Notes under the pieces: generated by a model
Told to the model about the DNA's origin: nothing
Database searches by the model: none
What the model saw: the letters and a program-made list of their open reading frames with translations, nothing else
In this document: positions 1-64,000 of the stretch, one piece after another
How positions within the stretch are numbered: position 1 is the first letter of the stretch
Layout of the letters: every line of letters starts with the position of its first letter
Assembly: GCA_965205865.1 (NCBI GenBank)
Contig: CBDBHR010000030.1
Span: 32,001-96,000 of the forward strand
From: a bacterium
GTDB lineage: Bacteria > SAR324 > NAC60-12
Direction: 5' to 3'
Length of the DNA: 64,000 nt
Program-made: the position numbers and the translations under genes

Positions 1-43
1 TCCCCGTCATTCGATTTGATCCGGCCAACCGCCAGAAAATGCC

Positions 44-1117
44 TTAGAGCGCTTGTAGAGATTTTATGACGTTCTCCGCAATTGTGCGGAAAGCTATTCC
101 GGCAGGCGCATCGCTTTGCCGCGCCATTAAAGGTTCTCCAATATCTCCCCCCCTTCGGATTTCCAATTCGATGGGAATACCTCCCAAAAACGGGACATCC
201 AATCTCTCACTTTCCCTTTGAGCGCCATGAGAACTGAAAATGGGGGTTTCTTTCCGGCAATGGGGACAGAGGAAAAAACTCATGTTCTCCACAATTCCCA
301 AAATGTCGATATCGACTTTGCTGAACATGGTGACGGCTTTTGCCGCATCGAGCAATGCCACGTCCTGAGGAGTGGAAACCACCACCGCGCCCGATATTTC
401 CACGGTCTGTGAAAGCGTCAGTTGCGTGTCCCCGGTCCCGGGGGGCAAATCCAGCACTATGTAATCACCGCCCGGCCATCGGGTGTCGCGCAGCATTTGT
501 TCGATCGCCTGGTGCACCATCGGCCCTCTCCAAATCATGGAAACCGATTCGTCAACCAAGTTGCCAATGGAAAGCGCGCTGATGCCATATTTTTGCAGGG
601 GAATCAACTGGTTCCCCTCGATATCGGGTTTCCTGTTCCTCAAGCCCATCATGATAGGCAGGCTGGGTCCGTAAATATCGGCGTCAAAGAGAGAAACCCG
701 ATTTCCCATCTGTGCCAGAGTGAGGGCTAAATTTACGGCAACCGTGGATTTTCCCACTCCCCCTTTTCCGCTGGCAACGGCAATCACATTGTCATAATTC
801 TGTAAGTAGGCGGTGCGTTGGGGTTGTTGGGCGGGGGGGGTTCGCTCCTGTTTCGGAGCTTCCTCGTCCGCAGGAGACTCTGCCAGAATTTCCACGGCAA
901 CTCGACTGATTTGAGGGATTTCTTTCAGCCTGCCTTCTATTTGCGCGGGAAGGATTTGACGCAAAGCCGAACCTTCTTCCAGAATAATGGTGACTTTGGC
1001 AAAATCGTGATTGACGACACATCCATGCACGATGTTGGCTTCCAGCAAGTTCCTTCCTGAATCGCCATACTGAATTTCGGCAAAAGTCGATGCGAACTGT
1101 TGTTGCAGATCATCCAT
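44..1117 (-). CDS. mrp: Mrp/ApbC (NBP35) Fe-S cluster carrier ATPase
   Basis: Deviant Walker A SGKGGVGKST, DADIYGPS, WRGPM, DLPPGTGD, GIVENMS-CPHC motifs. Confidence 0.95.
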   Translation of the reverse strand: MDDLQQQFASTFAEIQYGDSGRNLLEANIVHGCVVNHDFAKVTIILEEGSALRQILPAQIEGRLKEIPQISRVAVEILAESPADEEAPKQERTPPAQQPQRTAYLQNYDNVIAVASGKGGVGKSTVAVNLALTLAQMGNRVSLFDADIYGPSLPIMMGLRNRKPDIEGNQLIPLQKYGISALSIGNLVDESVSMIWRGPMVHQAIEQMLRDTRWPGGDYIVLDLPPGTGDTQLTLSQTVEISGAVVVSTPQDVALLDAAKAVTMFSKVDIDILGIVENMSFFLCPHCRKETPIFSSHGAQRESERLDVPFLGGIPIELEIRRGGDIGEPLMARQSDAPAGIAFRTIAENVIKSLQAL

Positions 1118-1417
1118 TTTGATCCTCTCAGGATATTGTTTGATCGATCGGGCGGCAACCCTGCCACGATATTGTTTGATCGTTGGGGTGGAAACCCTTG
1201 CTTTTCAGCGAACGATGGCACTCGAAAATATCAAACTATCATCAAATCCTTGGGGCATCAAGCCAATCTTACCAAGCAAAGTACCGCATACTTGTCCGCA
1301 ATCCTTGACTGGCGCGTGAACGAATCGGCTCACCAAGTAAATCGTTGCGGAACTTCCGGAAAAAGCTGGCCCAATGGTCGGGGCGCCGGCGCCTGTTTGG
1401 TCTCCGGGAAAAACGGG

Positions 1418-1939
1418 TTATAGTGGATGTTGCAGAGGAAGGGTCAGTCGCCAGAGCAGATATTTTCTGAGAAGGGCCGAGCATATCAATTGTTGAACCT
1501 GAAAGTTTGAATTGAGGGTTTCGATCACTTCATCGATGTTGTGATACTGCAGGTAATGACGCAGGATGTTCAGGTAGAGGCGATTGGATCGTCTTTCATT
1601 GGGCGCCTCTTTGAATTCCTGATTATTTTCCACGTCATGGATGCGTTGCGCAATGTGGAAAACCAGCACCGGTTTTTCTTCCACTTTGCGGCGAAAGCGG
1701 GCAAACAATTCGTCACTGAATAATTCCACCAGAATTATCGTCAGTTCTTTTTCAAAATCTAGATCGTCTATCCGATAATATTGGCTGATTCGATGGACCA
1801 GATGATCCAACATCCGCCCCTGCACCATGTTGGTCAGGAATTGCACGATAGAACAATCCTGAGATGCTTCGCCAAAGGGACGATTCAATTTTTCCAGACA
1901 AGTGCCCATGGCTCTCGTGTAGGGGTTCAACTCTGTCAT
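1418..1939 (-). CDS. hypothetical protein
   Basis: 173-aa ORF with GGAAG RBS-like sequence, between mrp and fmt; no recognised motif. Confidence 0.65.
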   Translation of the reverse strand: MTELNPYTRAMGTCLEKLNRPFGEASQDCSIVQFLTNMVQGRMLDHLVHRISQYYRIDDLDFEKELTIILVELFSDELFARFRRKVEEKPVLVFHIAQRIHDVENNQEFKEAPNERRSNRLYLNILRHYLQYHNIDEVIETLNSNFQVQQLICSALLRKYLLWRLTLPLQHPL

Positions 1940-2147
1940 TGCTTCCTGGATTCGACTGAATTGGATAACTGAAAATAGGGCGCATTTTGATTAAATATCT
2001 ATTTGGACAGTATGAAATGCGTGAAGATTCTTTCAAGGAGACTTTTCTTTGCCTACAGTCCCATACAACCCTACAGGCTATAAACTTTACGGGGGAATAT
2101 TCAAGCTGTTCTTATTGACGCGCCGTAAAAAAGTAAAAACGTTTCCT

Positions 2148-3077
2148 TTATGGTCCCAGGTGAGTCCCAAGCAAGTGCGGAGATCCTCTTAGAAATTCTT
2201 CCGCCTTCATCTCTTTTTTACCCTCGGGTTTGAGAGTCAGCACCCGCACTGCGTCTTGTGCCGTTCCCACTACAAATCCTGGTTTCACAAGGCCAGCGGG
2301 GAGGGAGGCGCCGGCGACGATTTCCAATTGGCTGATTTGCAATCTGCGACCCTCCGCGTCGAAAGTAAAAAGGCCAGGCCATGTTGTGAATGCGCGCAAT
2401 TTACGTTCCAACTCGATCGCCGTTTCGCAGCCCCAATGCGCGCACCCTTCTTCTTTTTTGATGGTCCTGCAAAAAGTGGCGGTAGCTTCATCCTGCTCCC
2501 GCATGGTATGAGTTTGATCAAAGAGATCGGACAAAGCGTCCCCCAGCAATTTTGCGGAAAGCAGACTCAGCCTGTTGGCCAAAGAGACGTATGTGTCCAT
2601 GGCGAGAATCCTTTCTTTGCGGGATACGGCAATAACGGGTCCCGCATCCAGTTTCAAGACCACTTTTTGCAAGGTAACTCCTGTCTCTTGATCTCCTGCC
2701 CGAATGGCGGCTTGTACGGGGCTCGCTCCTCGCCAGCGGGGAAGAAAAGAAAAATGAAGATTGAAACAGCCCTTGGTTGGAATGTCCAACAAAGCTTGTG
2801 GTAAAATTTGTCCGTAGGCGCAAACAATGATCAAATCCGGCGCCATTCGCTTCAATTCATCGAGAACCTCCGGATTTTTTATGGCCTCCGGGGTCTTCAG
2901 GGGAATGCCTGCCTGCAGGGTATGGACTTTTACGGGAGAGGGGGTGAGCTTTTTACGGCGCCCTCCCGGACGGTCCGGTTGGCTGTAAATGCTCCGCAGG
3001 GAACAGTCCGGAAAATCGATCAGGGTCTGAAGCGCGGGAATCGCCTCTTGTGGGGTTCCCATGAAAACCACGTTCAT
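2148..3077 (-). CDS. fmt: methionyl-tRNA formyltransferase
   Basis: VFMGTP, QPDRP, AYGQIL, NLHFSFLPRWRGASP, LDAG motifs. Confidence 0.97.
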   Translation of the reverse strand: MNVVFMGTPQEAIPALQTLIDFPDCSLRSIYSQPDRPGGRRKKLTPSPVKVHTLQAGIPLKTPEAIKNPEVLDELKRMAPDLIIVCAYGQILPQALLDIPTKGCFNLHFSFLPRWRGASPVQAAIRAGDQETGVTLQKVVLKLDAGPVIAVSRKERILAMDTYVSLANRLSLLSAKLLGDALSDLFDQTHTMREQDEATATFCRTIKKEEGCAHWGCETAIELERKLRAFTTWPGLFTFDAEGRRLQISQLEIVAGASLPAGLVKPGFVVGTAQDAVRVLTLKPEGKKEMKAEEFLRGSPHLLGTHLGP

Positions 3078-3228
3078 TTCATAACCTTTTTTCGCATTAT
3101 TGTTTTCAGTCCCAGCTTATGATATATTTCACTCTTTTAGCAACATTTATTCAGGGGCTCGAGCCGGAGGAAGACGTTCCTGCCGGGCCTCGTGAAAACA
3201 GGTTTATATTGCTCATATCCGGGAACTC

Positions 3229-4593
3229 ATGACCACCGCCAAACCATCAATCCCTTCATCGAGGAAAGTCAACGTTCAGACCTTTGGCTGTCAGATGAAT
3301 GAATACGACACCGATAAGATGCTGGAAGTCCTGCAGCGGGAAAATTACGTTTACACGGACAATCACAAGGAGGCGGACTTGATCATCTTGAATACCTGCT
3401 CGGTGCGTGAAAAAGCGGAACAGAAAGTCTACAGCCTGCTGGGAAGACTTCAGCCCTTGAAAAAGAAGAATCCGCAATTGATCATAGCAGTGGGGGGATG
3501 CGTGGCTCAACAGGAAGGGGAAAAAATTCTGCAACGGGCCCGCAACGTGGACATGGTCTTTGGAACCGACAACCTCTTCGATCTGCCGGAGTTGCTGCAA
3601 GCAGTGCGGCAGGGACAACGGATAGCGCAAACCGAGCGTAAAGCCTATAAACAAAAAGTTCGAAATTTTATCCCGGATTTTACTTTCCAAAATGTCTCGC
3701 ACCCTGCAGTGAAAGCGTATATTGCCATTACCAAAGGCTGCAATAATTTCTGCAGTTTTTGTATTGTTCCCCTCACTCGAGGTTTGGAAGTGAGCCGGAA
3801 ACCGGAGAATATTTTCCGGGAAGCCGCTCATTTGGTGAGTCGGGGAACGAAAGAAATTTGCCTGCTGGGACAGAACGTCAACTCCTACAAAGCAGAAGGG
3901 TCAGCAGGCGAAGTGGTGGATTTTGTGGAACTGCTTCGTCGCTTGAATGACGTTGCAGGTTTGGAACGCATTCGTTTCACCTCCCCGCATCCCAAGGATT
4001 TCAACGCCTCCCTGGCAGTGGCCTTACGCGACCTGGATGCAGTCTGCGAGCAACTTCACTTGCCCTTGCAGGCCGGTTCGGACCATATTCTCCGGCGCAT
4101 GAATAGGCGTTATACCCTCGATGATTATATGGAAAAAGTGCGGCTCTTGCGCAGTCACCTGCCACAGGCTACCCTTTCCACCGACTTGATTGCCGGATTT
4201 CCAGGAGAATCAGAAGCCGATTTTGAAAAAACGATGCAAGCCCTGGAAGCCATTCGCTTTGACCAGATCTATGCTTTCAAATATTCCCCACGACCTGGCA
4301 CGCCTGCCGCCGCTTACGCGGACCAACTCGAAGAAACGGTCAAGAATGAACGCCTGGGACGTCTCTTGAAAGCTCAAGAGTCCATTCTGGCGGAAAAACA
4401 CGCAGAGATGATGGGTCGGGAATTGGAAGTGTTGGTGGAAGGCGTTTATCCCAGAGAACCCCGTTCACGTTCAGGTCGTTCCCGAGGCCATCATCCGGTA
4501 GTGATTGCGGAAAGCGAAGCGCAAGTTGGCGATTTGCTGACGGTCCGGGTCACGGGCGCTAAAAAATATTCTCTTGAAGCGGAAGTTTGCTGA
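3229..4593 (+). CDS. miaB: tRNA-2-methylthio-N6-dimethylallyladenosine synthase
   Basis: TFGCQMN, NTCSVREKAE, radical SAM CNNFCSFC, RFTSPHP, C-terminal TRAM domain. Confidence 0.97.
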   Translation: MTTAKPSIPSSRKVNVQTFGCQMNEYDTDKMLEVLQRENYVYTDNHKEADLIILNTCSVREKAEQKVYSLLGRLQPLKKKNPQLIIAVGGCVAQQEGEKILQRARNVDMVFGTDNLFDLPELLQAVRQGQRIAQTERKAYKQKVRNFIPDFTFQNVSHPAVKAYIAITKGCNNFCSFCIVPLTRGLEVSRKPENIFREAAHLVSRGTKEICLLGQNVNSYKAEGSAGEVVDFVELLRRLNDVAGLERIRFTSPHPKDFNASLAVALRDLDAVCEQLHLPLQAGSDHILRRMNRRYTLDDYMEKVRLLRSHLPQATLSTDLIAGFPGESEADFEKTMQALEAIRFDQIYAFKYSPRPGTPAAAYADQLEETVKNERLGRLLKAQESILAEKHAEMMGRELEVLVEGVYPREPRSRSGRSRGHHPVVIAESEAQVGDLLTVRVTGAKKYSLEAEVC

Positions 4594-4609
4594 AGATGGC
4601 TTGCCCTTC

Positions 4610-5548
4610 TTACCAGCTTTTATCGTTGGCAGGCGGAATCTGTTTTTGACGGTTGAGAAGACGTTGAATGAATTGGCGACGGTCTTCTGAAATCGAGTTG
4701 AGCAGTTGTTCCGCCTGCTGACGGGTCAAAGCGGCCCGCATGGCGTCTTGTTCCTCCTCCTCACCGTTGCCTTGCGCAGTTGCGAGTGATTGCTCTTCCG
4801 GGGAATCATCGCTGTCCGGGTGTTGGTCTTTTTGCGGATTTGATTCTTGCCGGGAAACCTCCTGCGTATTTTGATTTGAATTCTCTTCCTCCGCTGACGT
4901 TTCCGTCGGAGGACGGTCCGGGTCGGATTCGAGTTGCTGTTCTGAAGCGCCGGGAGATTGTTGAGAATCAGTTTGTTCGTGGTTATCGTCGGAGTTGCCT
5001 CGAGGTTGTTGTTGCCGTTGCTGCTCTTGCTGTTGTTGCTGCTGAGCAAGCAATTGGATCAACGCCAGGTTGTGTTGGGTATCGGCATCTTGCGGTTCCA
5101 GACGCAGGGTTTCCTTGTACTGGGCAATAGCGTTTTCAAATTGGCGCTGACAGGCATAGACGTTTCCCAACTGGTGATAAATACGGGCCACCCTCTCTTT
5201 TTTCCGTTCAAAACTCAATGCTTGAAATAATGATTTTTCAGCCTCCTCCCATTGCTGCAAACGAGCAAACAAAATGCCCAGCTTGTACTCTACTTCCGCG
5301 TTGCGGGGAGACTCGTTTCTTGCTTGCAAATACTCTTCGAGGCGTTCTTGGTAGAGTTTCGCTCCGGAGGATTGCCGCTCCGGAGGGACGCAAGTCCGCA
5401 AAGGATCCTCTGCCGCCGCTTGATCGGAAACTGAAAGATTCGGAGCGCCTGGAGAGGGGGCTTGGGAATGGGATTGGGCCCTGGCAGTCGTAGAAAAGAG
5501 AAAAAAAAGGACAACCCCTCCAATTAACCATCTAGACCAACGCTTCAT
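4610..5548 (-). CDS. exported TPR protein with Q/E-rich tail (BatC-like)
   Basis: Signal peptide MKRWSRWLIGG..., TPR helices, poly-Q, C-terminal ..DKSW. The longer ORF call to 5674 runs through a repeat insertion. Confidence 0.75.
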   Translation of the reverse strand: MKRWSRWLIGGVVLFFLFSTTARAQSHSQAPSPGAPNLSVSDQAAAEDPLRTCVPPERQSSGAKLYQERLEEYLQARNESPRNAEVEYKLGILFARLQQWEEAEKSLFQALSFERKKERVARIYHQLGNVYACQRQFENAIAQYKETLRLEPQDADTQHNLALIQLLAQQQQQQEQQRQQQPRGNSDDNHEQTDSQQSPGASEQQLESDPDRPPTETSAEEENSNQNTQEVSRQESNPQKDQHPDSDDSPEEQSLATAQGNGEEEEQDAMRAALTRQQAEQLLNSISEDRRQFIQRLLNRQKQIPPANDKSW

Positions 5549-5579
5549 AACTGATGTTACGTACACGGATTTTGCAGTT

Positions 5580-5685
5580 ATGCGTCTCATCGAGTTGTCA
5601 TTCCTGGCGAAGATCAGGAATCCACTTTGCTGGCGATTCAAGTTGTCATTCCTGGCGAAGACCAGGAATGACACGCTTGTGGGGA
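5580..5685. repeat. solo copy of the GTCATTCCTGGCGAAGACCAGGAAT palindromic repeat family
   Basis: Two ATTCCTGG-cgaaga-CCAGGAAT-type hairpins matching the units at 26.5-27.8 kb and 32.1-33.0 kb. Confidence 0.9.
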
Positions 5686-5767
5686 AGCGTATTCATGGAA
5701 ACCGCTGAATGCAAAAAATATACGCGTAACATGACTTCATAACTCAATACGGAGAAAAAAACTTTTT

Positions 5768-6607
5768 TCAGGCAATTAAGCTGTAGCTACCCAATACCTT
5801 GCACTTGAAACGAGAGTCTTGCAGCACCTCCAGACACTGGTAGGAGTATTGATTGTTGGTAAAGTCGACATAGAATTCGTAAAACCATGGCGTTTCTTTC
5901 GACGGCCTTGATTCCAACCGGCAGAGATTGATTTTAAATATATTGAAGATGCTGAGCAATTCGTACAACAAGCCTGCCCGGTCTTCCTTTAACTCGATGA
6001 ATAAAGATGTTTTTTGCCGGCTGAAGTCGATATTTGATTCGTTATTCCGGCTTTCAACCACCAGAAAGCGGGTTGTATTGCTCTTGTAGTCCTGAATGTC
6101 TTTTTCGAAAAGATATTCCGGATATTTTTCAGCAAACGTCACGGGCACGATGGCGGCAACCAATTGCTTCTTGCGTACGGATTCAAAAAAACGCATCCCG
6201 GAATCAACGTTGCTGTTGCTGAATACCACCTTGGATTGTGGGAAATGTTGGGCCGTAAATTTGCTGGTTTGCTCAATGGTCTGGGGATGGGCGTAGTGAG
6301 TACTGATCCCATCCAAGGGTCCATGAGCCAAAAGAGAATAGCGAACTGGTAGTTTGATTTCGGCGACAACGTTCAAGTTGTCACTGACCAATATATCTTG
6401 CACCTGAGCCACCATGCCGGCTACGGAATTTTCAATGGGAACTACGGCAACGGCTCCGGGTACTTTGGAAAGCATGAACAGCGCTTCCGCGAAAGTATGC
6501 GTGTAAGTTATCACGGAAGACGCGGAACAAATCTTTTGCGCCGCGTCGTCACTGAAAGTACCCGCAGGACCCAGCGTCAATATGGAAGGAAAATTGAATT
6601 CGGGCAT
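5768..6607 (-). CDS. pheA: prephenate dehydratase (with ACT domain)
   Basis: LGPAGTFS, VPIENS, NTTRF, ESRP motifs. Confidence 0.93.
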   Translation of the reverse strand: MPEFNFPSILTLGPAGTFSDDAAQKICSASSVITYTHTFAEALFMLSKVPGAVAVVPIENSVAGMVAQVQDILVSDNLNVVAEIKLPVRYSLLAHGPLDGISTHYAHPQTIEQTSKFTAQHFPQSKVVFSNSNVDSGMRFFESVRKKQLVAAIVPVTFAEKYPEYLFEKDIQDYKSNTTRFLVVESRNNESNIDFSRQKTSLFIELKEDRAGLLYELLSIFNIFKINLCRLESRPSKETPWFYEFYVDFTNNQYSYQCLEVLQDSRFKCKVLGSYSLIA

Positions 6608-6646
6608 GTCCGCAATCTTGGAGACGCAAACCGTTTCAAGGAAACC

Positions 6647-6838
6647 TCAAGTCGCGACCAGAGTTTTTCCCGAACGAATGCACTGGGTGCAGACGCGCAT
6701 CTTTTTACGACCGCCTCCCCTGGACATCCGGATGGTTTGCAAATTGGGCAACCAGCGCCGCCTTGTCTTATTGTGAGCATGACTGACGTTGTTGCCCACC
6801 ATTGGCTTTTTACCACAAATTTCACACTTCATCGACAT
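6647..6838 (-). CDS. rpmB: 50S ribosomal protein L28
   Basis: [26 protein letters not shown]...VCTQC. Confidence 0.97.
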
Positions 6839-7104
6839 GCCGGCCTCCCTTGGAGGATGATCAGAACGTTGTACATTTCAAGCTTGGGAATAAGCGCATA
6901 CAGGAATAATAAAAATTAAACGTCCTTTATAGCAGTAAAAATCGCGGAGGCCAATTCATTTTTTCAACGGCGTTGACTATTTGCCGGCTCCTGATTGTTG
7001 GCGAAGGTCAAGGAAGATACGATCTGCTCTTGGCGCCTTTGTGTTCTTTTTGCCAAAAAAAAAGGGATGCTGAGAACCATTTTCAGCGAATATTTTATTT
7101 GTCC

Positions 7105-7258
7105 GCAACTATTCAGGTCTCTTCAGAGACCCCTTCGATTTTGGCACGGATTTTCCATTTAAATATCGTGGGAAAACGTGAAAAAGATGGATCCTCCCCG
7201 GGAATCTTTTTTCAACGTTATTTAATCAATCGGGTTCTTAAGAGACCTGAATAGTTAC
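7105..7258. mobile_element. MITE derived from the IS66-family element at 48812-52456
   Basis: Ends GCAACTATTCAGG...CCTGAATAGTTAC; left part resembles the IS66 left end and right part its right end; no ORF. Confidence 0.8.
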
Positions 7259-7264
7259 AATATG

Positions 7265-7701
7265 TCTTCGGATTTTATGATTTCCTCGTATTGAAAGTCG
7301 TTCGCGACATCCAATTACAACCTTATCTTGGACTGGGGGCGGGTTATACCAATTACAGACTGAAGGACTTCGTTCAACGGTTTCCAGACCCCGATGCTCA
7401 TAAATCTTTGCGCCGGGGTCCCAATGGAGAAATCCCCTATACCGGTCTGCCCCAGGGAAGTGGACAGGAGTTTACATACATGTTTAGCACTGGCATGCTC
7501 ATACCGGTTACGGATCGTATGAAACTCGACTTGAGCTATCGTTATACGGATGCGGGAGAGATAAGAACCGACATTGGTGACATCACCATTGTACGATACG
7601 GGGAGGATGGCAGCCGCAGGGAAATCCCGGTTAAGATCGACGAAACTGTGGCTGACTTCAAAACCCACGCCTTGCTGGTGACACTCAGGTACGATTTCTA
7701 G
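7265..7701 (+). pseudogene. 5'-truncated outer-membrane beta-barrel (Opa/OmpW-like 8-strand) gene
   Basis: PYLGLGAGY, LDLSYRY and terminal LRYDF aromatic signature; no N-terminus; paralog of 30057-30595. Confidence 0.75.
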
Positions 7702-7824
7702 TATTTTATAGTCGAGACTGATAAAATTCAGGCTCATGATTATGGGGAACCGTTTTGCCCCCAGTGAGAATTGAACCCACGTGGCGCCAGCGTTTACTGG
7801 CAAGCGGAGGAAAGGCAATTCTCG

Positions 7825-8128
7825 CTGTAGCGCTCTCCGGCTAAGTGTGTCACTTCCTCTTGCAGTATTTCCTCGACTGCCATCAGTCCTCGAGGAATCA
7901 ACTGTTGAATCAACGTTAAGCGGGTGGAAAACTCAAAATCGCCCTGCGCTGATTCTTTATACGCCTCCACGCGATCTTTCGCATTGCTTCTTTCTCGGGT
8001 TTTGCTTACCTTTTTTTTCATACGACCTCCGTTCGTTGGGTTGGGTTCGGTTTTGTGGGGTAAATAAAACCACAACATAACGAATGGAAGGTCATCTTTC
8101 GATTTTCAACTAATTTCAGGACATTTCC
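7825..8128 (-). mobile_element. IS256-family remnant (left end plus transposase N-terminus)
   Basis: End GGAAATGTCCTGAAATTAGTTGAAAA; LIQQLIPRGLMAVEEILQEEVTHLAGERYS resembles IS256 N-termini. Confidence 0.65.
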
Positions 8129-8145
8129 TGAAGGAGACATTATGA

Positions 8146-9897
8146 CCCAAATTGAGCGATTCTAAAAAAGGATCAGATTTTCAAGATGATTTTTTTGCCT
8201 GAGAAAGGCAATCATTCTGAAATCAGATTTTGATCATCAAATCCATGGATGTTTGAGTGAGAATGAGCATCAAAATGCTGTTTTCAGATGTGGAAGGTCT
8301 TCATTTCTCATGTTTTGGACGCACTTATCCCCTTAAACTTTAATGTTTTTGTTTTTTAATTGAAGCGAAACCCGTTGATCAGATTGGCGCCAATGCGTGC
8401 TGGCAGGTGGCAAATAGTTGGTCCAATTGCAAGCGCTCAAAGGTCTTTTTTGGTATTTTCAAGATCAGTTTTCCGGCATGACGAACCAGTTTGCCTGCCG
8501 TATCAAGAAACTGGCGCCGGAAGGTATCAGCATACATCGTTACCGCAATCACTGGCTTGCTGACATCTTCTTTGAAGGATTCGAAGAGGTTATTGCCAAG
8601 CAGCATCAGATAGTACCATGCGGTATTGGAAATGAAGTCCTTGAAGGGAAGTTGTTGATGACCAAAGTTTTTCAGCGCCCGGTTGGCCAGTTCATCCTTT
8701 CCCCGTCCGTGGTACGAGCCAAGGATGCTATGAGCATCGATGCGCTTTTCTTCAGCGGCTTGGCTGAGTTGGCCATCAATGGCCTCTCCCATACCAAGGT
8801 TCGTAATGATCACGCCATCATGATCCAAACCCGGCAAAGAGAGTTGGCTATCGTGTTCAATCAAGCGGCTGTAGATCGTGCGACGAGCCTTCTTCCATGT
8901 CCCCTGCTGGCTCTTAAACTCGGTGTACTGCCAGATCTCCTTCTTGCCCGATGAAGTGAAGGTCTGCCAGTCAGTGGCTTCTTCCGCAGCATTCCTCACA
9001 TTGGCATAGGACTTTCCTCCGCTTCAGCTAACCGATGTTCAGTCGTTCACAGGTTTCAAAGATTTTTTCGTCAAAAAAACCGGTGTCCATGCGCACCATG
9101 ATTGGTACATCATCTCGGTATTGGCGGCGAATCCTTTTCACGATATGAACCAGCATATTCTGAACAGTTTTCCCGTGATTCGAATGTTTGCTACCTCCGC
9201 GAAAAACTGCGTCAACCATATAACGACCCCAATTCATCTGCAGGGGATGAAATCCTTTGACCATCTTGTAAGTCGGCTGGACACCATGGCGTTTCAGGGC
9301 ATCATCATTATCAAGTACCATCGAATCCAGACCCAACACAATCACCGTTGGACAAGTCTTCTTCAGTCTCCAGATAAACAGTATCTGCAGCAGATGACGA
9401 AACAGGTAGACTCGTACAAAAGAGAACTTTCCAAAAAATCTTTTCACGGCATGCGAGGAGGCAAGGTCTTGCTCACTGCATGACAGCAAGGCGGCATAAC
9501 CCTCGCCCCTTTTGAGGTGATCGAACCAACTGAGATGACGGCTGCTGCCGTCCATGAAAAAACAGAGGATCTGCGCAAAAAAATCAGAGACAGCAATTCC
9601 TTTTTTATTTTTACGCATCGAACCAAACAACCTTTCGATGATCGGCATCAGCCGAATGCTTTGCAGATACTGGGCAAACAAGGCCAATCCGGCACGACTT
9701 GTCAAGTGTTCATCGGTTGGCTGAATGGCATCAATTATCTGTTTCTTTTTATCCTGAACTGTTATATTTTTTCCCATAAAGCTCTCTACCTGTTGGGTTG
9801 TGTTAGATTTTGTGAATTTTTTTATTTTAACCACTGAAATATAACACATTTTTCCCAAGGTTGGGAGCTTTTTTTATTACGAATCGCTCAACTTAGG
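8146..9897 (-). mobile_element. IS1380-family element, copy 1 (transposase split into 9028-9858 and 8379-8999)
   Basis: 17-bp imperfect IRs CCCAAATTGAGCGATTC/GAATCGCTCAACTTAGG, imperfect 5-bp TSD TATGA/TTTGA; LTSRAGL, GFHPL, VRMDTGF, YHGRG..E motifs. Confidence 0.92.
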
Positions 9898-9898
9898 T

Positions 9899-10153
9899 TT
9901 GAATAACAATGAAATAATTCAAGAGCAAGTACATCAAAATTATGAGTTTTTTAAAACGCAACTACCTCGATTAATGAAAGAACACGAAGGAGAGTTTGCT
10001 GTTATTCGTAATCAAAAGATCATTCAATATTTCCCCAATTTAGAGGATGCTTATTGGTTCAGTAGAAAAGAATATCCGGATCGGATTTTTTCAATCCAAG
10101 AGGTTAAAGACAGACCAATAAATTTAAGGAATATTGGTCATGTCATATCTTGA
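9899..10153 (+). CDS. small DUF5678-like protein; original ATG and RBS separated from it by IS1380
   Basis: NYEFFKTQLPRLMKEHEGEFAVIRNQKII pattern; AAGGAG..ATGA lies on the far side of the IS at 8131-8145. Confidence 0.6.
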   Translation: MNNNEIIQEQVHQNYEFFKTQLPRLMKEHEGEFAVIRNQKIIQYFPNLEDAYWFSRKEYPDRIFSIQEVKDRPINLRNIGHVIS

Positions 10154-10202
10154 GATCCCACTAAAGAACAAACCTTAAATAACCTGTAATTCTTCCAATG
10201 GT

Positions 10203-10456
10203 GTGAGCAAAATTGGGGGACATGTACACTGCCGCGCATCCCAACTCTACTGTTTTATGCCTGCTGTTACGTGTCCCCTAATTTTGAGCAAAATTGGGGG
10301 ACATGTACACTGCTGCGCATCCCAACTCTACTGTTTTATGCCTGCTGTTACGTGTCCCCTAATTTTCAATGGTGTGAGCAAAATTGGGGGACATGTACAC
10401 TGCTGCGCATCCCAACTCTACTGTTTTATGCCTGCTGTTACGTGTCCCCTAATTTT
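10203..10456. repeat. three tandem ~80-bp hairpin units AAATTGGGGGACATGTA...TACGTGTCCCCTAATTT
   Basis: Near-identical units with 17-bp terminal inverted repeats; nine copies in the window. Confidence 0.92.
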
Positions 10457-10585
10457 GCGTATCCATACTTCTGACTTATTTAAATTTCATTCCTAAATGT
10501 CAGACTGAGACACTACCTCTTTTCTTCAGTTGACTACCTTCCCGGTATGAAGTCCGTACAATTTCGAAGACAATTTAATACTTGA

Positions 10586-11047
10586 TCGTGCCAAGGTAAA
10601 TCCGAGGCATTGGAATTGGGAGCAATCCCATGAAATTTGTTAATGTTACCCAATGGGTGCTCACGCGAATATCTCTGAAATTCCCATCAGACCAAAGTTT
10701 AGCCAACGGGTCAGTAGAGAAATCCGCGTGCGTCACAGTAATGTGGGGTATGAAGCCGGATGGAACAAGAGTGTAGGCCGCGTGATTGAGCCCCGAAATA
10801 GAAATTGTTGTGGTTAATGAATAGCTCCAGTGAAGGATCATGTTGGAGGAAAGCCGACGGCGTTCAAGTGTCGGAAGGCAGCAGTCCGAGTGCGCATCTA
10901 AGGGCTAACACGAGGACACCACCGGGGTCGGAGAGCGGGGCATGCGCTCATAGGGGTAGCTCGAACTTGGGAGAACCTGTTGTCTCCCTGCCATCGATTG
11001 CCGGAAGCGGGGGGGGGCTGGCTGGGTAACCACTGGCTCTACCCGGA
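10586..11047 (+). ncRNA. ORF-less, internally deleted group II intron (IIB-like)
   Basis: 5' GTGCC start; domain-I-like motifs GAGCCCCGAAA, GCCGAC, GGAAGGC, ACCGGGGTC..GAGCGGGGCATG, AACTTGGGAG; 3' domain-VI-like GGGTAACCACTGGCTCTACCCGGA; no RT ORF and no recognisable domain V. Confidence 0.75.
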
Positions 11048-11054
11048 CCCCTTC

Positions 11055-11551
11055 TCATATTTTAGCTATGGATTTATACTCTGACCGGCAATATTTTAAA
11101 GAAAACTTTTTAGAAATTTTTACACAAATTCCATAGGCTTTTATCGTATTTCTTAACTCACCATTGGTCCATTCAAAAAACCATACTTTAGCAAAAGAAA
11201 GCTCTACTTTCTTTTTGGTTAAGCCTAGTTTTTCCGTCTCCTTCAGAATTAAAATCTTTTCCTCTTCCTCGGGCCAATCGTTAAAAGCAAGAATAATTCC
11301 CTTTACTCTTTTTGAATTCCGAGAACCTTTAGATGTAGGAGCCCTCGATGGCTCAACAAAAGCTTTTGCTCGGCTCTCTCTAATGTTATGATCGCTATTT
11401 GGACTAACCGTTTGAGACATAAGTATGGAAGTTCTTCGTAATAAGGAAGAATTTTTCTTATTGTCATTTTTATACTGTGAGCCCGTTCCCCAAGTAAAAG
11501 GAACAAAGAAGACAAAAAGAAGAATTTTAAGAAAAACCTATTATAAATCAT
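11055..11551 (-). pseudogene. AT-rich exported hypothetical protein, frameshifted in an A-run
   Basis: Signal-peptide ORF from 11551 joins the 11420-11055 frame by a 1-bp shift near 11470. Confidence 0.45.
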
Positions 11552-11592
11552 TATATATAAAAAAAGTTAATAAAATAGTGATTTTATTTATA

Positions 11593-11670
11593 CCTAAATC
11601 CTGCAATTGCATATTTTGACTGAGTTTTCCCCCCACTCTTTGGCAGGTTTTTTTAAAAAAAGGATAAAAA
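11593..11670. mobile_element. isolated end of the IS1380 element seen at 52470-54165
   Basis: CCTAAATCCTGCAATTG...CCCCCACTCTTTG...AAAAAAGGAT matches 52470 onward. Confidence 0.8.
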
Positions 11671-11719
11671 CAGGATCAATAAAAATGAGTTTCTCATCTG
11701 CCAAGCTCCTTTCCAATAA

Positions 11720-11953
11720 TCAACCAAGCAACTTTTGCGCAGTGAAACTGATGGCGATGGCAACGCCAATATTGCTGACGACTAACCCCACGCCCCATTG
11801 AAACATCCTACCTTCCAAACGGACAATTTCAGTATTGAGATTGGCGATATCACCCTTCAATTCTGTGCGGAGATTGGCAATATCCTCTTTGGTTGCCATT
11901 CGCTCCACAATGGTTTCCAGCCGAATGACACGATGGTCCAATGCGTGTTCCAT
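11720..11953 (-). CDS. small coiled-coil protein with C-terminal TM helix (DUF1640/CCDC90-like)
   Basis: MATKEDIANLRTELK heptads plus WGVGLVV TM segment; paralog of 33741-33950. Confidence 0.7.
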   Translation of the reverse strand: MEHALDHRVIRLETIVERMATKEDIANLRTELKGDIANLNTEIVRLEGRMFQWGVGLVVSNIGVAIAISFTAQKLLG

Positions 11954-12177
11954 AGTTCTTGCCCCAATTAAAGACTCAAGTGTGACGGTAAAGGTGAGGA
12001 GTGACCCCGTGTCTGAAATCCGGACTCCTGTGTTTGCCGGGTAACCCGGCAATTATCCACATTGACGTTCACGTCGTAATTTATAACGATTTTGACGAAG
12101 TTCCAACCAAAAAAGTGATCCCTGTCAGTCAACTTGGGAAGTGGCAATCGTATGGGAGGGAGAGTACTGGAAAAGCT

Positions 12178-12331
12178 GCACGACTCGTAGTTCACCACGG
12201 AGGCGTTGGTAACTGTGGAGTTGGGCGTTCGAGTCGCGTTCTTCCCGGATGATCACTAGCTGCGGGCTGAAGCCGAAGAGGGTCAGGGCGCGGTTGAAGG
12301 CCGAAAGTTGGTAGGTGCGCGTGAGATCCTT
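12178..12331 (-). pseudogene. degenerate orphan 3' fragment of the Slam gene
   Basis: DNA similar to 20588-20740, with indels. Confidence 0.8.
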
Positions 12332-12344
12332 TTTTCAAGAGCAC

Positions 12345-12455
12345 CCGATGACCCTTGATTCCTTTTGTGATGTCGGGTTTCAGTCCCAATACCTTTTCCA
12401 CAAGCTCCAGCGAGGTGACACAATATCCTTGGTCAGCGGAAAAAGCTCTCAAGCT
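12345..12455 (-). mobile_element. IS5-family transposase fragment
   Basis: AFSADQGY...VEKVLGLK resembles the IS5 second catalytic D region. Confidence 0.5.
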
Positions 12456-12763
12456 TGCATATTTCCGGGTAGTGGGTCAGTTTGATTTTTGGGATATGTT
12501 CTCATAAATCGAAGATCAATCAACCGAAATTTATAATATTTCTTGACATTTCCATTAATTGTTCTATAGTATTTGCTTGGCATAATGTCAATCCTGTTTG
12601 TCGGGTTACCCGATGAATACAAAAGTCGCAATCAATCCGAGGGGTCATGACCCTCGGAGCGGCGAATAATCGGGAAACATTTTCCATTTGGTTTGATGTT
12701 GCGCAATAACCCGGCGCCCTTCAACAAGGCATCGAAGCACAAATCTTAAACCAAAGAGGGAAA

Positions 12764-12955
12764 ATGCGATATTTCGTAATTTTTTTGTTGTGTTCAGTTG
12801 CAGGAACTGTTTTTGCGCATGGGGGTGGGACTAATTCCAGTGGATGTCATACCAATCGAAAAACAAGGGGTTATCATTGTCATAATAAGACTCCTCGCCA
12901 GGTTATTCCATATAAAGAAGTTCGGCCTTCATGCGAAATCGAAGATTACTTTTGA
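12764..12955 (+). CDS. small exported YHYH-type protein
   Basis: Signal peptide then HGGGTNSSGCHTNRKTRGYHCH; GAGGG RBS. Confidence 0.7.
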   Translation: MRYFVIFLLCSVAGTVFAHGGGTNSSGCHTNRKTRGYHCHNKTPRQVIPYKEVRPSCEIEDYF

Positions 12956-13081
12956 TGGCGGCGCACTCGATATTCGTCATTTTCCAAGGGAATTGACGAT
13001 TCGTTATGAAGTCAAACCATTGGCGGTTTGGAAAGGGAAAAACCCAGAATTACGATAACATTGTTGATGATGATTTTACAA

Positions 13082-13270
13082 ATGAAAAATATAGAAAAAT
13101 ATAGAAAATCGTTTAAAAATCAAGAAGAACCCAAGCCAGAGCCAGAACCGGAACCAACGCCTAGTCCTGATCCACAACGTGCGCCGATTAGGCCATTACA
13201 TGTGCCGCCATATCCTCCAAGGCCCCCTGACCCGCCTTTCCCGAGTCCGCCGCAGGAGGACAACTTTTAA
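13082..13270 (+). CDS. proline-rich small hypothetical protein
   Basis: PEPEPEP/PPRPPDPP low-complexity ORF upstream of 13297. Confidence 0.35.
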   Translation: MKNIEKYRKSFKNQEEPKPEPEPEPTPSPDPQRAPIRPLHVPPYPPRPPDPPFPSPPQEDNF

Positions 13271-13296
13271 CTTATTTTGGATAGTAAGGAGGAAAT

Positions 13297-13830
13297 ATGA
13301 AGCCTAATAAAAAATTGAGAAATTCTTATTGGGAAGAAATGTTGGAATCTGAAAGAGTATCTCGTTATTATAATTATTTGTGTGAGTATTTTTTATTTCA
13401 GACGAAGTTGTATAAATGGTTATTTTTAATAACTTCGGCTAGTTTCACAACAAGTATTTTGATTCAAATATTCAAGGTTATTCCATTTGAATATCATACA
13501 TTTTCACAAGTGTTGATTTTGTTTGTGAGTATCATATTGACAGGAATTTCTCTCATATTTTTTATTAAAAATCCTCAGCAACAAATAATTATGACTACTG
13601 TGATTAGTGATCAAATCGATCCGATTGTTGATCAATATAAGCATAATTGGAATATGATGAATGAAGCCGATTTTGAAATAAATGAAGAGAGCATACGTAA
13701 TTTCATTAAAGATTCCAGAGAAAAAATAACACTGATTACAAGTAGAGGAAAAGGGTTAGCACGCAATAAAAAATTGGAAATGAAAGCTCACAAAGAAGTT
13801 GTTGCTTTGTTTTCAGCTCAACAGGCATAA
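13297..13830 (+). CDS. two-TM membrane protein (SLATT-like architecture)
   Basis: Strong AAGGAGG RBS, two hydrophobic helices, AT-rich. Confidence 0.6.
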   Translation: MKPNKKLRNSYWEEMLESERVSRYYNYLCEYFLFQTKLYKWLFLITSASFTTSILIQIFKVIPFEYHTFSQVLILFVSIILTGISLIFFIKNPQQQIIMTTVISDQIDPIVDQYKHNWNMMNEADFEINEESIRNFIKDSREKITLITSRGKGLARNKKLEMKAHKEVVALFSAQQA

Positions 13831-13854
13831 CTTCAAAAAATCATCAAAGCCTAA

Positions 13855-13988
13855 ATCAAGCGGCAAGACAAAGTTTCAAGGTGTCGGTGAACATGTTTTC
13901 ATTACGGCGGTTGTTATATTTGAAGCATGATTCGCCGATGTACAGGTGAGCGTATCGCCTGCCATACCAGTGATGCTGGCCATACCAG
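13855..13988 (-). mobile_element. IS1595-family transposase C-terminal remnant
   Basis: Minus-strand frame reads WYGQHHWYGRRYAHLYIGESCFKYNNR, like the IS1595 C-terminal E..F.YN.R motif. Confidence 0.6.
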
Positions 13989-14144
13989 GATTTATTTCTA
14001 AAATAATTAATTCATTTATGAGTAAAGACGAACAATAAGAGTTCCCCAAGTGAAATATCCGGGCCTTTTTATGTAGTTTCTTCAGGTACATTAATTGTTG
14101 GGAAGATTCTGTGACTGGGAAAATTAAATCTCGACCTATGAACT

Positions 14145-14961
14145 TAGGAACAAACCTTAAATAACCTGTAATTCTTCCAATGGTGTGAGCAAAATTGGGG
14201 GACATGTACACCGCTGCGTATCCCAACTCTACTGTTTTATGCCTGCTGTTACGTGTCCCCTAATTTAGCAAAATTGGGGGACATGTACACTGCTGCACAT
14301 CCCAACTCTACTGTTTTATGCCTGCTGTTACGTGTCCCCTAATTTTGCGTACATACTTCTAACTTATTTAAATTTCATTCCTAAATGTCAGACTGAGACA
14401 CTACCTCTTTTCTTCAGTTGACTACCTTCCCGGTATGTAGTCCGTACAATTCCGAAGACAATTTAATACTTGACCCCTTTTCAAATATGTCCAAACAAAG
14501 AAAAAAATAACCTGTAATTCTTCCAATGGTGTGAGCAAAATTGGGGGACATGTACACCGCTGCGTATCCCAACTCTACTGTTTTATGCCTGCTGTTACGT
14601 GTCCCCTAATTTAGCAAAATTGGGGGACATGTACACTGCTGCGTATCCCAACTCTACTGTTTTATGCCTGCTGTTACGTGTCCCCTAATTTTGCGTATCC
14701 ATACTTCTGACTTATTTAAATTTCATTCCTAAATGTCAGACTGAGACACTACCTCTTTTCTTCAGTTGACTACCTTCCCGGTATGTAGTCCGTACAATTC
14801 CGAAGACAATTTAATACTTGCCCCCTTTTCAAATATGTCCAAACAAAGAAAAAAATAACCTGTAATTCTTCCAATGGTGTGAGCAAAATTGGGGGACATG
14901 TACACTGCTGCGCATCCCAACTCTACTGTTTTATGCCTGCTGTTACGTGTCCCCTAATTTT
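14145..14961. repeat. ~350-bp tandem duplication carrying five ~80-bp hairpin units and two half-hairpins AAGACAATTTAATACTTG(A/C)CCCC
   Basis: ATAACCTGTAATTC recurs near 14161, 14507 and 14856. Confidence 0.9.
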
Positions 14962-15220
14962 GCGTATCCATACTTCTAACTTATTTAAATTTCATTCCTT
15001 AAGAAATCTGACTTGGCAGAATCTCGGTCACAGAATGGCTCAGCGTTTTGGAAAACAATCGATGGTTCATGGGCATCTTGGTTGCATGCGCATCGGCAAT
15101 CGGTGTTATTTTTGGAACAATCCTGGAAATTTTGTCAAATACTATGGGATAATTGCTGACAAATAGCAGAACAGACAGATTTATGTCGCTTGCCTTTGAA
15201 CGAGGAAAGCGGCATTTTTT

Positions 15221-15640
15221 TTAGAAAAGTCGCACGACTCGTAGTTCACCACGGAGGCGTTGGTAGCTGTGGAGTTGGGCGTTGGACTCGCTTTCTTCGC
15301 GGATGATCACCAGTTGCGGGCTGAAGCCGAAGAGTGTCAGGGCGCGGTTGAAGGCCGAGAGTTGGTAGGTTTGCGTGAGATCCTTGCGTTTCGCGGGCCC
15401 CAGGGTGAGATAGGACCAGTCGGGTTGGAAGAAGCTGCGGGCCACGGTGGCCGAGGCACCCACGCTGAAGCCCAGCGGCAACGCGTAGGAAGCCGAGAGG
15501 CGGCCCCAGGGTCGCGTCAGGCGATGAGAACGCAGGCGGGGCTTTTCTTCGCCATAGCCGGCGCTCAGGCTGAGGGAGAGCGAGGGGCTGGCCTGCCAGC
15601 GTCCGGTCAGCGAGAAATTCCAGCGAGGACCGTCCAGGTG
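15221..15640 (-). pseudogene. in-frame orphan 3' cassette of Slam (C-terminal ~140 codons)
   Basis: Highly similar to 20578-20995; starts at a hairpin repeat; no promoter or N-terminus. Confidence 0.9.
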
Positions 15641-15644
15641 AAAA

Positions 15645-15730
15645 GGGGTCAAGTATTAAATTGTCTTTTTATACTTGGCCACTTATTGATCCCCTCTCCA
15701 TCTTAAAAAGACAATTTAATACTTGACCCC
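15645..15730. repeat. REP-like inverted pair GGGGTCAAGTATTAAATTGTCTTT...AAAGACAATTTAATACTTGACCCC
   Basis: Perfect inverted repeat of about 24 bp; half-copies near 10570, 14460, 14810, 19345 and 20165. Confidence 0.85.
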
Positions 15731-15737
15731 TTTCCTT

Positions 15738-17357
15738 TCATTCCATCTCTTTTTTCAGTTGCTGGTCAATCCAGAGACGGGCCAGGATGACTGCAGAATT
15801 TTCCGGTCCCAAGCTGGTTTCGCCGTTATAACCTCAGACCCACGGCTGATGCGCGTTATACTGTATAGGATTAGCAAGCCATAACTGCGGATACTGCGCA
15901 ATTTCGTGCATATCTTTACTTGTCATTGCGGCTGTGGCACCGTAAACGAACATCGAACCCGAGTGAAGTTGGTCTTCCATCATGGCAGCATAATCGCTGT
16001 CCGCGCTGGCCATTCCTTCATAAATACTCGAGAAGAGCCTACCGTGATATTCGGCGTTGGTCAGTACGTTAATCTTAACCTTGACGCCAATCTTAGCCCA
16101 GTAGTCGGCGGCTAATTCTGCATAGGCTATGCTGGCCAAAGGTGCGAAATCCAGGGTGGTCTTGAAACCTTTGGAATAGCCTGCATTAGCCAGTAGCTGC
16201 TTCGCTCTTCCCGGGTCATAGCGATAGTACTGCTTGACCTCTTCGGACCAGTCTTCAAACGTGGTGAAATCCCCAGTCTTCATCGTCAATCCCTGAGGGG
16301 TTGGATCGGCATAACCCATCCAGTAAGTCTTGGCAATGTTCTCGTTGTCCAGCGCCAGTTGCATGGCATGACGCACGTTGATGTCGTTAAAGGGCGGTTT
16401 GTTTAAATTTCCGAAAACTAAACTGTTGTTGGACCTAAAAGGCCAGAAAATGATTTCTGGGTTGGTTCGCCTGAGACTGTTTATTTTGTCGATGGATATT
16501 TGAGAGTCACCGACTGTTCCCAGAAAATCGATCCGACCCGTGCGCAGTGACGCTAAACGTGTTGCTTGGTTTGGCATTATATGGGCCGTAATCTCATCAA
16601 TATAAGGCAATCTGTTCCCTTGATATTTTTCGTCGACGTCCCAGTAATCAGGATTCTTGGTCCAGGTCAAAGATCTTCCTTCGAGCACATCCTCCAGTTC
16701 ATAGGGCCCGGTGCCGACCAAGTTCCTCCAATCCTTAAGGTCTCCTTCTTGCTTGATGACCTCGGGAGGGTATACAACTGTAATCCAGCTGCCGAGGATT
16801 GTTCGTAGGGCACCCGGGTTTGACTGCTTCAGCTTGACAACAACCGTATATTTGTCGGTGGCCGTTATCGATTCTAATGGCAAATTGGCGAGTTGGGGTA
16901 CAAAAGGACTAGGTCCGGCTTCACTGAAATTGCCCATCCCAAATAAACGATGAAAGTTATATTCGACATCTTGGGCGGTTAGTTCCCGACCGTTCATCGG
17001 CGCCTTGTTTTGCCAGTGAACCCCCTTGCGGATTTTGAAGACCGTCGTGAGCTGCTCGGGCTGCTCCCAGCTTTCCGCCAGTGCTTCTATGGTAGATGGA
17101 GGTTCATTCGTTGAATACCAGCCATCTTCCTCTCTATCTATTCCCCACTCCCCTACTAGTTTCTCATTAACCAAACCGACATAATGAATAGCCCTGCGAC
17201 CAATGTACCAACTATCCGGGTGCTCACCTATCCAGGTGAGGGCGTATGCTAATTTTCCTCCATATTCAGGTGCGGAAAATTCTTCACCGTTAGTGACCAC
17301 CGGTATGCTGAGTATGACCAATATTGCTAAAATTTTTTTGAAGATGAAATGACACAT
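15738..17357 (-). pseudogene. ABC peptide/nickel substrate-binding protein (family 5) with in-frame TGA at 15836-15834
   Basis: LAESWE, GTGPY, KNPDYW, NVRHAMQLALD; frame continues after the TGA to ARLWIDQQLKKEME*. Confidence 0.85.
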
Positions 17358-17434
17358 GACGACTCCTTCTGCTTTAGTTGATTCAGGACAATATGTATTC
17401 GCGTTACAGACAAAGAGAACACCAGTTTTGTAAA

Positions 17435-18057
17435 TTAACACGCCCGCTCTTCCCAACTCATGTCATCGGGAACCATTGGGGGAGAATCTTGATCAGCGCA
17501 TGCAGAATCCAATTGATTTTGACTGAAATTTTTTACGAATTTGAGATTAGCCCCCGTGAGGTCAGCATCTGTGAGATCAGTTTTTCTAAGATCAGCATCT
17601 GTGAGAACAGCCCGCGTGAGGTTTGCATTTCTGAACGTTGCATTGGCAAGAATGGCTCTTTCTAAGCTAGCCTCGGTGAGTGTGGTACATAAAAGCTCGG
17701 CATGCTTCATATTTGCGCCTTTCAGAATTGCATTTGAGAGATGCGCGTTAATAAGGATTGCCTGTTCCAAATTGGATTCTTCAAAATCAATATTTCTAAC
17801 GTCAGCATTTCGTAGGTCGATACCATATCCTGCATTGCGATTATGAAAATTCACTTTGCTGGCATTTATATATTTTAGGGAAAATTCATCTTTGAGGTCG
17901 ACTATTGGGATTTTATTTTTACAATTTTCATTTGATTGGTCCGGTTCATTATTTGCGGCTTCAAGTCTCTCCGCTATATCAAATTCAACAATGAGTTCGA
18001 GTATTTTGATTTGACCACGATTTATTAACGCTGGATTGTAATCAGGCCAGTTGCGTA
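17435..18057 (-). pseudogene. pentapeptide-repeat protein, N-terminus lost
   Basis: A(D/N)L repeats; frame open upstream of 17854 to ~18057 without a start codon. Confidence 0.75.
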
Positions 18058-18269
18058 TTCAATAATTATGCGTTTTTCGTTGGCATCTTTTGTGACATTT
18101 GCTATGCTTTGTGTGCCTGATGACCTCAGGAGAGAAAAGTGAAACAGATTTCGTTCTCTTTCAATTATCCTCTTAGGTTAATCTTCGCAATCTTATTTGG
18201 AGAGTGTTCATCTCATCGTATTTGTACAAAAACGCCCATTTGACAAATCTTTAGATAAGGAGAAAGACA

Positions 18270-18797
18270 ATGAACTGTCTAAACTACATTGCGCCCTTAG
18301 TGCTTGATGGGGCAACGTCCATGAGATTATTTCGGTGTGCTGGAGTCCTGGCAGGGCTGACCTGTTGCTTGCTGTTTTCTACTGGGGCCGACGCACAGGA
18401 CAACACATCCAAAGATTCAGGCTTTAGAAAATTTCCCGGAACAGTGGTGGTCGAGCCTCTCGACCCTGGTGTTCCCCTTCGCCGCACTGCCCCTGGTTTT
18501 TTAGGAATTTACGGTCAAAAGATGGGAAAAACGACGGATAATAAATATTATCTTATTCTGGAAGGTCTGCAAATTCCCCTCTTTTTCCAGAAAATCCGCT
18601 GGGTAAAGGTCGCTCCAATCAAGTTAATTGAAAATAAATTTGAAATCGATAATAAATATTCTTGGGTGTATTGGGGCAAAGTCGGTCAAGGCACTAGTCC
18701 GAACTTCAAAATTGTTGCTCAGGACGAAATTAACCAGAAACAGAAGTTGAAGCTTGAAACATTCTGGAAACAGTACATACAAGAAAAGGCTGAGTAA
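18270..18797 (+). CDS. exported hypothetical protein
   Basis: AAGGAG RBS, signal-peptide-like segment. Confidence 0.55.
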   Translation: MNCLNYIAPLVLDGATSMRLFRCAGVLAGLTCCLLFSTGADAQDNTSKDSGFRKFPGTVVVEPLDPGVPLRRTAPGFLGIYGQKMGKTTDNKYYLILEGLQIPLFFQKIRWVKVAPIKLIENKFEIDNKYSWVYWGKVGQGTSPNFKIVAQDEINQKQKLKLETFWKQYIQEKAE

Positions 18798-19109
18798 TGG
18801 TAACCTCGCCCTGGTGGCAGTTGATACTGAGTTGGATTTTCATATATGGGTCCCCGTTCGCTGCATTCTTTTTTGGCGTTTATATTTCGATTCGTCTGAA
18901 TCTAAATGGAGATTTAAGTCGAGCGCATGTATGGCTCATGTCCCTTCACAAACTCACTTCGGGCAGGTGTCCCCCTTATTATCTCTATATTAATCGATGC
19001 AATCTTTGGTCTGCGCGCATCGGCAATCGGCGTTATTTTTGGAACAATCCTGGAAATTCTGTCAAATACTATGGGATAATTGCTGACAAATAGCAGAACA
19101 GACAGATTT

Positions 19110-19147
19110 ATGCCGCTTGCCTTTGAACGAGGTAAGCGGCATTTTTT
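19110..19147. terminator. hairpin terminator downstream of Slam (also at ~15185 and ~20541)
   Basis: TGCCGCTTGCCT...AGGTAAGCGGCA stem followed by a T-run. Confidence 0.6.
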
Positions 19148-19340
19148 TTAGAAAAGTCGCACGACTCGTAGTTCACCGCGGAGGCGTTGGTAGCTGTGGA
19201 GTTGGGCGTTCGACTTGCGTTCTTCCCGGATAATCACCAGTTGCGGGCTGGAGCCGAAGAGGGTCAGGGCGCGCTTGAAGGCCGAGAGTTGGTAGGTTTG
19301 CGAGAGATCCTTGCGTTTCGCGGGCCCCAGGGTGAGATAG
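19148..19340 (-). pseudogene. orphan 3' cassette of Slam (C-terminal ~63 codons)
   Basis: YLTLGPAKRKDLSQTYQ...VVRLF; begins at a REP half-site AAGACAATCTGATACTTGACCCC. Confidence 0.9.
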
Positions 19341-19376
19341 AAAGACAATCTGATACTTGACCCCTTTTTATTTTGT

Positions 19377-19610
19377 TCAATCAAAAATGTTTTGTGGAAG
19401 ATTGAAATGTCGAATTATTGATTTCTGGTAACCTGGATATATTTCAGTCTTATCACCATGAAACTTGATTGGATAGTGTCTTTCTTTACCCAAAATATCT
19501 GGATGGACAATCATCCGGTGACTTCCTTTACCTCTGTAATCAGAGACGTTAAATCGAGTATCATGTTTTTTCAGAATTTTTATGATTTCACGATAAGTAC
19601 GAGTTTTCAT
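19377..19610 (-). CDS. hicA: HicA-family toxin
   Basis: RGKGSHR motif, 77 aa, basic. Confidence 0.85.
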   Translation of the reverse strand: MKTRTYREIIKILKKHDTRFNVSDYRGKGSHRMIVHPDILGKERHYPIKFHGDKTEIYPGYQKSIIRHFNLPQNIFD

Positions 19611-19957
19611 GGATGAAGAGATTCATTAGAAACGTTCTGATTTATGGAAGGCATAAATACGTCTTGAACAATATAATCTTTCTCATGCTCTTTTGATTCT
19701 GAATCCATCCTTCTTTGTTTGATTTCTTCAATTACAATTTTTTCATATAAATCCAAATAATATTTATCTGCCGGAATAAATATTTGATCCAATGTGCCAT
19801 GATGTATTGCATAATTTATTTGGAATTCAATTGTCTCTAAGAGATCATCTAAAGCCTCTTCGGAATTTTTCCCAAACCCCCTTAAATTCATATCAATAGC
19901 AATTGCATACCAACCATTATCCTCTTGAACACCTAAAACTTTTAGCGCAATGCTCAT
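19607..19957 (-). CDS. hicB: HicB-like antitoxin
   Basis: EDNGWYA...GFGKNSEEALDDL motif; ATGA overlap with hicA. Confidence 0.7.
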   Translation of the reverse strand: MSIALKVLGVQEDNGWYAIAIDMNLRGFGKNSEEALDDLLETIEFQINYAIHHGTLDQIFIPADKYYLDLYEKIVIEEIKQRRMDSESKEHEKDYIVQDVFMPSINQNVSNESLHP

Positions 19958-20087
19958 ATTTACCTCCCCTTCTTTATTTCAAATACTTGTTAAAAGATGA
20001 TATTAATTTATCCCGTATAACAAGTTTTTTGTACATTTATCGTGAAAAAACGTCAACTTATCAACAAAATCGCAATTATCAGAACTT

Positions 20088-20577
20088 AAATGTCAGACTG
20101 AGACACTACCTCTTTTCTTCAGTTGACTACCTTCCCGGTATGTAGTCCGTACAATTCCGAAGACAATTTAATACTTGCCCCCTTTTCAAATATGTCCAAA
20201 CAAAGAAAAAAATAACCTGTAATTCTTCCAATGGTGTGAGCAAAATTGGGGGACATGTACACTGCTGCGCATCCCAACTCTACTGTTTTATGCCTGCTGT
20301 TACGTGTCCCCTAATTTTGCGTATCCATACTTCTAACTTATTTAAATTTCATTCCTTAAGAAATCTGACTTGGCAGAATCTCGGTCACAGAATGGCTCAG
20401 CGTTTTGGAAAACAATCGATGGTTCATGGGCATCTTGGTTGCATGCGCATCGGCAATCGGTGTTATTTTTGGAACAATCCTGGAAATTCTGTCAAATACT
20501 ATGGGATAATTGCTGACAAATAGCAGAACAGACAGATTTATGTCGCTTGCCTTTGAACGGGGGAAGCGGCATTTTTT
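20088..20577. repeat. copy of the 14.73-15.22 kb block (REP half, ~80-bp hairpin, coiled-coil 3' remnant, terminator)
   Basis: Near-identical to 14730-15220. Confidence 0.9.
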
Positions 20578-21895
20578 TCAGAAAAGTCGCACGACTCGTA
20601 GTTCGCCGCGCAGGCGTTGGTAGCTGTGGAGTTGGGCGTTGGACTCGCGTTCTTCCCGGATGATCACCAGCTGCGGGCTGAAGCCGAAGAGGGTCAGGGC
20701 GCGGTTGAAGGCCGAGAGTTGGTAGGTTTGCGTGAGATCCTTGCGTTTCGCGGGCCCGCGGGTGAGATAGGACCAGTCGGGTTGGAAGAAGCTGCGGGCC
20801 ACGGTGGCCGAGGCTCCCACGCTGAAACCCAGCGGCAGCGCGTAGGAAGCCGAGAGGCGGCCAGGGTCGCGTCAGGCGACGAGAGCGCAGGCGGGGCTTT
20901 TCTTCGCCATAGCCGGCGCTCAGACTGAGGGAGAGCGAGGGGCTGGCCTGCCAGCGTCCGGTCAGCGAGAAATTCCAGCGGGGACCGTCCAGGTGTTTGG
21001 ATTGCTCGTTTCGCCGTTCGTGCCAGCTCGCCCTTTCGATGGCCAACCATTGCGCTCCCAGTCGTTGCGCGCTTTCCAGGCGCAGGCCCTTTTCCAGGTA
21101 GGCGGGCTGGTTGGCCGACCACTGCTGGCGGCGACTGGCGAGCAGGCTGATTTCCGTGTTGCGCGTCATGATCCAACGTGGCCCGGCATGCAGCGAGATC
21201 AACATGCGATTGTACTGCGTTTCGCGGTGCTCCTGTCGCCAGAGGTCGGCGCCGGCGCGCAGTTTCAATCGTTGCGAGAGGGGATGCTCGTATTCGGCGC
21301 CACCCCAGACGATGAGGCCCACCCCGGAGGAGGGTTTCGATTCATCGGTCACCGTTAAGGGGAAGCCGTAGAACCAGACGATATCCGCGGATGAAGCGGC
21401 GTTGACGTTGCTGTCCGGCGCCAGGGCCAATCCGAAGTGCGCGTCCCAACGACGGCGGGCGCGGATGGCGTCGAGGTAGCGCTGCACGTTCTTGGCAACG
21501 GCTTCGGGAGGTTTGCCGGCCAGCACGCGCTCGAAATGCTGCCGGGCCAGGTTGTCTTCCCCTTTGAGAAAGAAGGCGCGAGCCAGTTCGAGTCGTGGCC
21601 TGCTCAGCTCGGGCTGGAAGATGAGAATGCGTCTCAGGGCGGCGATGGCCGCATCCAGCAAGGCTTCACGGGTGTCTTCATCGAGGCCGGGCTCGTGCGA
21701 CGCGCCAATGCCCGCCAGTCCTGTGAGGAAAAGCACTTCCACGTCGTCCGCATTGGCCTCTAGCAGGGGCCGGAGAAGCTTGAGCGCCTCGAGGTGGCGT
21801 CCATTTTGGATCAGTTTTTCGGCATCTTTGACACTGGCCTGCAGCGCTGCCGTCATCAGCAGAAAAACGGCGAGCATCGCCAGCAAACGCAACAT
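20578..21895 (-). CDS. Slam / DUF560 surface-lipoprotein assembly modifier (type XI secretion), frameshifted near 20862
   Basis: Signal peptide, TPR (RLELARAFF), PDSNVN barrel start, terminal ..VVRLF; 2-bp deletion (GGGG to GG) relative to the 15.5-kb copy. Confidence 0.85.
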
Positions 21896-22063
21896 AATGA
21901 ATATAGGATGTGGGAGATAATGTTGGAGGGTGAGCCTGGGGGAGTGACAGCCTCCCCCGGTTCTCGGCTGGGTCTTCAGTGTTATGGTTCGCTCTCAAAA
22001 TAAGAAGGGCAGTTTTCAGGCCACCCTCCAAGGTTCATCACAACTGCAGATGTCTTCTGAAGA

Positions 22064-23707
22064 TTATTCGTCCTCCCGTGTGGCATAGGCACCGGCAGCA
22101 TTGCCATCTGAGAAATTGGCATTGAAGGTGCCGAAGATGCCTGTGGGGCGTTCATTTGAAGTACCGTAGCCTTGCGCCTTCCATTTGCCATCGATAGTAT
22201 TATTGCTAGTGAACGTTTCACCATTCTCTAACTCAGCATTGCCAAACGCAGCTTCCTTAAGAGTAACTTCCCAAGTGGGGTTAACCGCGTTACCTCTGAA
22301 ATTTGAGATTTCACCACTAATCATCGGGGAGTCCCCAAACTTCACTTCTAAGCTGACTTTGGCTTCGAACTCGCCAGATCGAACATTATCCCCATCACGG
22401 TAAGCGGATATGCCAACGGCTGGCCCGCTATATGAGGCGCTTGTGTCTGTTGGATCATCTGCGGGGATAGCGAGATCAAGATTAGCCGTGTTGGCGTCCG
22501 TTCTAGCGTAAGTTGTGACCATCTCTTCGTCATCGCCATTAACCGAAATCCAATAACCATATTGGGCGTAATCTGTATCCTCACTGTATGTCACTGGGTC
22601 TGCGCTCGTGTCTGCGACATAGAGCCTCTCCTCATTAGTCGGAGTGAAATACCAACTCCCCGTCAGCATCCTATCGTCAGTCTCCGGCCCAGCTGCCACA
22701 ATGCAATCGCTGCCGAGGCAGATTGCTATGCCTGGAATACCATTGTGCGTAGCAACTTTCTGCGTACCAAACATCGCCGCATCGGTGTTTACATTTAGAG
22801 TAGAAGCGGAAGTGACGGTTTCACCATTGATTGATGCCACTTTAACGGCCTTTAGGTTGTTATCACCGTCGACAATATTCGCATCCATGGTTGTGCCGAC
22901 GATCTCGCTCCATGTTTTGCCTAGCTGATCTTTACGCATGGTCCGCCGTACCTCAGGGATGTCATCAACAACGGGTGCGATTTCTCCCGCTACTAATAAG
23001 GCACTGCTTTTTAGCGCACCCTCAATAGCCTCCGCAACTTCCATGGCTATACTAGCGGGCGATGTTGGCATTTTGGCATCGGAAGGACCGGTAACTTTTT
23101 CGACAGATGCTTTCGCATTTTCCAGGAACATTTCGATGGCCTCGATATTCTTCTGGACTTCTGCGATCGCAACTTCCAGCGCAGCCGTCGCAGCGTCATC
23201 GGCTCCTTCTTTCGCCGCTTCGAGCGCTGCCCGCGCCTCTATTGCAGCTGTCAAAGCGTCATCGATCGTCGTCTTGGCGTCCAGCACTTTCTGAGCATTC
23301 TCCATAGCGGTCATGGATTCGCCGCCGACACCAAGCACCTCGAGCATATCTGGCATTGAGTATTTAATCGCGTTCGCCAAGGCGGTATTCGCCGTATTTT
23401 TAGCTTCATCAGCCTTGTTGTCTTCCTCGAATGCCACTTGGAACGGACCTCGCTCGTCCACCATCTCTTCACCATCCTCCTCTTCACCATCCTCTACCAT
23501 TTCCATCTCTTCTTCGGCAGTTGCCTTCGATTTACTCGACGTAGTGCAGGAGGTCAAGAAGCCGACCGCCGCTAACATGAAGAGCGCGACCACCAAAATT
23601 CTGAGGTACGTATTTTTTCCCGTCCTGCATCCAACTGGGGAAACAAGAGCGGTCTCCTCACCGATTTTTTCTTTTTCCATTTTTCCACTTTTTTCAAATT
23701 CACTCAT
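22064..23707 (-). CDS. surface lipoprotein with TbpB-like C-terminal beta-barrel (likely Slam cargo)
   Basis: Lipobox-like FLTSC, acidic linker, Ala-rich helical region, ASYSGPAVG...FGTFNANF..GAY barrel; directly upstream of Slam. Confidence 0.8.
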   Translation of the reverse strand: MSEFEKSGKMEKEKIGEETALVSPVGCRTGKNTYLRILVVALFMLAAVGFLTSCTTSSKSKATAEEEMEMVEDGEEEDGEEMVDERGPFQVAFEEDNKADEAKNTANTALANAIKYSMPDMLEVLGVGGESMTAMENAQKVLDAKTTIDDALTAAIEARAALEAAKEGADDAATAALEVAIAEVQKNIEAIEMFLENAKASVEKVTGPSDAKMPTSPASIAMEVAEAIEGALKSSALLVAGEIAPVVDDIPEVRRTMRKDQLGKTWSEIVGTTMDANIVDGDNNLKAVKVASINGETVTSASTLNVNTDAAMFGTQKVATHNGIPGIAICLGSDCIVAAGPETDDRMLTGSWYFTPTNEERLYVADTSADPVTYSEDTDYAQYGYWISVNGDDEEMVTTYARTDANTANLDLAIPADDPTDTSASYSGPAVGISAYRDGDNVRSGEFEAKVSLEVKFGDSPMISGEISNFRGNAVNPTWEVTLKEAAFGNAELENGETFTSNNTIDGKWKAQGYGTSNERPTGIFGTFNANFSDGNAAGAYATREDE

Positions 23708-23747
23708 GGTATTTCTCCTTCTTATTCGATTAAAATAACATCAAAAC

Positions 23748-24145
23748 GATTTTGCCTGCTCTTTTATAATTCCCCGTAAAACCATTGTCGAGTCTTTTTC
23801 CAAACCATTCTGAAAAAAACCGGACAGGCCAAACTTCAATGATTTTGATTTTGCCTGCTCTTTTTTAAATCCCCTTAAAACCAATGTCAACACCTTTTTT
23901 CAAACTGAAAAAAACGGACGAGCAAAACTTCAATGATTTTGCCTGACCTTTTTTAAAATACTATAAAGCCAATGCCAAGTCTTTTTTTCAAATCCCGAAA
24001 ACCCGACGAGCAAAACTTCAATGATTTTGATTTTGCCTGCTCTTTTATAAAGCACTATAAAGCCATTGCCAAGTCTTTTTTCAAATCTGAAAAAAACCCG
24101 ACCAGCAAAACTTCAATGATTCCGCCTGCTCTTTATTAAAACACT
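23748..24145 (-). promoter_or_regulatory. tandem array of ~90-bp units each carrying a sigma70-like promoter; fifth unit continues at 25898-25930
   Basis: Minus strand, e.g. TTGGCA-17-TATAAA, TTGACA-17-TAAAAA, TCGACA-17-TATAAA, with A-rich upstream tracts. Confidence 0.65.
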
Positions 24146-25897
24146 CCTAAGTTGAGCGATTCGTAATAAAAAAAGCTCCCAACCTTGGGAAAAATGTGTT
24201 ATATTTCAGTGGTTAAAATAAAAAAATTCACAAAATCTAACACAACCCAACAGGTAGAGAGCTTTATGGGAAAAAATATAACAGTTCAGGATAAAAAGAA
24301 ACAGATAATTGATGCCATTCAGCCAACCGATGAACACTTGACAAGTCGTGCCGGATTGGCCTTGTTTGCCCAGTATCTGCAAAGCATTCGGCTGATGCCG
24401 ATCATCGAAAGGTTGTTTGGTTCGATGCGTAAAAATAAAAAAGGAATTGCTGTCTCTGATTTTTTTGCGCAGATCCTCTGTTTTTTCATGGACGGCAGCA
24501 GCCGTCATCTCAGTTGGTTCGATCACCTCAAAAGGGGCGAGGGTTATGCCGCCTTGCTGTCATGCAGTGAGCAAGACCTTGCCTCCTCGCATGCCGTGAA
24601 AAGATTTTTTGGAAAGTTCTCTTTTGTACGAGTCTACCTGTTTCGTCATCTGCTGCAGATACTGTTTATCTGGAGACTGAAGAAGACTTGTCCAACGGTG
24701 ATTGTGTTGGGTCTGGATTCGATGGTACTTGATAATGATGATGCCCTGAAACGCCATGGTGTCCAGCCGACTTACAAGATGGTCAAAGGATTTCATCCCC
24801 TGCAGATGAATTGGGGTCGTTATATGGTTGACGCAGTTTTTCGCGGAGGTAGCAAACATTCGAATCACGGGAAAACTGTTCAGAATATGCTGGTTCATAT
24901 CGTGAAAAGGATTCGCCGCCAATACCGAGATGATGTACCAATCATGGTGCGCATGGACACCGGTTTTTTTGACGAAAAAATCTTTGAAACCTGTGAACGA
25001 CTGAACATCGGTTAGCTGAAGCGGAGGAAAGTCCTATGCCAATGTGAGGAATGCTGCGGAAGAAGCCACTGACTGGCAGACCTTCACTTCATCGGGCAAG
25101 AAGGAGATCTGGCAGTACACCGAGTTTAAGAGCCAGCAGGGGACATGGAAGAAGGCTCGTCGCACGATCTACAGCCGCTTGATTGAACACGATAGCCAAC
25201 TCTCTTTGCCGGGTTTGGATCATGATGGCGTGATCATTACGAACCTTGGTATGGGAGAGGCCATTGATGGCCAACTCAGCCAAGCCGCTGAAGAAAAGCG
25301 CATCGATGCTCATAGCATCCTTGGCTCGTACCACGGACGGGGAAAGGATGAACTGGCCAACCGGGCGCTGAAAAACTTTGGTCATCAACAACTTCCCTTC
25401 AAGGACTTCATTTCCAATACCGCATGGTACTATCTGATGCTGGTTGGCAATAACCTCTTCGAATCCTTCAAAGAAGATGTCAGCAAGCCAGTGATTGCGG
25501 TAACGATGTATGCTGATACCTTCCGGCGCCAGTTTCTTGATACGGCAGGCAAACTGGTTCGTCATGCCGGAAAACTGATCTTGAAAATACCAAAAAAGAC
25601 CTTTGAGCGCTTGCAATTGGACCAACTATTTGCCACCTGCCAGCACGCATTGGCGCCAATCTGATCAACGGGTTTCGCTTCAATTAAAAAACAAAAACAT
25701 TAAAGTTTAAGGGGATAAGTGCGTCCAAAACATGAGAAATGAAGACCTTCCACATCTGAAAACAGCATTTTGATGCTCATTCTCACTCAAACATCCATGG
25801 ATTTGATGATCAAAATCTGATTTCAGAATGATTGCCTTTCTCAGGCAAAAAAATCATCTTGAAAATCTGATCCTTTTTTAGAATCGCTCAATTTGGG
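24146..25897 (+). mobile_element. IS1380-family element, copy 2 (1752 bp, split transposase)
   Basis: Same IRs as copy 1; perfect 5-bp TSD ACACT. Confidence 0.95.
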
Positions 25898-26149
25898 ACA
25901 CTATAAAGCCAATGCCAAGTTTTTTTTCAGCTCACAAAGTTGCTGGCTGAAACAGACAGTCTCCGAGGGTTGTGAAAAAAGGAAGTTTCACAAAAACAAA
26001 CAACCCTCGCAAAGGAGACTGTCATGGAAAAAATTAACATTGAATCTTTCTCATGTCAAACACTTTTTTTGGAATTGACGCGCATTAGAAGACCTTTGCC
26101 TCAATTCCACGCACCCCCACTCCGTATTTCGCAAGGGGCGATTCGATCC

Positions 26150-26350
26150 GGCCAGCTCCGATTCCCAACAGAAAAGATTCGACGAGACGTCTTCATACGA
26201 TCCGGCTGGATTCCTGGTCTTCGCCAGCAATGACAACTGGATTCCCAACAGAAGGGATTCGAAGAGGCGTCTTCATACGATCCGGATGGATTCCTGGTCT
26301 TCGCCAGCAATGACAACTGGATTCCCAAGAGAAGGGATTCGAAGAGGCTT
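26150..26350. repeat. ~80-bp tandem units containing GGATTCCTGGTCTTCGCCAGCAATGAC
   Basis: About 2.5 units visible. Confidence 0.85.
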
Positions 26351-26561
26351 CTTCAAAAGCGTTCTTCAGTTTACCGAAGCCATCCTATAGTTACAAGGAA
26401 AAAACTTCAGCTGCTCGATCTCGCTATTCTCCCTGCCCTCAATCCATGCATTCCTCATGCCTAAGCTGGCATAGACGCAACCAAAAAGGTTGTTTATGAC
26501 GGTATATCGCTCAAAATGAACCTCGAGATGGCAGGGCCGGGTGACCTGCCGGTCAAAAATG

Positions 26562-27845
26562 TATCGAGTTGTCATTCCTGGCAAAGACCAGGAATCCACC
26601 GCTATGCCTCTCATCGAATTGTCATTTCATCGAGTTGTCATTTCATCGAGTTGTCATTTCATCGAGTTGTCATTGCTGGCGATTCAGAGTGACTCCTGGA
26701 TTCCTGGTCTGCGCCAGGAATGACACGCTTGTATCCAGGGTGACTCCTGGATTCCTGGTCTGCGCCAGGAATGACACGCTTGTATCCAGGGTGACTCCTG
26801 GATTCCTGGTCTGCGCCAGGAATGACACGCTTGTGGGGACAGGAATGACACGCTTGTATCCAGGGTGACTCCTGGATTCCTGCAAAGACCAGGAATCCAC
26901 CGCTATGCCTCTCATCGAATTGTCATTCCTGGCGCAGACCAGGAATCCACCGGTATGCGTCTCATCGAGTTGTCATTCCATCGAGTTGTCATTCCTGGCA
27001 ATGACCTGGAATCCACCGCTTTGCCTCTCATCGAGTTGTCATTTCATCGAGTTGTCATTCCTGGCGCAGACCAGGAATCCACCACTATGCCTCTCATCGA
27101 GTTGTCATTTCATCGAGTTGTCATTCCTGGCAATGACCAGGAATCCACCACTATGTCTCTCATCGAGTTGTCATTTCATCGAGTTGTCATTTCATCGAGT
27201 TGTCATTTCATCGAGTTGTCATTCCTGGCAAAGACCAGGAATCCACCGCTATGCCTCTCATCGAGTTGTCATTTCATTGAGTTGTCATTTCATTGAGTTG
27301 TCATTTCATTGAGTTGTCATTCCTGGCGCAGACCAGGAATCCACCGCTATGCCTCTCATCGAGTTGTCATTTCATCGAGTTGTCATTCCTGGCGCAGACC
27401 AGGAATCCACCGGGCTGGCGATTCAGGGTGACTCCTGGATTCCTGGTCTTCGCCAGGAATGACACGCTTGTATCCAGGGTGACTCCTGGATTCCTGGTCT
27501 TCGCCAGGAATGACACGCTTGTGGGGACAGGAATGACACGCTTGTATCCAGGGTGACTCCTGGATTCCTGGTCTTCGCCAGGAATGACACACTTGTGGGG
27601 ACAGGAATGACACGCTTGTATCCAGGGTGACTCCTGGATTCCTGGTCTTCGCCAGGAATGACACGCTTGTGGGGACAGGAATGACACGCTTGTATCCAGG
27701 GTGACTCCTGGATTCCTGGTCTTCGCCAGGAATGACACGCTTGTGGGGACAGGAATGACACGCTTGTATCCAGGGTGACTCCTGGATTCCTGGTCTTCGC
27801 CAGGAATGACACGCTTGTGGGGACAGGAATGACACGCTTGTATGG
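26562..27845. repeat. large array of GTCATTCCTGG-N6-CCAGGAAT palindromes in alternating orientation blocks, with 16-bp CATCGAGTTGTCATTT microrepeats
   Basis: Forward block, reverse block, forward block, reverse block; no unique spacers. Confidence 0.95.
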
Positions 27846-28191
27846 ATAAATTGAAAGAAGTCGTTTGGATTCTTGTAGAGAAGAAAGTAGATGGAGGACC
27901 GCTGGTGCAGTCCCCCATCCGAAAGGTAATTATGAAACTGCGGGTGTTATAAAGGCACCGCCCGCTGGCCTGGAATGCTCTCAAAGGGGGAGTTTAAAAC
28001 ATGGAACCAGACATGCAATTTATTTGCCAAACATCTTCTAAATGAGGTGGGGTCAAGATGGGGTCAGGCTTGCATACTTGCGCATTGGTATTTTTTTCGT
28101 TTCATAGGTGAAGAGTCTCCCTCAGAACTCTTGCTTCATGTCTCGCTTGATGTGGTTGTGGTCAAATTGGCCTGGCAAATCCGGGACCTGC

Positions 28192-28545
28192 TCAGAATGA
28201 GTAGAACGCCCCTAGATGGGCGCGATGTTCGTCCCCACCGTGATCGTCACTGAGCGGCAGGTACAGGTACTCGATACGAAACGAAGCGGCGTTGGTTATC
28301 GGTACGTCGAGGCCGCCACCCAAGAGGAGCCCAAGGCCGTTGTCGTCATCTTTTTCTGACATCGATACCAGGCGGTTCGCAATCGTTATCGTTGCCGTTC
28401 CCTCGAATTCATCATGCCATCGCCTCACCCCGATCTTGACGAAAGGCATGACGAAGGAGGAATCAAGCGACACTTGCCTTACGAGGGCGCCGTACAGTGA
28501 CCAGCGCCTCAGCTTGACCTTGGCATTAAAATTAAACGTAGCGCA
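28192..28545 (-). pseudogene. 5'-truncated copy of the OmpA-like beta-barrel gene at 36262-36945
   Basis: Near-identical barrel strands with variant loops; 5' part deleted up to the junction CAAGACATGTTTATAG. Confidence 0.9.
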
Positions 28546-28656
28546 AGATCGGCAAGACATGTTTATAGCACTTAAACAGAGGAATGAATAGAACTTGTCA
28601 TGTTTGAATCGTTCCTGTACTTACGGAAGTTGATTCATCAAATGAAATTTCTGAAA

Positions 28657-28902
28657 ATGGAAGCAGAAGTAGAATTTGATCCTCTTGACAGGCTACTCAA
28701 AAAATTAAGGGACCACGCTGTTGATCACAAATCAAAAATTGTTTCTATGAACGAGGAGATGACAAAAGAATTTGTCGGCGTGAAGAAGCAACTCAGGGGA
28801 ATGGACGAGCGACTCAAGGAAATGGACGAGCAATTTCAAGGTCAATTTAGTGAAATGGTAAGTAAGATTGATGCGCTGGCAGACCTTTTGAGGAAGGAAT
28901 GA
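28657..28902 (+). CDS. small coiled-coil protein (paralog of 37260-37526)
   Basis: Heptad repeats EMDERLKEMDE. Confidence 0.6.
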   Translation: MEAEVEFDPLDRLLKKLRDHAVDHKSKIVSMNEEMTKEFVGVKKQLRGMDERLKEMDEQFQGQFSEMVSKIDALADLLRKE

Positions 28903-29049
28903 AACTTATGAGGAGAGGGGTATAACTCTTGTGCGCCCGCTGGCCTGCAAACCTCTCAGACCATTCCTGATCGCTTGCATACGTCAATCCATCTCCTCCT
29001 GAATAATGGGACTAGTCATGCAATTTATATGCAATTTATTTGCCAAACA

Positions 29050-29230
29050 CCTTCTGAGAAAACGCTTCATTATTGAAACCATCAACAACCAACTGAAAAA
29101 TATATCACGAATTGAGCATTCCGGACGTCGCAGCGTTAAAAACTTTATGGCTGATTCACTCGCAGGCTCAATTGCTTATACCTGGCAACCGCAAAAACCG
29201 ACCCTCAATAGAATGAAAGAGGCAACGCCG
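29050..29230 (+). mobile_element. IS982-family transposase C-terminal remnant
   Basis: LLRKRFIIETINNQLKNISRIEHS.RRS..NF motif. Confidence 0.75.
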
Positions 29231-29515
29231 CTTCAAATCATCGAGTGCGCTATCTCGTACTCGGGTGAGAGATGTTGTTGAACATCCAATTGCCATCGGG
29301 AATTCGCATATTCGTTGATGATAACCTGAATCCTGCTTGCGCATGAATTGAAAAAAGCTTGATATGACAATAATGAGGTTATAAAAGTCATAAAGCTGAA
29401 TACCGAAAGGAAAGGGAATAAGCGCTATCACTTTGTCATAACGGAGCTGATCATGCAACCAGGAAAATCAAAACTGCGCATTTCAAATTAGAAACGGTTC
29501 AGATAATCAGATACA

Positions 29516-29788
29516 ATGGAAATAATAACTTCCTTTGCAATTTCGCTCTCTGCCGTTATTATAGCTGGGATTGGGCTTTTTTGGAAAATAAGGACGGATT
29601 ACCGCAGAGAGTTTGATGAGCGAATTAAAGGTGTCGAGAATAATTTGACCGATCGCCTTAAGGACGTCGAGAATAATCTGACCGATCGCGTCAATAAGGT
29701 CGATGACCGGTTGCGAGAAATTGAATCAAATATACAACGGGCGCTCGGACGGCTGGAAGGACGTCAAGACGCTCAGAATAAAATATAG
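29516..29788 (+). CDS. N-terminal TM plus coiled-coil small protein
   Basis: Hydrophobic N-terminus, repeated VENNLTDR. Confidence 0.6.
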   Translation: MEIITSFAISLSAVIIAGIGLFWKIRTDYRREFDERIKGVENNLTDRLKDVENNLTDRVNKVDDRLREIESNIQRALGRLEGRQDAQNKI

Positions 29789-29803
29789 TAGTTAAAGCGG
29801 AGT

Positions 29804-29986
29804 ATGCATATGGAACCGAATACCCATCTCCTTCCTCAAAAGGTTCAGCAAAGACCGGGTCTTACAATCGATTGGAGTTTCCAACGCGTCGAGTCAGCGT
29901 TTGTGCGTGTCGAAGGGTCTGTGGAAAGAATCGAACGATTGGTAAAGAAATTCGATGAACTTGAAAAAAAGGCCAAGCAAAGCTGA
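29804..29986 (+). CDS. small coiled-coil hypothetical protein
   Basis: GGAG RBS; RVE heptads. Confidence 0.35.
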   Translation: MHMEPNTHLLPQKVQQRPGLTIDWSFQRVESAFVRVEGSVERIERLVKKFDELEKKAKQS

Positions 29987-30056
29987 GATGGGGTCAAGAT
30001 GGGTCAGGTTTGCATACTTGTATTTCCTTCCGAATACATGCAAGCCTGACCCAATA

Positions 30057-30595
30057 CTAAAAATAGAACCTGAGTGTTGCCAGCAAGGCGTGGGTTTTGA
30101 AATCGGCCACGGTTTCGTCGATTTTGACTGGAATTTCTCTGCGCCTGCCATCCTCCCTGTATCGCACGATGGTGATGTCACCGACGTCGGTTCTTATTTC
30201 TCCGGCGTCCGTATAACGATAGCTCAAGTCGGGTTTCATGCGATTCGAGACTGGTATGACCAGACCGGTGGTCAACATATATGTAAATTCCTGTCCGCTT
30301 CCTTCGGGGAGACGGGTAAACGGGATTTCTCCATTGGCACCCCGGCGCAAATAACCTTTAGGATTATCGGGGTCTGGAAACTGTTGAACGAAGTCTTTCA
30401 GTCTGTAATTGCTGTAACCCATCCCCACTCCAAGATAGGACTGTATCCGTAGATCGCTGATGACTTTCCACGGCGGGAAATCGTAGAATCCGGATAATAA
30501 GAGTTGCCGCGTTTCCAGCTTGGCTATCGAAGGTTGACGATCTCCCGATCTCGCATAGTTGGTATTCCCCTTGAAGTCGAGATTCCCGGCCGAGA
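30057..30595 (-). pseudogene. 5'-truncated OMP beta-barrel cassette bracketed by REPs
   Basis: Paralog of 7265-7701; terminal LRFYF; REPs at 30001-30052 and 30597-30640. Confidence 0.8.
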
Positions 30596-30689
30596 TGGGG
30601 TCAGGCTTGCATACTTGTATTTCTCTGAATACAAGTATGGTCACCGTAAAGAACTGATTTATAGTGACTTTCAGTCACCTTTCATCATT

Positions 30690-30892
30690 CCTCCGGTACA
30701 GATCCGGACATCTTGGCTGACACGGACTGACCAGAAATTCGGATCTTTGGCTTTATCCAGCTTGTGGAACTGCAATCCCGGCCGGGTAGGATTCAATTGA
30801 AGGTCAAAGGCCGTGGTCTTCACGGCATTTTGCTCGTCACCGGTGAGCTTGGCGAGGCTGTCGGTGAAGGTGTCGGCAATGCGGAAGTTCAC
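30690..30892 (-). pseudogene. N-terminal RelE-like domain of a UvrD-type helicase, truncated
   Basis: MNFRIADTFTDSLAKLTGDEQ.AVKTTAFDLQLNP..PG...HKL...KDPNFWSVRV recalled as the start of this helicase family. Confidence 0.7.
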
Positions 30893-30922
30893 ATCAGGTC
30901 TCGACTTGGACCACAGAGGCGC

Positions 30923-31954
30923 TCAGACCTCCTCCACGACGATACAGCCACAGTGAATTCTTCTTTGTCCCGCGCTATGACTTTGAGCAGTCGTGGGTTG
31001 ATACTCCGCTATTGTAAATAGCATCCATATTTTAGAGAATTGAAGGTATTTTTCGATAGGAATACATTCAGATTGAGGTAATTCTTTGGGGCCATAGGAT
31101 TTATGTAGCTCGTCCACTTTAAGTATTGAGCGCGTAAGGTGCCCTACTAGTTGTACAAAGAACACATGGAAAATGTTTTCCGGTTTCTGATCGGCAATCT
31201 TCAATTGGATGGGCTCATGCCGGTCCCACATGAATGTGGCATCACCAGAACTGCCATCCGCCGGCGAATACCATGCTGCACCATGTCCAAGCACGTAAAG
31301 ATTCTTTACCATCTCATCACGGTTAAGGCATGCGTTTATCTGACCAAATCGGCGAGCAACATCCCGAAATTCAATGCCGTCTTCCAGTTTTGTCGCAAGC
31401 ACAGTAGTCCAGAGTGGATTCAATATATAACCCTCCTTATCAAAATCCCGAATATGTTGATTCTCGGTGAGATACCCGTAACTCCGTTCAGGGCGGAACA
31501 GACGCGAAACTGTGACGAGCTTTCTCATGGCTTCGTCGAGCTCTTCAAACCCGAGTGTTCGCTTCACTTCGACTACCGAATAAATGCCTTCTATGGGAAA
31601 GTGCACGCGACGTGATCCGGAAGTCGCTCCGAGCTTGACCACAGACGCCCAAATTCGGTTCGTGATCAAAACTTCGCAGTCGCCTGCCGTTTTCCCGTCC
31701 TTGTCGTTCACGACCCCAGCATCCACGGAGTATCGTTCCGGGAGCAATTTCGAGAGCTCTTGACGTACTATGTCCTCAAGTCCAGGGCCTGCATCGTAAT
31801 TGTTTATGCTGAATCTCTCTTCGATATTGACCTCGTTTATGATGCGACTTTGAACTGCCTGGCACGTCATCTCTAGTCCGGCACTGAGGGTTTTGCTTTT
31901 CTCGGATTGTGGCTGCCATTCACCGACATCAGGCAGTTTATCTTTCCAATTCAT
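30923..31954 (-). CDS. DUF6602-like putative PD-(D/E)XK nuclease
   Basis: LLPERYSV..GVV.D..G...GDC.V.I...FPIEG.Y.VVEVK motif. Confidence 0.7.
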   Translation of the reverse strand: MNWKDKLPDVGEWQPQSEKSKTLSAGLEMTCQAVQSRIINEVNIEERFSINNYDAGPGLEDIVRQELSKLLPERYSVDAGVVNDKDGKTAGDCEVLITNRIWASVVKLGATSGSRRVHFPIEGIYSVVEVKRTLGFEELDEAMRKLVTVSRLFRPERSYGYLTENQHIRDFDKEGYILNPLWTTVLATKLEDGIEFRDVARRFGQINACLNRDEMVKNLYVLGHGAAWYSPADGSSGDATFMWDRHEPIQLKIADQKPENIFHVFFVQLVGHLTRSILKVDELHKSYGPKELPQSECIPIEKYLQFSKIWMLFTIAEYQPTTAQSHSAGQRRIHCGCIVVEEV

Positions 31955-32139
31955 GTGATTCCTCTTGAAGTGGCGACCGACGAGGGACGATCCCTGAAAG
32001 TTAAAATCAATTATGGACTAGGTCATGTGTGTGAGATGGGGTCAGGCTTGCATACTTGTATTTCTTTCCAAATATGCAAGCCTGACCCCATCTAAAATGA
32101 AACCTCGAGATGGCAGGCCGGGTGACCTCCCGGCCAAAA

Positions 32140-32970
32140 ATGTATCGAGTTGTCATTCCTGGCAAAGACCTGGAATCCACCGGTATGCCTCTCATCGAGT
32201 TGTCATTCCATCGAGTTGTCATTGCTGGCGCAGACCAGGAATCCACCGCTATACCTCTCATCGAATTGTCATTGCTGGCGCAGACCAGGAATCCACCGCT
32301 ATGCCTCTCATCGAGTTGTCATTGCATCGAGTTGTCATTGCTGGCGCAGACCAGGAATCCACCGGGCTGGCGATTCAGGGTGACTCATGGATTCCTGGTC
32401 TGCGCCAGGAATGACACGCTTGTGGGGACAGGAATGACACACTTGTATAGAGTGCCATTTCTTTTACTTGCTAAGATATAAACGTAGTAGGTTTTCATGA
32501 TGGCGACTCCTGGATTCCTGGTCTTCGCCAGGAATGACACACTTGTGGGGACAGGAATGACACGCTTGTATCCAGGGTGACTCCTGGATTCCTGGTCTTC
32601 GCCAGGAATGACACGCTTGTGAGGCCAGGAATGACACGCTTGTATCCAGGGTGACTCCTGGATTCCTGGTCTTCGCCAGGAATGACACGCTTGTGGGGAC
32701 AGGAATGACACGCTTGTATCCAGGGTGACTCCTGGATTCCTGATCTTCGCCAGGAATGACACGCTTGTATCCAGGGCGACTCCTGGATTCCTGGTCTTCG
32801 CCAGGAATGACACGCTTGTGGGGACAGGAATGACACGCTTGTATCCAGGGTGACTCCTGGATTCCTGGTCTTCGCCAGGAATGACACACTTGTGGGGACA
32901 GGAATGACACGCTTGTATCCAGGGCGACTCCTGGATTCCTGGTCTTCGCCAGCAATGACACGCTTGTATG
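32140..32970. repeat. second GTCATTCCTGG palindrome array
   Basis: Same units and same left flank (CTCGAGATGGCAGG...AAAAATGTATCG) as the 26.5-kb array. Confidence 0.95.
32445..32498 (-). pseudogene. GIY-YIG nuclease 5' fragment embedded in the repeat array
   Basis: [18 protein letters not shown]. Confidence 0.8.
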
Positions 32971-33740
32971 GATAAATTGAAAGAAGATGTTTCAGCTATC
33001 TCAAAAGACGTCGCAGTGATAAATGTTAAATTCGAGACAGTCTGTACCAAGGAAGAGCTTTTAAATGTTTCAAATTAAGATACTAAACGAATTCGCTACG
33101 ATGGTACAACGTCGTTTGGATTCTTGTAGAGAAGAAAGTAGATGGAGGACCGCTGGTGCAGTCCCCCATCCGAAAGGTAATTATGAAACTGCGGGTGTTA
33201 TGAAGGCACCGCCCGCTGGCCTGGAATGCTCTCAAAGGGGGAGTTTAAAACAATGACCTGGAGCCGCCTCATAGATGAAGGGAGCCCTCTCGAGAACCCG
33301 TTTGGTTGAATAAGACACTTGGCTGAGGTGACTTTGATCATGGCAATACGAATTATATTTTCAGCAGTGGTTGTGAAGGTTCCCAGACGATCGATAAAGT
33401 ACCGACACTGATCGCTTGAATCGCTTGCATACATCCATCTCCTCCTGAATAATGGAATCAGACATGCAATTTATTTGCCAAACACTTCTCTAAATGAGGT
33501 GGGGTCAGGCTTGCATACTTGCGCATTGGTATTTTTTTCGTTTCATAGGTAAAGAGTCTCCCTCAGAACTCTCTCGGTTTTTATGTTTCTTCAGGAAGCC
33601 ATAGAGGTCTTTATCCTTCCGGTTTCCCATGCAGGACTCTCATGGTGGAGCCAATCAGAGTGCCTCCGTCCTTTTCCCGGAACCAGCGAGCCCAACTTCT
33701 TTTTCCATGCATTTACAAATATGCAAGCCTGACCCCACTC

Positions 33741-33950
33741 TCAGTTTGAAATCGACGCCATTTTTTGTGCTGCAAAACTTATGGCAATAGCAATTCCAAT
33801 ATTGCTGACAACCAATCCTACTCCCCATTGAAACATTTTGCCTTCCAGACGCACTATTTCCGTTTTAAGGTTCGCGATATCCTCTTTGGTTGCCATTTGT
33901 TCGATAATTGTTTCCAATCGGGTTATTCGGTTTTCAGATGTGGATTCCAT
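33741..33950 (-). CDS. DUF1640/CCDC90-like small coiled-coil TM protein
   Basis: Paralog of 11720-11953; flanked by REPs on both sides. Confidence 0.7.
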   Translation of the reverse strand: MESTSENRITRLETIIEQMATKEDIANLKTEIVRLEGKMFQWGVGLVVSNIGIAIAISFAAQKMASISN

Positions 33951-34035
33951 GATTATCTCCGATTCAAAAGATGAAATGGAAATAAGTCAGGCTAGCATAC
34001 TTGTATTTCTTTCTGAGTGCAAGCCTGACCCAATT

Positions 34036-34154
34036 ATTGGCTCTACGAGATTGTTTTTATGTTCATAAACTCTTTTAAGAAGATCATTGGTCACTCCAAT
34101 ATATAGAATGCCATTTCTTTTACTTGCCAAGATATAAACGTTGTAGGTTTTCAT
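34036..34154 (-). pseudogene. GIY-YIG nuclease (YhbQ-like) N-terminal fragment
   Basis: [38 protein letters not shown]; cut off at a REP. Confidence 0.85.
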
Positions 34155-34272
34155 GAGGGCGACTCCTGGATTCCTGGTCTTGGCCAGGAATGACACACTT
34201 GAGTCGGGGACAGGCTTGCAAGTTTGCAAAAATGAGTATTTTTTAAATTTTAACCTTTTTCAAATTGCCAAG

Positions 34273-34546
34273 ATGTCTCGGATAACGCGTTTGTACGACG
34301 CTGGTACGCTTTATCATGTAATATTTCGAGGCAATGGGGGCCAACGTATTTTTTCGATGACTGCGACTCTCGACGCTTTTATCAGTCTTCGATTGGAAAT
34401 CCGCAAAAATCCGGGAAGTGGCAAATACTCTCAAGCGAGATGATGCTACTTTCAGTCGTGGTGCGCATAAGTTGTGAGAAAGATTGAAGGAATCCACAAA
34501 TCTCCAAAAGCGGTTAAAAGAACTCAACCTGAAAATGTTTTCTTAA
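34273..34546 (+). pseudogene. REP-associated tyrosine transposase (RAYT/Y1) remnant with large internal deletion
   Basis: MSRITRLYDAGTLYHVIFRGNGGQRIF N-terminus; HTH-like tail RDDATFSRGAHKL; inverted REPs at 34206 and 34551-34572. Confidence 0.75.
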
Positions 34547-34693
34547 ATTCGCAAACTTGCAAGCCTGACCCCTTCATTTTTTGAATGAATATAAACCATT
34601 TCAGTAACCGATCATTTTGACCCCCTTCCAGGCAAGGCATCTAATTAAAATGAAAAAAACCTTGAACAAAGACAAAGATTTCAACAAGATTCA

Positions 34694-34817
34694 TCAGAAC
34701 AAGGCGTTCTAGCGGAGGCCCAACGTAGCGTTTTTCAGTCATTTTGAGATTATCACTCTGTTCATCTCATCATCAATTTTCTTCGTAGGGTGGTCGCCCG
34801 TGAACTCAACGTTCCCC
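34694..34817 (+). other. attC-like integron recombination site
   Basis: R'' TCAGAAC, L'' GCGTTCTAG, L' CGTGAACTC, R' GTT; ~124 bp. Confidence 0.55.
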
Positions 34818-34945
34818 AATATGATCCCTTAAATTCACATGAAACAATTTCATCAATGAGATATATTTGAAGAAAAGATAAAATAAAAAGACAAATAGAA
34901 AATCGAAAAATTAAAAGTTATTCAAAAAAAAAAAGAGAGGGCATC

Positions 34946-35215
34946 ATGCCATCAATATCAATGTTTTATGGGATCATCGTCTATCTGTACTTTAAAGACA
35001 ATAAACAGCATAGAGTCCCACACATTCACGCAAAATACCAAGGACAAGAAGTGGTTATTGCGATTCCGGAAGGTGATATTCTAGAAGGAAGCCTTCCAAA
35101 ACCAAAGTTAAAACTGCTTCAAGCCTGGGTCGAAATTCATCGAGATGAGTTAGTAGCAGATTGGGAACTAGCTGTTTCAGGACAACCACCGTATAAAATC
35201 GAACCTTTGAGGTAG
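34946..35215 (+). CDS. DUF4160 protein (TA module)
   Basis: MPSISMFYGI, HRVPHIHAKY, WVEIHRDEL..DW, IEPLR. Confidence 0.9.
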   Translation: MPSISMFYGIIVYLYFKDNKQHRVPHIHAKYQGQEVVIAIPEGDILEGSLPKPKLKLLQAWVEIHRDELVADWELAVSGQPPYKIEPLR

Positions 35216-35217
35216 CC

Positions 35218-35466
35218 ATGAATCCAAGAGTGACCGCAGTGACCGCAATGCCTGATTATAAATTAGGACTTATTTTTTCAAATGGAGAAGAGGGTATTTA
35301 TGATTGTTCTGAACTTCTTGATTTTGGTGTTTTTAAAGAATTAAAAGACGAAAACTATTTTAAACAAGTAAAAGTTTGGGATGGGACAATTGCATGGCCC
35401 CACGAACAGGATATTTGTCCTGATACTCTTTACCTAGACTCCAAGAAGGTAAATACCGAACAATAG
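35218..35466 (+). CDS. DUF2442 protein (TA module)
   Basis: DYKL.L.FSNGE, GVFKEL, GTIAWP..DICPDTLY. Confidence 0.9.
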   Translation: MNPRVTAVTAMPDYKLGLIFSNGEEGIYDCSELLDFGVFKELKDENYFKQVKVWDGTIAWPHEQDICPDTLYLDSKKVNTEQ

Positions 35467-35781
35467 AATGGAGAAGGGTTACCTACACCACGCTCGTCCC
35501 TCGCTCCATTTCAGCAATCTCTCATCATCAATAAAATTTGAGAAGGGGTCAGGCCTTTGATTATTTGATTAGGATGGGGGTCAGGCTTGCATACTTGTAT
35601 TTCTTTCCAAATATGCAAGCCTGTCCTAATCTCTGAGAAATACAAGTATGCAAGCCTGACCCCAATACGGAAGTTCCCTTTCACAAGTATGCAAGCCTGA
35701 CCCCAATAGAAATCTCTCTTTGTGAGAGACCCGGACACCAGTGACCAAAGTCCATCATGGCCCTGATTCGGAAGTTTCCTT

Positions 35782-36090
35782 TCAGATAGTTAAAAGTTCT
35801 GGTGGGGTAACAAGAAAATCAAAGGAAAATATTTTCCTTAGTTTTTTGTCTACCTCGATTTTTTTGTCTACCTTGAATTTTTTGTTCATTTTTACAATTT
35901 TTTCAACTGGTATACCATCTTCCAAATTTCCGACTATATGCATATGTAAACATTCCTTGAAATTATCATATGCTTCATCAAATGAGTCTTCTACGGAAAA
36001 GCATGCCAACACGTCAGGAGAAAAAGAACAATAATTATTTCCAGCTTTTTCTATAACGACTCTTACCGAAAATGTTTTTGCAGTTTTCAT
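35782..36090 (-). CDS. hicB: HicB-like antitoxin
   Basis: VVIEKAGNNYCSFSPDV.ACF....SFDEAYDN. Confidence 0.75.
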   Translation of the reverse strand: MKTAKTFSVRVVIEKAGNNYCSFSPDVLACFSVEDSFDEAYDNFKECLHMHIVGNLEDGIPVEKIVKMNKKFKVDKKIEVDKKLRKIFSFDFLVTPPELLTI

Positions 36091-36188
36091 TATAATTTTA
36101 TAGAGGCTTGTTTTAAAATATTCTTATAAAGGGTAATTGGTACACCTTTGTTAGTCCCATGATATGGAACCGTTACTTTTCCTATTAG
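36090..36188 (-). pseudogene. HicA toxin C-terminal remnant
   Basis: GKVTVPYHG...VPITLYKNILKQA* directly upstream of hicB. Confidence 0.7.
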
Positions 36189-36261
36189 TACGCTCGAGCC
36201 ATGCTACATGCCTCGCTTGATGTGGTTGTGGTCAAATTGGCCTGGCAAATCCGGCACCTGC

Positions 36262-36945
36262 TCAGAATGAGTAGAACGCCCCTAGATGGGCGCGATGTTC
36301 GTCCCCACCGTGATCGTCACTGAGCGGCAGGTACAGGTACTCGATACGAAACGAAGCGGCGTTGGTTATCGGCACGTCGAGGCCGCCACCCAAGAGGAGC
36401 CCAAGGCCGTTGTCGTCATCATCGAATGGCACCGATACCAGGTTGTCCGCAATCGTTATCGTTCCCGTTCCCTCGAATTCATCATGCCATCGCCTCACCC
36501 CGATCTTGACGAAAGGCATGACGAAGGAGGAATCAAGCGACACTTGCCTTACGAGGGCGCCGTACAGTGACCAACGCCTCACCTTGACCTTGGCATCAAA
36601 GGATACCTCGTATTCGTCAAACGTTGCCGTCAGGTCCATACTCTGGTTCACCTCGCCACTGCCAAGATAACCAACCTCCAGCGCGAAGTCGTCATTCAAG
36701 TTGTACCCCGCAAAGGTGCTCCAGGCGAACGCCCGATCGTCAGTCGACAAGGACAAGTTGTTGATATTGTTATGCCCCTCTTGGCGTAGCTCATTCTCAA
36801 ATTTTCCGGTATGCTCTTCCAATTCCGGATACAACACCATCCCTGGAGCCGCACCCACATACATATCACCCACGCGATCCTGCGGATATGCCGAGGTCGC
36901 CATGAGTACTGCGCAGACCCCCGTCAACCATTTCAATATTTTCAT
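36262..36945 (-). CDS. OmpA-like transmembrane beta-barrel protein
   Basis: Signal peptide, FAGYNLN.FALEVGY, RIEY, terminal YSF. Confidence 0.85.
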   Translation of the reverse strand: MKILKWLTGVCAVLMATSAYPQDRVGDMYVGAAPGMVLYPELEEHTGKFENELRQEGHNNINNLSLSTDDRAFAWSTFAGYNLNDDFALEVGYLGSGEVNQSMDLTATFDEYEVSFDAKVKVRRWSLYGALVRQVSLDSSFVMPFVKIGVRRWHDEFEGTGTITIADNLVSVPFDDDDNGLGLLLGGGLDVPITNAASFRIEYLYLPLSDDHGGDEHRAHLGAFYSF

Positions 36946-37259
36946 GATTATCTCCTCTCAAATACTATTGAATTAAAAAGGGATTTCGTACCCCTGCCAT
37001 TGAGCGCATCGTAACTATTCAGATCTCTGAAAAACCCGTTTAGTCAAATAACGTTGAAAAAATTCCCAGGTAAAATTTTCACGTCCTCCCACGATATTGT
37101 TCAATCGAGCGGGAACCCTCTCCTTCACTGAAATAACTCAGTCAAGACATGTTTATAGCACTTAAACAGAGGAATGAATAGAACTTGAAATGTTTGAATT
37201 GTTCCCGTACTTCAGAAGTTGATTCATCAAATGAAATTTCTGAGGAAAAAGGAATAAAA

Positions 37260-37526
37260 ATGGAAGCAGAAGTCGAATTTGATCCTATTGACAGGCTACT
37301 CAAAAAATTAACGGACCACGCTGTTGATCACAAATCAAAAATTGTTTCTATGAATAAGGAGATGACAAAAGAATTTGTCAGTGTGAAGAAGCAACTCACC
37401 CAATTGACTAATGTAAACAAGGAAATGGACGAGCGACTCAAAGAAATGGACGAGCGATTTCAAGGTCAATTTAGTGAAATGGGAAGTAAGATTGATGCGC
37501 TGGCAGACCTTTTGAGGAAGGAATGA
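37260..37526 (+). CDS. small coiled-coil protein
   Basis: AAGGA RBS, heptad pattern. Confidence 0.6.
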   Translation: MEAEVEFDPIDRLLKKLTDHAVDHKSKIVSMNKEMTKEFVSVKKQLTQLTNVNKEMDERLKEMDERFQGQFSEMGSKIDALADLLRKE

Positions 37527-37679
37527 AACTTATGAGGAGAGGGGTATAGCTCCTGTGCGGGCGTTGTCATATTCCATGACTCTATGATGAAGAGAGCTCG
37601 CGCAGGGGTTTGTAACAATGAAAGGAGATATCCATGGAAAGAGGACCTGAAGGAGAGAAGCGAATCGAAGGGGTCTCTG

Positions 37680-38315
37680 AAGATACCCGAATAGTTACCA
37701 TAAACTCTCTTAAAAGGTTGGAGGAAATGGGCGGGAGCGCGGAAGACACCTGCGCCATAACCGCCGATCTCACCGACACCAAATCAGTCATTTCATTAAT
37801 TGAACAGGTTGAAGGCGCTTTAGGTCCTATTGATATTGTGATCAACAATGCAGGGATGGTGCAAACTGGCAGGGAATTACCCCGTTTATTGCTTCATGAA
37901 ACAAGCGATGATCGCTGGCGGTACGGAATCGATATCAATCTCACCAGCGCATTTCTAGTCACCCGAGGGGTTCTTCCGGGCATGATGGCGCGTCAGTATG
38001 GCCGTATTGTACAAGTGTCCTCGGTCACTGGGCCTCTGGTTGGTATTTCAGGCAGGCATGCTTGGCATGACTCGATCACTGGCTATTGAAATCGGCAGTT
38101 ACAACATCACGGTAAACTGTGTGGGGCCGGGTTGGATTCAGACATCATCCAGCAGTGAAAGTGAGATTACCGCTGGAAAATATACACCGGTTGGTCGCCC
38201 GGGCACACCCAATGAGGTTGGTCATGTCGCTGTCTTCCTTGCTGGCGAAGAGGCAAGTTATGTGAGCGGTCAGCTGATCGTTGTTGATGGTGGAAATACG
38301 GTACAAGAATATAAT
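37680..38315 (+). pseudogene. SDR / 3-oxoacyl-ACP reductase-like pseudogene
   Basis: IVINNAG, GRIVQVSS, ITVNCVGPG, VDGG; no Rossmann start; catalytic YxxxK region deleted or frameshifted. Confidence 0.8.
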
Positions 38316-38490
38316 GTTCCTCATCCGGTGGGCCATGATAGCACTGAATACTCACCAGCTCGTTGTTCGGCGGAGGCAGTTTGCCTGTTGCTGCCGTTTG
38401 GAATTCGGCGGCGCCTTCCGGGCGATACTGGGCCTCCCATGAATTAGCGGTAACCACCAACCGAAGTCGGACGCTTTTCGTCGGCATCGG
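38315..38490 (-). pseudogene. partial copy of the gene at 46035-46601
   Basis: MPTKSVRLRLVV...CYHGPPDEEH near-identical. Confidence 0.8.
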
Positions 38491-38699
38491 CTACTGTCCT
38501 GGTATGATGTAGCGTGGGCCGCACCCTCTCAATGAACGGCCTCTCGTCTCTTAGATAATCATTTCTTGTTTGGCTGCACCGGAGCGAACCATAGCAAACT
38601 GTAAATCTGCTTGGCTTTGGGCGTCCGAAATTCGTGCTTGCCCAAAAAAAATAAGAGGAAGATCTCCTCAGTGAGGTCATTGAACGGGTTCCCTCAATA

Positions 38700-39704
38700 C
38701 TATTGAGGATCAGTGTGTTTATTTTGAAGCAAGACGCGTAAATGTTTGATCTCTTCCAGGGCTTGTTCCTTTTGTTGTCGCTCCTGTTCTTTTTGTTGTC
38801 GTTCCTGCTCTTCTCTTTTCAAGGCTTGTTCCTTTTGTTGTCGCTCCTGTTCTTTTTGTTGTCGTTCCTGCTCTTCTCTTTTCAAGGCTTGCTCTTTTTG
38901 TTGCCGCTCCTGTTCTTTTTGTTGTCGTTCCTGCTCTTCTCTTTTCAAGGCTTGCTCTTTTTGTTGCCGCTCCTGTTCTTTGAGTTGCCTTTCCTGCTCT
39001 TTTTGTTGCCGCTCTTCTTGGAGGGATTTTAAGAGATAGGGTTGGTAGAGCGGATCATTCATCAGGGTCTTGAAAGAGGTCTGGGCCTCCAGGTCTTGGC
39101 GCCGAAAAGCAAAATGCTCCAAGACGGTGGATTGAATCAGGCCCTCTTCTGCCGAATCCAATCGTTGATAGGTTCCCGCTTCATGGAGTCGATAAAAACA
39201 TGTATGTTTTCCCAAACGATCTAAAATATAATATTCTGCCACCCCCGCTTTGGCGTATTCTTCTTTTTTGAAGACGGTGTCCCGTTCCACCTCCGAGGGA
39301 GTCGAGTCGGATAAAAACTCTATACAGAGGTCACAGACCCCATGAAACGAACGATCCGTGGGGTGGGGCACTACCGGATTGGAATGCAGAAGGACCGCGA
39401 GATCCGGTTTCCGTACGCTGACTTTATCCCCCAAATCCAAACGAAAGCCCATGTCCAATGCCATGATTCGCCCGCGAGGGAAGACGGTTAAATATTCTTC
39501 TAATAAGCGCAAGAACCATTGATACAGAGAGATGCTCAAAAAATCCGGCATGGGCTTTTCCTCCAAGAGTCCATTGTTCCACTCATATTGACCATCCGGG
39601 TGTTGGTAATACTCCTTCCAATAGAGCTCCTCACTGATCCGATGGTGTTCTTGTAATGAGGGGCTCTGAGAGGAATCACTGATGATGGATTCGCGAGTTT
39701 CCAT
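38700..39704 (-). CDS. Uma2 (DUF820) endonuclease-like protein with EQERQQK repeat tail
   Basis: YEWNNG.LEE, RKPDL, DLCIEFLS, K..EYA..GV.EY.I.D. Confidence 0.88.
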   Translation of the reverse strand: METRESIISDSSQSPSLQEHHRISEELYWKEYYQHPDGQYEWNNGLLEEKPMPDFLSISLYQWFLRLLEEYLTVFPRGRIMALDMGFRLDLGDKVSVRKPDLAVLLHSNPVVPHPTDRSFHGVCDLCIEFLSDSTPSEVERDTVFKKEEYAKAGVAEYYILDRLGKHTCFYRLHEAGTYQRLDSAEEGLIQSTVLEHFAFRRQDLEAQTSFKTLMNDPLYQPYLLKSLQEERQQKEQERQLKEQERQQKEQALKREEQERQQKEQERQQKEQALKREEQERQQKEQERQQKEQALKREEQERQQKEQERQQKEQALEEIKHLRVLLQNKHTDPQ

Positions 39705-40235
39705 GGAGCCTCCATAAGAATGATGGGGAAAAAATACTGATTATCAAACATAACATATCAGAGGGGAAACAGCAACTAGTGATAGAGGCGACAGCGATTA
39801 CGAGTAAATATTCTTAGCATAAATCGGATATTCCCCAAAAATAATCGTTGACTTCCTGTTCCAGATATGAGATAAGATTGGCCTTAAATAGTCGCAGTCG
39901 CTAAATGGCTTTTAGCCCTCTGCTGTCAGCTATCAGTTTTTGAATCATAGTTGATATAGTTTTTTTTGTAAGTGAAAACCCTACGCGGGCCGCTGTAGCT
40001 GAGAACAGAAAACCTTAAATGCTTGACAAACATTTGCAGAGCGATTATATAATATTTTATTCTAGGGACAAAAGGGCGATAATGCGATCCTTCGCTTTTG
40101 ATCAGGATGACATGAAAGTCTGAAATTAACCTGCTTTCAATATAAAAGCATCTTGACAATAAGGTGAATATGAGAGTAAGCTTAAACACCCAGTTCTCAG
40201 TAATAAGTTCCAGATCACAAGTTCTACCCCTTGGT

Positions 40236-40338
40236 GTCATCTCGACGGGGCCGTCGGTACGCCCGATCTTCGCACGGTGGCCCGCATACGGAGCATGGGC
40301 GTACCGGAAGCGGCGCCCAGTCCGAAGGGGAGAGATCC
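40236..40338. repeat. GTCATCTCGAC...GGAGAGATC-type structured palindromic element
   Basis: GC-rich island in an AT-rich intergenic region; GTCAT terminus like the other families. Confidence 0.5.
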
Positions 40339-40509
40339 TTAAATTGCACCTCAATTCATTTCAGCATATGGAAATTCCTCAAGAAAATTTAAAGGTCATG
40401 GTTCATTGCCCAATCCTGGAGCCAATGAATCGGTTTTTTTTCATCACTTGAAAATGAAGCAGGTTTTAAAGCAATCCTTAATTTTGAACATGCAATCGAA
40501 AGGAAAAAG

Positions 40510-42287
40510 ATGGATCATCAAAAAGCAAATCAACCTTCAGTACAATCCTGCTCACCCTCACCCTGATGGTGGCCGCCCTCGGGGTCAGTTCGGCAGCCGT
40601 TGCTGCCGAGAAAAAGATGGTCAAAGATCCGACCACTGATGAAATGGTGAGTGCATCAGAGTACGGCGGGACCTTGACTGTCCAACTGCAAGCGTGGGCG
40701 GGAGCAGTTGACCCCTATTTCGGCTATCCGAATACAGGCCCAACAGACGGCGTCGGAGAAAAGCTCGGTATCATGAACTGGGCAGTAGATTGAGACGTAT
40801 GGGACTTTAAGACGCTCTTCACCCCCGTCACATACATGAGAGGGAGGCTGGCAGAGAGCTGGGAAATCTCCCCGGACGGTCTCACCTATACCTTCCATAT
40901 CCGCCAGGGCGTTCGCTGGCATGATAAGGCGCCGATGAACGGGAGAGCCTTGACAGCGCAGGATGTCGAGTATAACTTTCACCGTATGCTAGGCTTGGGC
41001 AAGTTTGCCGAAGCCGGACCGACCCCCTTTGGCGGTGCTGACCCACTGAAGAACATCCCCTTCGAATCGATCACGGCCACCGACGATTCGACGGTGGTGA
41101 TGAAGCTGACCGAGCCACGCCTCGATTTTCTACGGGTGGTGCTCATGAACGAAGCTGCGACCATCATGCCCCCCGAGGTCATCGAGCAGCATGGCGACGT
41201 TCAGGACTGGAGGAACCTGGTCGGCACCGGACCCTTTATGCTGATTGACGTAGTCGAGGACAGCCAGATCACCTGGGCCAGGAATCCCGACTACTGGGGC
41301 TACGACGAGAAGTATCCCGAAAACCGCTTGCCCTACGTTGATGAGTTAAAGGCTCTGATCATTCCAGAGGAAGCATCAATCCTGGCAGCCCTACGCTCAG
41401 GCAAGATTGATTTCAGGACTTGGAGTAATTCGCTAGACTCGGCACAGAGCATCCGGAAGACAAACCCCGACATCGTGGTGCACGCGATCTGGTTTCGCTC
41501 CAGTGATTCTTTTGCTCCTGACCATCGCAAGCCACCCTTAAACGACATCAACGTGCGCCGCGCCATGCAGATGGCGCTCGACAACGAGACCATTGCCAAG
41601 ACGTACTGGAATGGCTTTGCAGACCCGACACCCTATGGGCTGATAGGGGTGGACGGGTACTACATCCCCTTCGAGCAGTGGGACGAAGAGGTCAAGCAAT
41701 GGTTCAGGTATAACCCGGAAGCTGCCGAGAAGCTGCTCGACGAGGCGGGATATCCGCGCGGTGCCGACGGTACGAGATTCAAGACCACCCTGAACTACGG
41801 GACTTGGGCAACCCTGGACTTTGCGGAAATAGCGGCCGCTTACTGGGCTGAGATTGGCGTCGAGGTCGAAATTGATGCTCTGACCTCAGCCGAATATCAC
41901 GAGAGGATGTGGGGGCGTACCGGAGAAGGCATGTACAGTGCCATTGCGGGCAACGAATTCGACCCTATCATGGCCGCAGGTTGGTATCACACGGATTCCC
42001 AGTGGAACCGCGGTGGGTCCCAGTGGCCTGAGCTGGACGCCATGGTTGACGCCGCCTTGGGCGCCCGTACGATTGAGGAGCAGCGGAGGCTGATTGCCGA
42101 GGCAGATAAGTACGCGATGTCGCGGCACTGGCTGATATATGGTCCCAGAAGTCCTATTTTCTATTACACCCAGCCATGGGTCGTCGGCTACAGCGGTGAA
42201 ATTCCATACTTGGCCACCGGCGAACAACAACTGGTTTTTGCCCGCCTGTGGATCGATAGCGCGCTGAAGAAAGAAATGGGGTATTAG
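40510..42287 (+). pseudogene. ABC family-5 substrate-binding protein with 1-bp A-run deletion and in-frame TGA (40791)
   Basis: ORFs 40566-40793 and 40836-42287 share a frame; SBP5 motifs. Confidence 0.88.
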
Positions 42288-42297
42288 TGGGTTTCCC

Positions 42298-43254
42298 ATG
42301 AGAGCGTATATCATCCGGCGGTTATTGCTAATCGTGCCGACGCTGTTCATCTTGAGCATCCTGGTCTTTCTCTCGGTGCGTTTCCTCCCCGGCGATGCCA
42401 TAGATGCGATGTTGGGTAAAGCCGAATTCATCAGTGCTGAGGTGGACCGGGAAGCGCTTGAGCAGATGTTGGGACTGGACCTGCCCGTACACGTGCAGTA
42501 TGGACGCTGGATCGGAAATATTCTCCGGCACGGCAGCCTCGGCCACTCACTGCTTGGCAGCCGTGAAGCCGTGGAGGAGAAGCTAATCGACAGGCTGCCG
42601 GTCACCATCGAACTCGGTGTGCTGGCAATCCTCATCGGGCTGGCGATAGCACTGCCGGTCGGCATCTACTCGGCAATGCGCCAGGATACGTCCGCCGACT
42701 ACGTGGGGCGTTCCTTCGCCATCCTTGGCTTGGCCATGCCGAACTTCTGGCTGGCCACCATGGTCATGCTCTACCCCTCCCTCTGGTGGGCGTGGTCGCC
42801 ACCGATGGAGTGGGTTCCTTTCAGCGAAGACCCGCTGGGGAATCTCGGGATGTTGATCATTCCCAGCGTGATTTTGGGAACGGCGATGGCGGCGGCCACC
42901 ATGCGGCTGATGCGCACCATGATGCTGGAAGTGCTGCGGCAGGACTACATCCGCACCGCCTGGTCCAAGGGGCTCCGGGAGCGGGTCGTGATCATCCGGC
43001 ACACTGTCAAAAATGCCCTCATCCCGGTGGTCTCCCTGATCGGTCTGCAATTACCGATCCTGGTCGGCGGCGCGGTGATCATGGAGGTCATCTTCAACCT
43101 GCCTGGGCTCGGGCGTCTCATGGTGACGGCCCTCGAAGACCGCAACTACCCGGTGGTCTCCGGAGATCAACCTGTTATTCGCCACCGGGGTGGTGCTGCT
43201 CAATCTCCTCATCGACCTGATTTATCCCTATTTGGACCCCAGGGTGCGCTATGA
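42298..43254 (+). pseudogene. ABC permease (DppB-like), frameshift near 43167
   Basis: MRAYIIRRLL, QDYIRTAWSKGL; C-terminal YLDPRVRYE lies in another frame. Confidence 0.85.
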
Positions 43255-44189
43255 GTGAATCCAAGCGACGAGGCCGGTTTGCGGATTTCTTCATCCGGCT
43301 GTGGCAGGAGAAGCCCCTGGGCACGATCAGCGGGCTCATCATCCTGCTCTTGATTTTTGTGGCGCATCTTTGCCGATGTGTTGACCCCTTATGGCTTATG
43401 ATAAACTCAACCTGGTAGACCGGTTGCAAGGGCGCCTCCGCTCGGCATCTTCTGGGGACCGACCAGTTGGGCCGAGACCTCCTGAGCCGCCTGATTTACG
43501 GGGCTCGTATTTCCTTAGTGGTGGGTCTGGCCGCAACCACCCTCAATGTGTTGGTCGCGCTCCTGGTAGGCGGCACGTCCGGATTCCTTGGGGGGAGAGT
43601 GGACCTGGCTGCGCAACGCTTTGTCGATGCCTGGATGGCTTTCCCGGGACTGCTGCTCTTGTTAACCATCATGTCGGTCGTGGGGCAGGGCTTGCTCCAG
43701 ATCATCGTGGTCCTGGGGGTCGCCGGCGGCATCGGGGGCTCCCGAGTCGTGCGAGGGGCGGTGATCGGCATCAAAGAGAATGACTATTTTCTAGCCGCCC
43801 GGGCCGTGGGCACCCCCACGGGTCGAATCCTGACCCGCCATGTGCTGCCCAATATCATGGCGCCGATCATCATCATCTTCAGCATCAACATCGGCGGGGT
43901 CATCATTGCCGAGGCGTCGCTGAGCTTCCTCGGATTCGGGCTGCCCATCAAGGTGCCTAGCTGGGGAGGGATGCTCAGCCGGGAAGGGCGCCGCTTCATG
44001 GAGCAAGCCCCCTGGCTGGCCTTCTGGCCGGGGCTTTTCCTGACGATTGTCGTCTACTCCCTCAACATGTTCGGCGACGCCCTCAGGGACCTGCTCGACC
44101 CCCGACTGAAGGGCGGTCAGGGCAGCTACGGCGCCGCAAAGAAACGCAAACGAGGCCTCCTCGCCCGACTGATCAACCCCATTGGTTAA
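43251..44189 (+). pseudogene. ABC permease (DppC-like), frameshifts at 43360-43460
   Basis: GRDLLSRL, HVLPN, LSFLGFG, GDALRD.LDP; 5' part out of frame relative to paralog 57288. Confidence 0.85.
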
Positions 44190-44290
44190 CGCTGTCTCTC
44201 GGAGGCGGACGAATGCTCTGACGATATAAACACTCATTTTATTGGCCTGGGCCGAATTAAGAACATTTGCCGCCTGCAAGGCTCCATGAC
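44185..44290 (-). pseudogene. ORF6N-protein C-terminal remnant
   Basis: HGALQAANVLNS.QA..MSVYIVRAFVRLRE. Confidence 0.6.
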
Positions 44291-44544
44291 GCGCAAGGCA
44301 ATCCAACGCTTTTTGAAAAAAAGTCAACTCAGGGGGTTGACATCCTCCTCCTGAAACTGTATTAGTTGGAAAGTATTTTGGGAAGGTGATAAAATGAAAA
44401 AAAATCAGCCTCCTGAGCAATCTTGTTGTCATCCCCTCTTCATGACTCGTGAGTCGAAAGTTCTCGAGGGTCATCCGAGAAGGCTTCCCGCTCGAGGGAG
44501 TAAAGAAGGGGGGGAATGATTAATCTGTAATAGGGAGTAATCTT

Positions 44545-45009
44545 ATGAAATCAAAGTTCAAGTTCAAGCGGTTGGATCACATAGGATTAGCAACAGCCAA
44601 TGCCGAAAGATTCCTCGATTTCTACAGCGGAATCCTCGGCTTTGAAGTCCGGGAGCGGTGGACGGTGAAAGGCAATGAGCGGTTGAAAGAGGTGGCCAAC
44701 CTTTCACTCAACGCCCCGAAGGCCGGAGAAGATGGCTCGATCATCGAGTTGTTTTCGATCGACCCGGATGCGCCGGCCAATCCCGATTACAAGGAACCTG
44801 CCCTGGAGCAGACCGGCTTTCGGCTCCTCGCGCTCGAAGTTGACGACATGGACGAAGCAATTGCTTATCTCGAGAGTAAAGGTATCGAAGTCCACTCGGC
44901 GCACCCGAGCAATCCGGCTCGCTGGTTCAGGGACCCGGATGGGAACCAGATCGTCGTCTTCCCCTCCAGCGTCTATCAGATGTACAAGAGACTGGACGAA
45001 ACCCATTAG
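44545..45009 (+). CDS. VOC / glyoxalase family protein
   Basis: LDHIGL, FYSGILG, IELF, FRDPDGN. Confidence 0.9.
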   Translation: MKSKFKFKRLDHIGLATANAERFLDFYSGILGFEVRERWTVKGNERLKEVANLSLNAPKAGEDGSIIELFSIDPDAPANPDYKEPALEQTGFRLLALEVDDMDEAIAYLESKGIEVHSAHPSNPARWFRDPDGNQIVVFPSSVYQMYKRLDETH

Positions 45010-45019
45010 AGGACTTTCT

Positions 45020-45958
45020 ATGACAGAGACACTGGAACAACGCCCCTTCGGGCGTACAGGTGAGACGGTCAGCCTCATCGGGCTGGGTGGCGCCGCTCTC
45101 CATAAGCATAGCTATCAGCACGGGCTGGCCACCGTCAAACATGCGCTTGATCTGGGGATCAGCTATTTTGATACCTCTCCTGGGTATGGTATCGGGGGCC
45201 CTGATGGGAAGTGGATCAGCCAGGGTGAGTCGCAGCGCATTGTGGGTGAGGGGCTCGAGGGGACTGGCAAGCCGCATCTGCTGGCCACGAAGATCAATGC
45301 CTGGCAGACCTCCAATCATTCGGTAGAAGATTGTCTCGCGCAGGTACGAGACAACCTCCGTATCCTGCGTCGTGACCGGGTCGACGTGCTCCTGGGCCAC
45401 GATATGGAGCAGAGACGATTCTGGAAGCCGGAGGCGAACACGGGTGAGCTGCTGGAGATCGATGAGTCGCTCGACTACGAGAATGCGCCGGTGATGCAAG
45501 CCCTTCGTGAGGCAAAGGCGCAAGGGTTCTGCCGCTACCTGGGTCTCAGTACCAACCGCTCGGAGCCACTGGCTCATGTCTTGCAGCGGGTAAAACTCGA
45601 CATGTGTCTGTCCGCCAATCAGTATTCGCTGATGGACCGTCGTTCTCCGCGTGTGATGCTCCCGCTCATTTATGAACAGGGAATTGCCTACGTGATTGGC
45701 GGCATTTTTTGTGTGCCGGGCAAAGGCGTCATCAACGGAGCGCTCTTCAAGGATGCGCGCCTCCTCGAGTTGGCCCGGACCACGGGTCTTTCGATTGCGG
45801 CAATGAGTGTGCGCTTCTTGATGGCCAATCGGGAGATTGCGACCATCCTTGTGGGTGCGTCCACACCCGAGGAACTCGAGGAGAGCGTCGTGGCTGCGCA
45901 GGCAGGTCCGCTCCCGCCTGATATTCAGCAAACCCTGGAAGCGCTCACCTCGCCATGA
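45020..45958 (+). CDS. aldo/keto reductase
   Basis: RPFGRTG..VS.IGLG, YFDTSPGYG, LATK, GLS, LVGA. Confidence 0.9.
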   Translation: MTETLEQRPFGRTGETVSLIGLGGAALHKHSYQHGLATVKHALDLGISYFDTSPGYGIGGPDGKWISQGESQRIVGEGLEGTGKPHLLATKINAWQTSNHSVEDCLAQVRDNLRILRRDRVDVLLGHDMEQRRFWKPEANTGELLEIDESLDYENAPVMQALREAKAQGFCRYLGLSTNRSEPLAHVLQRVKLDMCLSANQYSLMDRRSPRVMLPLIYEQGIAYVIGGIFCVPGKGVINGALFKDARLLELARTTGLSIAAMSVRFLMANREIATILVGASTPEELEESVVAAQAGPLPPDIQQTLEALTSP

Positions 45959-46034
45959 CCTCGTCACTTTCTCTTGACAGACCCATTTTCAAATGTTATC
46001 GTCTTAGGTCATTTTTTATTATGCTATGGGGCCA

Positions 46035-46601
46035 TTATGATAATTGCTTGATGCTGAAATTCTCGAAGCGAATCCAATGTTCCTCATCCGGCGGGCCATG
46101 ATAGCACTGAATACTCACCTGCTCGTTGTTCGGCGGAGGCAGTTCGCCTGTTGCTGCCGTTTGGAATTCGGAGGCGCCTTCCGGGCGATACTGGGCCTCC
46201 CATGAATGAGCGCTAACCACCAATCGAAGTCGGACGCTTTTCGTCGGCATCGGCTGCTTTCCGGGGATGATGTAGAGATTGCCGTCGATCAGTTCCTTGA
46301 CTTCCTTAAAGACCGGTTTGCCATCATTATACCAGGTAATGCCAGCCTGCTCGTACTGTTGCCTCGGCAGCGAATGGTTCGTCACCGTGACCTCAATGGC
46401 GAACCTGCTCTGCGCCCGATCCGGCGCAGCCCTCAGCAAGGCGTTCTTAACGGTATCTTCCGCGCCGGGTTCAACGCAGATCTCCAACCCTCGGTTTTGG
46501 ATGCGCCATCGCTCCGAATTTTCGCGTAACCAGGACCATCCTTCCTCCAGTTTACCGTCAAAGTTGTCCTCGAAAATCACTTGCTCATTGGATAAGTTCA
46601 T
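46035..46601 (-). CDS. DUF1349-like (concanavalin/beta-sandwich) protein
   Basis: FEDNFDG.L...WSWLRE, YEQAG motifs. Confidence 0.6.
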   Translation of the reverse strand: MNLSNEQVIFEDNFDGKLEEGWSWLRENSERWRIQNRGLEICVEPGAEDTVKNALLRAAPDRAQSRFAIEVTVTNHSLPRQQYEQAGITWYNDGKPVFKEVKELIDGNLYIIPGKQPMPTKSVRLRLVVSAHSWEAQYRPEGASEFQTAATGELPPPNNEQVSIQCYHGPPDEEHWIRFENFSIKQLS

Positions 46602-46969
46602 ACGAATACCTCCATTTTGATAGATCTGTCATTTTGTCTTAACTCTTAAGCCATCTGCCGACTGTCAACAGATGGAGAGCGACGATTCATTATTGCAGAA
46701 ATCTTCAATGACGTCAACAAAAAATACCCTCATCCCGGTGGTCACGCGTTCAGCTGGGCTTATTGGCCGCGCTGCGGCCGCCCAGCCTCTCTGCGGCCTG
46801 CAGTTGCCGATCTTGAAAAATCGTTGTTTCTCTTGTTTATTGTTTTTTATTTCCGCTTTTGCTATAGTGCTCCCTTGATACTATGTGAGAAACGAGGTAG
46901 GCGATGACAGCAGCCCTGCAACAAACTTTCAAAAGGCACTCGTGAAAAAGATTGCAAGGGGGGGAGACT

Positions 46970-47305
46970 ATGCCGGGAAGACAAAGACCATCCGATTTGA
47001 AAGAGCTTCATTTTAAGCCATTGCTGGAGGTAGCCGCCCTCCTGCAAAACCGGGACATTTCTTCAGTCGAACTGACCCAATCTCTCCTGAAGCGAATTGA
47101 ATCCCTGGATGGGAGGCAGAAAAGTTATGCCACGGTGATGGCCGACCGGGCCCTGGCTGCAGCGGAGCTGGCAGATCAGGAGCTGGCAGAGAAGAAGTAT
47201 CGGGGTCCTTTACATGGGATCCCTATCGCGGTGAAAGATCTGTGTTTTACCAAGGGGATCCGAACGATGGGGGGAGCAGCGTTACTGGCCGATCATATTC
47301 CCAAG
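46970..47305 (+). pseudogene. amidase N-terminal fragment
   Basis: SSVELT, RGPLHGIPIAVKDL; truncated. Confidence 0.85.
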
Positions 47306-47329
47306 AGGGATAGGCATTGTCTTTTCCGA

Positions 47330-47622
47330 ACAGGCCTTGACCACTTCTGAGGTATCAACTTCTTCGATACCGCCGATATCTACGCGCATGAACAGTATGG
47401 GGTCTCTGAGGAAACCCTGGGACGCTGGTTTGCCCAGGTGGATGGAAGGCGCGATGCGATCGTGCTGGTAACCAAGGTCTACAAGGAGTTCTTGAAGGAA
47501 TGGCTCCGTCCGGAACCGAATCGGCAATCACCGGTGATAGGCGCGATGACGAGACGCTAAAGCAACTCGATGAGATCTGGCCGGGAACGGGAGGTGAAAC
47601 CCCGGAAGCTTATGCCTGGTAG
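47330..47622 (+). pseudogene. aldo/keto reductase fragments
   Basis: GINFFDTADIY, SEETLGRWF, LVTKVY and LDEIWPGTGGETPEAYAW*. Confidence 0.7.
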
Positions 47623-47779
47623 AGAGATGATTGGTCCACCCCCCTTTCTTGTTTGGCTGCACCGAAGCGAACTATAGCAAACTGTAAATCTGCTTGGCGG
47701 TGGACGGGCGATATTTGCGCTTGCCCAAAAAAAGTAAGAGGAAGATCTCAGTGAGGTCATTGAATGGGTTCCCTCAATA

Positions 47780-48700
47780 CTATTGAAGATCAGTGTGTTT
47801 ATTTTGAAGCAAGGCGCGTAAATGTTTGATCTCTTCCAGGGCTTGCTCTTTTTGTTGTCGTTCCAGTTCTTCTCTTTTCAAGGCCTGCTCTTTTTGTTGC
47901 CGCTCCTGTTCTTTTTGTTGTCGTTCCAGTTCTTCTCTTTTCAAGGCTTGCTCTTTTTGTTGCCGCTCCTGTTCTTTGAGTTGCCTTTCCTGCTCTTTTT
48001 GTTGCCGCTCTTCTTGGAGGGATTTTAAGAGATAGGGTTGGTAGAGCGGATCATTCATCAGGGTCTTGAAAGAGGTCTGGGCCTCCAGGTCTTGGCGCCG
48101 AAAAGCAAAATGCTCCAAGACGGTGGATTGAATCAGGCCCTCTTCTGCCGAATCCAATCGTTGATAGGTTCCCGCTTCATGGAGTCGATAAAAACATGTA
48201 TGTTTTCCCAAACGATCTAAAATATAATATTCTGCCACCCCCGCTTTGGCGTATTCTTCTTTTTTGAAGACGGTGTCCCGTTCCACCTCCGAGGGAGTCG
48301 AGTCGGATAAAAACTCAATACAGAGGTCACAGACCCCATGAAACGAACGATCCGTGGGGTGGGGCACTACCGGATTGGAATGCAGAAGGACCGCGAGATC
48401 CGGTTTCCGTACGCTGACTTTATCCCCCAAATCCAAACGAAAGCCCATTTCTAATGCCATGATTCGCCCGCGAGGGAAGACGGTTAAATATTCTTCTAAC
48501 AGTCGAAAAAACCACTGGTAGAGTGAGATACTTAAAAAATCCGGCATGGGCTTTTCCTCCAAGAATCCATTGTTCCACTCATACTGACCCTCCGGGTGTT
48601 GGTAATACTCCTTCCAATAGAGCTCCTCACTGATCCGATGGTGTTCTTGTAATGAGGGGCTCTGAGAGGAATCACTGATGATGGATTCGCGAGTTTCCAT
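47780..48700 (-). CDS. Uma2 (DUF820) paralog with shorter repeat tail
   Basis: Near-identical to 38700-39704 but 28 aa shorter. Confidence 0.88.
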   Translation of the reverse strand: METRESIISDSSQSPSLQEHHRISEELYWKEYYQHPEGQYEWNNGFLEEKPMPDFLSISLYQWFFRLLEEYLTVFPRGRIMALEMGFRLDLGDKVSVRKPDLAVLLHSNPVVPHPTDRSFHGVCDLCIEFLSDSTPSEVERDTVFKKEEYAKAGVAEYYILDRLGKHTCFYRLHEAGTYQRLDSAEEGLIQSTVLEHFAFRRQDLEAQTSFKTLMNDPLYQPYLLKSLQEERQQKEQERQLKEQERQQKEQALKREELERQQKEQERQQKEQALKREELERQQKEQALEEIKHLRALLQNKHTDLQ

Positions 48701-48890
48701 GGAGCCTCCATAAGAATGATGGGGAAAAAATACTGATTATCAAACATAACATATCAGAGGGGAAACAGCAACTAGTGATAGAGGCGACAGCGATTACGAG
48801 TAAAAATTGCTGTAACTATTTAGGTTTCTTTAGAGCCCCCCTTCGATTTAAGCACGGAATTTGCATAGCATAAAATTCAGGAAGGATTTT

Positions 48891-50387
48891 ATGCTCTCGA
48901 AATTTCAAAAAAAATATATTAATTCCATTTCATCGACTTCCCTCCTTGAGGCTCTTCAAGAAGCCTGTCAACTCTTTGAAGAAGAACGGGACCAATGGAA
49001 AAAAGAGCGATTAAAACTCCTCGAACGTCTCGAAATAGAAAATAAGCGTATTGAAGCTCTCGAAACAGAAAATAAGCAACTTCGGGATCAGCTGGTTCTC
49101 AACAGCCAAAACTCAAGTAAACCTCCTTCCACCGATCAAAGTCGAAAGAACAAAAGCTTACGTAAAAGCAGGGGTCGCTCTCGCGGAGGTCAACCCGGTC
49201 ATAAAGGCCATCATTTGGCTTTCAGTGAATCACCAGATCATGTGGAGCCTCATTTTGTCAACACCTGTGAAACTTGTGGAGAAGATTTATCCAAGGTGGC
49301 GGTTGAGGCCAGGCATAAACGTCAGGTGTTCGATCTCCCCTCTCTGCAATTAGAGGTTACTGAACACCAGGTGGAACAAAAAATTTGTCCCTGCTGCCGG
49401 CATCTGAATCACTCGAGCTTTCCAGCAGGGATAGAGGCGCCCACTCAATATGGTCCCCGGATCAAAGGCTTAGCGGTTTATCTCAATCAATATCAGTTTC
49501 TGCCCTTTGATCGATGCCAGCAATTCTTTGAGGATCTGTTCGGCCAGCCGCTCAATGCGGCCACGATTTATGCTAGCCTCCGGCAAGCCGCCCATAGGCT
49601 TTATCCCTTCCAACAACAAGTGGCTGAAGCTCTGATTCAAGCGGAGGTGGTTCATTTTGATGAAACCTCTTTGTTTGAAAACAAACAACGTCGCTGGCTT
49701 CATTCAGCCTCTACCGAAGAGCTGACCTTTTATTTTATCCACGACAAACGGGGTCAAGCCGGAATGGATGCCGCCGGTATCCTGCCTCAGTTTGAAAAGA
49801 CAGCCATTCATGATCACTGGGAGAGCTACCAGCATTATGAGTGTGATCATGGCTTTTGCAATGCGCATCATTTACGTGAACTCACTCGGGCCTATCAACA
49901 AGAAAAGGCCTTGTGGGCTCAGGAGATGAGCGACTTACTGGTAGAGATCAAAGAGCAAGTAGACCAAGCCAAGTTCAAAGAACAATCTGCTTTGAGTCCA
50001 ATCCAACTCGATCACTTCCGGCAACGCTATCGTGATATCACCCAAGAAGCCCTTAAGCTCTATCCTCCCCCTCCTCAAACAAAGAAACGAGGACGCCCCA
50101 AACAGAGCAAAGCCAAAAATTTACTCGATCGCTTGATCCTCTATGAAAAGGAAAGCTTGTTATTCATGGATGACTTCCGGGTTCCTTTTGACAACAACCA
50201 AGCCGAGCGAGATGTGCGCATGGTTAAACTGAAACAAAAAATCTCCGGCGGCTTTCGAACGGCTGAAGGATCTCAGGCTTTTTGTATCATCCGGGGAGCC
50301 ATTTCCACTACCAGAAAACAGGGAAAATCCATCCTCGATTTGCTCACTCAGGCTTTGCATCCTTCACATGCTCCTCTTTGTTACTGA
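48891..50387 (+). CDS. IS66 transposase TnpC
   Basis: NSQNSSKPPS, GGQPGH, zinc finger, HFDET, CNAHHLREL, FDNNQAERD. Confidence 0.95.
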   Translation: MLSKFQKKYINSISSTSLLEALQEACQLFEEERDQWKKERLKLLERLEIENKRIEALETENKQLRDQLVLNSQNSSKPPSTDQSRKNKSLRKSRGRSRGGQPGHKGHHLAFSESPDHVEPHFVNTCETCGEDLSKVAVEARHKRQVFDLPSLQLEVTEHQVEQKICPCCRHLNHSSFPAGIEAPTQYGPRIKGLAVYLNQYQFLPFDRCQQFFEDLFGQPLNAATIYASLRQAAHRLYPFQQQVAEALIQAEVVHFDETSLFENKQRRWLHSASTEELTFYFIHDKRGQAGMDAAGILPQFEKTAIHDHWESYQHYECDHGFCNAHHLRELTRAYQQEKALWAQEMSDLLVEIKEQVDQAKFKEQSALSPIQLDHFRQRYRDITQEALKLYPPPPQTKKRGRPKQSKAKNLLDRLILYEKESLLFMDDFRVPFDNNQAERDVRMVKLKQKISGGFRTAEGSQAFCIIRGAISTTRKQGKSILDLLTQALHPSHAPLCY

Positions 50388-50409
50388 AACTCTCCTTTTT
50401 TTTAAACGT

Positions 50410-50600
50410 TCCGCCCCCTGCGTGGCCAAAAGTATTCATAGCAAACATAGCATCGTCAATGCGATTTTGTATGTCCTGAAAACAAGTTGTCAGTGGAGCA
50501 TGCTTGCCCATGATTTACCTCCCTGGCAAAGCGTTTACGATCATTATCGCCGTTGGAAAAAACGCTGGATTGTGGAGCGAACATTCGCTTTTTGGTTCAT
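50410..50600 (+). mobile_element. IS5-family transposase remnant (internal deletion)
   Basis: NAILYVLKT.CQW.ML.HDLPPW.SVY fused to RWIVERTF. Confidence 0.75.
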
Positions 50601-50849
50601 GCCGAAGATGGACCGCAATATATCTTTTTATAGCTGACCTCCATTGTTGCGCAATTCTCCTGATCCAAACTTGCTATAGGCTTTGCGCCGCGTAGTAGTG
50701 CTGAAATCATGCCTTGTTGTTTTAGGGAAGGAGAGGATTTCCGCTCGTTTGATTCAAAATTAGCTGTGGGAGGGTTCCCGCTTGATCGATTGAACAATAC
50801 CCCGGGAGGATGTGAAAACGATGGATCCTTCCCGGGAATCTTTTTTCAA

Positions 50850-51903
50850 GGCTCTGTTTGTGATAAATATTGATAAATTTTTTGCATCTGTCATACTGTC
50901 TCCTGAACCGCTAAATTTTTTATAGGAGAAGGAGATGGATCATACAGAATTCAAACAATATCTTTCACGTCTTGAGGGGTTGAGTCCGGCACAAAAAAGG
51001 AAGCTGTCCGATGTTTTGCGAGTCAAGGATGAAGGCGAGGCAGTCGCAGAGACACTTGAGAAGCGCATCAGCGGTGGCGGGCACTGTCCTCATTGCAAGC
51101 ATGTTCAATTTCAAAGGTGGGGAATATCAAATGGGATGCAACGCTACCGTTGTAAAAGCTGCCTGAAGACCTTCAACGCAGCCACTGGGACTCCCTTGGC
51201 GCGCCTGCGGAAAAAGGAGAAGTGGCTGGAGTATTCCAAGGCGATGATTGACGGCCTGAGTGTCCGCAAGGCGGCCAGAAAATGCGGGATCGACAACACC
51301 ACCAGTTTCCGGTGGCGTCACCGTTTCCTGCATGGGTTGAGGGACAAGAAGGACAGCAGCCTCAAGGGGATAGTCGAGGCCGACGAGACCTTCTTCCTGG
51401 AGTCGTTCAAAGGTTCGCGGAACCTGGGGCGCACAGCTCGCAAAAGAGGCGGCAAAGCCACGAAGCGGGGGTTGTCTGCGGAGCAAATCCCGGTTCTGAT
51501 CGTAAGGGACCGCCACAGAGAGATGACAGACGAAGTGCTGAAAGACCTCAGCGAAGTCTCGATCACCAAAGTGCTCAAGCCTGTCTTGGCACAGGATGCG
51601 GTCCTTTGCACGGACGGGAACAAATCTTATTGGGCATTCGCGGACACTGAGAACATCGCGCATGTCCGGCTGATCGCCTCCAATGAGAGCAGGGTCATTA
51701 ACAAGGTCTATCACATTCAAAATGTCAACGCATATGACAGCCGTTTAAAAGGCTGGATGCGTCGATTCAATGGGGTTGCAACAAAATACCTCCCGAATTA
51801 CTTGGGATGGAGGCGATGCCTTGAAAAACAGGGAAATTCAATCGCACCGGTGACCTATCTCAACTGTGCTTTGGGGTGACCAATGCTAAACGCAAACAGA
51901 GCC
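50850..51903 (+). mobile_element. IS1595-family element with intact transposase (50935-51879)
   Basis: IRs GGCTCTGTTTG/CAAACAGAGCC; 8-bp TSD TTTTTCAA; CPHC..C..C, VEADET, CTDG, HIQNVN, GVATKYL. Confidence 0.95.
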
Positions 51904-52012
51904 TTTTTCAATGTTATTGAACTGAACGGCTTCTGACTGTCCCCGGATTTGAGCAGATTTATTGATTTTTTATTTTTTTTTGCGAATCCCGCATTTATTT
52001 TATGTCAGGGGG

Positions 52013-52040
52013 TTGACATTGTGTTGTTTTGTGTTATAAT
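52013..52040 (+). promoter_or_regulatory. consensus sigma70 promoter in the IS66 right arm
   Basis: TTGACA-16-TATAAT with extended -10 TG; second copy TTGACA-14-TATAAT at 52282-52307. Confidence 0.6.
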
Positions 52041-52469
52041 CTTGCCATTGCTGAGTTGCTTTGGTGAAAGAGGGTTCCCGATCGATTGAACAAAATCTTG
52101 GGAGGGTTCTCGCCCGTTCGATTCAAAATAGGTGCGGGAGGAAGTGAAGTGATGGATCCTCTTCGGGAATCTTTTTTTACCGATATTGAACTAAACGGCT
52201 TCTGACTGTCCCAGGATTTGAGCAGATTTATTGTTTTTTTAAATTTTTTTGCGAATCCCGAATTAATTTTACGTCAGGGGGTTGACATTACTTTATTGTG
52301 TTATAATCACGTCTTCGTTAAGTTGTGTTTATGAAAGAAGAGGGTTTCCGATCGATTGAACAATATCGTGGGAGGACTTGAAAACGATCGATCCTCTCCG
52401 GGAATCTTTTTTAACGATATTTAATAAACGGGTTTTTCAGAGACCTAAATAGTTACAAATTGCTTAACA

Positions 52470-54165
52470 CCTAAATCCTGCAATTGAATATTTTGATTGA
52501 GTTTCCCCCCACTCTTTGAGAGGTTTTTTTAAAAAAAAGGATTTGAGAGTTGAATTTCCATCAGTCCTTGCTCATAAAGGTTTTTCCGCCCTCCATTAGA
52601 TCGTCATATTTTGTGATGATCTGATACCCGCTTTCGCGGGCACAAGATTCAAGACGTACTTCTCCCTGGATTTGGGAATTTACATCTCAGCAAAATGTAT
52701 CCACTGGAGTGAAACAAAGGATCTAGGTCTCTCCAACAGCGACCCATGCATCCCATTGAGCATTGTAAAGTGTTCTTTCCGGAACTCTCAGTTTTTGTTG
52801 ACGAGCGCCACTCGTCCATTTTCCTGCCATTCGGACAAGATAGGTGCGCATGGTGGCCGGTTCCCAACGGCGCAGTATTGCGTTACCACTACAAAGGGCC
52901 ATCCAGCGCAGCGTGTTGTAAGCGAGTATCGCGCATTGGAACAAGGCACTGTTGGCCCAAAAATCGTCGGTTTTAATCTGAGCCAGCGCAGTTTGATTTT
53001 TTGCTTCCTCAATCCATGTCTCAGCGACCGCCCTTTGGCCATACTCTTTGTGAGCCTGCCAGGGAGTGAGCGCGTCAGTGAGAACATAACAAAAATAATC
53101 GTACTCCTTCATCTCAAAGAGGGTGGCCATCCCTTTGAGTTCCTCCTCTTTCTCCCTGCGTACGGCCATGAATTTTCTTGACCTCCTCCAAGTTTCACAT
53201 TGGTGGGAAAACTCACACCCTTCCCAAGCGGGCTGCCCCTTCACTTTTTGCCATTTTTGGGTTTCCAACAACGAGACAAGCCCCTTGAGTTTGACCTTGA
53301 TCAGATAGCCATGGCCTCGTTCTTCGAGGAAATCCAGCAAATCCCCCACAAAAAAACCACTGTCTCCACGAAACAGAGTGCGAGTCCGATTTGGAAGGTG
53401 AGCGAGAAGTTGCCGCATGAATTCAACGACTCCATTGCTGGTATAGGCACTCCCATCACGAAGCCAACCCTGAAGAATCTCCTTTGTCTCTGTGCAAAAT
53501 GCCAGCAGAGGATGATACGAAGCTGCACCGCGTTTGTGGGGATTATATCCGACAGACACTCCTTGCTGCTTGCCGTAGGCCGTTTTCACAGTGGAGTCCA
53601 CGTCAATCACAAGACAGTGTAACACCCCAACGATGCTTGTCCCACTTCGAAGCGCCTTACGCCAGATACCGGCTCGAATCCGATGGTTCAAGCTCTCCAT
53701 CTCATTGATGTTTTTCTGTGTGAAAGTACGCAGTATCCGGCCGAATGTGGTTTCATCCGGAATCCTCAGCCAACCGGCCACACGACTCAAAACACGGTCG
53801 TTCCAAACTGTCACAATCGAACGAATCGAACGGGCGCCACCAACAATGCCGACCACCGACAAAATGACCATGTCCACCGCGTCATAAAGACCCGTGGCGC
53901 CACGCCGATGATCTACGGTCTGCTCTGTCTTTGAAACAATCCCTTCTTTGTGAAAAAATTTGACAACCGGAATCAAGCCTGCTTGCGCGGTCAGGTCTCT
54001 GCCTCCCTGGCTGATATGGATGTTTTTTGCTGTCGTTCTTGCCGATCTTGCGCTACCTTTGTTTTTCATGGTAATGGTGATCTCTTAAAATGTTGATTCT
54101 GGTGTTAACTATTTGAGTATATTACCATTTCCATGTTTGATTGTCATCTAATTGCAGGATTTAGG
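52470..54165 (-). mobile_element. IS1380-family element with intact transposase (52723-54069)
   Basis: IRs CCTAAATCCTGCAATT/AATTGCAGGATTTAGG; 5-bp TSD TAACA; IDVDST, SYHPL, RGDSGF, AETWIEEAKN. Confidence 0.95.
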
Positions 54166-54331
54166 TAACATAAATTTGTAATATTCATGGTGAATATTGC
54201 TTTTTTAACTCCTTATATTAAAGGTCAAAATGAAACGAATCATCAGAAGCATCGTCGAGAACGTGTTTTCGATAACGAAAGCAGTTTTTAAATCAATCCT
54301 TAATTTTGAACATGCAATCGAAAGGAAAAAG

Positions 54332-56104
54332 ATGGAAAATCAAAAAAGCAAATCAACCTTCAGGGCAATTCTGTTGGCCTTCATCATGGGGGTGGCAGTT
54401 TTCTTGGGCAGCCCGGTCTGGGCAGCCGAAATGGTCAAAGATCCGGCCACCGGAGAGATGGTGACGGCGCCGAATTATGGGGGGAAATTAACCTACCCCT
54501 TGGCTACGGATCCTCTGAATATTGACCCCTATGCCTGGGTATATGCGGGAATGGTCGTCGGTCCCGTTAATGAGAAGCTAGGCATCGCGGACTGGGCAGT
54601 ACCCAGGGACGAATTCGACTTTAGAAGCCTTTACATCCCTGATCATTTGCTAAAAGGTAGGCTGGCTGAAAGCTGGGAAACGCCCGACCCCACAACGATC
54701 ATCTTCCATATCCGCCAGGGCGTTCACTGGCACGATAAGGCACCAATGAATGGGAGAGAATTAACGGCCAAGGACATAGAATATACCTTTCACCGTCTAT
54801 TGGGCCTGGGCAGCGGCTTCACCGAGAAGTTCCCCCAATGGAGCGATTTGTGGGAGCCTATAGAATCCGTAGAGGCTACCGATAATTGGACGGTTGTTTT
54901 TAAGCTGAATCGGGTATCCCTCACTATGCTGAAGATTATCCTCTCCAAAGAGCATGCTGCCATTGTAGCCCCCGAGGTAATCAAGGAACACGGCAACGCT
55001 GAGGATTGGAGGAACGTGGTCGGCACCGGTCCCTATGAGCTGACTGACCATGTCCCGGGCAGCTCTTGGAGCTACACCAAGAATCCTGACTACTGGGGCA
55101 CCGACGAAAAATACCCGGAGAACCGCTTGCCCTATGTTGACGAGCTAAAGATGCTGTTTATGCTGGAACCGGCAACACGTCTGGCGGCATTGCGCTCGGC
55201 TAAGGTTGATATGCTAAGTAACGTCAGCTACTCTTCAATAACCTCTATCGACCAGGTAGAGAGCCTGCAGAGGACCAACCCCGAAATCGTGCTGTACCCG
55301 TGGTCAATGCGGGCCCAAACGGCTCTTCATGCTGACGTGCAGAGGAAGCCCTGGAGCGACATCAGGGTGCGTATCGCATTACAGATGGCAATCGACCGTG
55401 AGACACTTAACGCGACCTACTTTAAGGGTTGGGCAGACACCAGACCTGAGGGGAGTAACGGGAGAGCCTTTGTCGGGTATAGCAACCCATATGAAACGTG
55501 GCCCGAAGAGCTTAAGGAAGAATTTGCCTATAACCCGCAAAGGGCCGAGGAGCTCCTTGATGAGGCCGGATATCCTCGCGGCGCGGACGGTATTTGATTC
55601 AAGACGACTTATCAACACTTGGATTTCTACGATTTAGACTATTATCAATTGGTCATGTCATACTTGCGTGAGATTGGCATTGAGACAGAGATTACGGTAC
55701 ATGACAATCCTTCTCATATGGCTCTTTGGCGAGAGCATACTTATGAAGGTCTGATTAATGGTAATACCGGCCAGGAGTGGTTCCCTCCCGAGCAGCCGAA
55801 ATGGTTTTACTCGACCTATTGGAACAATAAATCGAATGCCCAGGACCCGGTTTATGACGCCATGGTTGACGCCTTTCTTGCCGCTACCACCATTGAGGAG
55901 CAGAAGAGGTACTTTAGAGAGGCCGATATGTACGTAATAAAGAATCACTGGGTGATAGCTGGTCCCAGACCTCCAATGTTTAATGCGGTCCAGCCGTGGG
56001 TCATAGGTTATAACGGCGAAAACGACCTTGGCACTACTGAGGGACCTGTCATCTTCTCCCGCCTCTGGATTGATAGTGAGCTGAAGAAAGAAATGGGGCA
56101 TTAG
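54332..56104 (+). pseudogene. ABC family-5 substrate-binding protein with in-frame TGA (55595)
   Basis: 54230-55597 and 55619-56104 share a frame; GI*FKT versus paralog GTRFKT. Confidence 0.88.
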
Positions 56105-56216
56105 GGGTTTCGCCCCTTGTGACTGGGCTCAGGGGAAAAAGGGGGTCGGGGGTCCTTGGCGCGGAAGCTCAAGCTTCCCAGCTCCCTAACTTATTGAATA
56201 ATGAGAGGACGGCAAC

Positions 56217-56276
56217 GAGATTGCCACGCCCTTCAGTGGAAGGGCTCGCAATGACGAAAGAGGGCTCGCAATGACG
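56217..56276. repeat. GAGATTGCCACG...CTCGCAATGAC palindromic element
   Basis: Hairpin GCCCTTC/GAAGGGC; doubled CTCGCAATGAC end. Confidence 0.6.
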
Positions 56277-56290
56277 AGGAGTAGTGTTAC

Positions 56291-57295
56291 ATGAAAGCCT
56301 ATATCATCAGGCGCTTATTGCTGGTGATCCCCACCCTATTTATATTGAGCATCCTGGTCTTTCTCTCTGTCCGCTTCATCCCCGGCGATGTCATAGACGG
56401 AATGGCGGCTAGGATGGAAGCAGCGGGGGGTGCCGTTATTGACCGTGAAGCTCTTGAGCATATGCTGGGATTAGACATGCCTGTCCACGTGCAGTATGGA
56501 CGCTGGATGGGAGTGTTGCCGACCCCTGACGGGGTTACCGGTGAGTCCCACTTGAAAGGTCTCCTCCAGGGCACCCTTGGCGAATCAATGATGCCTGGCC
56601 ATTTCACGGTAGAGGAGAGGATATTAGGTAGATTGCCAGTAACCATTGAGCTTGGCGTCCTGGCCATCGTCATCTCGCTCTTGATAGCCCTGCCAGTCGG
56701 CATCTACTCGGCGATTCGCCAGGATACCGCCGCCGACTACGCTGGGCGCTCCATCGCCATCATCGGCCTGGCAACTCCTAACTTCTGGCTGGGAATTATG
56801 GTCATGACCTTCCCGGCAATCTGGTGGGGCTGGTCGCCACCGATGGAAGTGGTTCGGTTCACGGAAGACCCGCTGGGGAACCTCGGGGTGTTCCTCATTC
56901 CCAGCTTGATTCTGGGGACGGCCATGGCTGCAGCCACCATGCGGATGACGCGTACCATGATGCTGGAGGTGCTCAGGCAGGACTATATCAGGACGGCCTG
57001 GTCCAAGGGTCTCAAGGAGAGGGTAGTTATTATCAGACACGCTTTCAAGAATGCCCTCATCCCGATAGTTACCCTGGTAGGCCTGCAGTTACCTATCCTG
57101 GTCGGGGGCGCCGTTATTATGGAGAACATATTTAACCTGCCGGGGTTAGGTCGTCTCCTGCTGTTTGCACTCAATGACAGAGACTACCCGACAGTCTCCG
57201 GAGTCAACCTGGTTCTCGCCACCGTGGTTATAGGGGTCAATCTCCTCATCGACCTGATTTATCCTTATTTGGATCCGAGGGTGAGGTATGAGTGA
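56291..57295 (+). CDS. ABC permease (DppB-like)
   Basis: QDYIRTAWSKGL EAA loop; intact. Confidence 0.92.
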   Translation: MKAYIIRRLLLVIPTLFILSILVFLSVRFIPGDVIDGMAARMEAAGGAVIDREALEHMLGLDMPVHVQYGRWMGVLPTPDGVTGESHLKGLLQGTLGESMMPGHFTVEERILGRLPVTIELGVLAIVISLLIALPVGIYSAIRQDTAADYAGRSIAIIGLATPNFWLGIMVMTFPAIWWGWSPPMEVVRFTEDPLGNLGVFLIPSLILGTAMAAATMRMTRTMMLEVLRQDYIRTAWSKGLKERVVIIRHAFKNALIPIVTLVGLQLPILVGGAVIMENIFNLPGLGRLLLFALNDRDYPTVSGVNLVLATVVIGVNLLIDLIYPYLDPRVRYE

Positions 57296-58235
57296 GCCCA
57301 AGCAACGAAGCCAGATTGCGGATTTCTTCATCAGGCTGTGGCGGGAGAAACCACTGGGTACTGCCTGCGGTATTATCATATTGATATTGATTTTTGTCGC
57401 GATCTTTGCCGATGTTCTGGCCCCTTATGGATATGATGAAATGCACGCGGTGGACAGGCTTCAGGGCTCATCATACCGGTATCTCCTCGGGACCGACCAG
57501 TTGGGGCGAGACCTCCTGAGCCGCCTGATCTACGGGGCTCGTAATTCGTTAATTGTCGGTCTGGCAGCGACCGCTCTCAATGTGATCGTCGCTGTCCTGA
57601 TCGGCGGCACTTCAGGATTCATTGGTGGAAAATTGGACCTGGCTATGCAGAGATTTGTCGATGCCTGGATGGCTTTTCCGGGACTGCTCCTCTTGTTAAC
57701 CATCATGTCCATAGCGGGGAGGGGTTTATTACAGATCATCGTGGTCCTGGGGATCGCAGGAGGCATCGCCGGCTCAAGAATAGTCAGAGGCGCCGTGATC
57801 GGCATTAAGAAGAATGATTATTTTCAGGCCGCCAAAGCCGTGGGCACCCCCACGCGCCAAATCCTCTTACGACATGTGCTGCCCAATATCGTACCGCCTG
57901 TCATCATCATCTTCTCAATCAACATCGGGGGGGTGATTATCTCCGCGGCTGCTCTGAGTTTCCTGGGATTCGGTTTGCCACCCCAGACTCCTGACTGGGG
58001 CGCTATGCTCAGCAATGAAGGGCGTCGCTACATGGAGATGGCGCCACGGCTGGCTCTCTGGCCTGGTCTATGCCTGACTATGGTCGTTTACAGTCTGAAC
58101 ATGTTTGGCGACGCCATGAGGGACTTGCTCGACCCCCGTCTGCGAAGCGGTCAGGGCAGTTATGGCACCGCAAAGAGAAAACGCAAACGAGGCTTCCTGG
58201 CCCGATTGATCAACCCCTTCTCTATTGATGAGTAA
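57288..58235 (+). CDS. ABC permease (DppC-like)
   Basis: LLGTDQLGRD, HVLPN, GDAMRD.LDP. Confidence 0.92.
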   Translation: MSEPKQRSQIADFFIRLWREKPLGTACGIIILILIFVAIFADVLAPYGYDEMHAVDRLQGSSYRYLLGTDQLGRDLLSRLIYGARNSLIVGLAATALNVIVAVLIGGTSGFIGGKLDLAMQRFVDAWMAFPGLLLLLTIMSIAGRGLLQIIVVLGIAGGIAGSRIVRGAVIGIKKNDYFQAAKAVGTPTRQILLRHVLPNIVPPVIIIFSINIGGVIISAAALSFLGFGLPPQTPDWGAMLSNEGRRYMEMAPRLALWPGLCLTMVVYSLNMFGDAMRDLLDPRLRSGQGSYGTAKRKRKRGFLARLINPFSIDE

Positions 58236-58304
58236 TTAATTGGAATAAACCCCCACCTCCGGTGAGGGACCCATATAGGTTTGAGCGTGCGCAGTAGTCA
58301 TAGT

Positions 58305-58500
58305 TTAGTCCCGGAGGGACGAAAGATCATAGCCCAGCCATTGATGGCTGGGGACTGATTTTGATGCTGGATCCAGTCCCGGAGGGACGACACTTAAAGC
58401 GCACTGAAGAAAAAGTGTCGTCCCTCCGGGACTAAAAAACTTTTGTGGCCTATCCCAGCCATCAATGGCTGGGCTATGCCCTGTCACCCCTCCGGGGTTT
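58305..58500. repeat. long nested palindrome AGTCCCGGAGGGACGA / TAGCCCAGCCATTGATGGCTGGG (REP/IS200-like)
   Basis: Left and right halves are inverted copies of each other. Confidence 0.75.
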
Positions 58501-58668
58501 TCTCACCTTCCCCTGTGTGAGATCGAACCGGATCCCTCGGGGGGACCCAATAAATATCCTTTGAGACGTTCACAATAATAAGCCACCGGCTTTACCGGTG
58601 GTCACTTTAACTGATGAATAAACTGCCATGCGCAACTTCAGCACTCCCCGGATTCTCAAGGAGACACT

Positions 58669-61359
58669 ATGAGTAGCACCCAGGTATACCCCTTTGCAGT
58701 TCTAGACAACGCACTGGTTGTCGATCCGGATACGGTCGGGGGCAAGGGGCTGTCGTTGGCACGCATGACTGCTGCCGGATTTCCAGTTCCGGCCAGCTTT
58801 ACGGTCACAACCGCCGCCTACCGGCAGTTTGTTTCTGACAACGGTCTTCAAGCGGCCATCATCGATGGGGCAAAACCGGAACTCGTGGGCACAGCGGTGT
58901 CTTTCGATTCCGCCTCGGCGCGTATCCGGTCGTTGTTTGCCAAAGCTGAGCTAAGGGAGGAACTGAAGGCGCAGATCGCGGAGGTCTATGCCGCCCTGGG
59001 CGCCGGCGAGCCACCGGTTGCGGTGCGTTCCTCGGCAAACGCGGAAGACCTGCCGGACCTGTCTTTTGCGGGGCAGCAGGACACCTATCTCAATATACGC
59101 GGTAGCGATGCGGTGTTCGCCGCGGTGCGCGACTGCTGGGCGTCGTTGTGGAGCGCACGGGCCCTCCGTTATCGGCATGAACATGCCATCGCCCAGGAGG
59201 CGGTTGCCATGGCGGTGGTGGTGCAGAAAATGGTATCCTCGGAAGTCTCCGGCATCCTCTTTAGCGCCAACCCGGCCACCGGGGAGCGCTCTGAGATGAT
59301 CGTCAATGCCGGCTTCGGGTTGGGCGAAGCGATTGTCGGCGGCGAGATCACTCCCGATACCTACCTCATCGACAGGGACGCCTTGACCGTCAAAGAGACC
59401 ATCATCGGCAGCAAGGAGCACATGATGGTGTCCACTGCAGGCCAGGGTACCGACAACCGTGAGTTGAGCGCGGTGGAACGGGAACAGTCGTCGCTGGCGG
59501 AGCCGGTGTTGCGGGAACTGGCCCAACTCGCCATCGCCGTGGAGCAGCACTTCGGCCAGCCCCAGGATATCGAGTGGGCGGTCGTCAACGGGACCCTGTC
59601 GCTGCTGCAGTCGCGGCCCATTACCAACCTGCCTCCGGCACCGCTGAAGGACGTTCGGTGGGAAAAACCCGACCTGCCGGATTGGGTCTTAGATATTCCG
59701 CTCATACGAAGAAACCTGGTGGAGCATATCCCGGGTCCGGTCTCGCCGCTGTTCGAAGATCTCTACCTGAAGGATGCGGTGGGCGTGGGTGGTGGAGCGG
59801 GGCAGGGTTTTCATTACGCTGTCAATGGTTATGCGTATTGGACGGGGGGTACGCCCCCAGGTGTGGAATCGAGAACTACGGCCCACTGGCCCGGGTCTGC
59901 GAACGAACAGACCCCTATCACGAGTATGCGGATGTTCAAGAACCCGCCAAAGTATGTCCTCAACCATATCTACAGTACGAGCAAATGGGCCAGGGTTTAC
60001 ACTGAGCGGTTTGCCTCGTGGCGCAAGGAAACGTTGCCCGCGTTCCTGGCCGTGATTGATGAGTGGCGGCAGGTGGACCCGCGGGCAGCATCGGATGTGG
60101 CACTGCTGGATGGCATGCGTGCCCTGGCAAGAGCGGATGGTGAGACCTGGTGGTCACCCGCGATGAAACTGGAATCGAGGGTCAGCCGTGTCGGCACGGG
60201 GTTGGTCATGAATATGCTGCGGGGTGCGGAAATGAGATTCCATGAATTTCTGCGGAAAGCGGCCCCGGGGAAGGGGTTTAGCAGCGGCCATTTCCTCAGC
60301 GGCCTGCGCTCGCTCTCCATGGAAGCCCAGGACGAGATCTCCGACATTGCCGAACTCATCCGTGCCAATGAGGGACTGTTTGAACTCGTGCTGACCACTC
60401 CTGCGCAACGGCTGCTTGCCGCGTTGAGTGAGCGCTCAGAGGCAGCGCTGATCGTTCAGGCGATCGATCAGCATCTGGAGCGCTACGGGCATCAGATCAC
60501 TACGCTCGACTTTGTCGAACCAACGCTTGCGGAAGACCCCTTGCCGGTGATGTTGAACCTGAAAGCAGTGGTCCAGGACACCGACCACGACCCGGCCGCC
60601 ACGCAGATCGACCTCGCCAGGCGACGTCAGGCGGCCCTGAGGGAGGCGAAGCAGGCCTTCAGCGACGAAGATTGGCGGGAATTGTGCGAATTCCTCTGGG
60701 TCATGAAGCGGGTTTATCCTGATCGCGAACAGGCGCTGTTTTACCTGGGTGCCGGATGGCCGACGCTGAGAGGGCTCGCCCTCGAACTGGGGCGTCGTCT
60801 CGTCGAGGCCGGCACTCTCACCCAGCCGGACGACCTCTTCTACCTGTGGAGGGCACAGCTCGAAGAGGCTATGGCGGCGCGCCAGGCCGGTCAGGCGCTG
60901 CCGGAACTGAAGGAACGTGTCACCGAGCAGCGCGAACTGCAGCAGGCGCGCCTGCGGCTGGTGCCACCGAACACGGTGCCACCGGAAGAAGGCTGGGGGC
61001 CTGGCTGGGGCAAGACCGCCAACGACGCGGACAACGACAGCCTGAACGGCAACGCCTGCAGTCCCGGCCAGATCACCGCGCGCGCCAGCCTGGTCATGTC
61101 CCCGGCCGATTTTGCGAACATGCAACCCGGCACCATCCTCGTCTGCCCGATGACCACTCCTGCCTGGACGCAACTATTCTCCCAGGCCAAGGGTCTGGTG
61201 ACCGATATTGGTAGCATCCTCACCCATGGCTCGATCGTTGCCCGCGAGTACAACATCCCCGCGGTGCTCGGAGTCGGGATTGCCACCCAGCGGATCAGAC
61301 ACGGGCAGCTGATCCGTGTCGATGGCGACAACGGTGTGGTCGCTCTCCTTGACGAGTGA
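58669..61359 (+). CDS. PEP-utilising enzyme, rifampin-phosphotransferase-like architecture
   Basis: N-terminal ATP-grasp (GGKG, VAVRSS..AED...SFAGQ, QDIEWA, LQSRPIT); C-terminal phospho-His swivel (THGSIVAREY.IPAV). Confidence 0.85.
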   Translation: MSSTQVYPFAVLDNALVVDPDTVGGKGLSLARMTAAGFPVPASFTVTTAAYRQFVSDNGLQAAIIDGAKPELVGTAVSFDSASARIRSLFAKAELREELKAQIAEVYAALGAGEPPVAVRSSANAEDLPDLSFAGQQDTYLNIRGSDAVFAAVRDCWASLWSARALRYRHEHAIAQEAVAMAVVVQKMVSSEVSGILFSANPATGERSEMIVNAGFGLGEAIVGGEITPDTYLIDRDALTVKETIIGSKEHMMVSTAGQGTDNRELSAVEREQSSLAEPVLRELAQLAIAVEQHFGQPQDIEWAVVNGTLSLLQSRPITNLPPAPLKDVRWEKPDLPDWVLDIPLIRRNLVEHIPGPVSPLFEDLYLKDAVGVGGGAGQGFHYAVNGYAYWTGGTPPGVESRTTAHWPGSANEQTPITSMRMFKNPPKYVLNHIYSTSKWARVYTERFASWRKETLPAFLAVIDEWRQVDPRAASDVALLDGMRALARADGETWWSPAMKLESRVSRVGTGLVMNMLRGAEMRFHEFLRKAAPGKGFSSGHFLSGLRSLSMEAQDEISDIAELIRANEGLFELVLTTPAQRLLAALSERSEAALIVQAIDQHLERYGHQITTLDFVEPTLAEDPLPVMLNLKAVVQDTDHDPAATQIDLARRRQAALREAKQAFSDEDWRELCEFLWVMKRVYPDREQALFYLGAGWPTLRGLALELGRRLVEAGTLTQPDDLFYLWRAQLEEAMAARQAGQALPELKERVTEQRELQQARLRLVPPNTVPPEEGWGPGWGKTANDADNDSLNGNACSPGQITARASLVMSPADFANMQPGTILVCPMTTPAWTQLFSQAKGLVTDIGSILTHGSIVAREYNIPAVLGVGIATQRIRHGQLIRVDGDNGVVALLDE

Positions 61360-61373
61360 GGGGTGTGGGGATT

Positions 61374-61711
61374 ATGAAGATTCTGGTCACGAACGACGAC
61401 GGCATCGAATCGCCCGGCATCCGGGCTCTTGCCGACGCGATGAGAGAGAGCCGATTTTTGACCTTGCCGCTACGGTTTCCGAATTGTTGGCGCGAAACAT
61501 GGCAGACGGTGAAATGCCACCGGGTCTCACACTCAATGTCAACGTTGCCAGTGTCCCCCGCGGAGAAATCCGGGGTATTGCCGTCACCAAACTCTCTCCT
61601 ATTCTTTACTGGAGATTGAGAACGGAACAGGGCAGCGATGGACTCTACTATAACAAGCTCTCCGCAATCACGGAGGACCATCCCGAAATCGTAGAGGGGA
61701 GCGTTTGCTAA
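61374..61711 (+). pseudogene. surE: SurE nucleotidase remnant (internal deletion)
   Basis: MKILVTNDDGI.SPGI and LNVNV segments only. Confidence 0.8.
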
Positions 61712-61742
61712 ATCGTATGTGGTGAATGATTGAATTTGTATC

Positions 61743-61867
61743 GTTTAACATTAAGCTAAGCCACGCCTACTCAACAGAAATTGAAGAATGAAAGAAGGCT
61801 GTTTCAAAGGCGAGATTAATGGTAGCGAAGCGAAGGGCAGGCGTCGGTCTTCAGCGACTTGTTCGCA
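61743..61867 (-). other. attC integron recombination site
   Basis: Minus strand TGCGAAC AAGTCGCTGAAG ... GGCTTAGCTTAAT GTTAAAC; 125 bp; overlaps the stop of the upstream gene. Confidence 0.75.
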
Positions 61868-62211
61868 TTTTTTCAATCTTTTTGAACACTTCTTCTATAT
61901 CTGATCCACTAAGCCATTGATGCCTCTCCTCCGTGTAATTTCCTTTTCCTGCTTCAAACTGCTGAAGAAAACGAGCCATAGCAACTGGTCCTAATTTTTT
62001 ATTCATACTGTGAACGGATGATTTCTTCATTTTTGTCATCCTGAGGGAACCGAAGGATCTTCTTGATTCCCATGAGATTCTTGCTTAGGCAGCCCCCTTA
62101 GCTCGGAATGACAGGTCTTTTGAAAAGTGAAATTTAAACCGGTTCAGAGTATAATACTTCAAAACCAAGTTGGCGTATTTGGGTCAAATTCGTTGGTTCT
62201 GTTTTTTCCAT
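61851..62211 (-). pseudogene. putative antitoxin of a PIN toxin, interrupted by a 148-bp MITE
   Basis: Removing 62005-62152 restores ...QLGFEVLNKKLGPVAMARFLQQF. Confidence 0.7.
62005..62152. mobile_element. MITE with terminal IRs ATACT(G/C)TGAAC enclosing a GTCATCCTGAG...GGAATGAC palindrome
   Basis: Clean insertion into a coding frame. Confidence 0.7.
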
Positions 62212-62214
62212 TGA

Positions 62215-62385
62215 CTTACCTCTATTAACCATAAAACCGGATCAATTACTCGAACTTCAAGTTCTTTCGAGAATTTTGATCCTTTTTTGAAACCTTGTCA
62301 TCCGTTGTCAAAAATATGTCTGCATTTCCGCTTTCTGCACAGGCAATATGCAAAGCATCAAGAGTATCAAATCCAAAAGTCTGTG
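62215..62385 (-). pseudogene. PIN-domain toxin C-terminal remnant
   Basis: LDALHIACAE...ADIFLTTDD. Confidence 0.75.
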
Positions 62386-62653
62386 TCACACAATCGAACT
62401 TCCTGTCCGAGTGTTTCTTGGCTCTCCCGGTATTGTCGTGGTTCGTTTCTGTCAGGAAGAGATATTTCAGGAGGTACCATTGATTCTGACACCAACGGTA
62501 CGGGGGAATGCGCCCGGGTGGGATGATATCCGTGTGCTCAAGGTGACGTGCTATGCCGAAAACGTATTGTGCCTGACCTCAAACTTGCCATGTGGGGTCT
62601 GATGGCATTACTTCCCGACCAGATCAACTTGATGGAGTAAAACTCGAGGGAAA

Positions 62654-63079
62654 TTACTCATTAAGAAAGTTTTCAATTTCACCTTCAAACTGTTTCCACA
62701 CCTTGGGCAGTTCTTCAGTTAAGGGTCGAAATTCTTCTTCTTTTAACAGAATTCCATAAGCATGCACGAAGAAATGACGAAATCCTCGATATTGATCCAG
62801 TTTGTCTGATAACTCTTTGGAAAGAATACCCTGCTGTATCGCAATGTCTATTAGATCTTTGTGAGAGGAAGAGGACTCCGGAATGGTAATATTTTGATGT
62901 TTGAGTATCCGCTTCAGAATGTTTTCTATGCCCGTATAACAATGGTGTAAACTCGCACCAATCGCTGTTAATTCAACAACGGTCTTCTCAGAGCGATTGG
63001 AAGCCTCCTGAAGAACCTCAATGGTTTCATTAATATGCTCTTTTTCAATTGCAATTTCTTCAAGGAGTTTCTCCATATA
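62654..63079 (-). CDS. HepT-like (HEPN) ribonuclease
   Basis: LHHCYTGIENIL, SHKDL, FRHFFVHAY (RX4H motif). Confidence 0.85.
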   Translation of the reverse strand, partial: YMEKLLEEIAIEKEHINETIEVLQEASNRSEKTVVELTAIGASLHHCYTGIENILKRILKHQNITIPESSSSHKDLIDIAIQQGILSKELSDKLDQYRGFRHFFVHAYGILLKEEEFRPLTEELPKVWKQFEGEIENFLNE

Positions 63080-63347
63080 TTTTGACGGCGTTATGTTCAA
63101 TGAATTCTGTAAAGTGTGACTTGTTAGATAAATTGACCACATCCACAGGTTTGGAGAGATATCTCAGCAATTTTCCATAAAAATCGAAAAAGGCATTCGC
63201 TGCAATGCCTCTTACGGCTAAATCAATATCATTCGCCTCATGCTCACTTTCAAGCGACGAACCAAATAAATAGATTTCCTTTACATCAAACTTTTGAGCC
63301 CAGGAAATGATGATTGCTTTATCTTTCTCTGTAATCATGGTCTCCAT
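63060..63347 (-). CDS. minimal nucleotidyltransferase (MNT) antitoxin
   Basis: YLFGS...NDIDLAV, PVDVV. Confidence 0.88.
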   Translation of the reverse strand: METMITEKDKAIIISWAQKFDVKEIYLFGSSLESEHEANDIDLAVRGIAANAFFDFYGKLLRYLSKPVDVVNLSNKSHFTEFIEHNAVKIYGETP

Positions 63348-63459
63348 GGATTTCCATCATTTTATGTATCGTAACCTACAAATTTACATCTAAGCCAGTC
63401 AAGATTATATCTAAGTTTCTAGGACAAGCAAGTTGATAGGGCTTGAACCTGATGAAGGA

Positions 63460-63960
63460 GAGAATCCTGACCCGCCGTGTGCTGTCCAATATCATGGTGC
63501 CGATCCTCATTGTCATCTCGATCAACATTGGCGGCGTCATCATTGCCGAGGCGTCGCTGAGCTTTCTCGGATTCGGTCTGCCCGTCGGCATCTACTCGGC
63601 GATTCGCCAGGATACGGACGCCGATTACCTGGGGCGCAGCATCGCCTTCATCGGCCTGGCCACGCCGAACTTCCGGCTGGGAATTATGGTGATGATATTC
63701 CCGGCAATCTGGTGGGGCTGGGCACCGCCGATGGAAATGATTCCTTTCACGGAAGACCTGCTGGGGAATCTCTGGGGGCTCTTCTTCCCCAGCCTGATTC
63801 TGGGAACGGCCTCGTCGGCTGCCACCATGCGGATGATGCGCACCATGATGCTGGAGGTGCTGAGGCAGGACTATATCCGCACCGCCTGGTCCAAGGGGCT
63901 CAAGGAGCGGGTCGTGGTGATCCGGCACACCCTCAAAAATGCCCTCATTCCGGTGGTCAC
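63460..63960 (+). pseudogene. chimeric DppC/DppB permease fragments
   Basis: DppC-like segment joined at CTGCC(C) to a DppB-like segment, i.e. reversed gene order. Confidence 0.75.
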
Positions 63961-64000
63961 GCGTTCAGCTGGGCTTATTGGCCGCGCTGCGGCCGCCCAG

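Follow-up and report, generated by a model that had tools for sequence, protein, structure and literature searches.

The locus at 28060-35704 of the window (the whole 64,000-nucleotide stretch analysed here) is composed of repeat arms, hairpins and pieces of genes. The arms belong to a terminal inverted repeat (TIR), and all TIR forms in the window are derived: a 367-bp deletion derivative, a 236-bp unit, minimal hairpins, and solo arms. Of one ~236-bp TIR unit, the left part is present (28049-28131, plus strand; arm at 28060-28074). It is preceded by an 11-nt terminal duplication and breaks off at 28131, at the start of a duplicate of 36202-36600; 28001-28131 matches 33452-33572 at 88%, and 28132-28530 matches 36202-36600 at 95.5%. 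The minimal hairpin at 29988-30053 has arms 30000-30014 and 30039-30053 and a partial terminal duplicate just outside. A left arm, a loop, and the inner half of a right arm, the outer half of which is missing, occupy 30597-30638 (plus strand). A perfect minimal hairpin of 52 bp is located at 32038-32089, and a degenerate one at 33986-34032. The complete two-armed 236-bp unit at 33501-33736 is similar to a MITE, a miniature non-coding transposon, and matches C30:272268-272497 at 88.7% (coordinates prefixed C4, C28, C29 or C30 lie in the genome outside the window). The locus ends with a truncated left arm that belongs to another TIR subfamily, in which the core is followed by CTTTGATTA (35545-35572, plus strand), and a composite of one left and then three right arms (35577-35704; right arms at 35607-35630, degenerate, 35649-35663, and 35690-35704).

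The content between the arms consists mostly of fragments: pieces of outer-membrane-protein (OMP) genes, stubs of a helicase gene and a GIY-YIG gene, and what is left of an IS982 element and of a group II intron. A segmental duplicate of 36202-37559 at 28132-28935 contains the 3' half of an outer-membrane beta-barrel gene and a coiled-coil ORF. It is followed by the C-terminal remnant of an IS982-family transposase (28955-29272, plus strand; PF13612, NF033520 below cut-off), which has a paralogue at C28:57625-57935. The minus-strand OMP-like fragment at 30057-30595 is truncated N-terminally; the distance to the nearest arm is 4 nt at its stop (30057; arm end 30053) and 2 nt at its truncated end (30595; arm at 30597). 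Its label is based on a weak NCBIfam match (E 1.3e-5, below cut-off) and an equally truncated paralogue at 7291-7701. The last 69 of the 692 nt of an ORF-less group II intron, which homes into the TIR core, are retained at 30641-30709 (minus strand), the rest being deleted. The N-terminal stub of ~64 residues of a UvrD-like helicase gene (30671-30892, minus strand) matches annotated UvrD-helicase / 3'-5' exonuclease genes at their N-termini with 60-72% amino-acid identity, and is truncated at the intron stump (30709), not at an arm.

The DUF6602 / PD-(D/E)xK NucC-like nuclease gene at 30923-31954 (minus strand; 343 aa; PF20247, E 3.5e-16) is intact and unique in the genome. The tandem array of ~74-nt hairpin-bearing units at 32110-32967, which adjoins a GIY-YIG stub and belongs to the family of 26500-27850, is not TIR-derived. 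The 69-aa ORF at 33741-33950 (minus strand), 5 nt from the arm end at 33736, had been predicted to be DUF1640-like; its only match is a sub-threshold one to DUF2730 (E 7.5e-4), and its relative in the only same-genus genome used for comparison, G001, adjoins an IS982 remnant. The GIY-YIG stub at 34042-34201 (minus strand) comprises the first ~38 codons and a leader, and matches the first 34 of the 78 profile positions of PF01541 (E 2.7e-8). Both of its ends are cut beside TIR elements, the homology stopping 10 nt short of one arm and 5 nt short of the other, and about 12 related copies occur elsewhere. The DUF4160 / DUF2442 toxin-antitoxin (TA) gene pair at 34946-35466 (plus strand), the labels of which were found again by profile search, has a paralogue of the coding part only at C29:420622-421139. 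A HicB-like gene adjoins the locus. The prediction that coding pieces start or end near repeats holds for the OMP fragment, ORF 33741-33950, and the GIY-YIG stub, but not for the first 1.9 kb (28075-29999), where several ORFs and fragments have no arm between them.

TIRtron repeats and their transposase

A motif search of both strands of the window identified 14 matches to the 15-mer GGGGTCAGGCTTGCA with at most two mismatches (10 exact, three with one mismatch, and one with two). All are inside 28060-35704, whereas shuffled sequence gives 0.13 matches on average and never more than 1, which bears out the predicted presence of more than ten repeat copies. In the 4.74-Mb genome, a metagenome bin of 30 contigs with 91.9% completeness and 3.7% contamination, there are 96 matches to this type of motif and 145 exact copies of the 10-nt core GGGGTCAGGC, compared with ~7 expected from base composition. 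The locus is the densest 8-kb stretch of the genome for the core, with 11 exact copies; the runner-up has 6. An 11-12-nt direct duplication, made of 3-4 flanking nucleotides and the first 7-8 nt of the arm, is present at 18 of the 145 ends, against a background of 0.18% of random 25-mers. The arm subfamily of the window hairpins has 18 copies in the genome, 10 of which lie in the 7.7-kb locus, a concentration that chance insertion into dispensable DNA alone does not predict.

The repeat is the TIR of a TIRtron and not a classical REP; in the original prediction it had been named a REP. Its start, GGGGTCAG, matches the GGGGWSAS motif that TIRtron TIRs carry according to passages of two published studies (Di Nocera et al. 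2013, PMC3733652; Quentin et al. 2018, PMC6006769). An intact TIRtron transposase (TIR-associated tyrosine transposase, TIRYT) of 312 aa is encoded at C29:722065-723000, in which profile searches identified Y1_Tnp (PF01797, E 2.7e-14) and, at residues 223-286, Bac_DnaA_C (PF08299; 32.7 bits, cut-off 31.5). The motifs HxH, kept in five of five aligned paralogue rows, and RY(I/V)HLNP, kept in all three full-length rows, those reaching it, are presumably catalytic. By its sequence, the family fits the HTH-bearing subclass 2.1, in which the C-terminal HTH is given as Bac_DnaA_C, HTH_23 or HTH_28 in the passage concerned (Quentin et al. 2018, PMC6006769). Full units of 1048 bp at C29:722036, 736585 and 744954 and a full-length unit of 1033 bp at C4:25432 are bounded by inverted arms of ~25 nt, and the outer 13 nt of the repeat are common to these intact TIRtrons and the window forms. 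Five TIRYT copies have 98-100% amino-acid identity, and the intact TIRtrons were recently amplified; several further paralogues are diverged, and intact or broken. Neither the locus nor its vicinity contains an intact TIRYT, and the assembly contains no intact partner gene for the arm subfamily of the hairpins. The part of the original prediction that invoked a RAYT system stands as far as a Y1/HUH tyrosine transposase with an intact family enzyme in the genome is concerned, and is not supported as far as integron-like capture is concerned.

The deleted Y1 transposase gene between inverted repeat copies, which had also been predicted, is real: a 367-bp internal-deletion derivative of a TIRtron at 34206-34572 (plus strand) keeps both TIRs (arms 34206-34220, plus, and 34558-34572, minus). 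Residues about 1-39 and 261-312 of TIRYT remain (~37 N-terminal and ~50 C-terminal codons); 664 bp present in the full-length C4 copy are missing, and therefore no working transposase is encoded. At least 10 copies of the derivative, with a mean pairwise identity of 92.5%, are dispersed in the genome. Ten of them are complete two-armed units of 367-369 bp, all of which lack the same 664 bp of the C4 copy, with one common junction. Two of the 367-bp units are old, because in G001 the conserved block next to each of them likewise adjoins a remnant of a TIRtron. Judged from sequence comparison, the resident transposase copy of the window is an old, dispersed deletion derivative.

The TIRtron family described here is a further member of an already known element type, with which it shares a RAYT-related Y1/HUH transposase, GGGGWSAS-bearing TIRs, and a C-terminal DnaA_C-like HTH. 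As here, the TIRs of published TIRtrons also lie dispersed, whether singly, as dimers, or in clusters (passages of PMC3733652 and PMC6006769). The present family differs in being unusually prolific, with several subfamilies of arms, five intact copies that are nearly identical, and a deletion derivative that has been amplified, and in having its hairpin forms concentrated among gene fragments at one locus; the same passages do not describe amplification of deletion derivatives or association with breakpoints for TIRtrons. REPINs are portrayed as non-autonomous inverted-repeat doublets that form hairpins, the same repeats flanking the Y1 gene (Bertels and Rainey 2011; Nunvar et al. 2010). The doublets at 32038-32089 and 30000-30053 likewise form hairpins and are presumably moved in trans by the Y1 transposase. 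By inspection, a single arm appears to differ from a REP, with no clear palindrome and no GTAG tag. In contrast to REPIN-RAYT systems, the transposase gene is multicopy and not a single-copy, vertically kept one, TIRYT scores 71.1 bits with NF047646 (NCBIfam REP_Tyr_transpos; cut-off 80), and 145 genome copies of the core are well under the REP copy numbers described. IS200/IS605 elements have the Y1 HUH catalytic domain (PF01797) and the presumed single-strand hairpin mechanism in common with the TIRtrons. Those elements end in subterminal hairpins and have no terminal inverted repeats, and this identity was rejected, as the ends here are ~25-nt inverted repeats. IS200/IS605 transposases are not known to carry a DnaA_C-like HTH.

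Breakpoints, strain variants and synteny

Homology breakpoints are closer to repeat ends than expected by chance, as 5 of 21 are within 10 nt of TIR ends, compared with 1.1 expected (P 0.004); the other 16 are away from arms. At the OMP fragment and at both ends of the GIY-YIG stub, homology does not resume past the arm. For a break to be explained by plain insertion, homology would have to resume beyond it; its failure to do so at several arms counts against reading the arms as scars. Junctions that are not at arms include position 28131 inside a TIR unit, position 30709 inside the intron stump, and the IS982-side joint in a variant strain. IS982, a multicopy IS, and the group II intron are also present at junctions.

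Contigs from public sequencing runs (X2-X5) were compared with the locus; related strains co-occur in the same samples. A variant contig of run X4 (1206 nt, 98% identical) matches the locus only at 30001-30592, with unlike sequence beyond both sides, and both limits are within 5 nt of arm ends; X5, from another study, shows the left limit at the same position. Contigs of X2 span junctions at 29786-30621 (100% identity), 33614-34083, 34547-35179, and 35639-36241 without differences, as does an X3 contig at 30563-30851. These bridging contigs originate from public runs of two studies, one run of which may be the source sample, and none spans the whole locus.

The locus is not collinear with G001. 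Five TIR-bearing 20-kb stretches are collinear with G001 in pieces of only 1-4 kb, whereas three randomly picked TIR-free stretches have collinear runs of ~13, 13 and 7 kb; this contrast is a correlation drawn from few stretches, and those with TIRs were chosen for their TIR units, not at random. Three TIR-punctuated mosaics were seen: the window locus, C30:264-274 kb, and G001 at 2.57-2.59 Mb. The inter-unit pieces of the second (C30:264419-274247) map to at least five scattered places in G001. One of its units adjoins a ClpP fragment, the homology of which does not resume beyond the arm.

Origin of the mosaic

The locus is probably a pile-up of non-autonomous TIRtron-family derivatives, the arms of which are scars and not dedicated capture sites. 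By analogy with its IS200/IS605 and RAYT relatives, TIRYT may mobilise the units in trans via single-stranded hairpin DNA. Copies would have survived mainly in dispensable, rearranged DNA, where they may have landed among, and sometimes inside, each other and other mobile debris. Later deletions or recombination next to or between copies could have produced the solo arms and one-sided gene stumps.

The breakpoint excess at arms and the X4 variant, which breaks at two arm ends, speak against the pile-up and for a possible but unlikely alternative, in which the TIR ends are active joints. TIRYT or host nick repair would cause adjacent deletions, one-ended transfers, and template switches there, and distant or foreign segments would be stitched beside arms into TIR-punctuated mosaics without a selected capture function. 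Such joints would also account for the one-sided gene stumps against arms, both in the window locus and at C30:264419-274247, and for the local concentration of the arm subfamily; the 11-12-nt duplications point to slippage or re-initiation at the ends. However, most breakpoints are away from arms, other repeats occur at junctions too, dispersed repeats of any kind yield the same picture by homologous recombination or deletion without the enzyme, and neither an intact TIRYT near the locus nor an intact partner gene for the hairpin subfamily was identified in the assembly. The mosaic could also have been misjoined across repeats during assembly of the bin, given its incompleteness and contamination, the repeat-rich locus, and the co-occurring strains, but we give this artefact next to no credence, as the X2 and X3 contigs, possibly including the source sample, cross local junctions without differences.

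Integron-like gene capture at the locus is unsupported. The original prediction envisaged an array of functional cassettes inserted and excised at hairpins by the tyrosine transposase. Arms do alternate regularly with short coding pieces, among them accessory-type genes (the nuclease, TA-like pairs, and the neighbouring HicB-like gene), and the second cluster alternates similarly, with restriction-modification and TA-like genes. Nevertheless, no outward-facing inter-arm segment of the window occurs a second time in full within this genome, and the multicopy parts between arms are element interiors only. The duplicate pairs, 28132-28935 with 36202-37559 and the TA genes with C29:420622-421139, have ends unrelated to arms. 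The putative cassettes are mostly truncated genes or mobile debris on both strands, and the hairpins are symmetric, have no polarity, and, by inspection, lack an attC core. No intact recombinase is adjacent. The window has 78 non-overlapping ORFs of 80 aa or more; an integrase domain (PF00589) is absent from the 71 that were scanned, the other seven being in tandem repeats or antisense. We therefore consider such an array highly improbable.

Integrons resemble the locus in that folded single-strand hairpin sites are interleaved with short accessory genes, but IntI, a common orientation, a platform promoter, and signs of moving inter-hairpin units are missing here. The nearest precedent for capture by an HUH transposase is provided by IS91 and ISCR, the HUH enzymes of which carry adjacent DNA by one-ended transposition; they belong to another HUH transposase family and have other ends, whereas here the enzyme is a Y1_Tnp and no transduced segment is demonstrated. 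It is improbable that TIRYT repeats are true recombination joints, at which aberrant or one-ended HUH strand transfer builds and reshuffles accessory-gene mosaics in variable islands. If they were, distant or foreign segments would be stitched beside arms, and the resulting mosaics would combine defence and toxin-antitoxin genes with other accessory genes. Group IIC-attC introns home into attC, and the group II intron here likewise homes specifically into a hairpin repeat; its homing into the arm core would then constitute a second parasitic layer, parallel to that of attC and IIC introns.

TIRtron family and its transposase

As originally predicted, the motif GGGGTCAGGCTTGCA is clustered: the 64-kb window (C30:32001-96000) contains 14 copies with up to two mismatches (ten exact, three with one mismatch and one with two), all within 28060-35704, against a mean of 0.13 matches in shuffled windows. 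At the same threshold, the whole assembly (4.74 Mb, 30 contigs) has 96 matches. For the 10-nt core GGGGTCAGGC, the genome has 145 occurrences, compared with approximately 7 expected from base composition. This genome-wide map, proposed with the original prediction, identifies the studied locus as the core-richest 8-kb stretch, with 11 cores; the runner-up has six.

Throughout the genome, inverted arms in pairs carry GGGGTCAGGCTTGCA at their outer ends; the arms begin with GGGGTCAG and bound units of discrete sizes. The longest two-armed units span 1048 bp (C29:722036, 736585 and 744954) and 1033 bp (C4:25432). Of the shorter classes, one has ten members of 367-369 bp; the others are units of approximately 220-236 bp and hairpins of 52-87 bp.

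The 1048-bp units code for a 312-residue protein that combines a Y1_Tnp domain (E 2.7e-14) with a Bac_DnaA_C helix-turn-helix at the C-terminus (32.7 bits, cut-off 31.5). Against the NCBI model of REP-associated tyrosine transposases it reaches 71.1, short of the cut-off of 80. Five copies at C29:722-746 kb share 98-100% protein identity. This group and C26:138345-139277 are the stop-free lineages among the five examined, and the other three are broken. The intact transposase anticipated by the original prediction is thus present outside the window, on contigs C29 and C26. The HxH motif is kept in all five aligned rows, and RY(I/V)HLNP in all three rows that reach that far.

Di Nocera et al. 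(2013, PMC3733652) and Quentin et al. (2018, PMC6006769) describe TIRtrons as RAYT-like genes located between terminal inverted repeats (TIRs) with a common GGGGWSAS; TIRs are also found alone, as dimers or in clusters. The TIRtron tyrosine transposases (TIRYTs) of subclass 2.1 are described there with C-terminal helix-turn-helix domains, including Bac_DnaA_C. Every defining feature that could be tested is present in the family studied here, so the repeat belongs to an already known class; since TIRtrons are known, it is a new, unusually rich member rather than a new family. The name TIRtron dates from 2013; the elements have received little attention since, and to our knowledge no TIRtron-class enzyme has been assayed. 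Enzymes of IS200/IS605 elements and RAYTs act on hairpins in single-stranded DNA. By analogy, TIRYT may act on paired-arm hairpins in single-stranded DNA.

At one mismatch or fewer, the motif matches 75 times in the studied genome, 31 times in the only same-genus genome compared, G001, and 0-4 times in each of 24 others; among these, it is frequent in this genus only. A 130-kb region of G001 around 2.50-2.61 Mb contains 35 motif matches, some in hairpins between housekeeping genes and others in a mosaic resembling the studied locus. A single-protein search for related loci identified relatives in the same-genus genome only. The intact TIRYT had no match at E <=0.01 in a PDB sequence search, and PHROGs gave nothing informative. 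No bacterial Rfam family was detected in window 26000-38000 at E <=1, where the hairpins match only sub-threshold eukaryotic miRNA precursors. The Rfam family Acido-Lenti-1 was found neither there nor in the genome stretches L018, L019 and L021.

Amplified derivative, element ends and intron

The segment 34206-34572, originally described as a RAYT remnant, does contain a deleted Y1 transposase, but it belongs to the TIRtron family and is one of ten amplified deletion derivatives. It covers positions 1-183 and 848-1033 of the full-length C4 unit and thus lacks 664 internal base pairs. The deletion junction is identical in all ten complete 367-369 bp copies, whose pairwise identity is 89-99% (mean 92.5%). 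Therefore, the derivative was amplified as a unit, though not recently, and the whole TIR-to-TIR unit moves. The copies at C29:78335 and C30:794464 adjoin blocks conserved in G001, which has a TIRtron remnant at the matching edge; therefore, these two insertions are older than the species split. The family is mobile, with intact enzymes and trans-mobilisable derivatives, and accumulates in variable DNA.

The GGGG start of the arms is preceded by the consensus GAAAN: of 145 ends, 73 have G at position -5, and A stands at -4 in 91, at -3 in 108 and at -2 in 108. An 11-12-nt direct duplication, composed of 3-4 flank nucleotides and the first 7-8 nucleotides of the arm, is found at 18 of these ends (12%, versus 0.18% of random 25-mers). 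In the window, such duplications lie just outside element ends at 28049-28074 and 29988-30014. Judged from sequence, they hint at a cut or restart site just inside the arm, with a cut predicted some 7-8 nt in.

An ORF-less group II intron of 692 nt (RF02005, 160.7 bits) is present in 16 full-length genome copies at 96-100% identity, and partial matches number 49; stretch L018 (C29:717200-718250) is among its sites. All but one of the full copies immediately follow ...CAGGC of the TIRYT arm core (the exact 10-mer in nine), in several arm subfamilies; therefore, the intron homes into the transposon inverted repeat. The window contains an intron stump at 30641-30709 (-), inside the broken right arm of the hairpin at 30597. 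The helicase gene ends at 30709/30710, where the last 69 nt of the intron sit. The elements also nest in one another, as an arm of another subfamily abuts the composite at 35577. A non-exhaustive literature search found, among the matches listed, no paper on intron homing into REP-like repeats. The part of the literature searched was not found to describe the amplified derivative, the duplications at element ends or homing into the arm core, on which the supplements of PMC3733652 and PMC6006769 may bear.

Composition and origin of the locus

The coding pieces originally named at 28049-35704 are present and begin or end near arms, but several pieces in the first 1.9 kb follow one another without an intervening arm. 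The arms are separated by a segmental duplicate of 36202-37559, the remains of an IS982 element, two small ORFs with coiled coils, a truncated gene resembling outer-membrane proteins, an intact DUF6602/NucC-like nuclease with the stub of a neighbouring helicase, tandem 74-nt repeats with GIY-YIG stubs, a 69-residue ORF and a DUF4160/DUF2442 pair. Two labels fared less well: the supposed DUF1640-like ORF has only a sub-threshold match to DUF2730, and the outer-membrane-protein label of 30057-30595 is weakly founded. The helicase-stub region has very high summed contig depth (26-416) in all four public runs aligned to the locus (X2-X5), so its sequence is widespread in those communities.

The original prediction interpreted the locus as an integron-like array in which repeats serve as capture joints, a reading we now regard as highly improbable. 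Each outward-facing inter-arm segment of the window occurs only once in full in the genome. Among the window's inter-arm segments, only element interiors are multicopy; this search used the core with one mismatch and gave 462 matches, many of them by chance, so its results beyond the window are noisy. The ends of duplicated window pieces are unrelated to arms. Integrons possess an integrase, an attC-like core and uniform gene orientation, whereas the locus has none of these: no integrase domain was detected in the 71 of 78 window ORFs scanned, the hairpins were ruled out as attC sites by inspection since they lack an attC-like core, and gene orientation is mixed. The same non-exhaustive search found, among the matches listed, no paper proposing cassette capture by RAYT or TIRYT. 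An assembly artefact is extremely unlikely, because contigs from two studies cross the local junctions without differences.

We consider it probable that the locus is a mobile-DNA graveyard, in which TIRtron units would have inserted repeatedly into dispensable DNA, and subsequent deletion and recombination would have produced the present arrangement. The main rival, that the TIR ends themselves drive rearrangement, appears unlikely but draws on loci where arm ends coincide with strain-level breakpoints. A 1206-nt contig from run X4 matches the locus only at 30001-30592, with 12 differences; its outer 201 and 413 nt are unlike the locus, and each point of divergence is within 5 nt of an arm end. 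The variant recurs, with an identical left limit, in run X5 from another study. The original expectation of breakpoints near repeats holds for five of 21 paralogue-match ends, hand-listed from a within-genome comparison, which are no more than 10 nt away from a TIR boundary (1.1 expected, P 0.004), but not for the other 16. Homology does not resume beyond several arms, and therefore those arms are not plain insertions. Junctions also occur away from arms: in another variant contig, 37677 is joined to 29388, next to the IS982 remnant. Two further joints, 32140->34206 and 32066->32932, were set aside because the shorter side is only 28 letters in each, and the interpretation of runs X3-X5 is confined to their well-covered parts. 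If the ends drive rearrangement, they would provide a further route, beside IS elements and integrons, for scrambling accessory regions. If they do not, the locus is an ordinary graveyard, and the lesson is that clustered hairpin repeats near short genes are no proof of an integron. The genome is a rich natural TIRtron data set, with intact and decayed copies, an amplified derivative, end duplications and breakpoint-linked ends.

Any DNA match was found in 13 of 41 related genomes, the studied genome included. G001 is another species, with approximately 80-90% DNA identity in shared blocks. Its matches to the locus are short and at repeat or fragment level, apart from the downstream outer-membrane beta-barrel gene (36194-36977). 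The locus is not collinear with G001, as the synteny check suggested with the original prediction revealed, and its flanks map 1.36 Mb apart there. The longest G001-collinear matches of TIR-bearing 20-kb stretches L042, L035, L037, L038 and L040 are approximately 1.1, 2.5, 2.9, 3.1 and 4.0 kb, versus approximately 13, 13 and 7 kb in TIR-free stretches L043, L044 and L045, in a small sample where TIR stretches were chosen for their TIR units and only controls were random. In L042, no single-copy piece longer than 1.1 kb lies in a collinear match. TIRtron elements reside in a scrambled compartment; the contrast is no proof that they cause the scrambling.

Duplications, other repeats and a second mosaic

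In the segment 28132-28935, a duplicate of 36202-37559 that lacks 36601-37142, the outer-membrane beta-barrel gene is represented by its 3' half and accompanied by a coiled-coil ORF (95% and 87% identity). The segment 30671-31954 (-), in which the intact DUF6602/PD-(D/E)xK NucC-like nuclease precedes a UvrD-like helicase reduced to its first ~64 codons, resembles a decayed defence-type module of two genes. Units of ~74 nt, each bearing a ATTCCTGG...CCAGGAAT hairpin, are arrayed in tandem at 26500-27850 and 32110-32967 beside truncated GIY-YIG genes. A 160-bp GIY-YIG stub is scattered over the genome in ~12 copies. A collinear version of pieces found scattered in the window is present at C28:57500-58900 (L022). 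Window 37008-37161 is a ~150-bp dispersed repeat with ~83 genome matches at 72-85% identity. An insertion sequence (DDE_Tnp_1_4) at 24185-25898 and 8379-9858 is present at least 17 times with ~99.8% identity; its transposase frame is broken into ORFs of 276 and 206 residues, and 52723-54069 encodes an unsplit 448-residue relative.

A second TIR-punctuated mosaic at C30:264419-274247 (window coordinates 232419-242247, outside the window) contains six or seven copies of the 367-bp unit, set among a ClpP fragment that ends at an arm and two gene pairs, one of restriction-modification-like methyltransferases and the other TA-like. In G001, the pieces of this mosaic are dispersed over at least five places. 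The G001 region C1:2510001-2610000 (L012-L016) contains, within its 100 kb, at least nine copies of a 115-residue 23S_rRNA_IVP (PF05635) gene, one of which is cut by a TIR hairpin.
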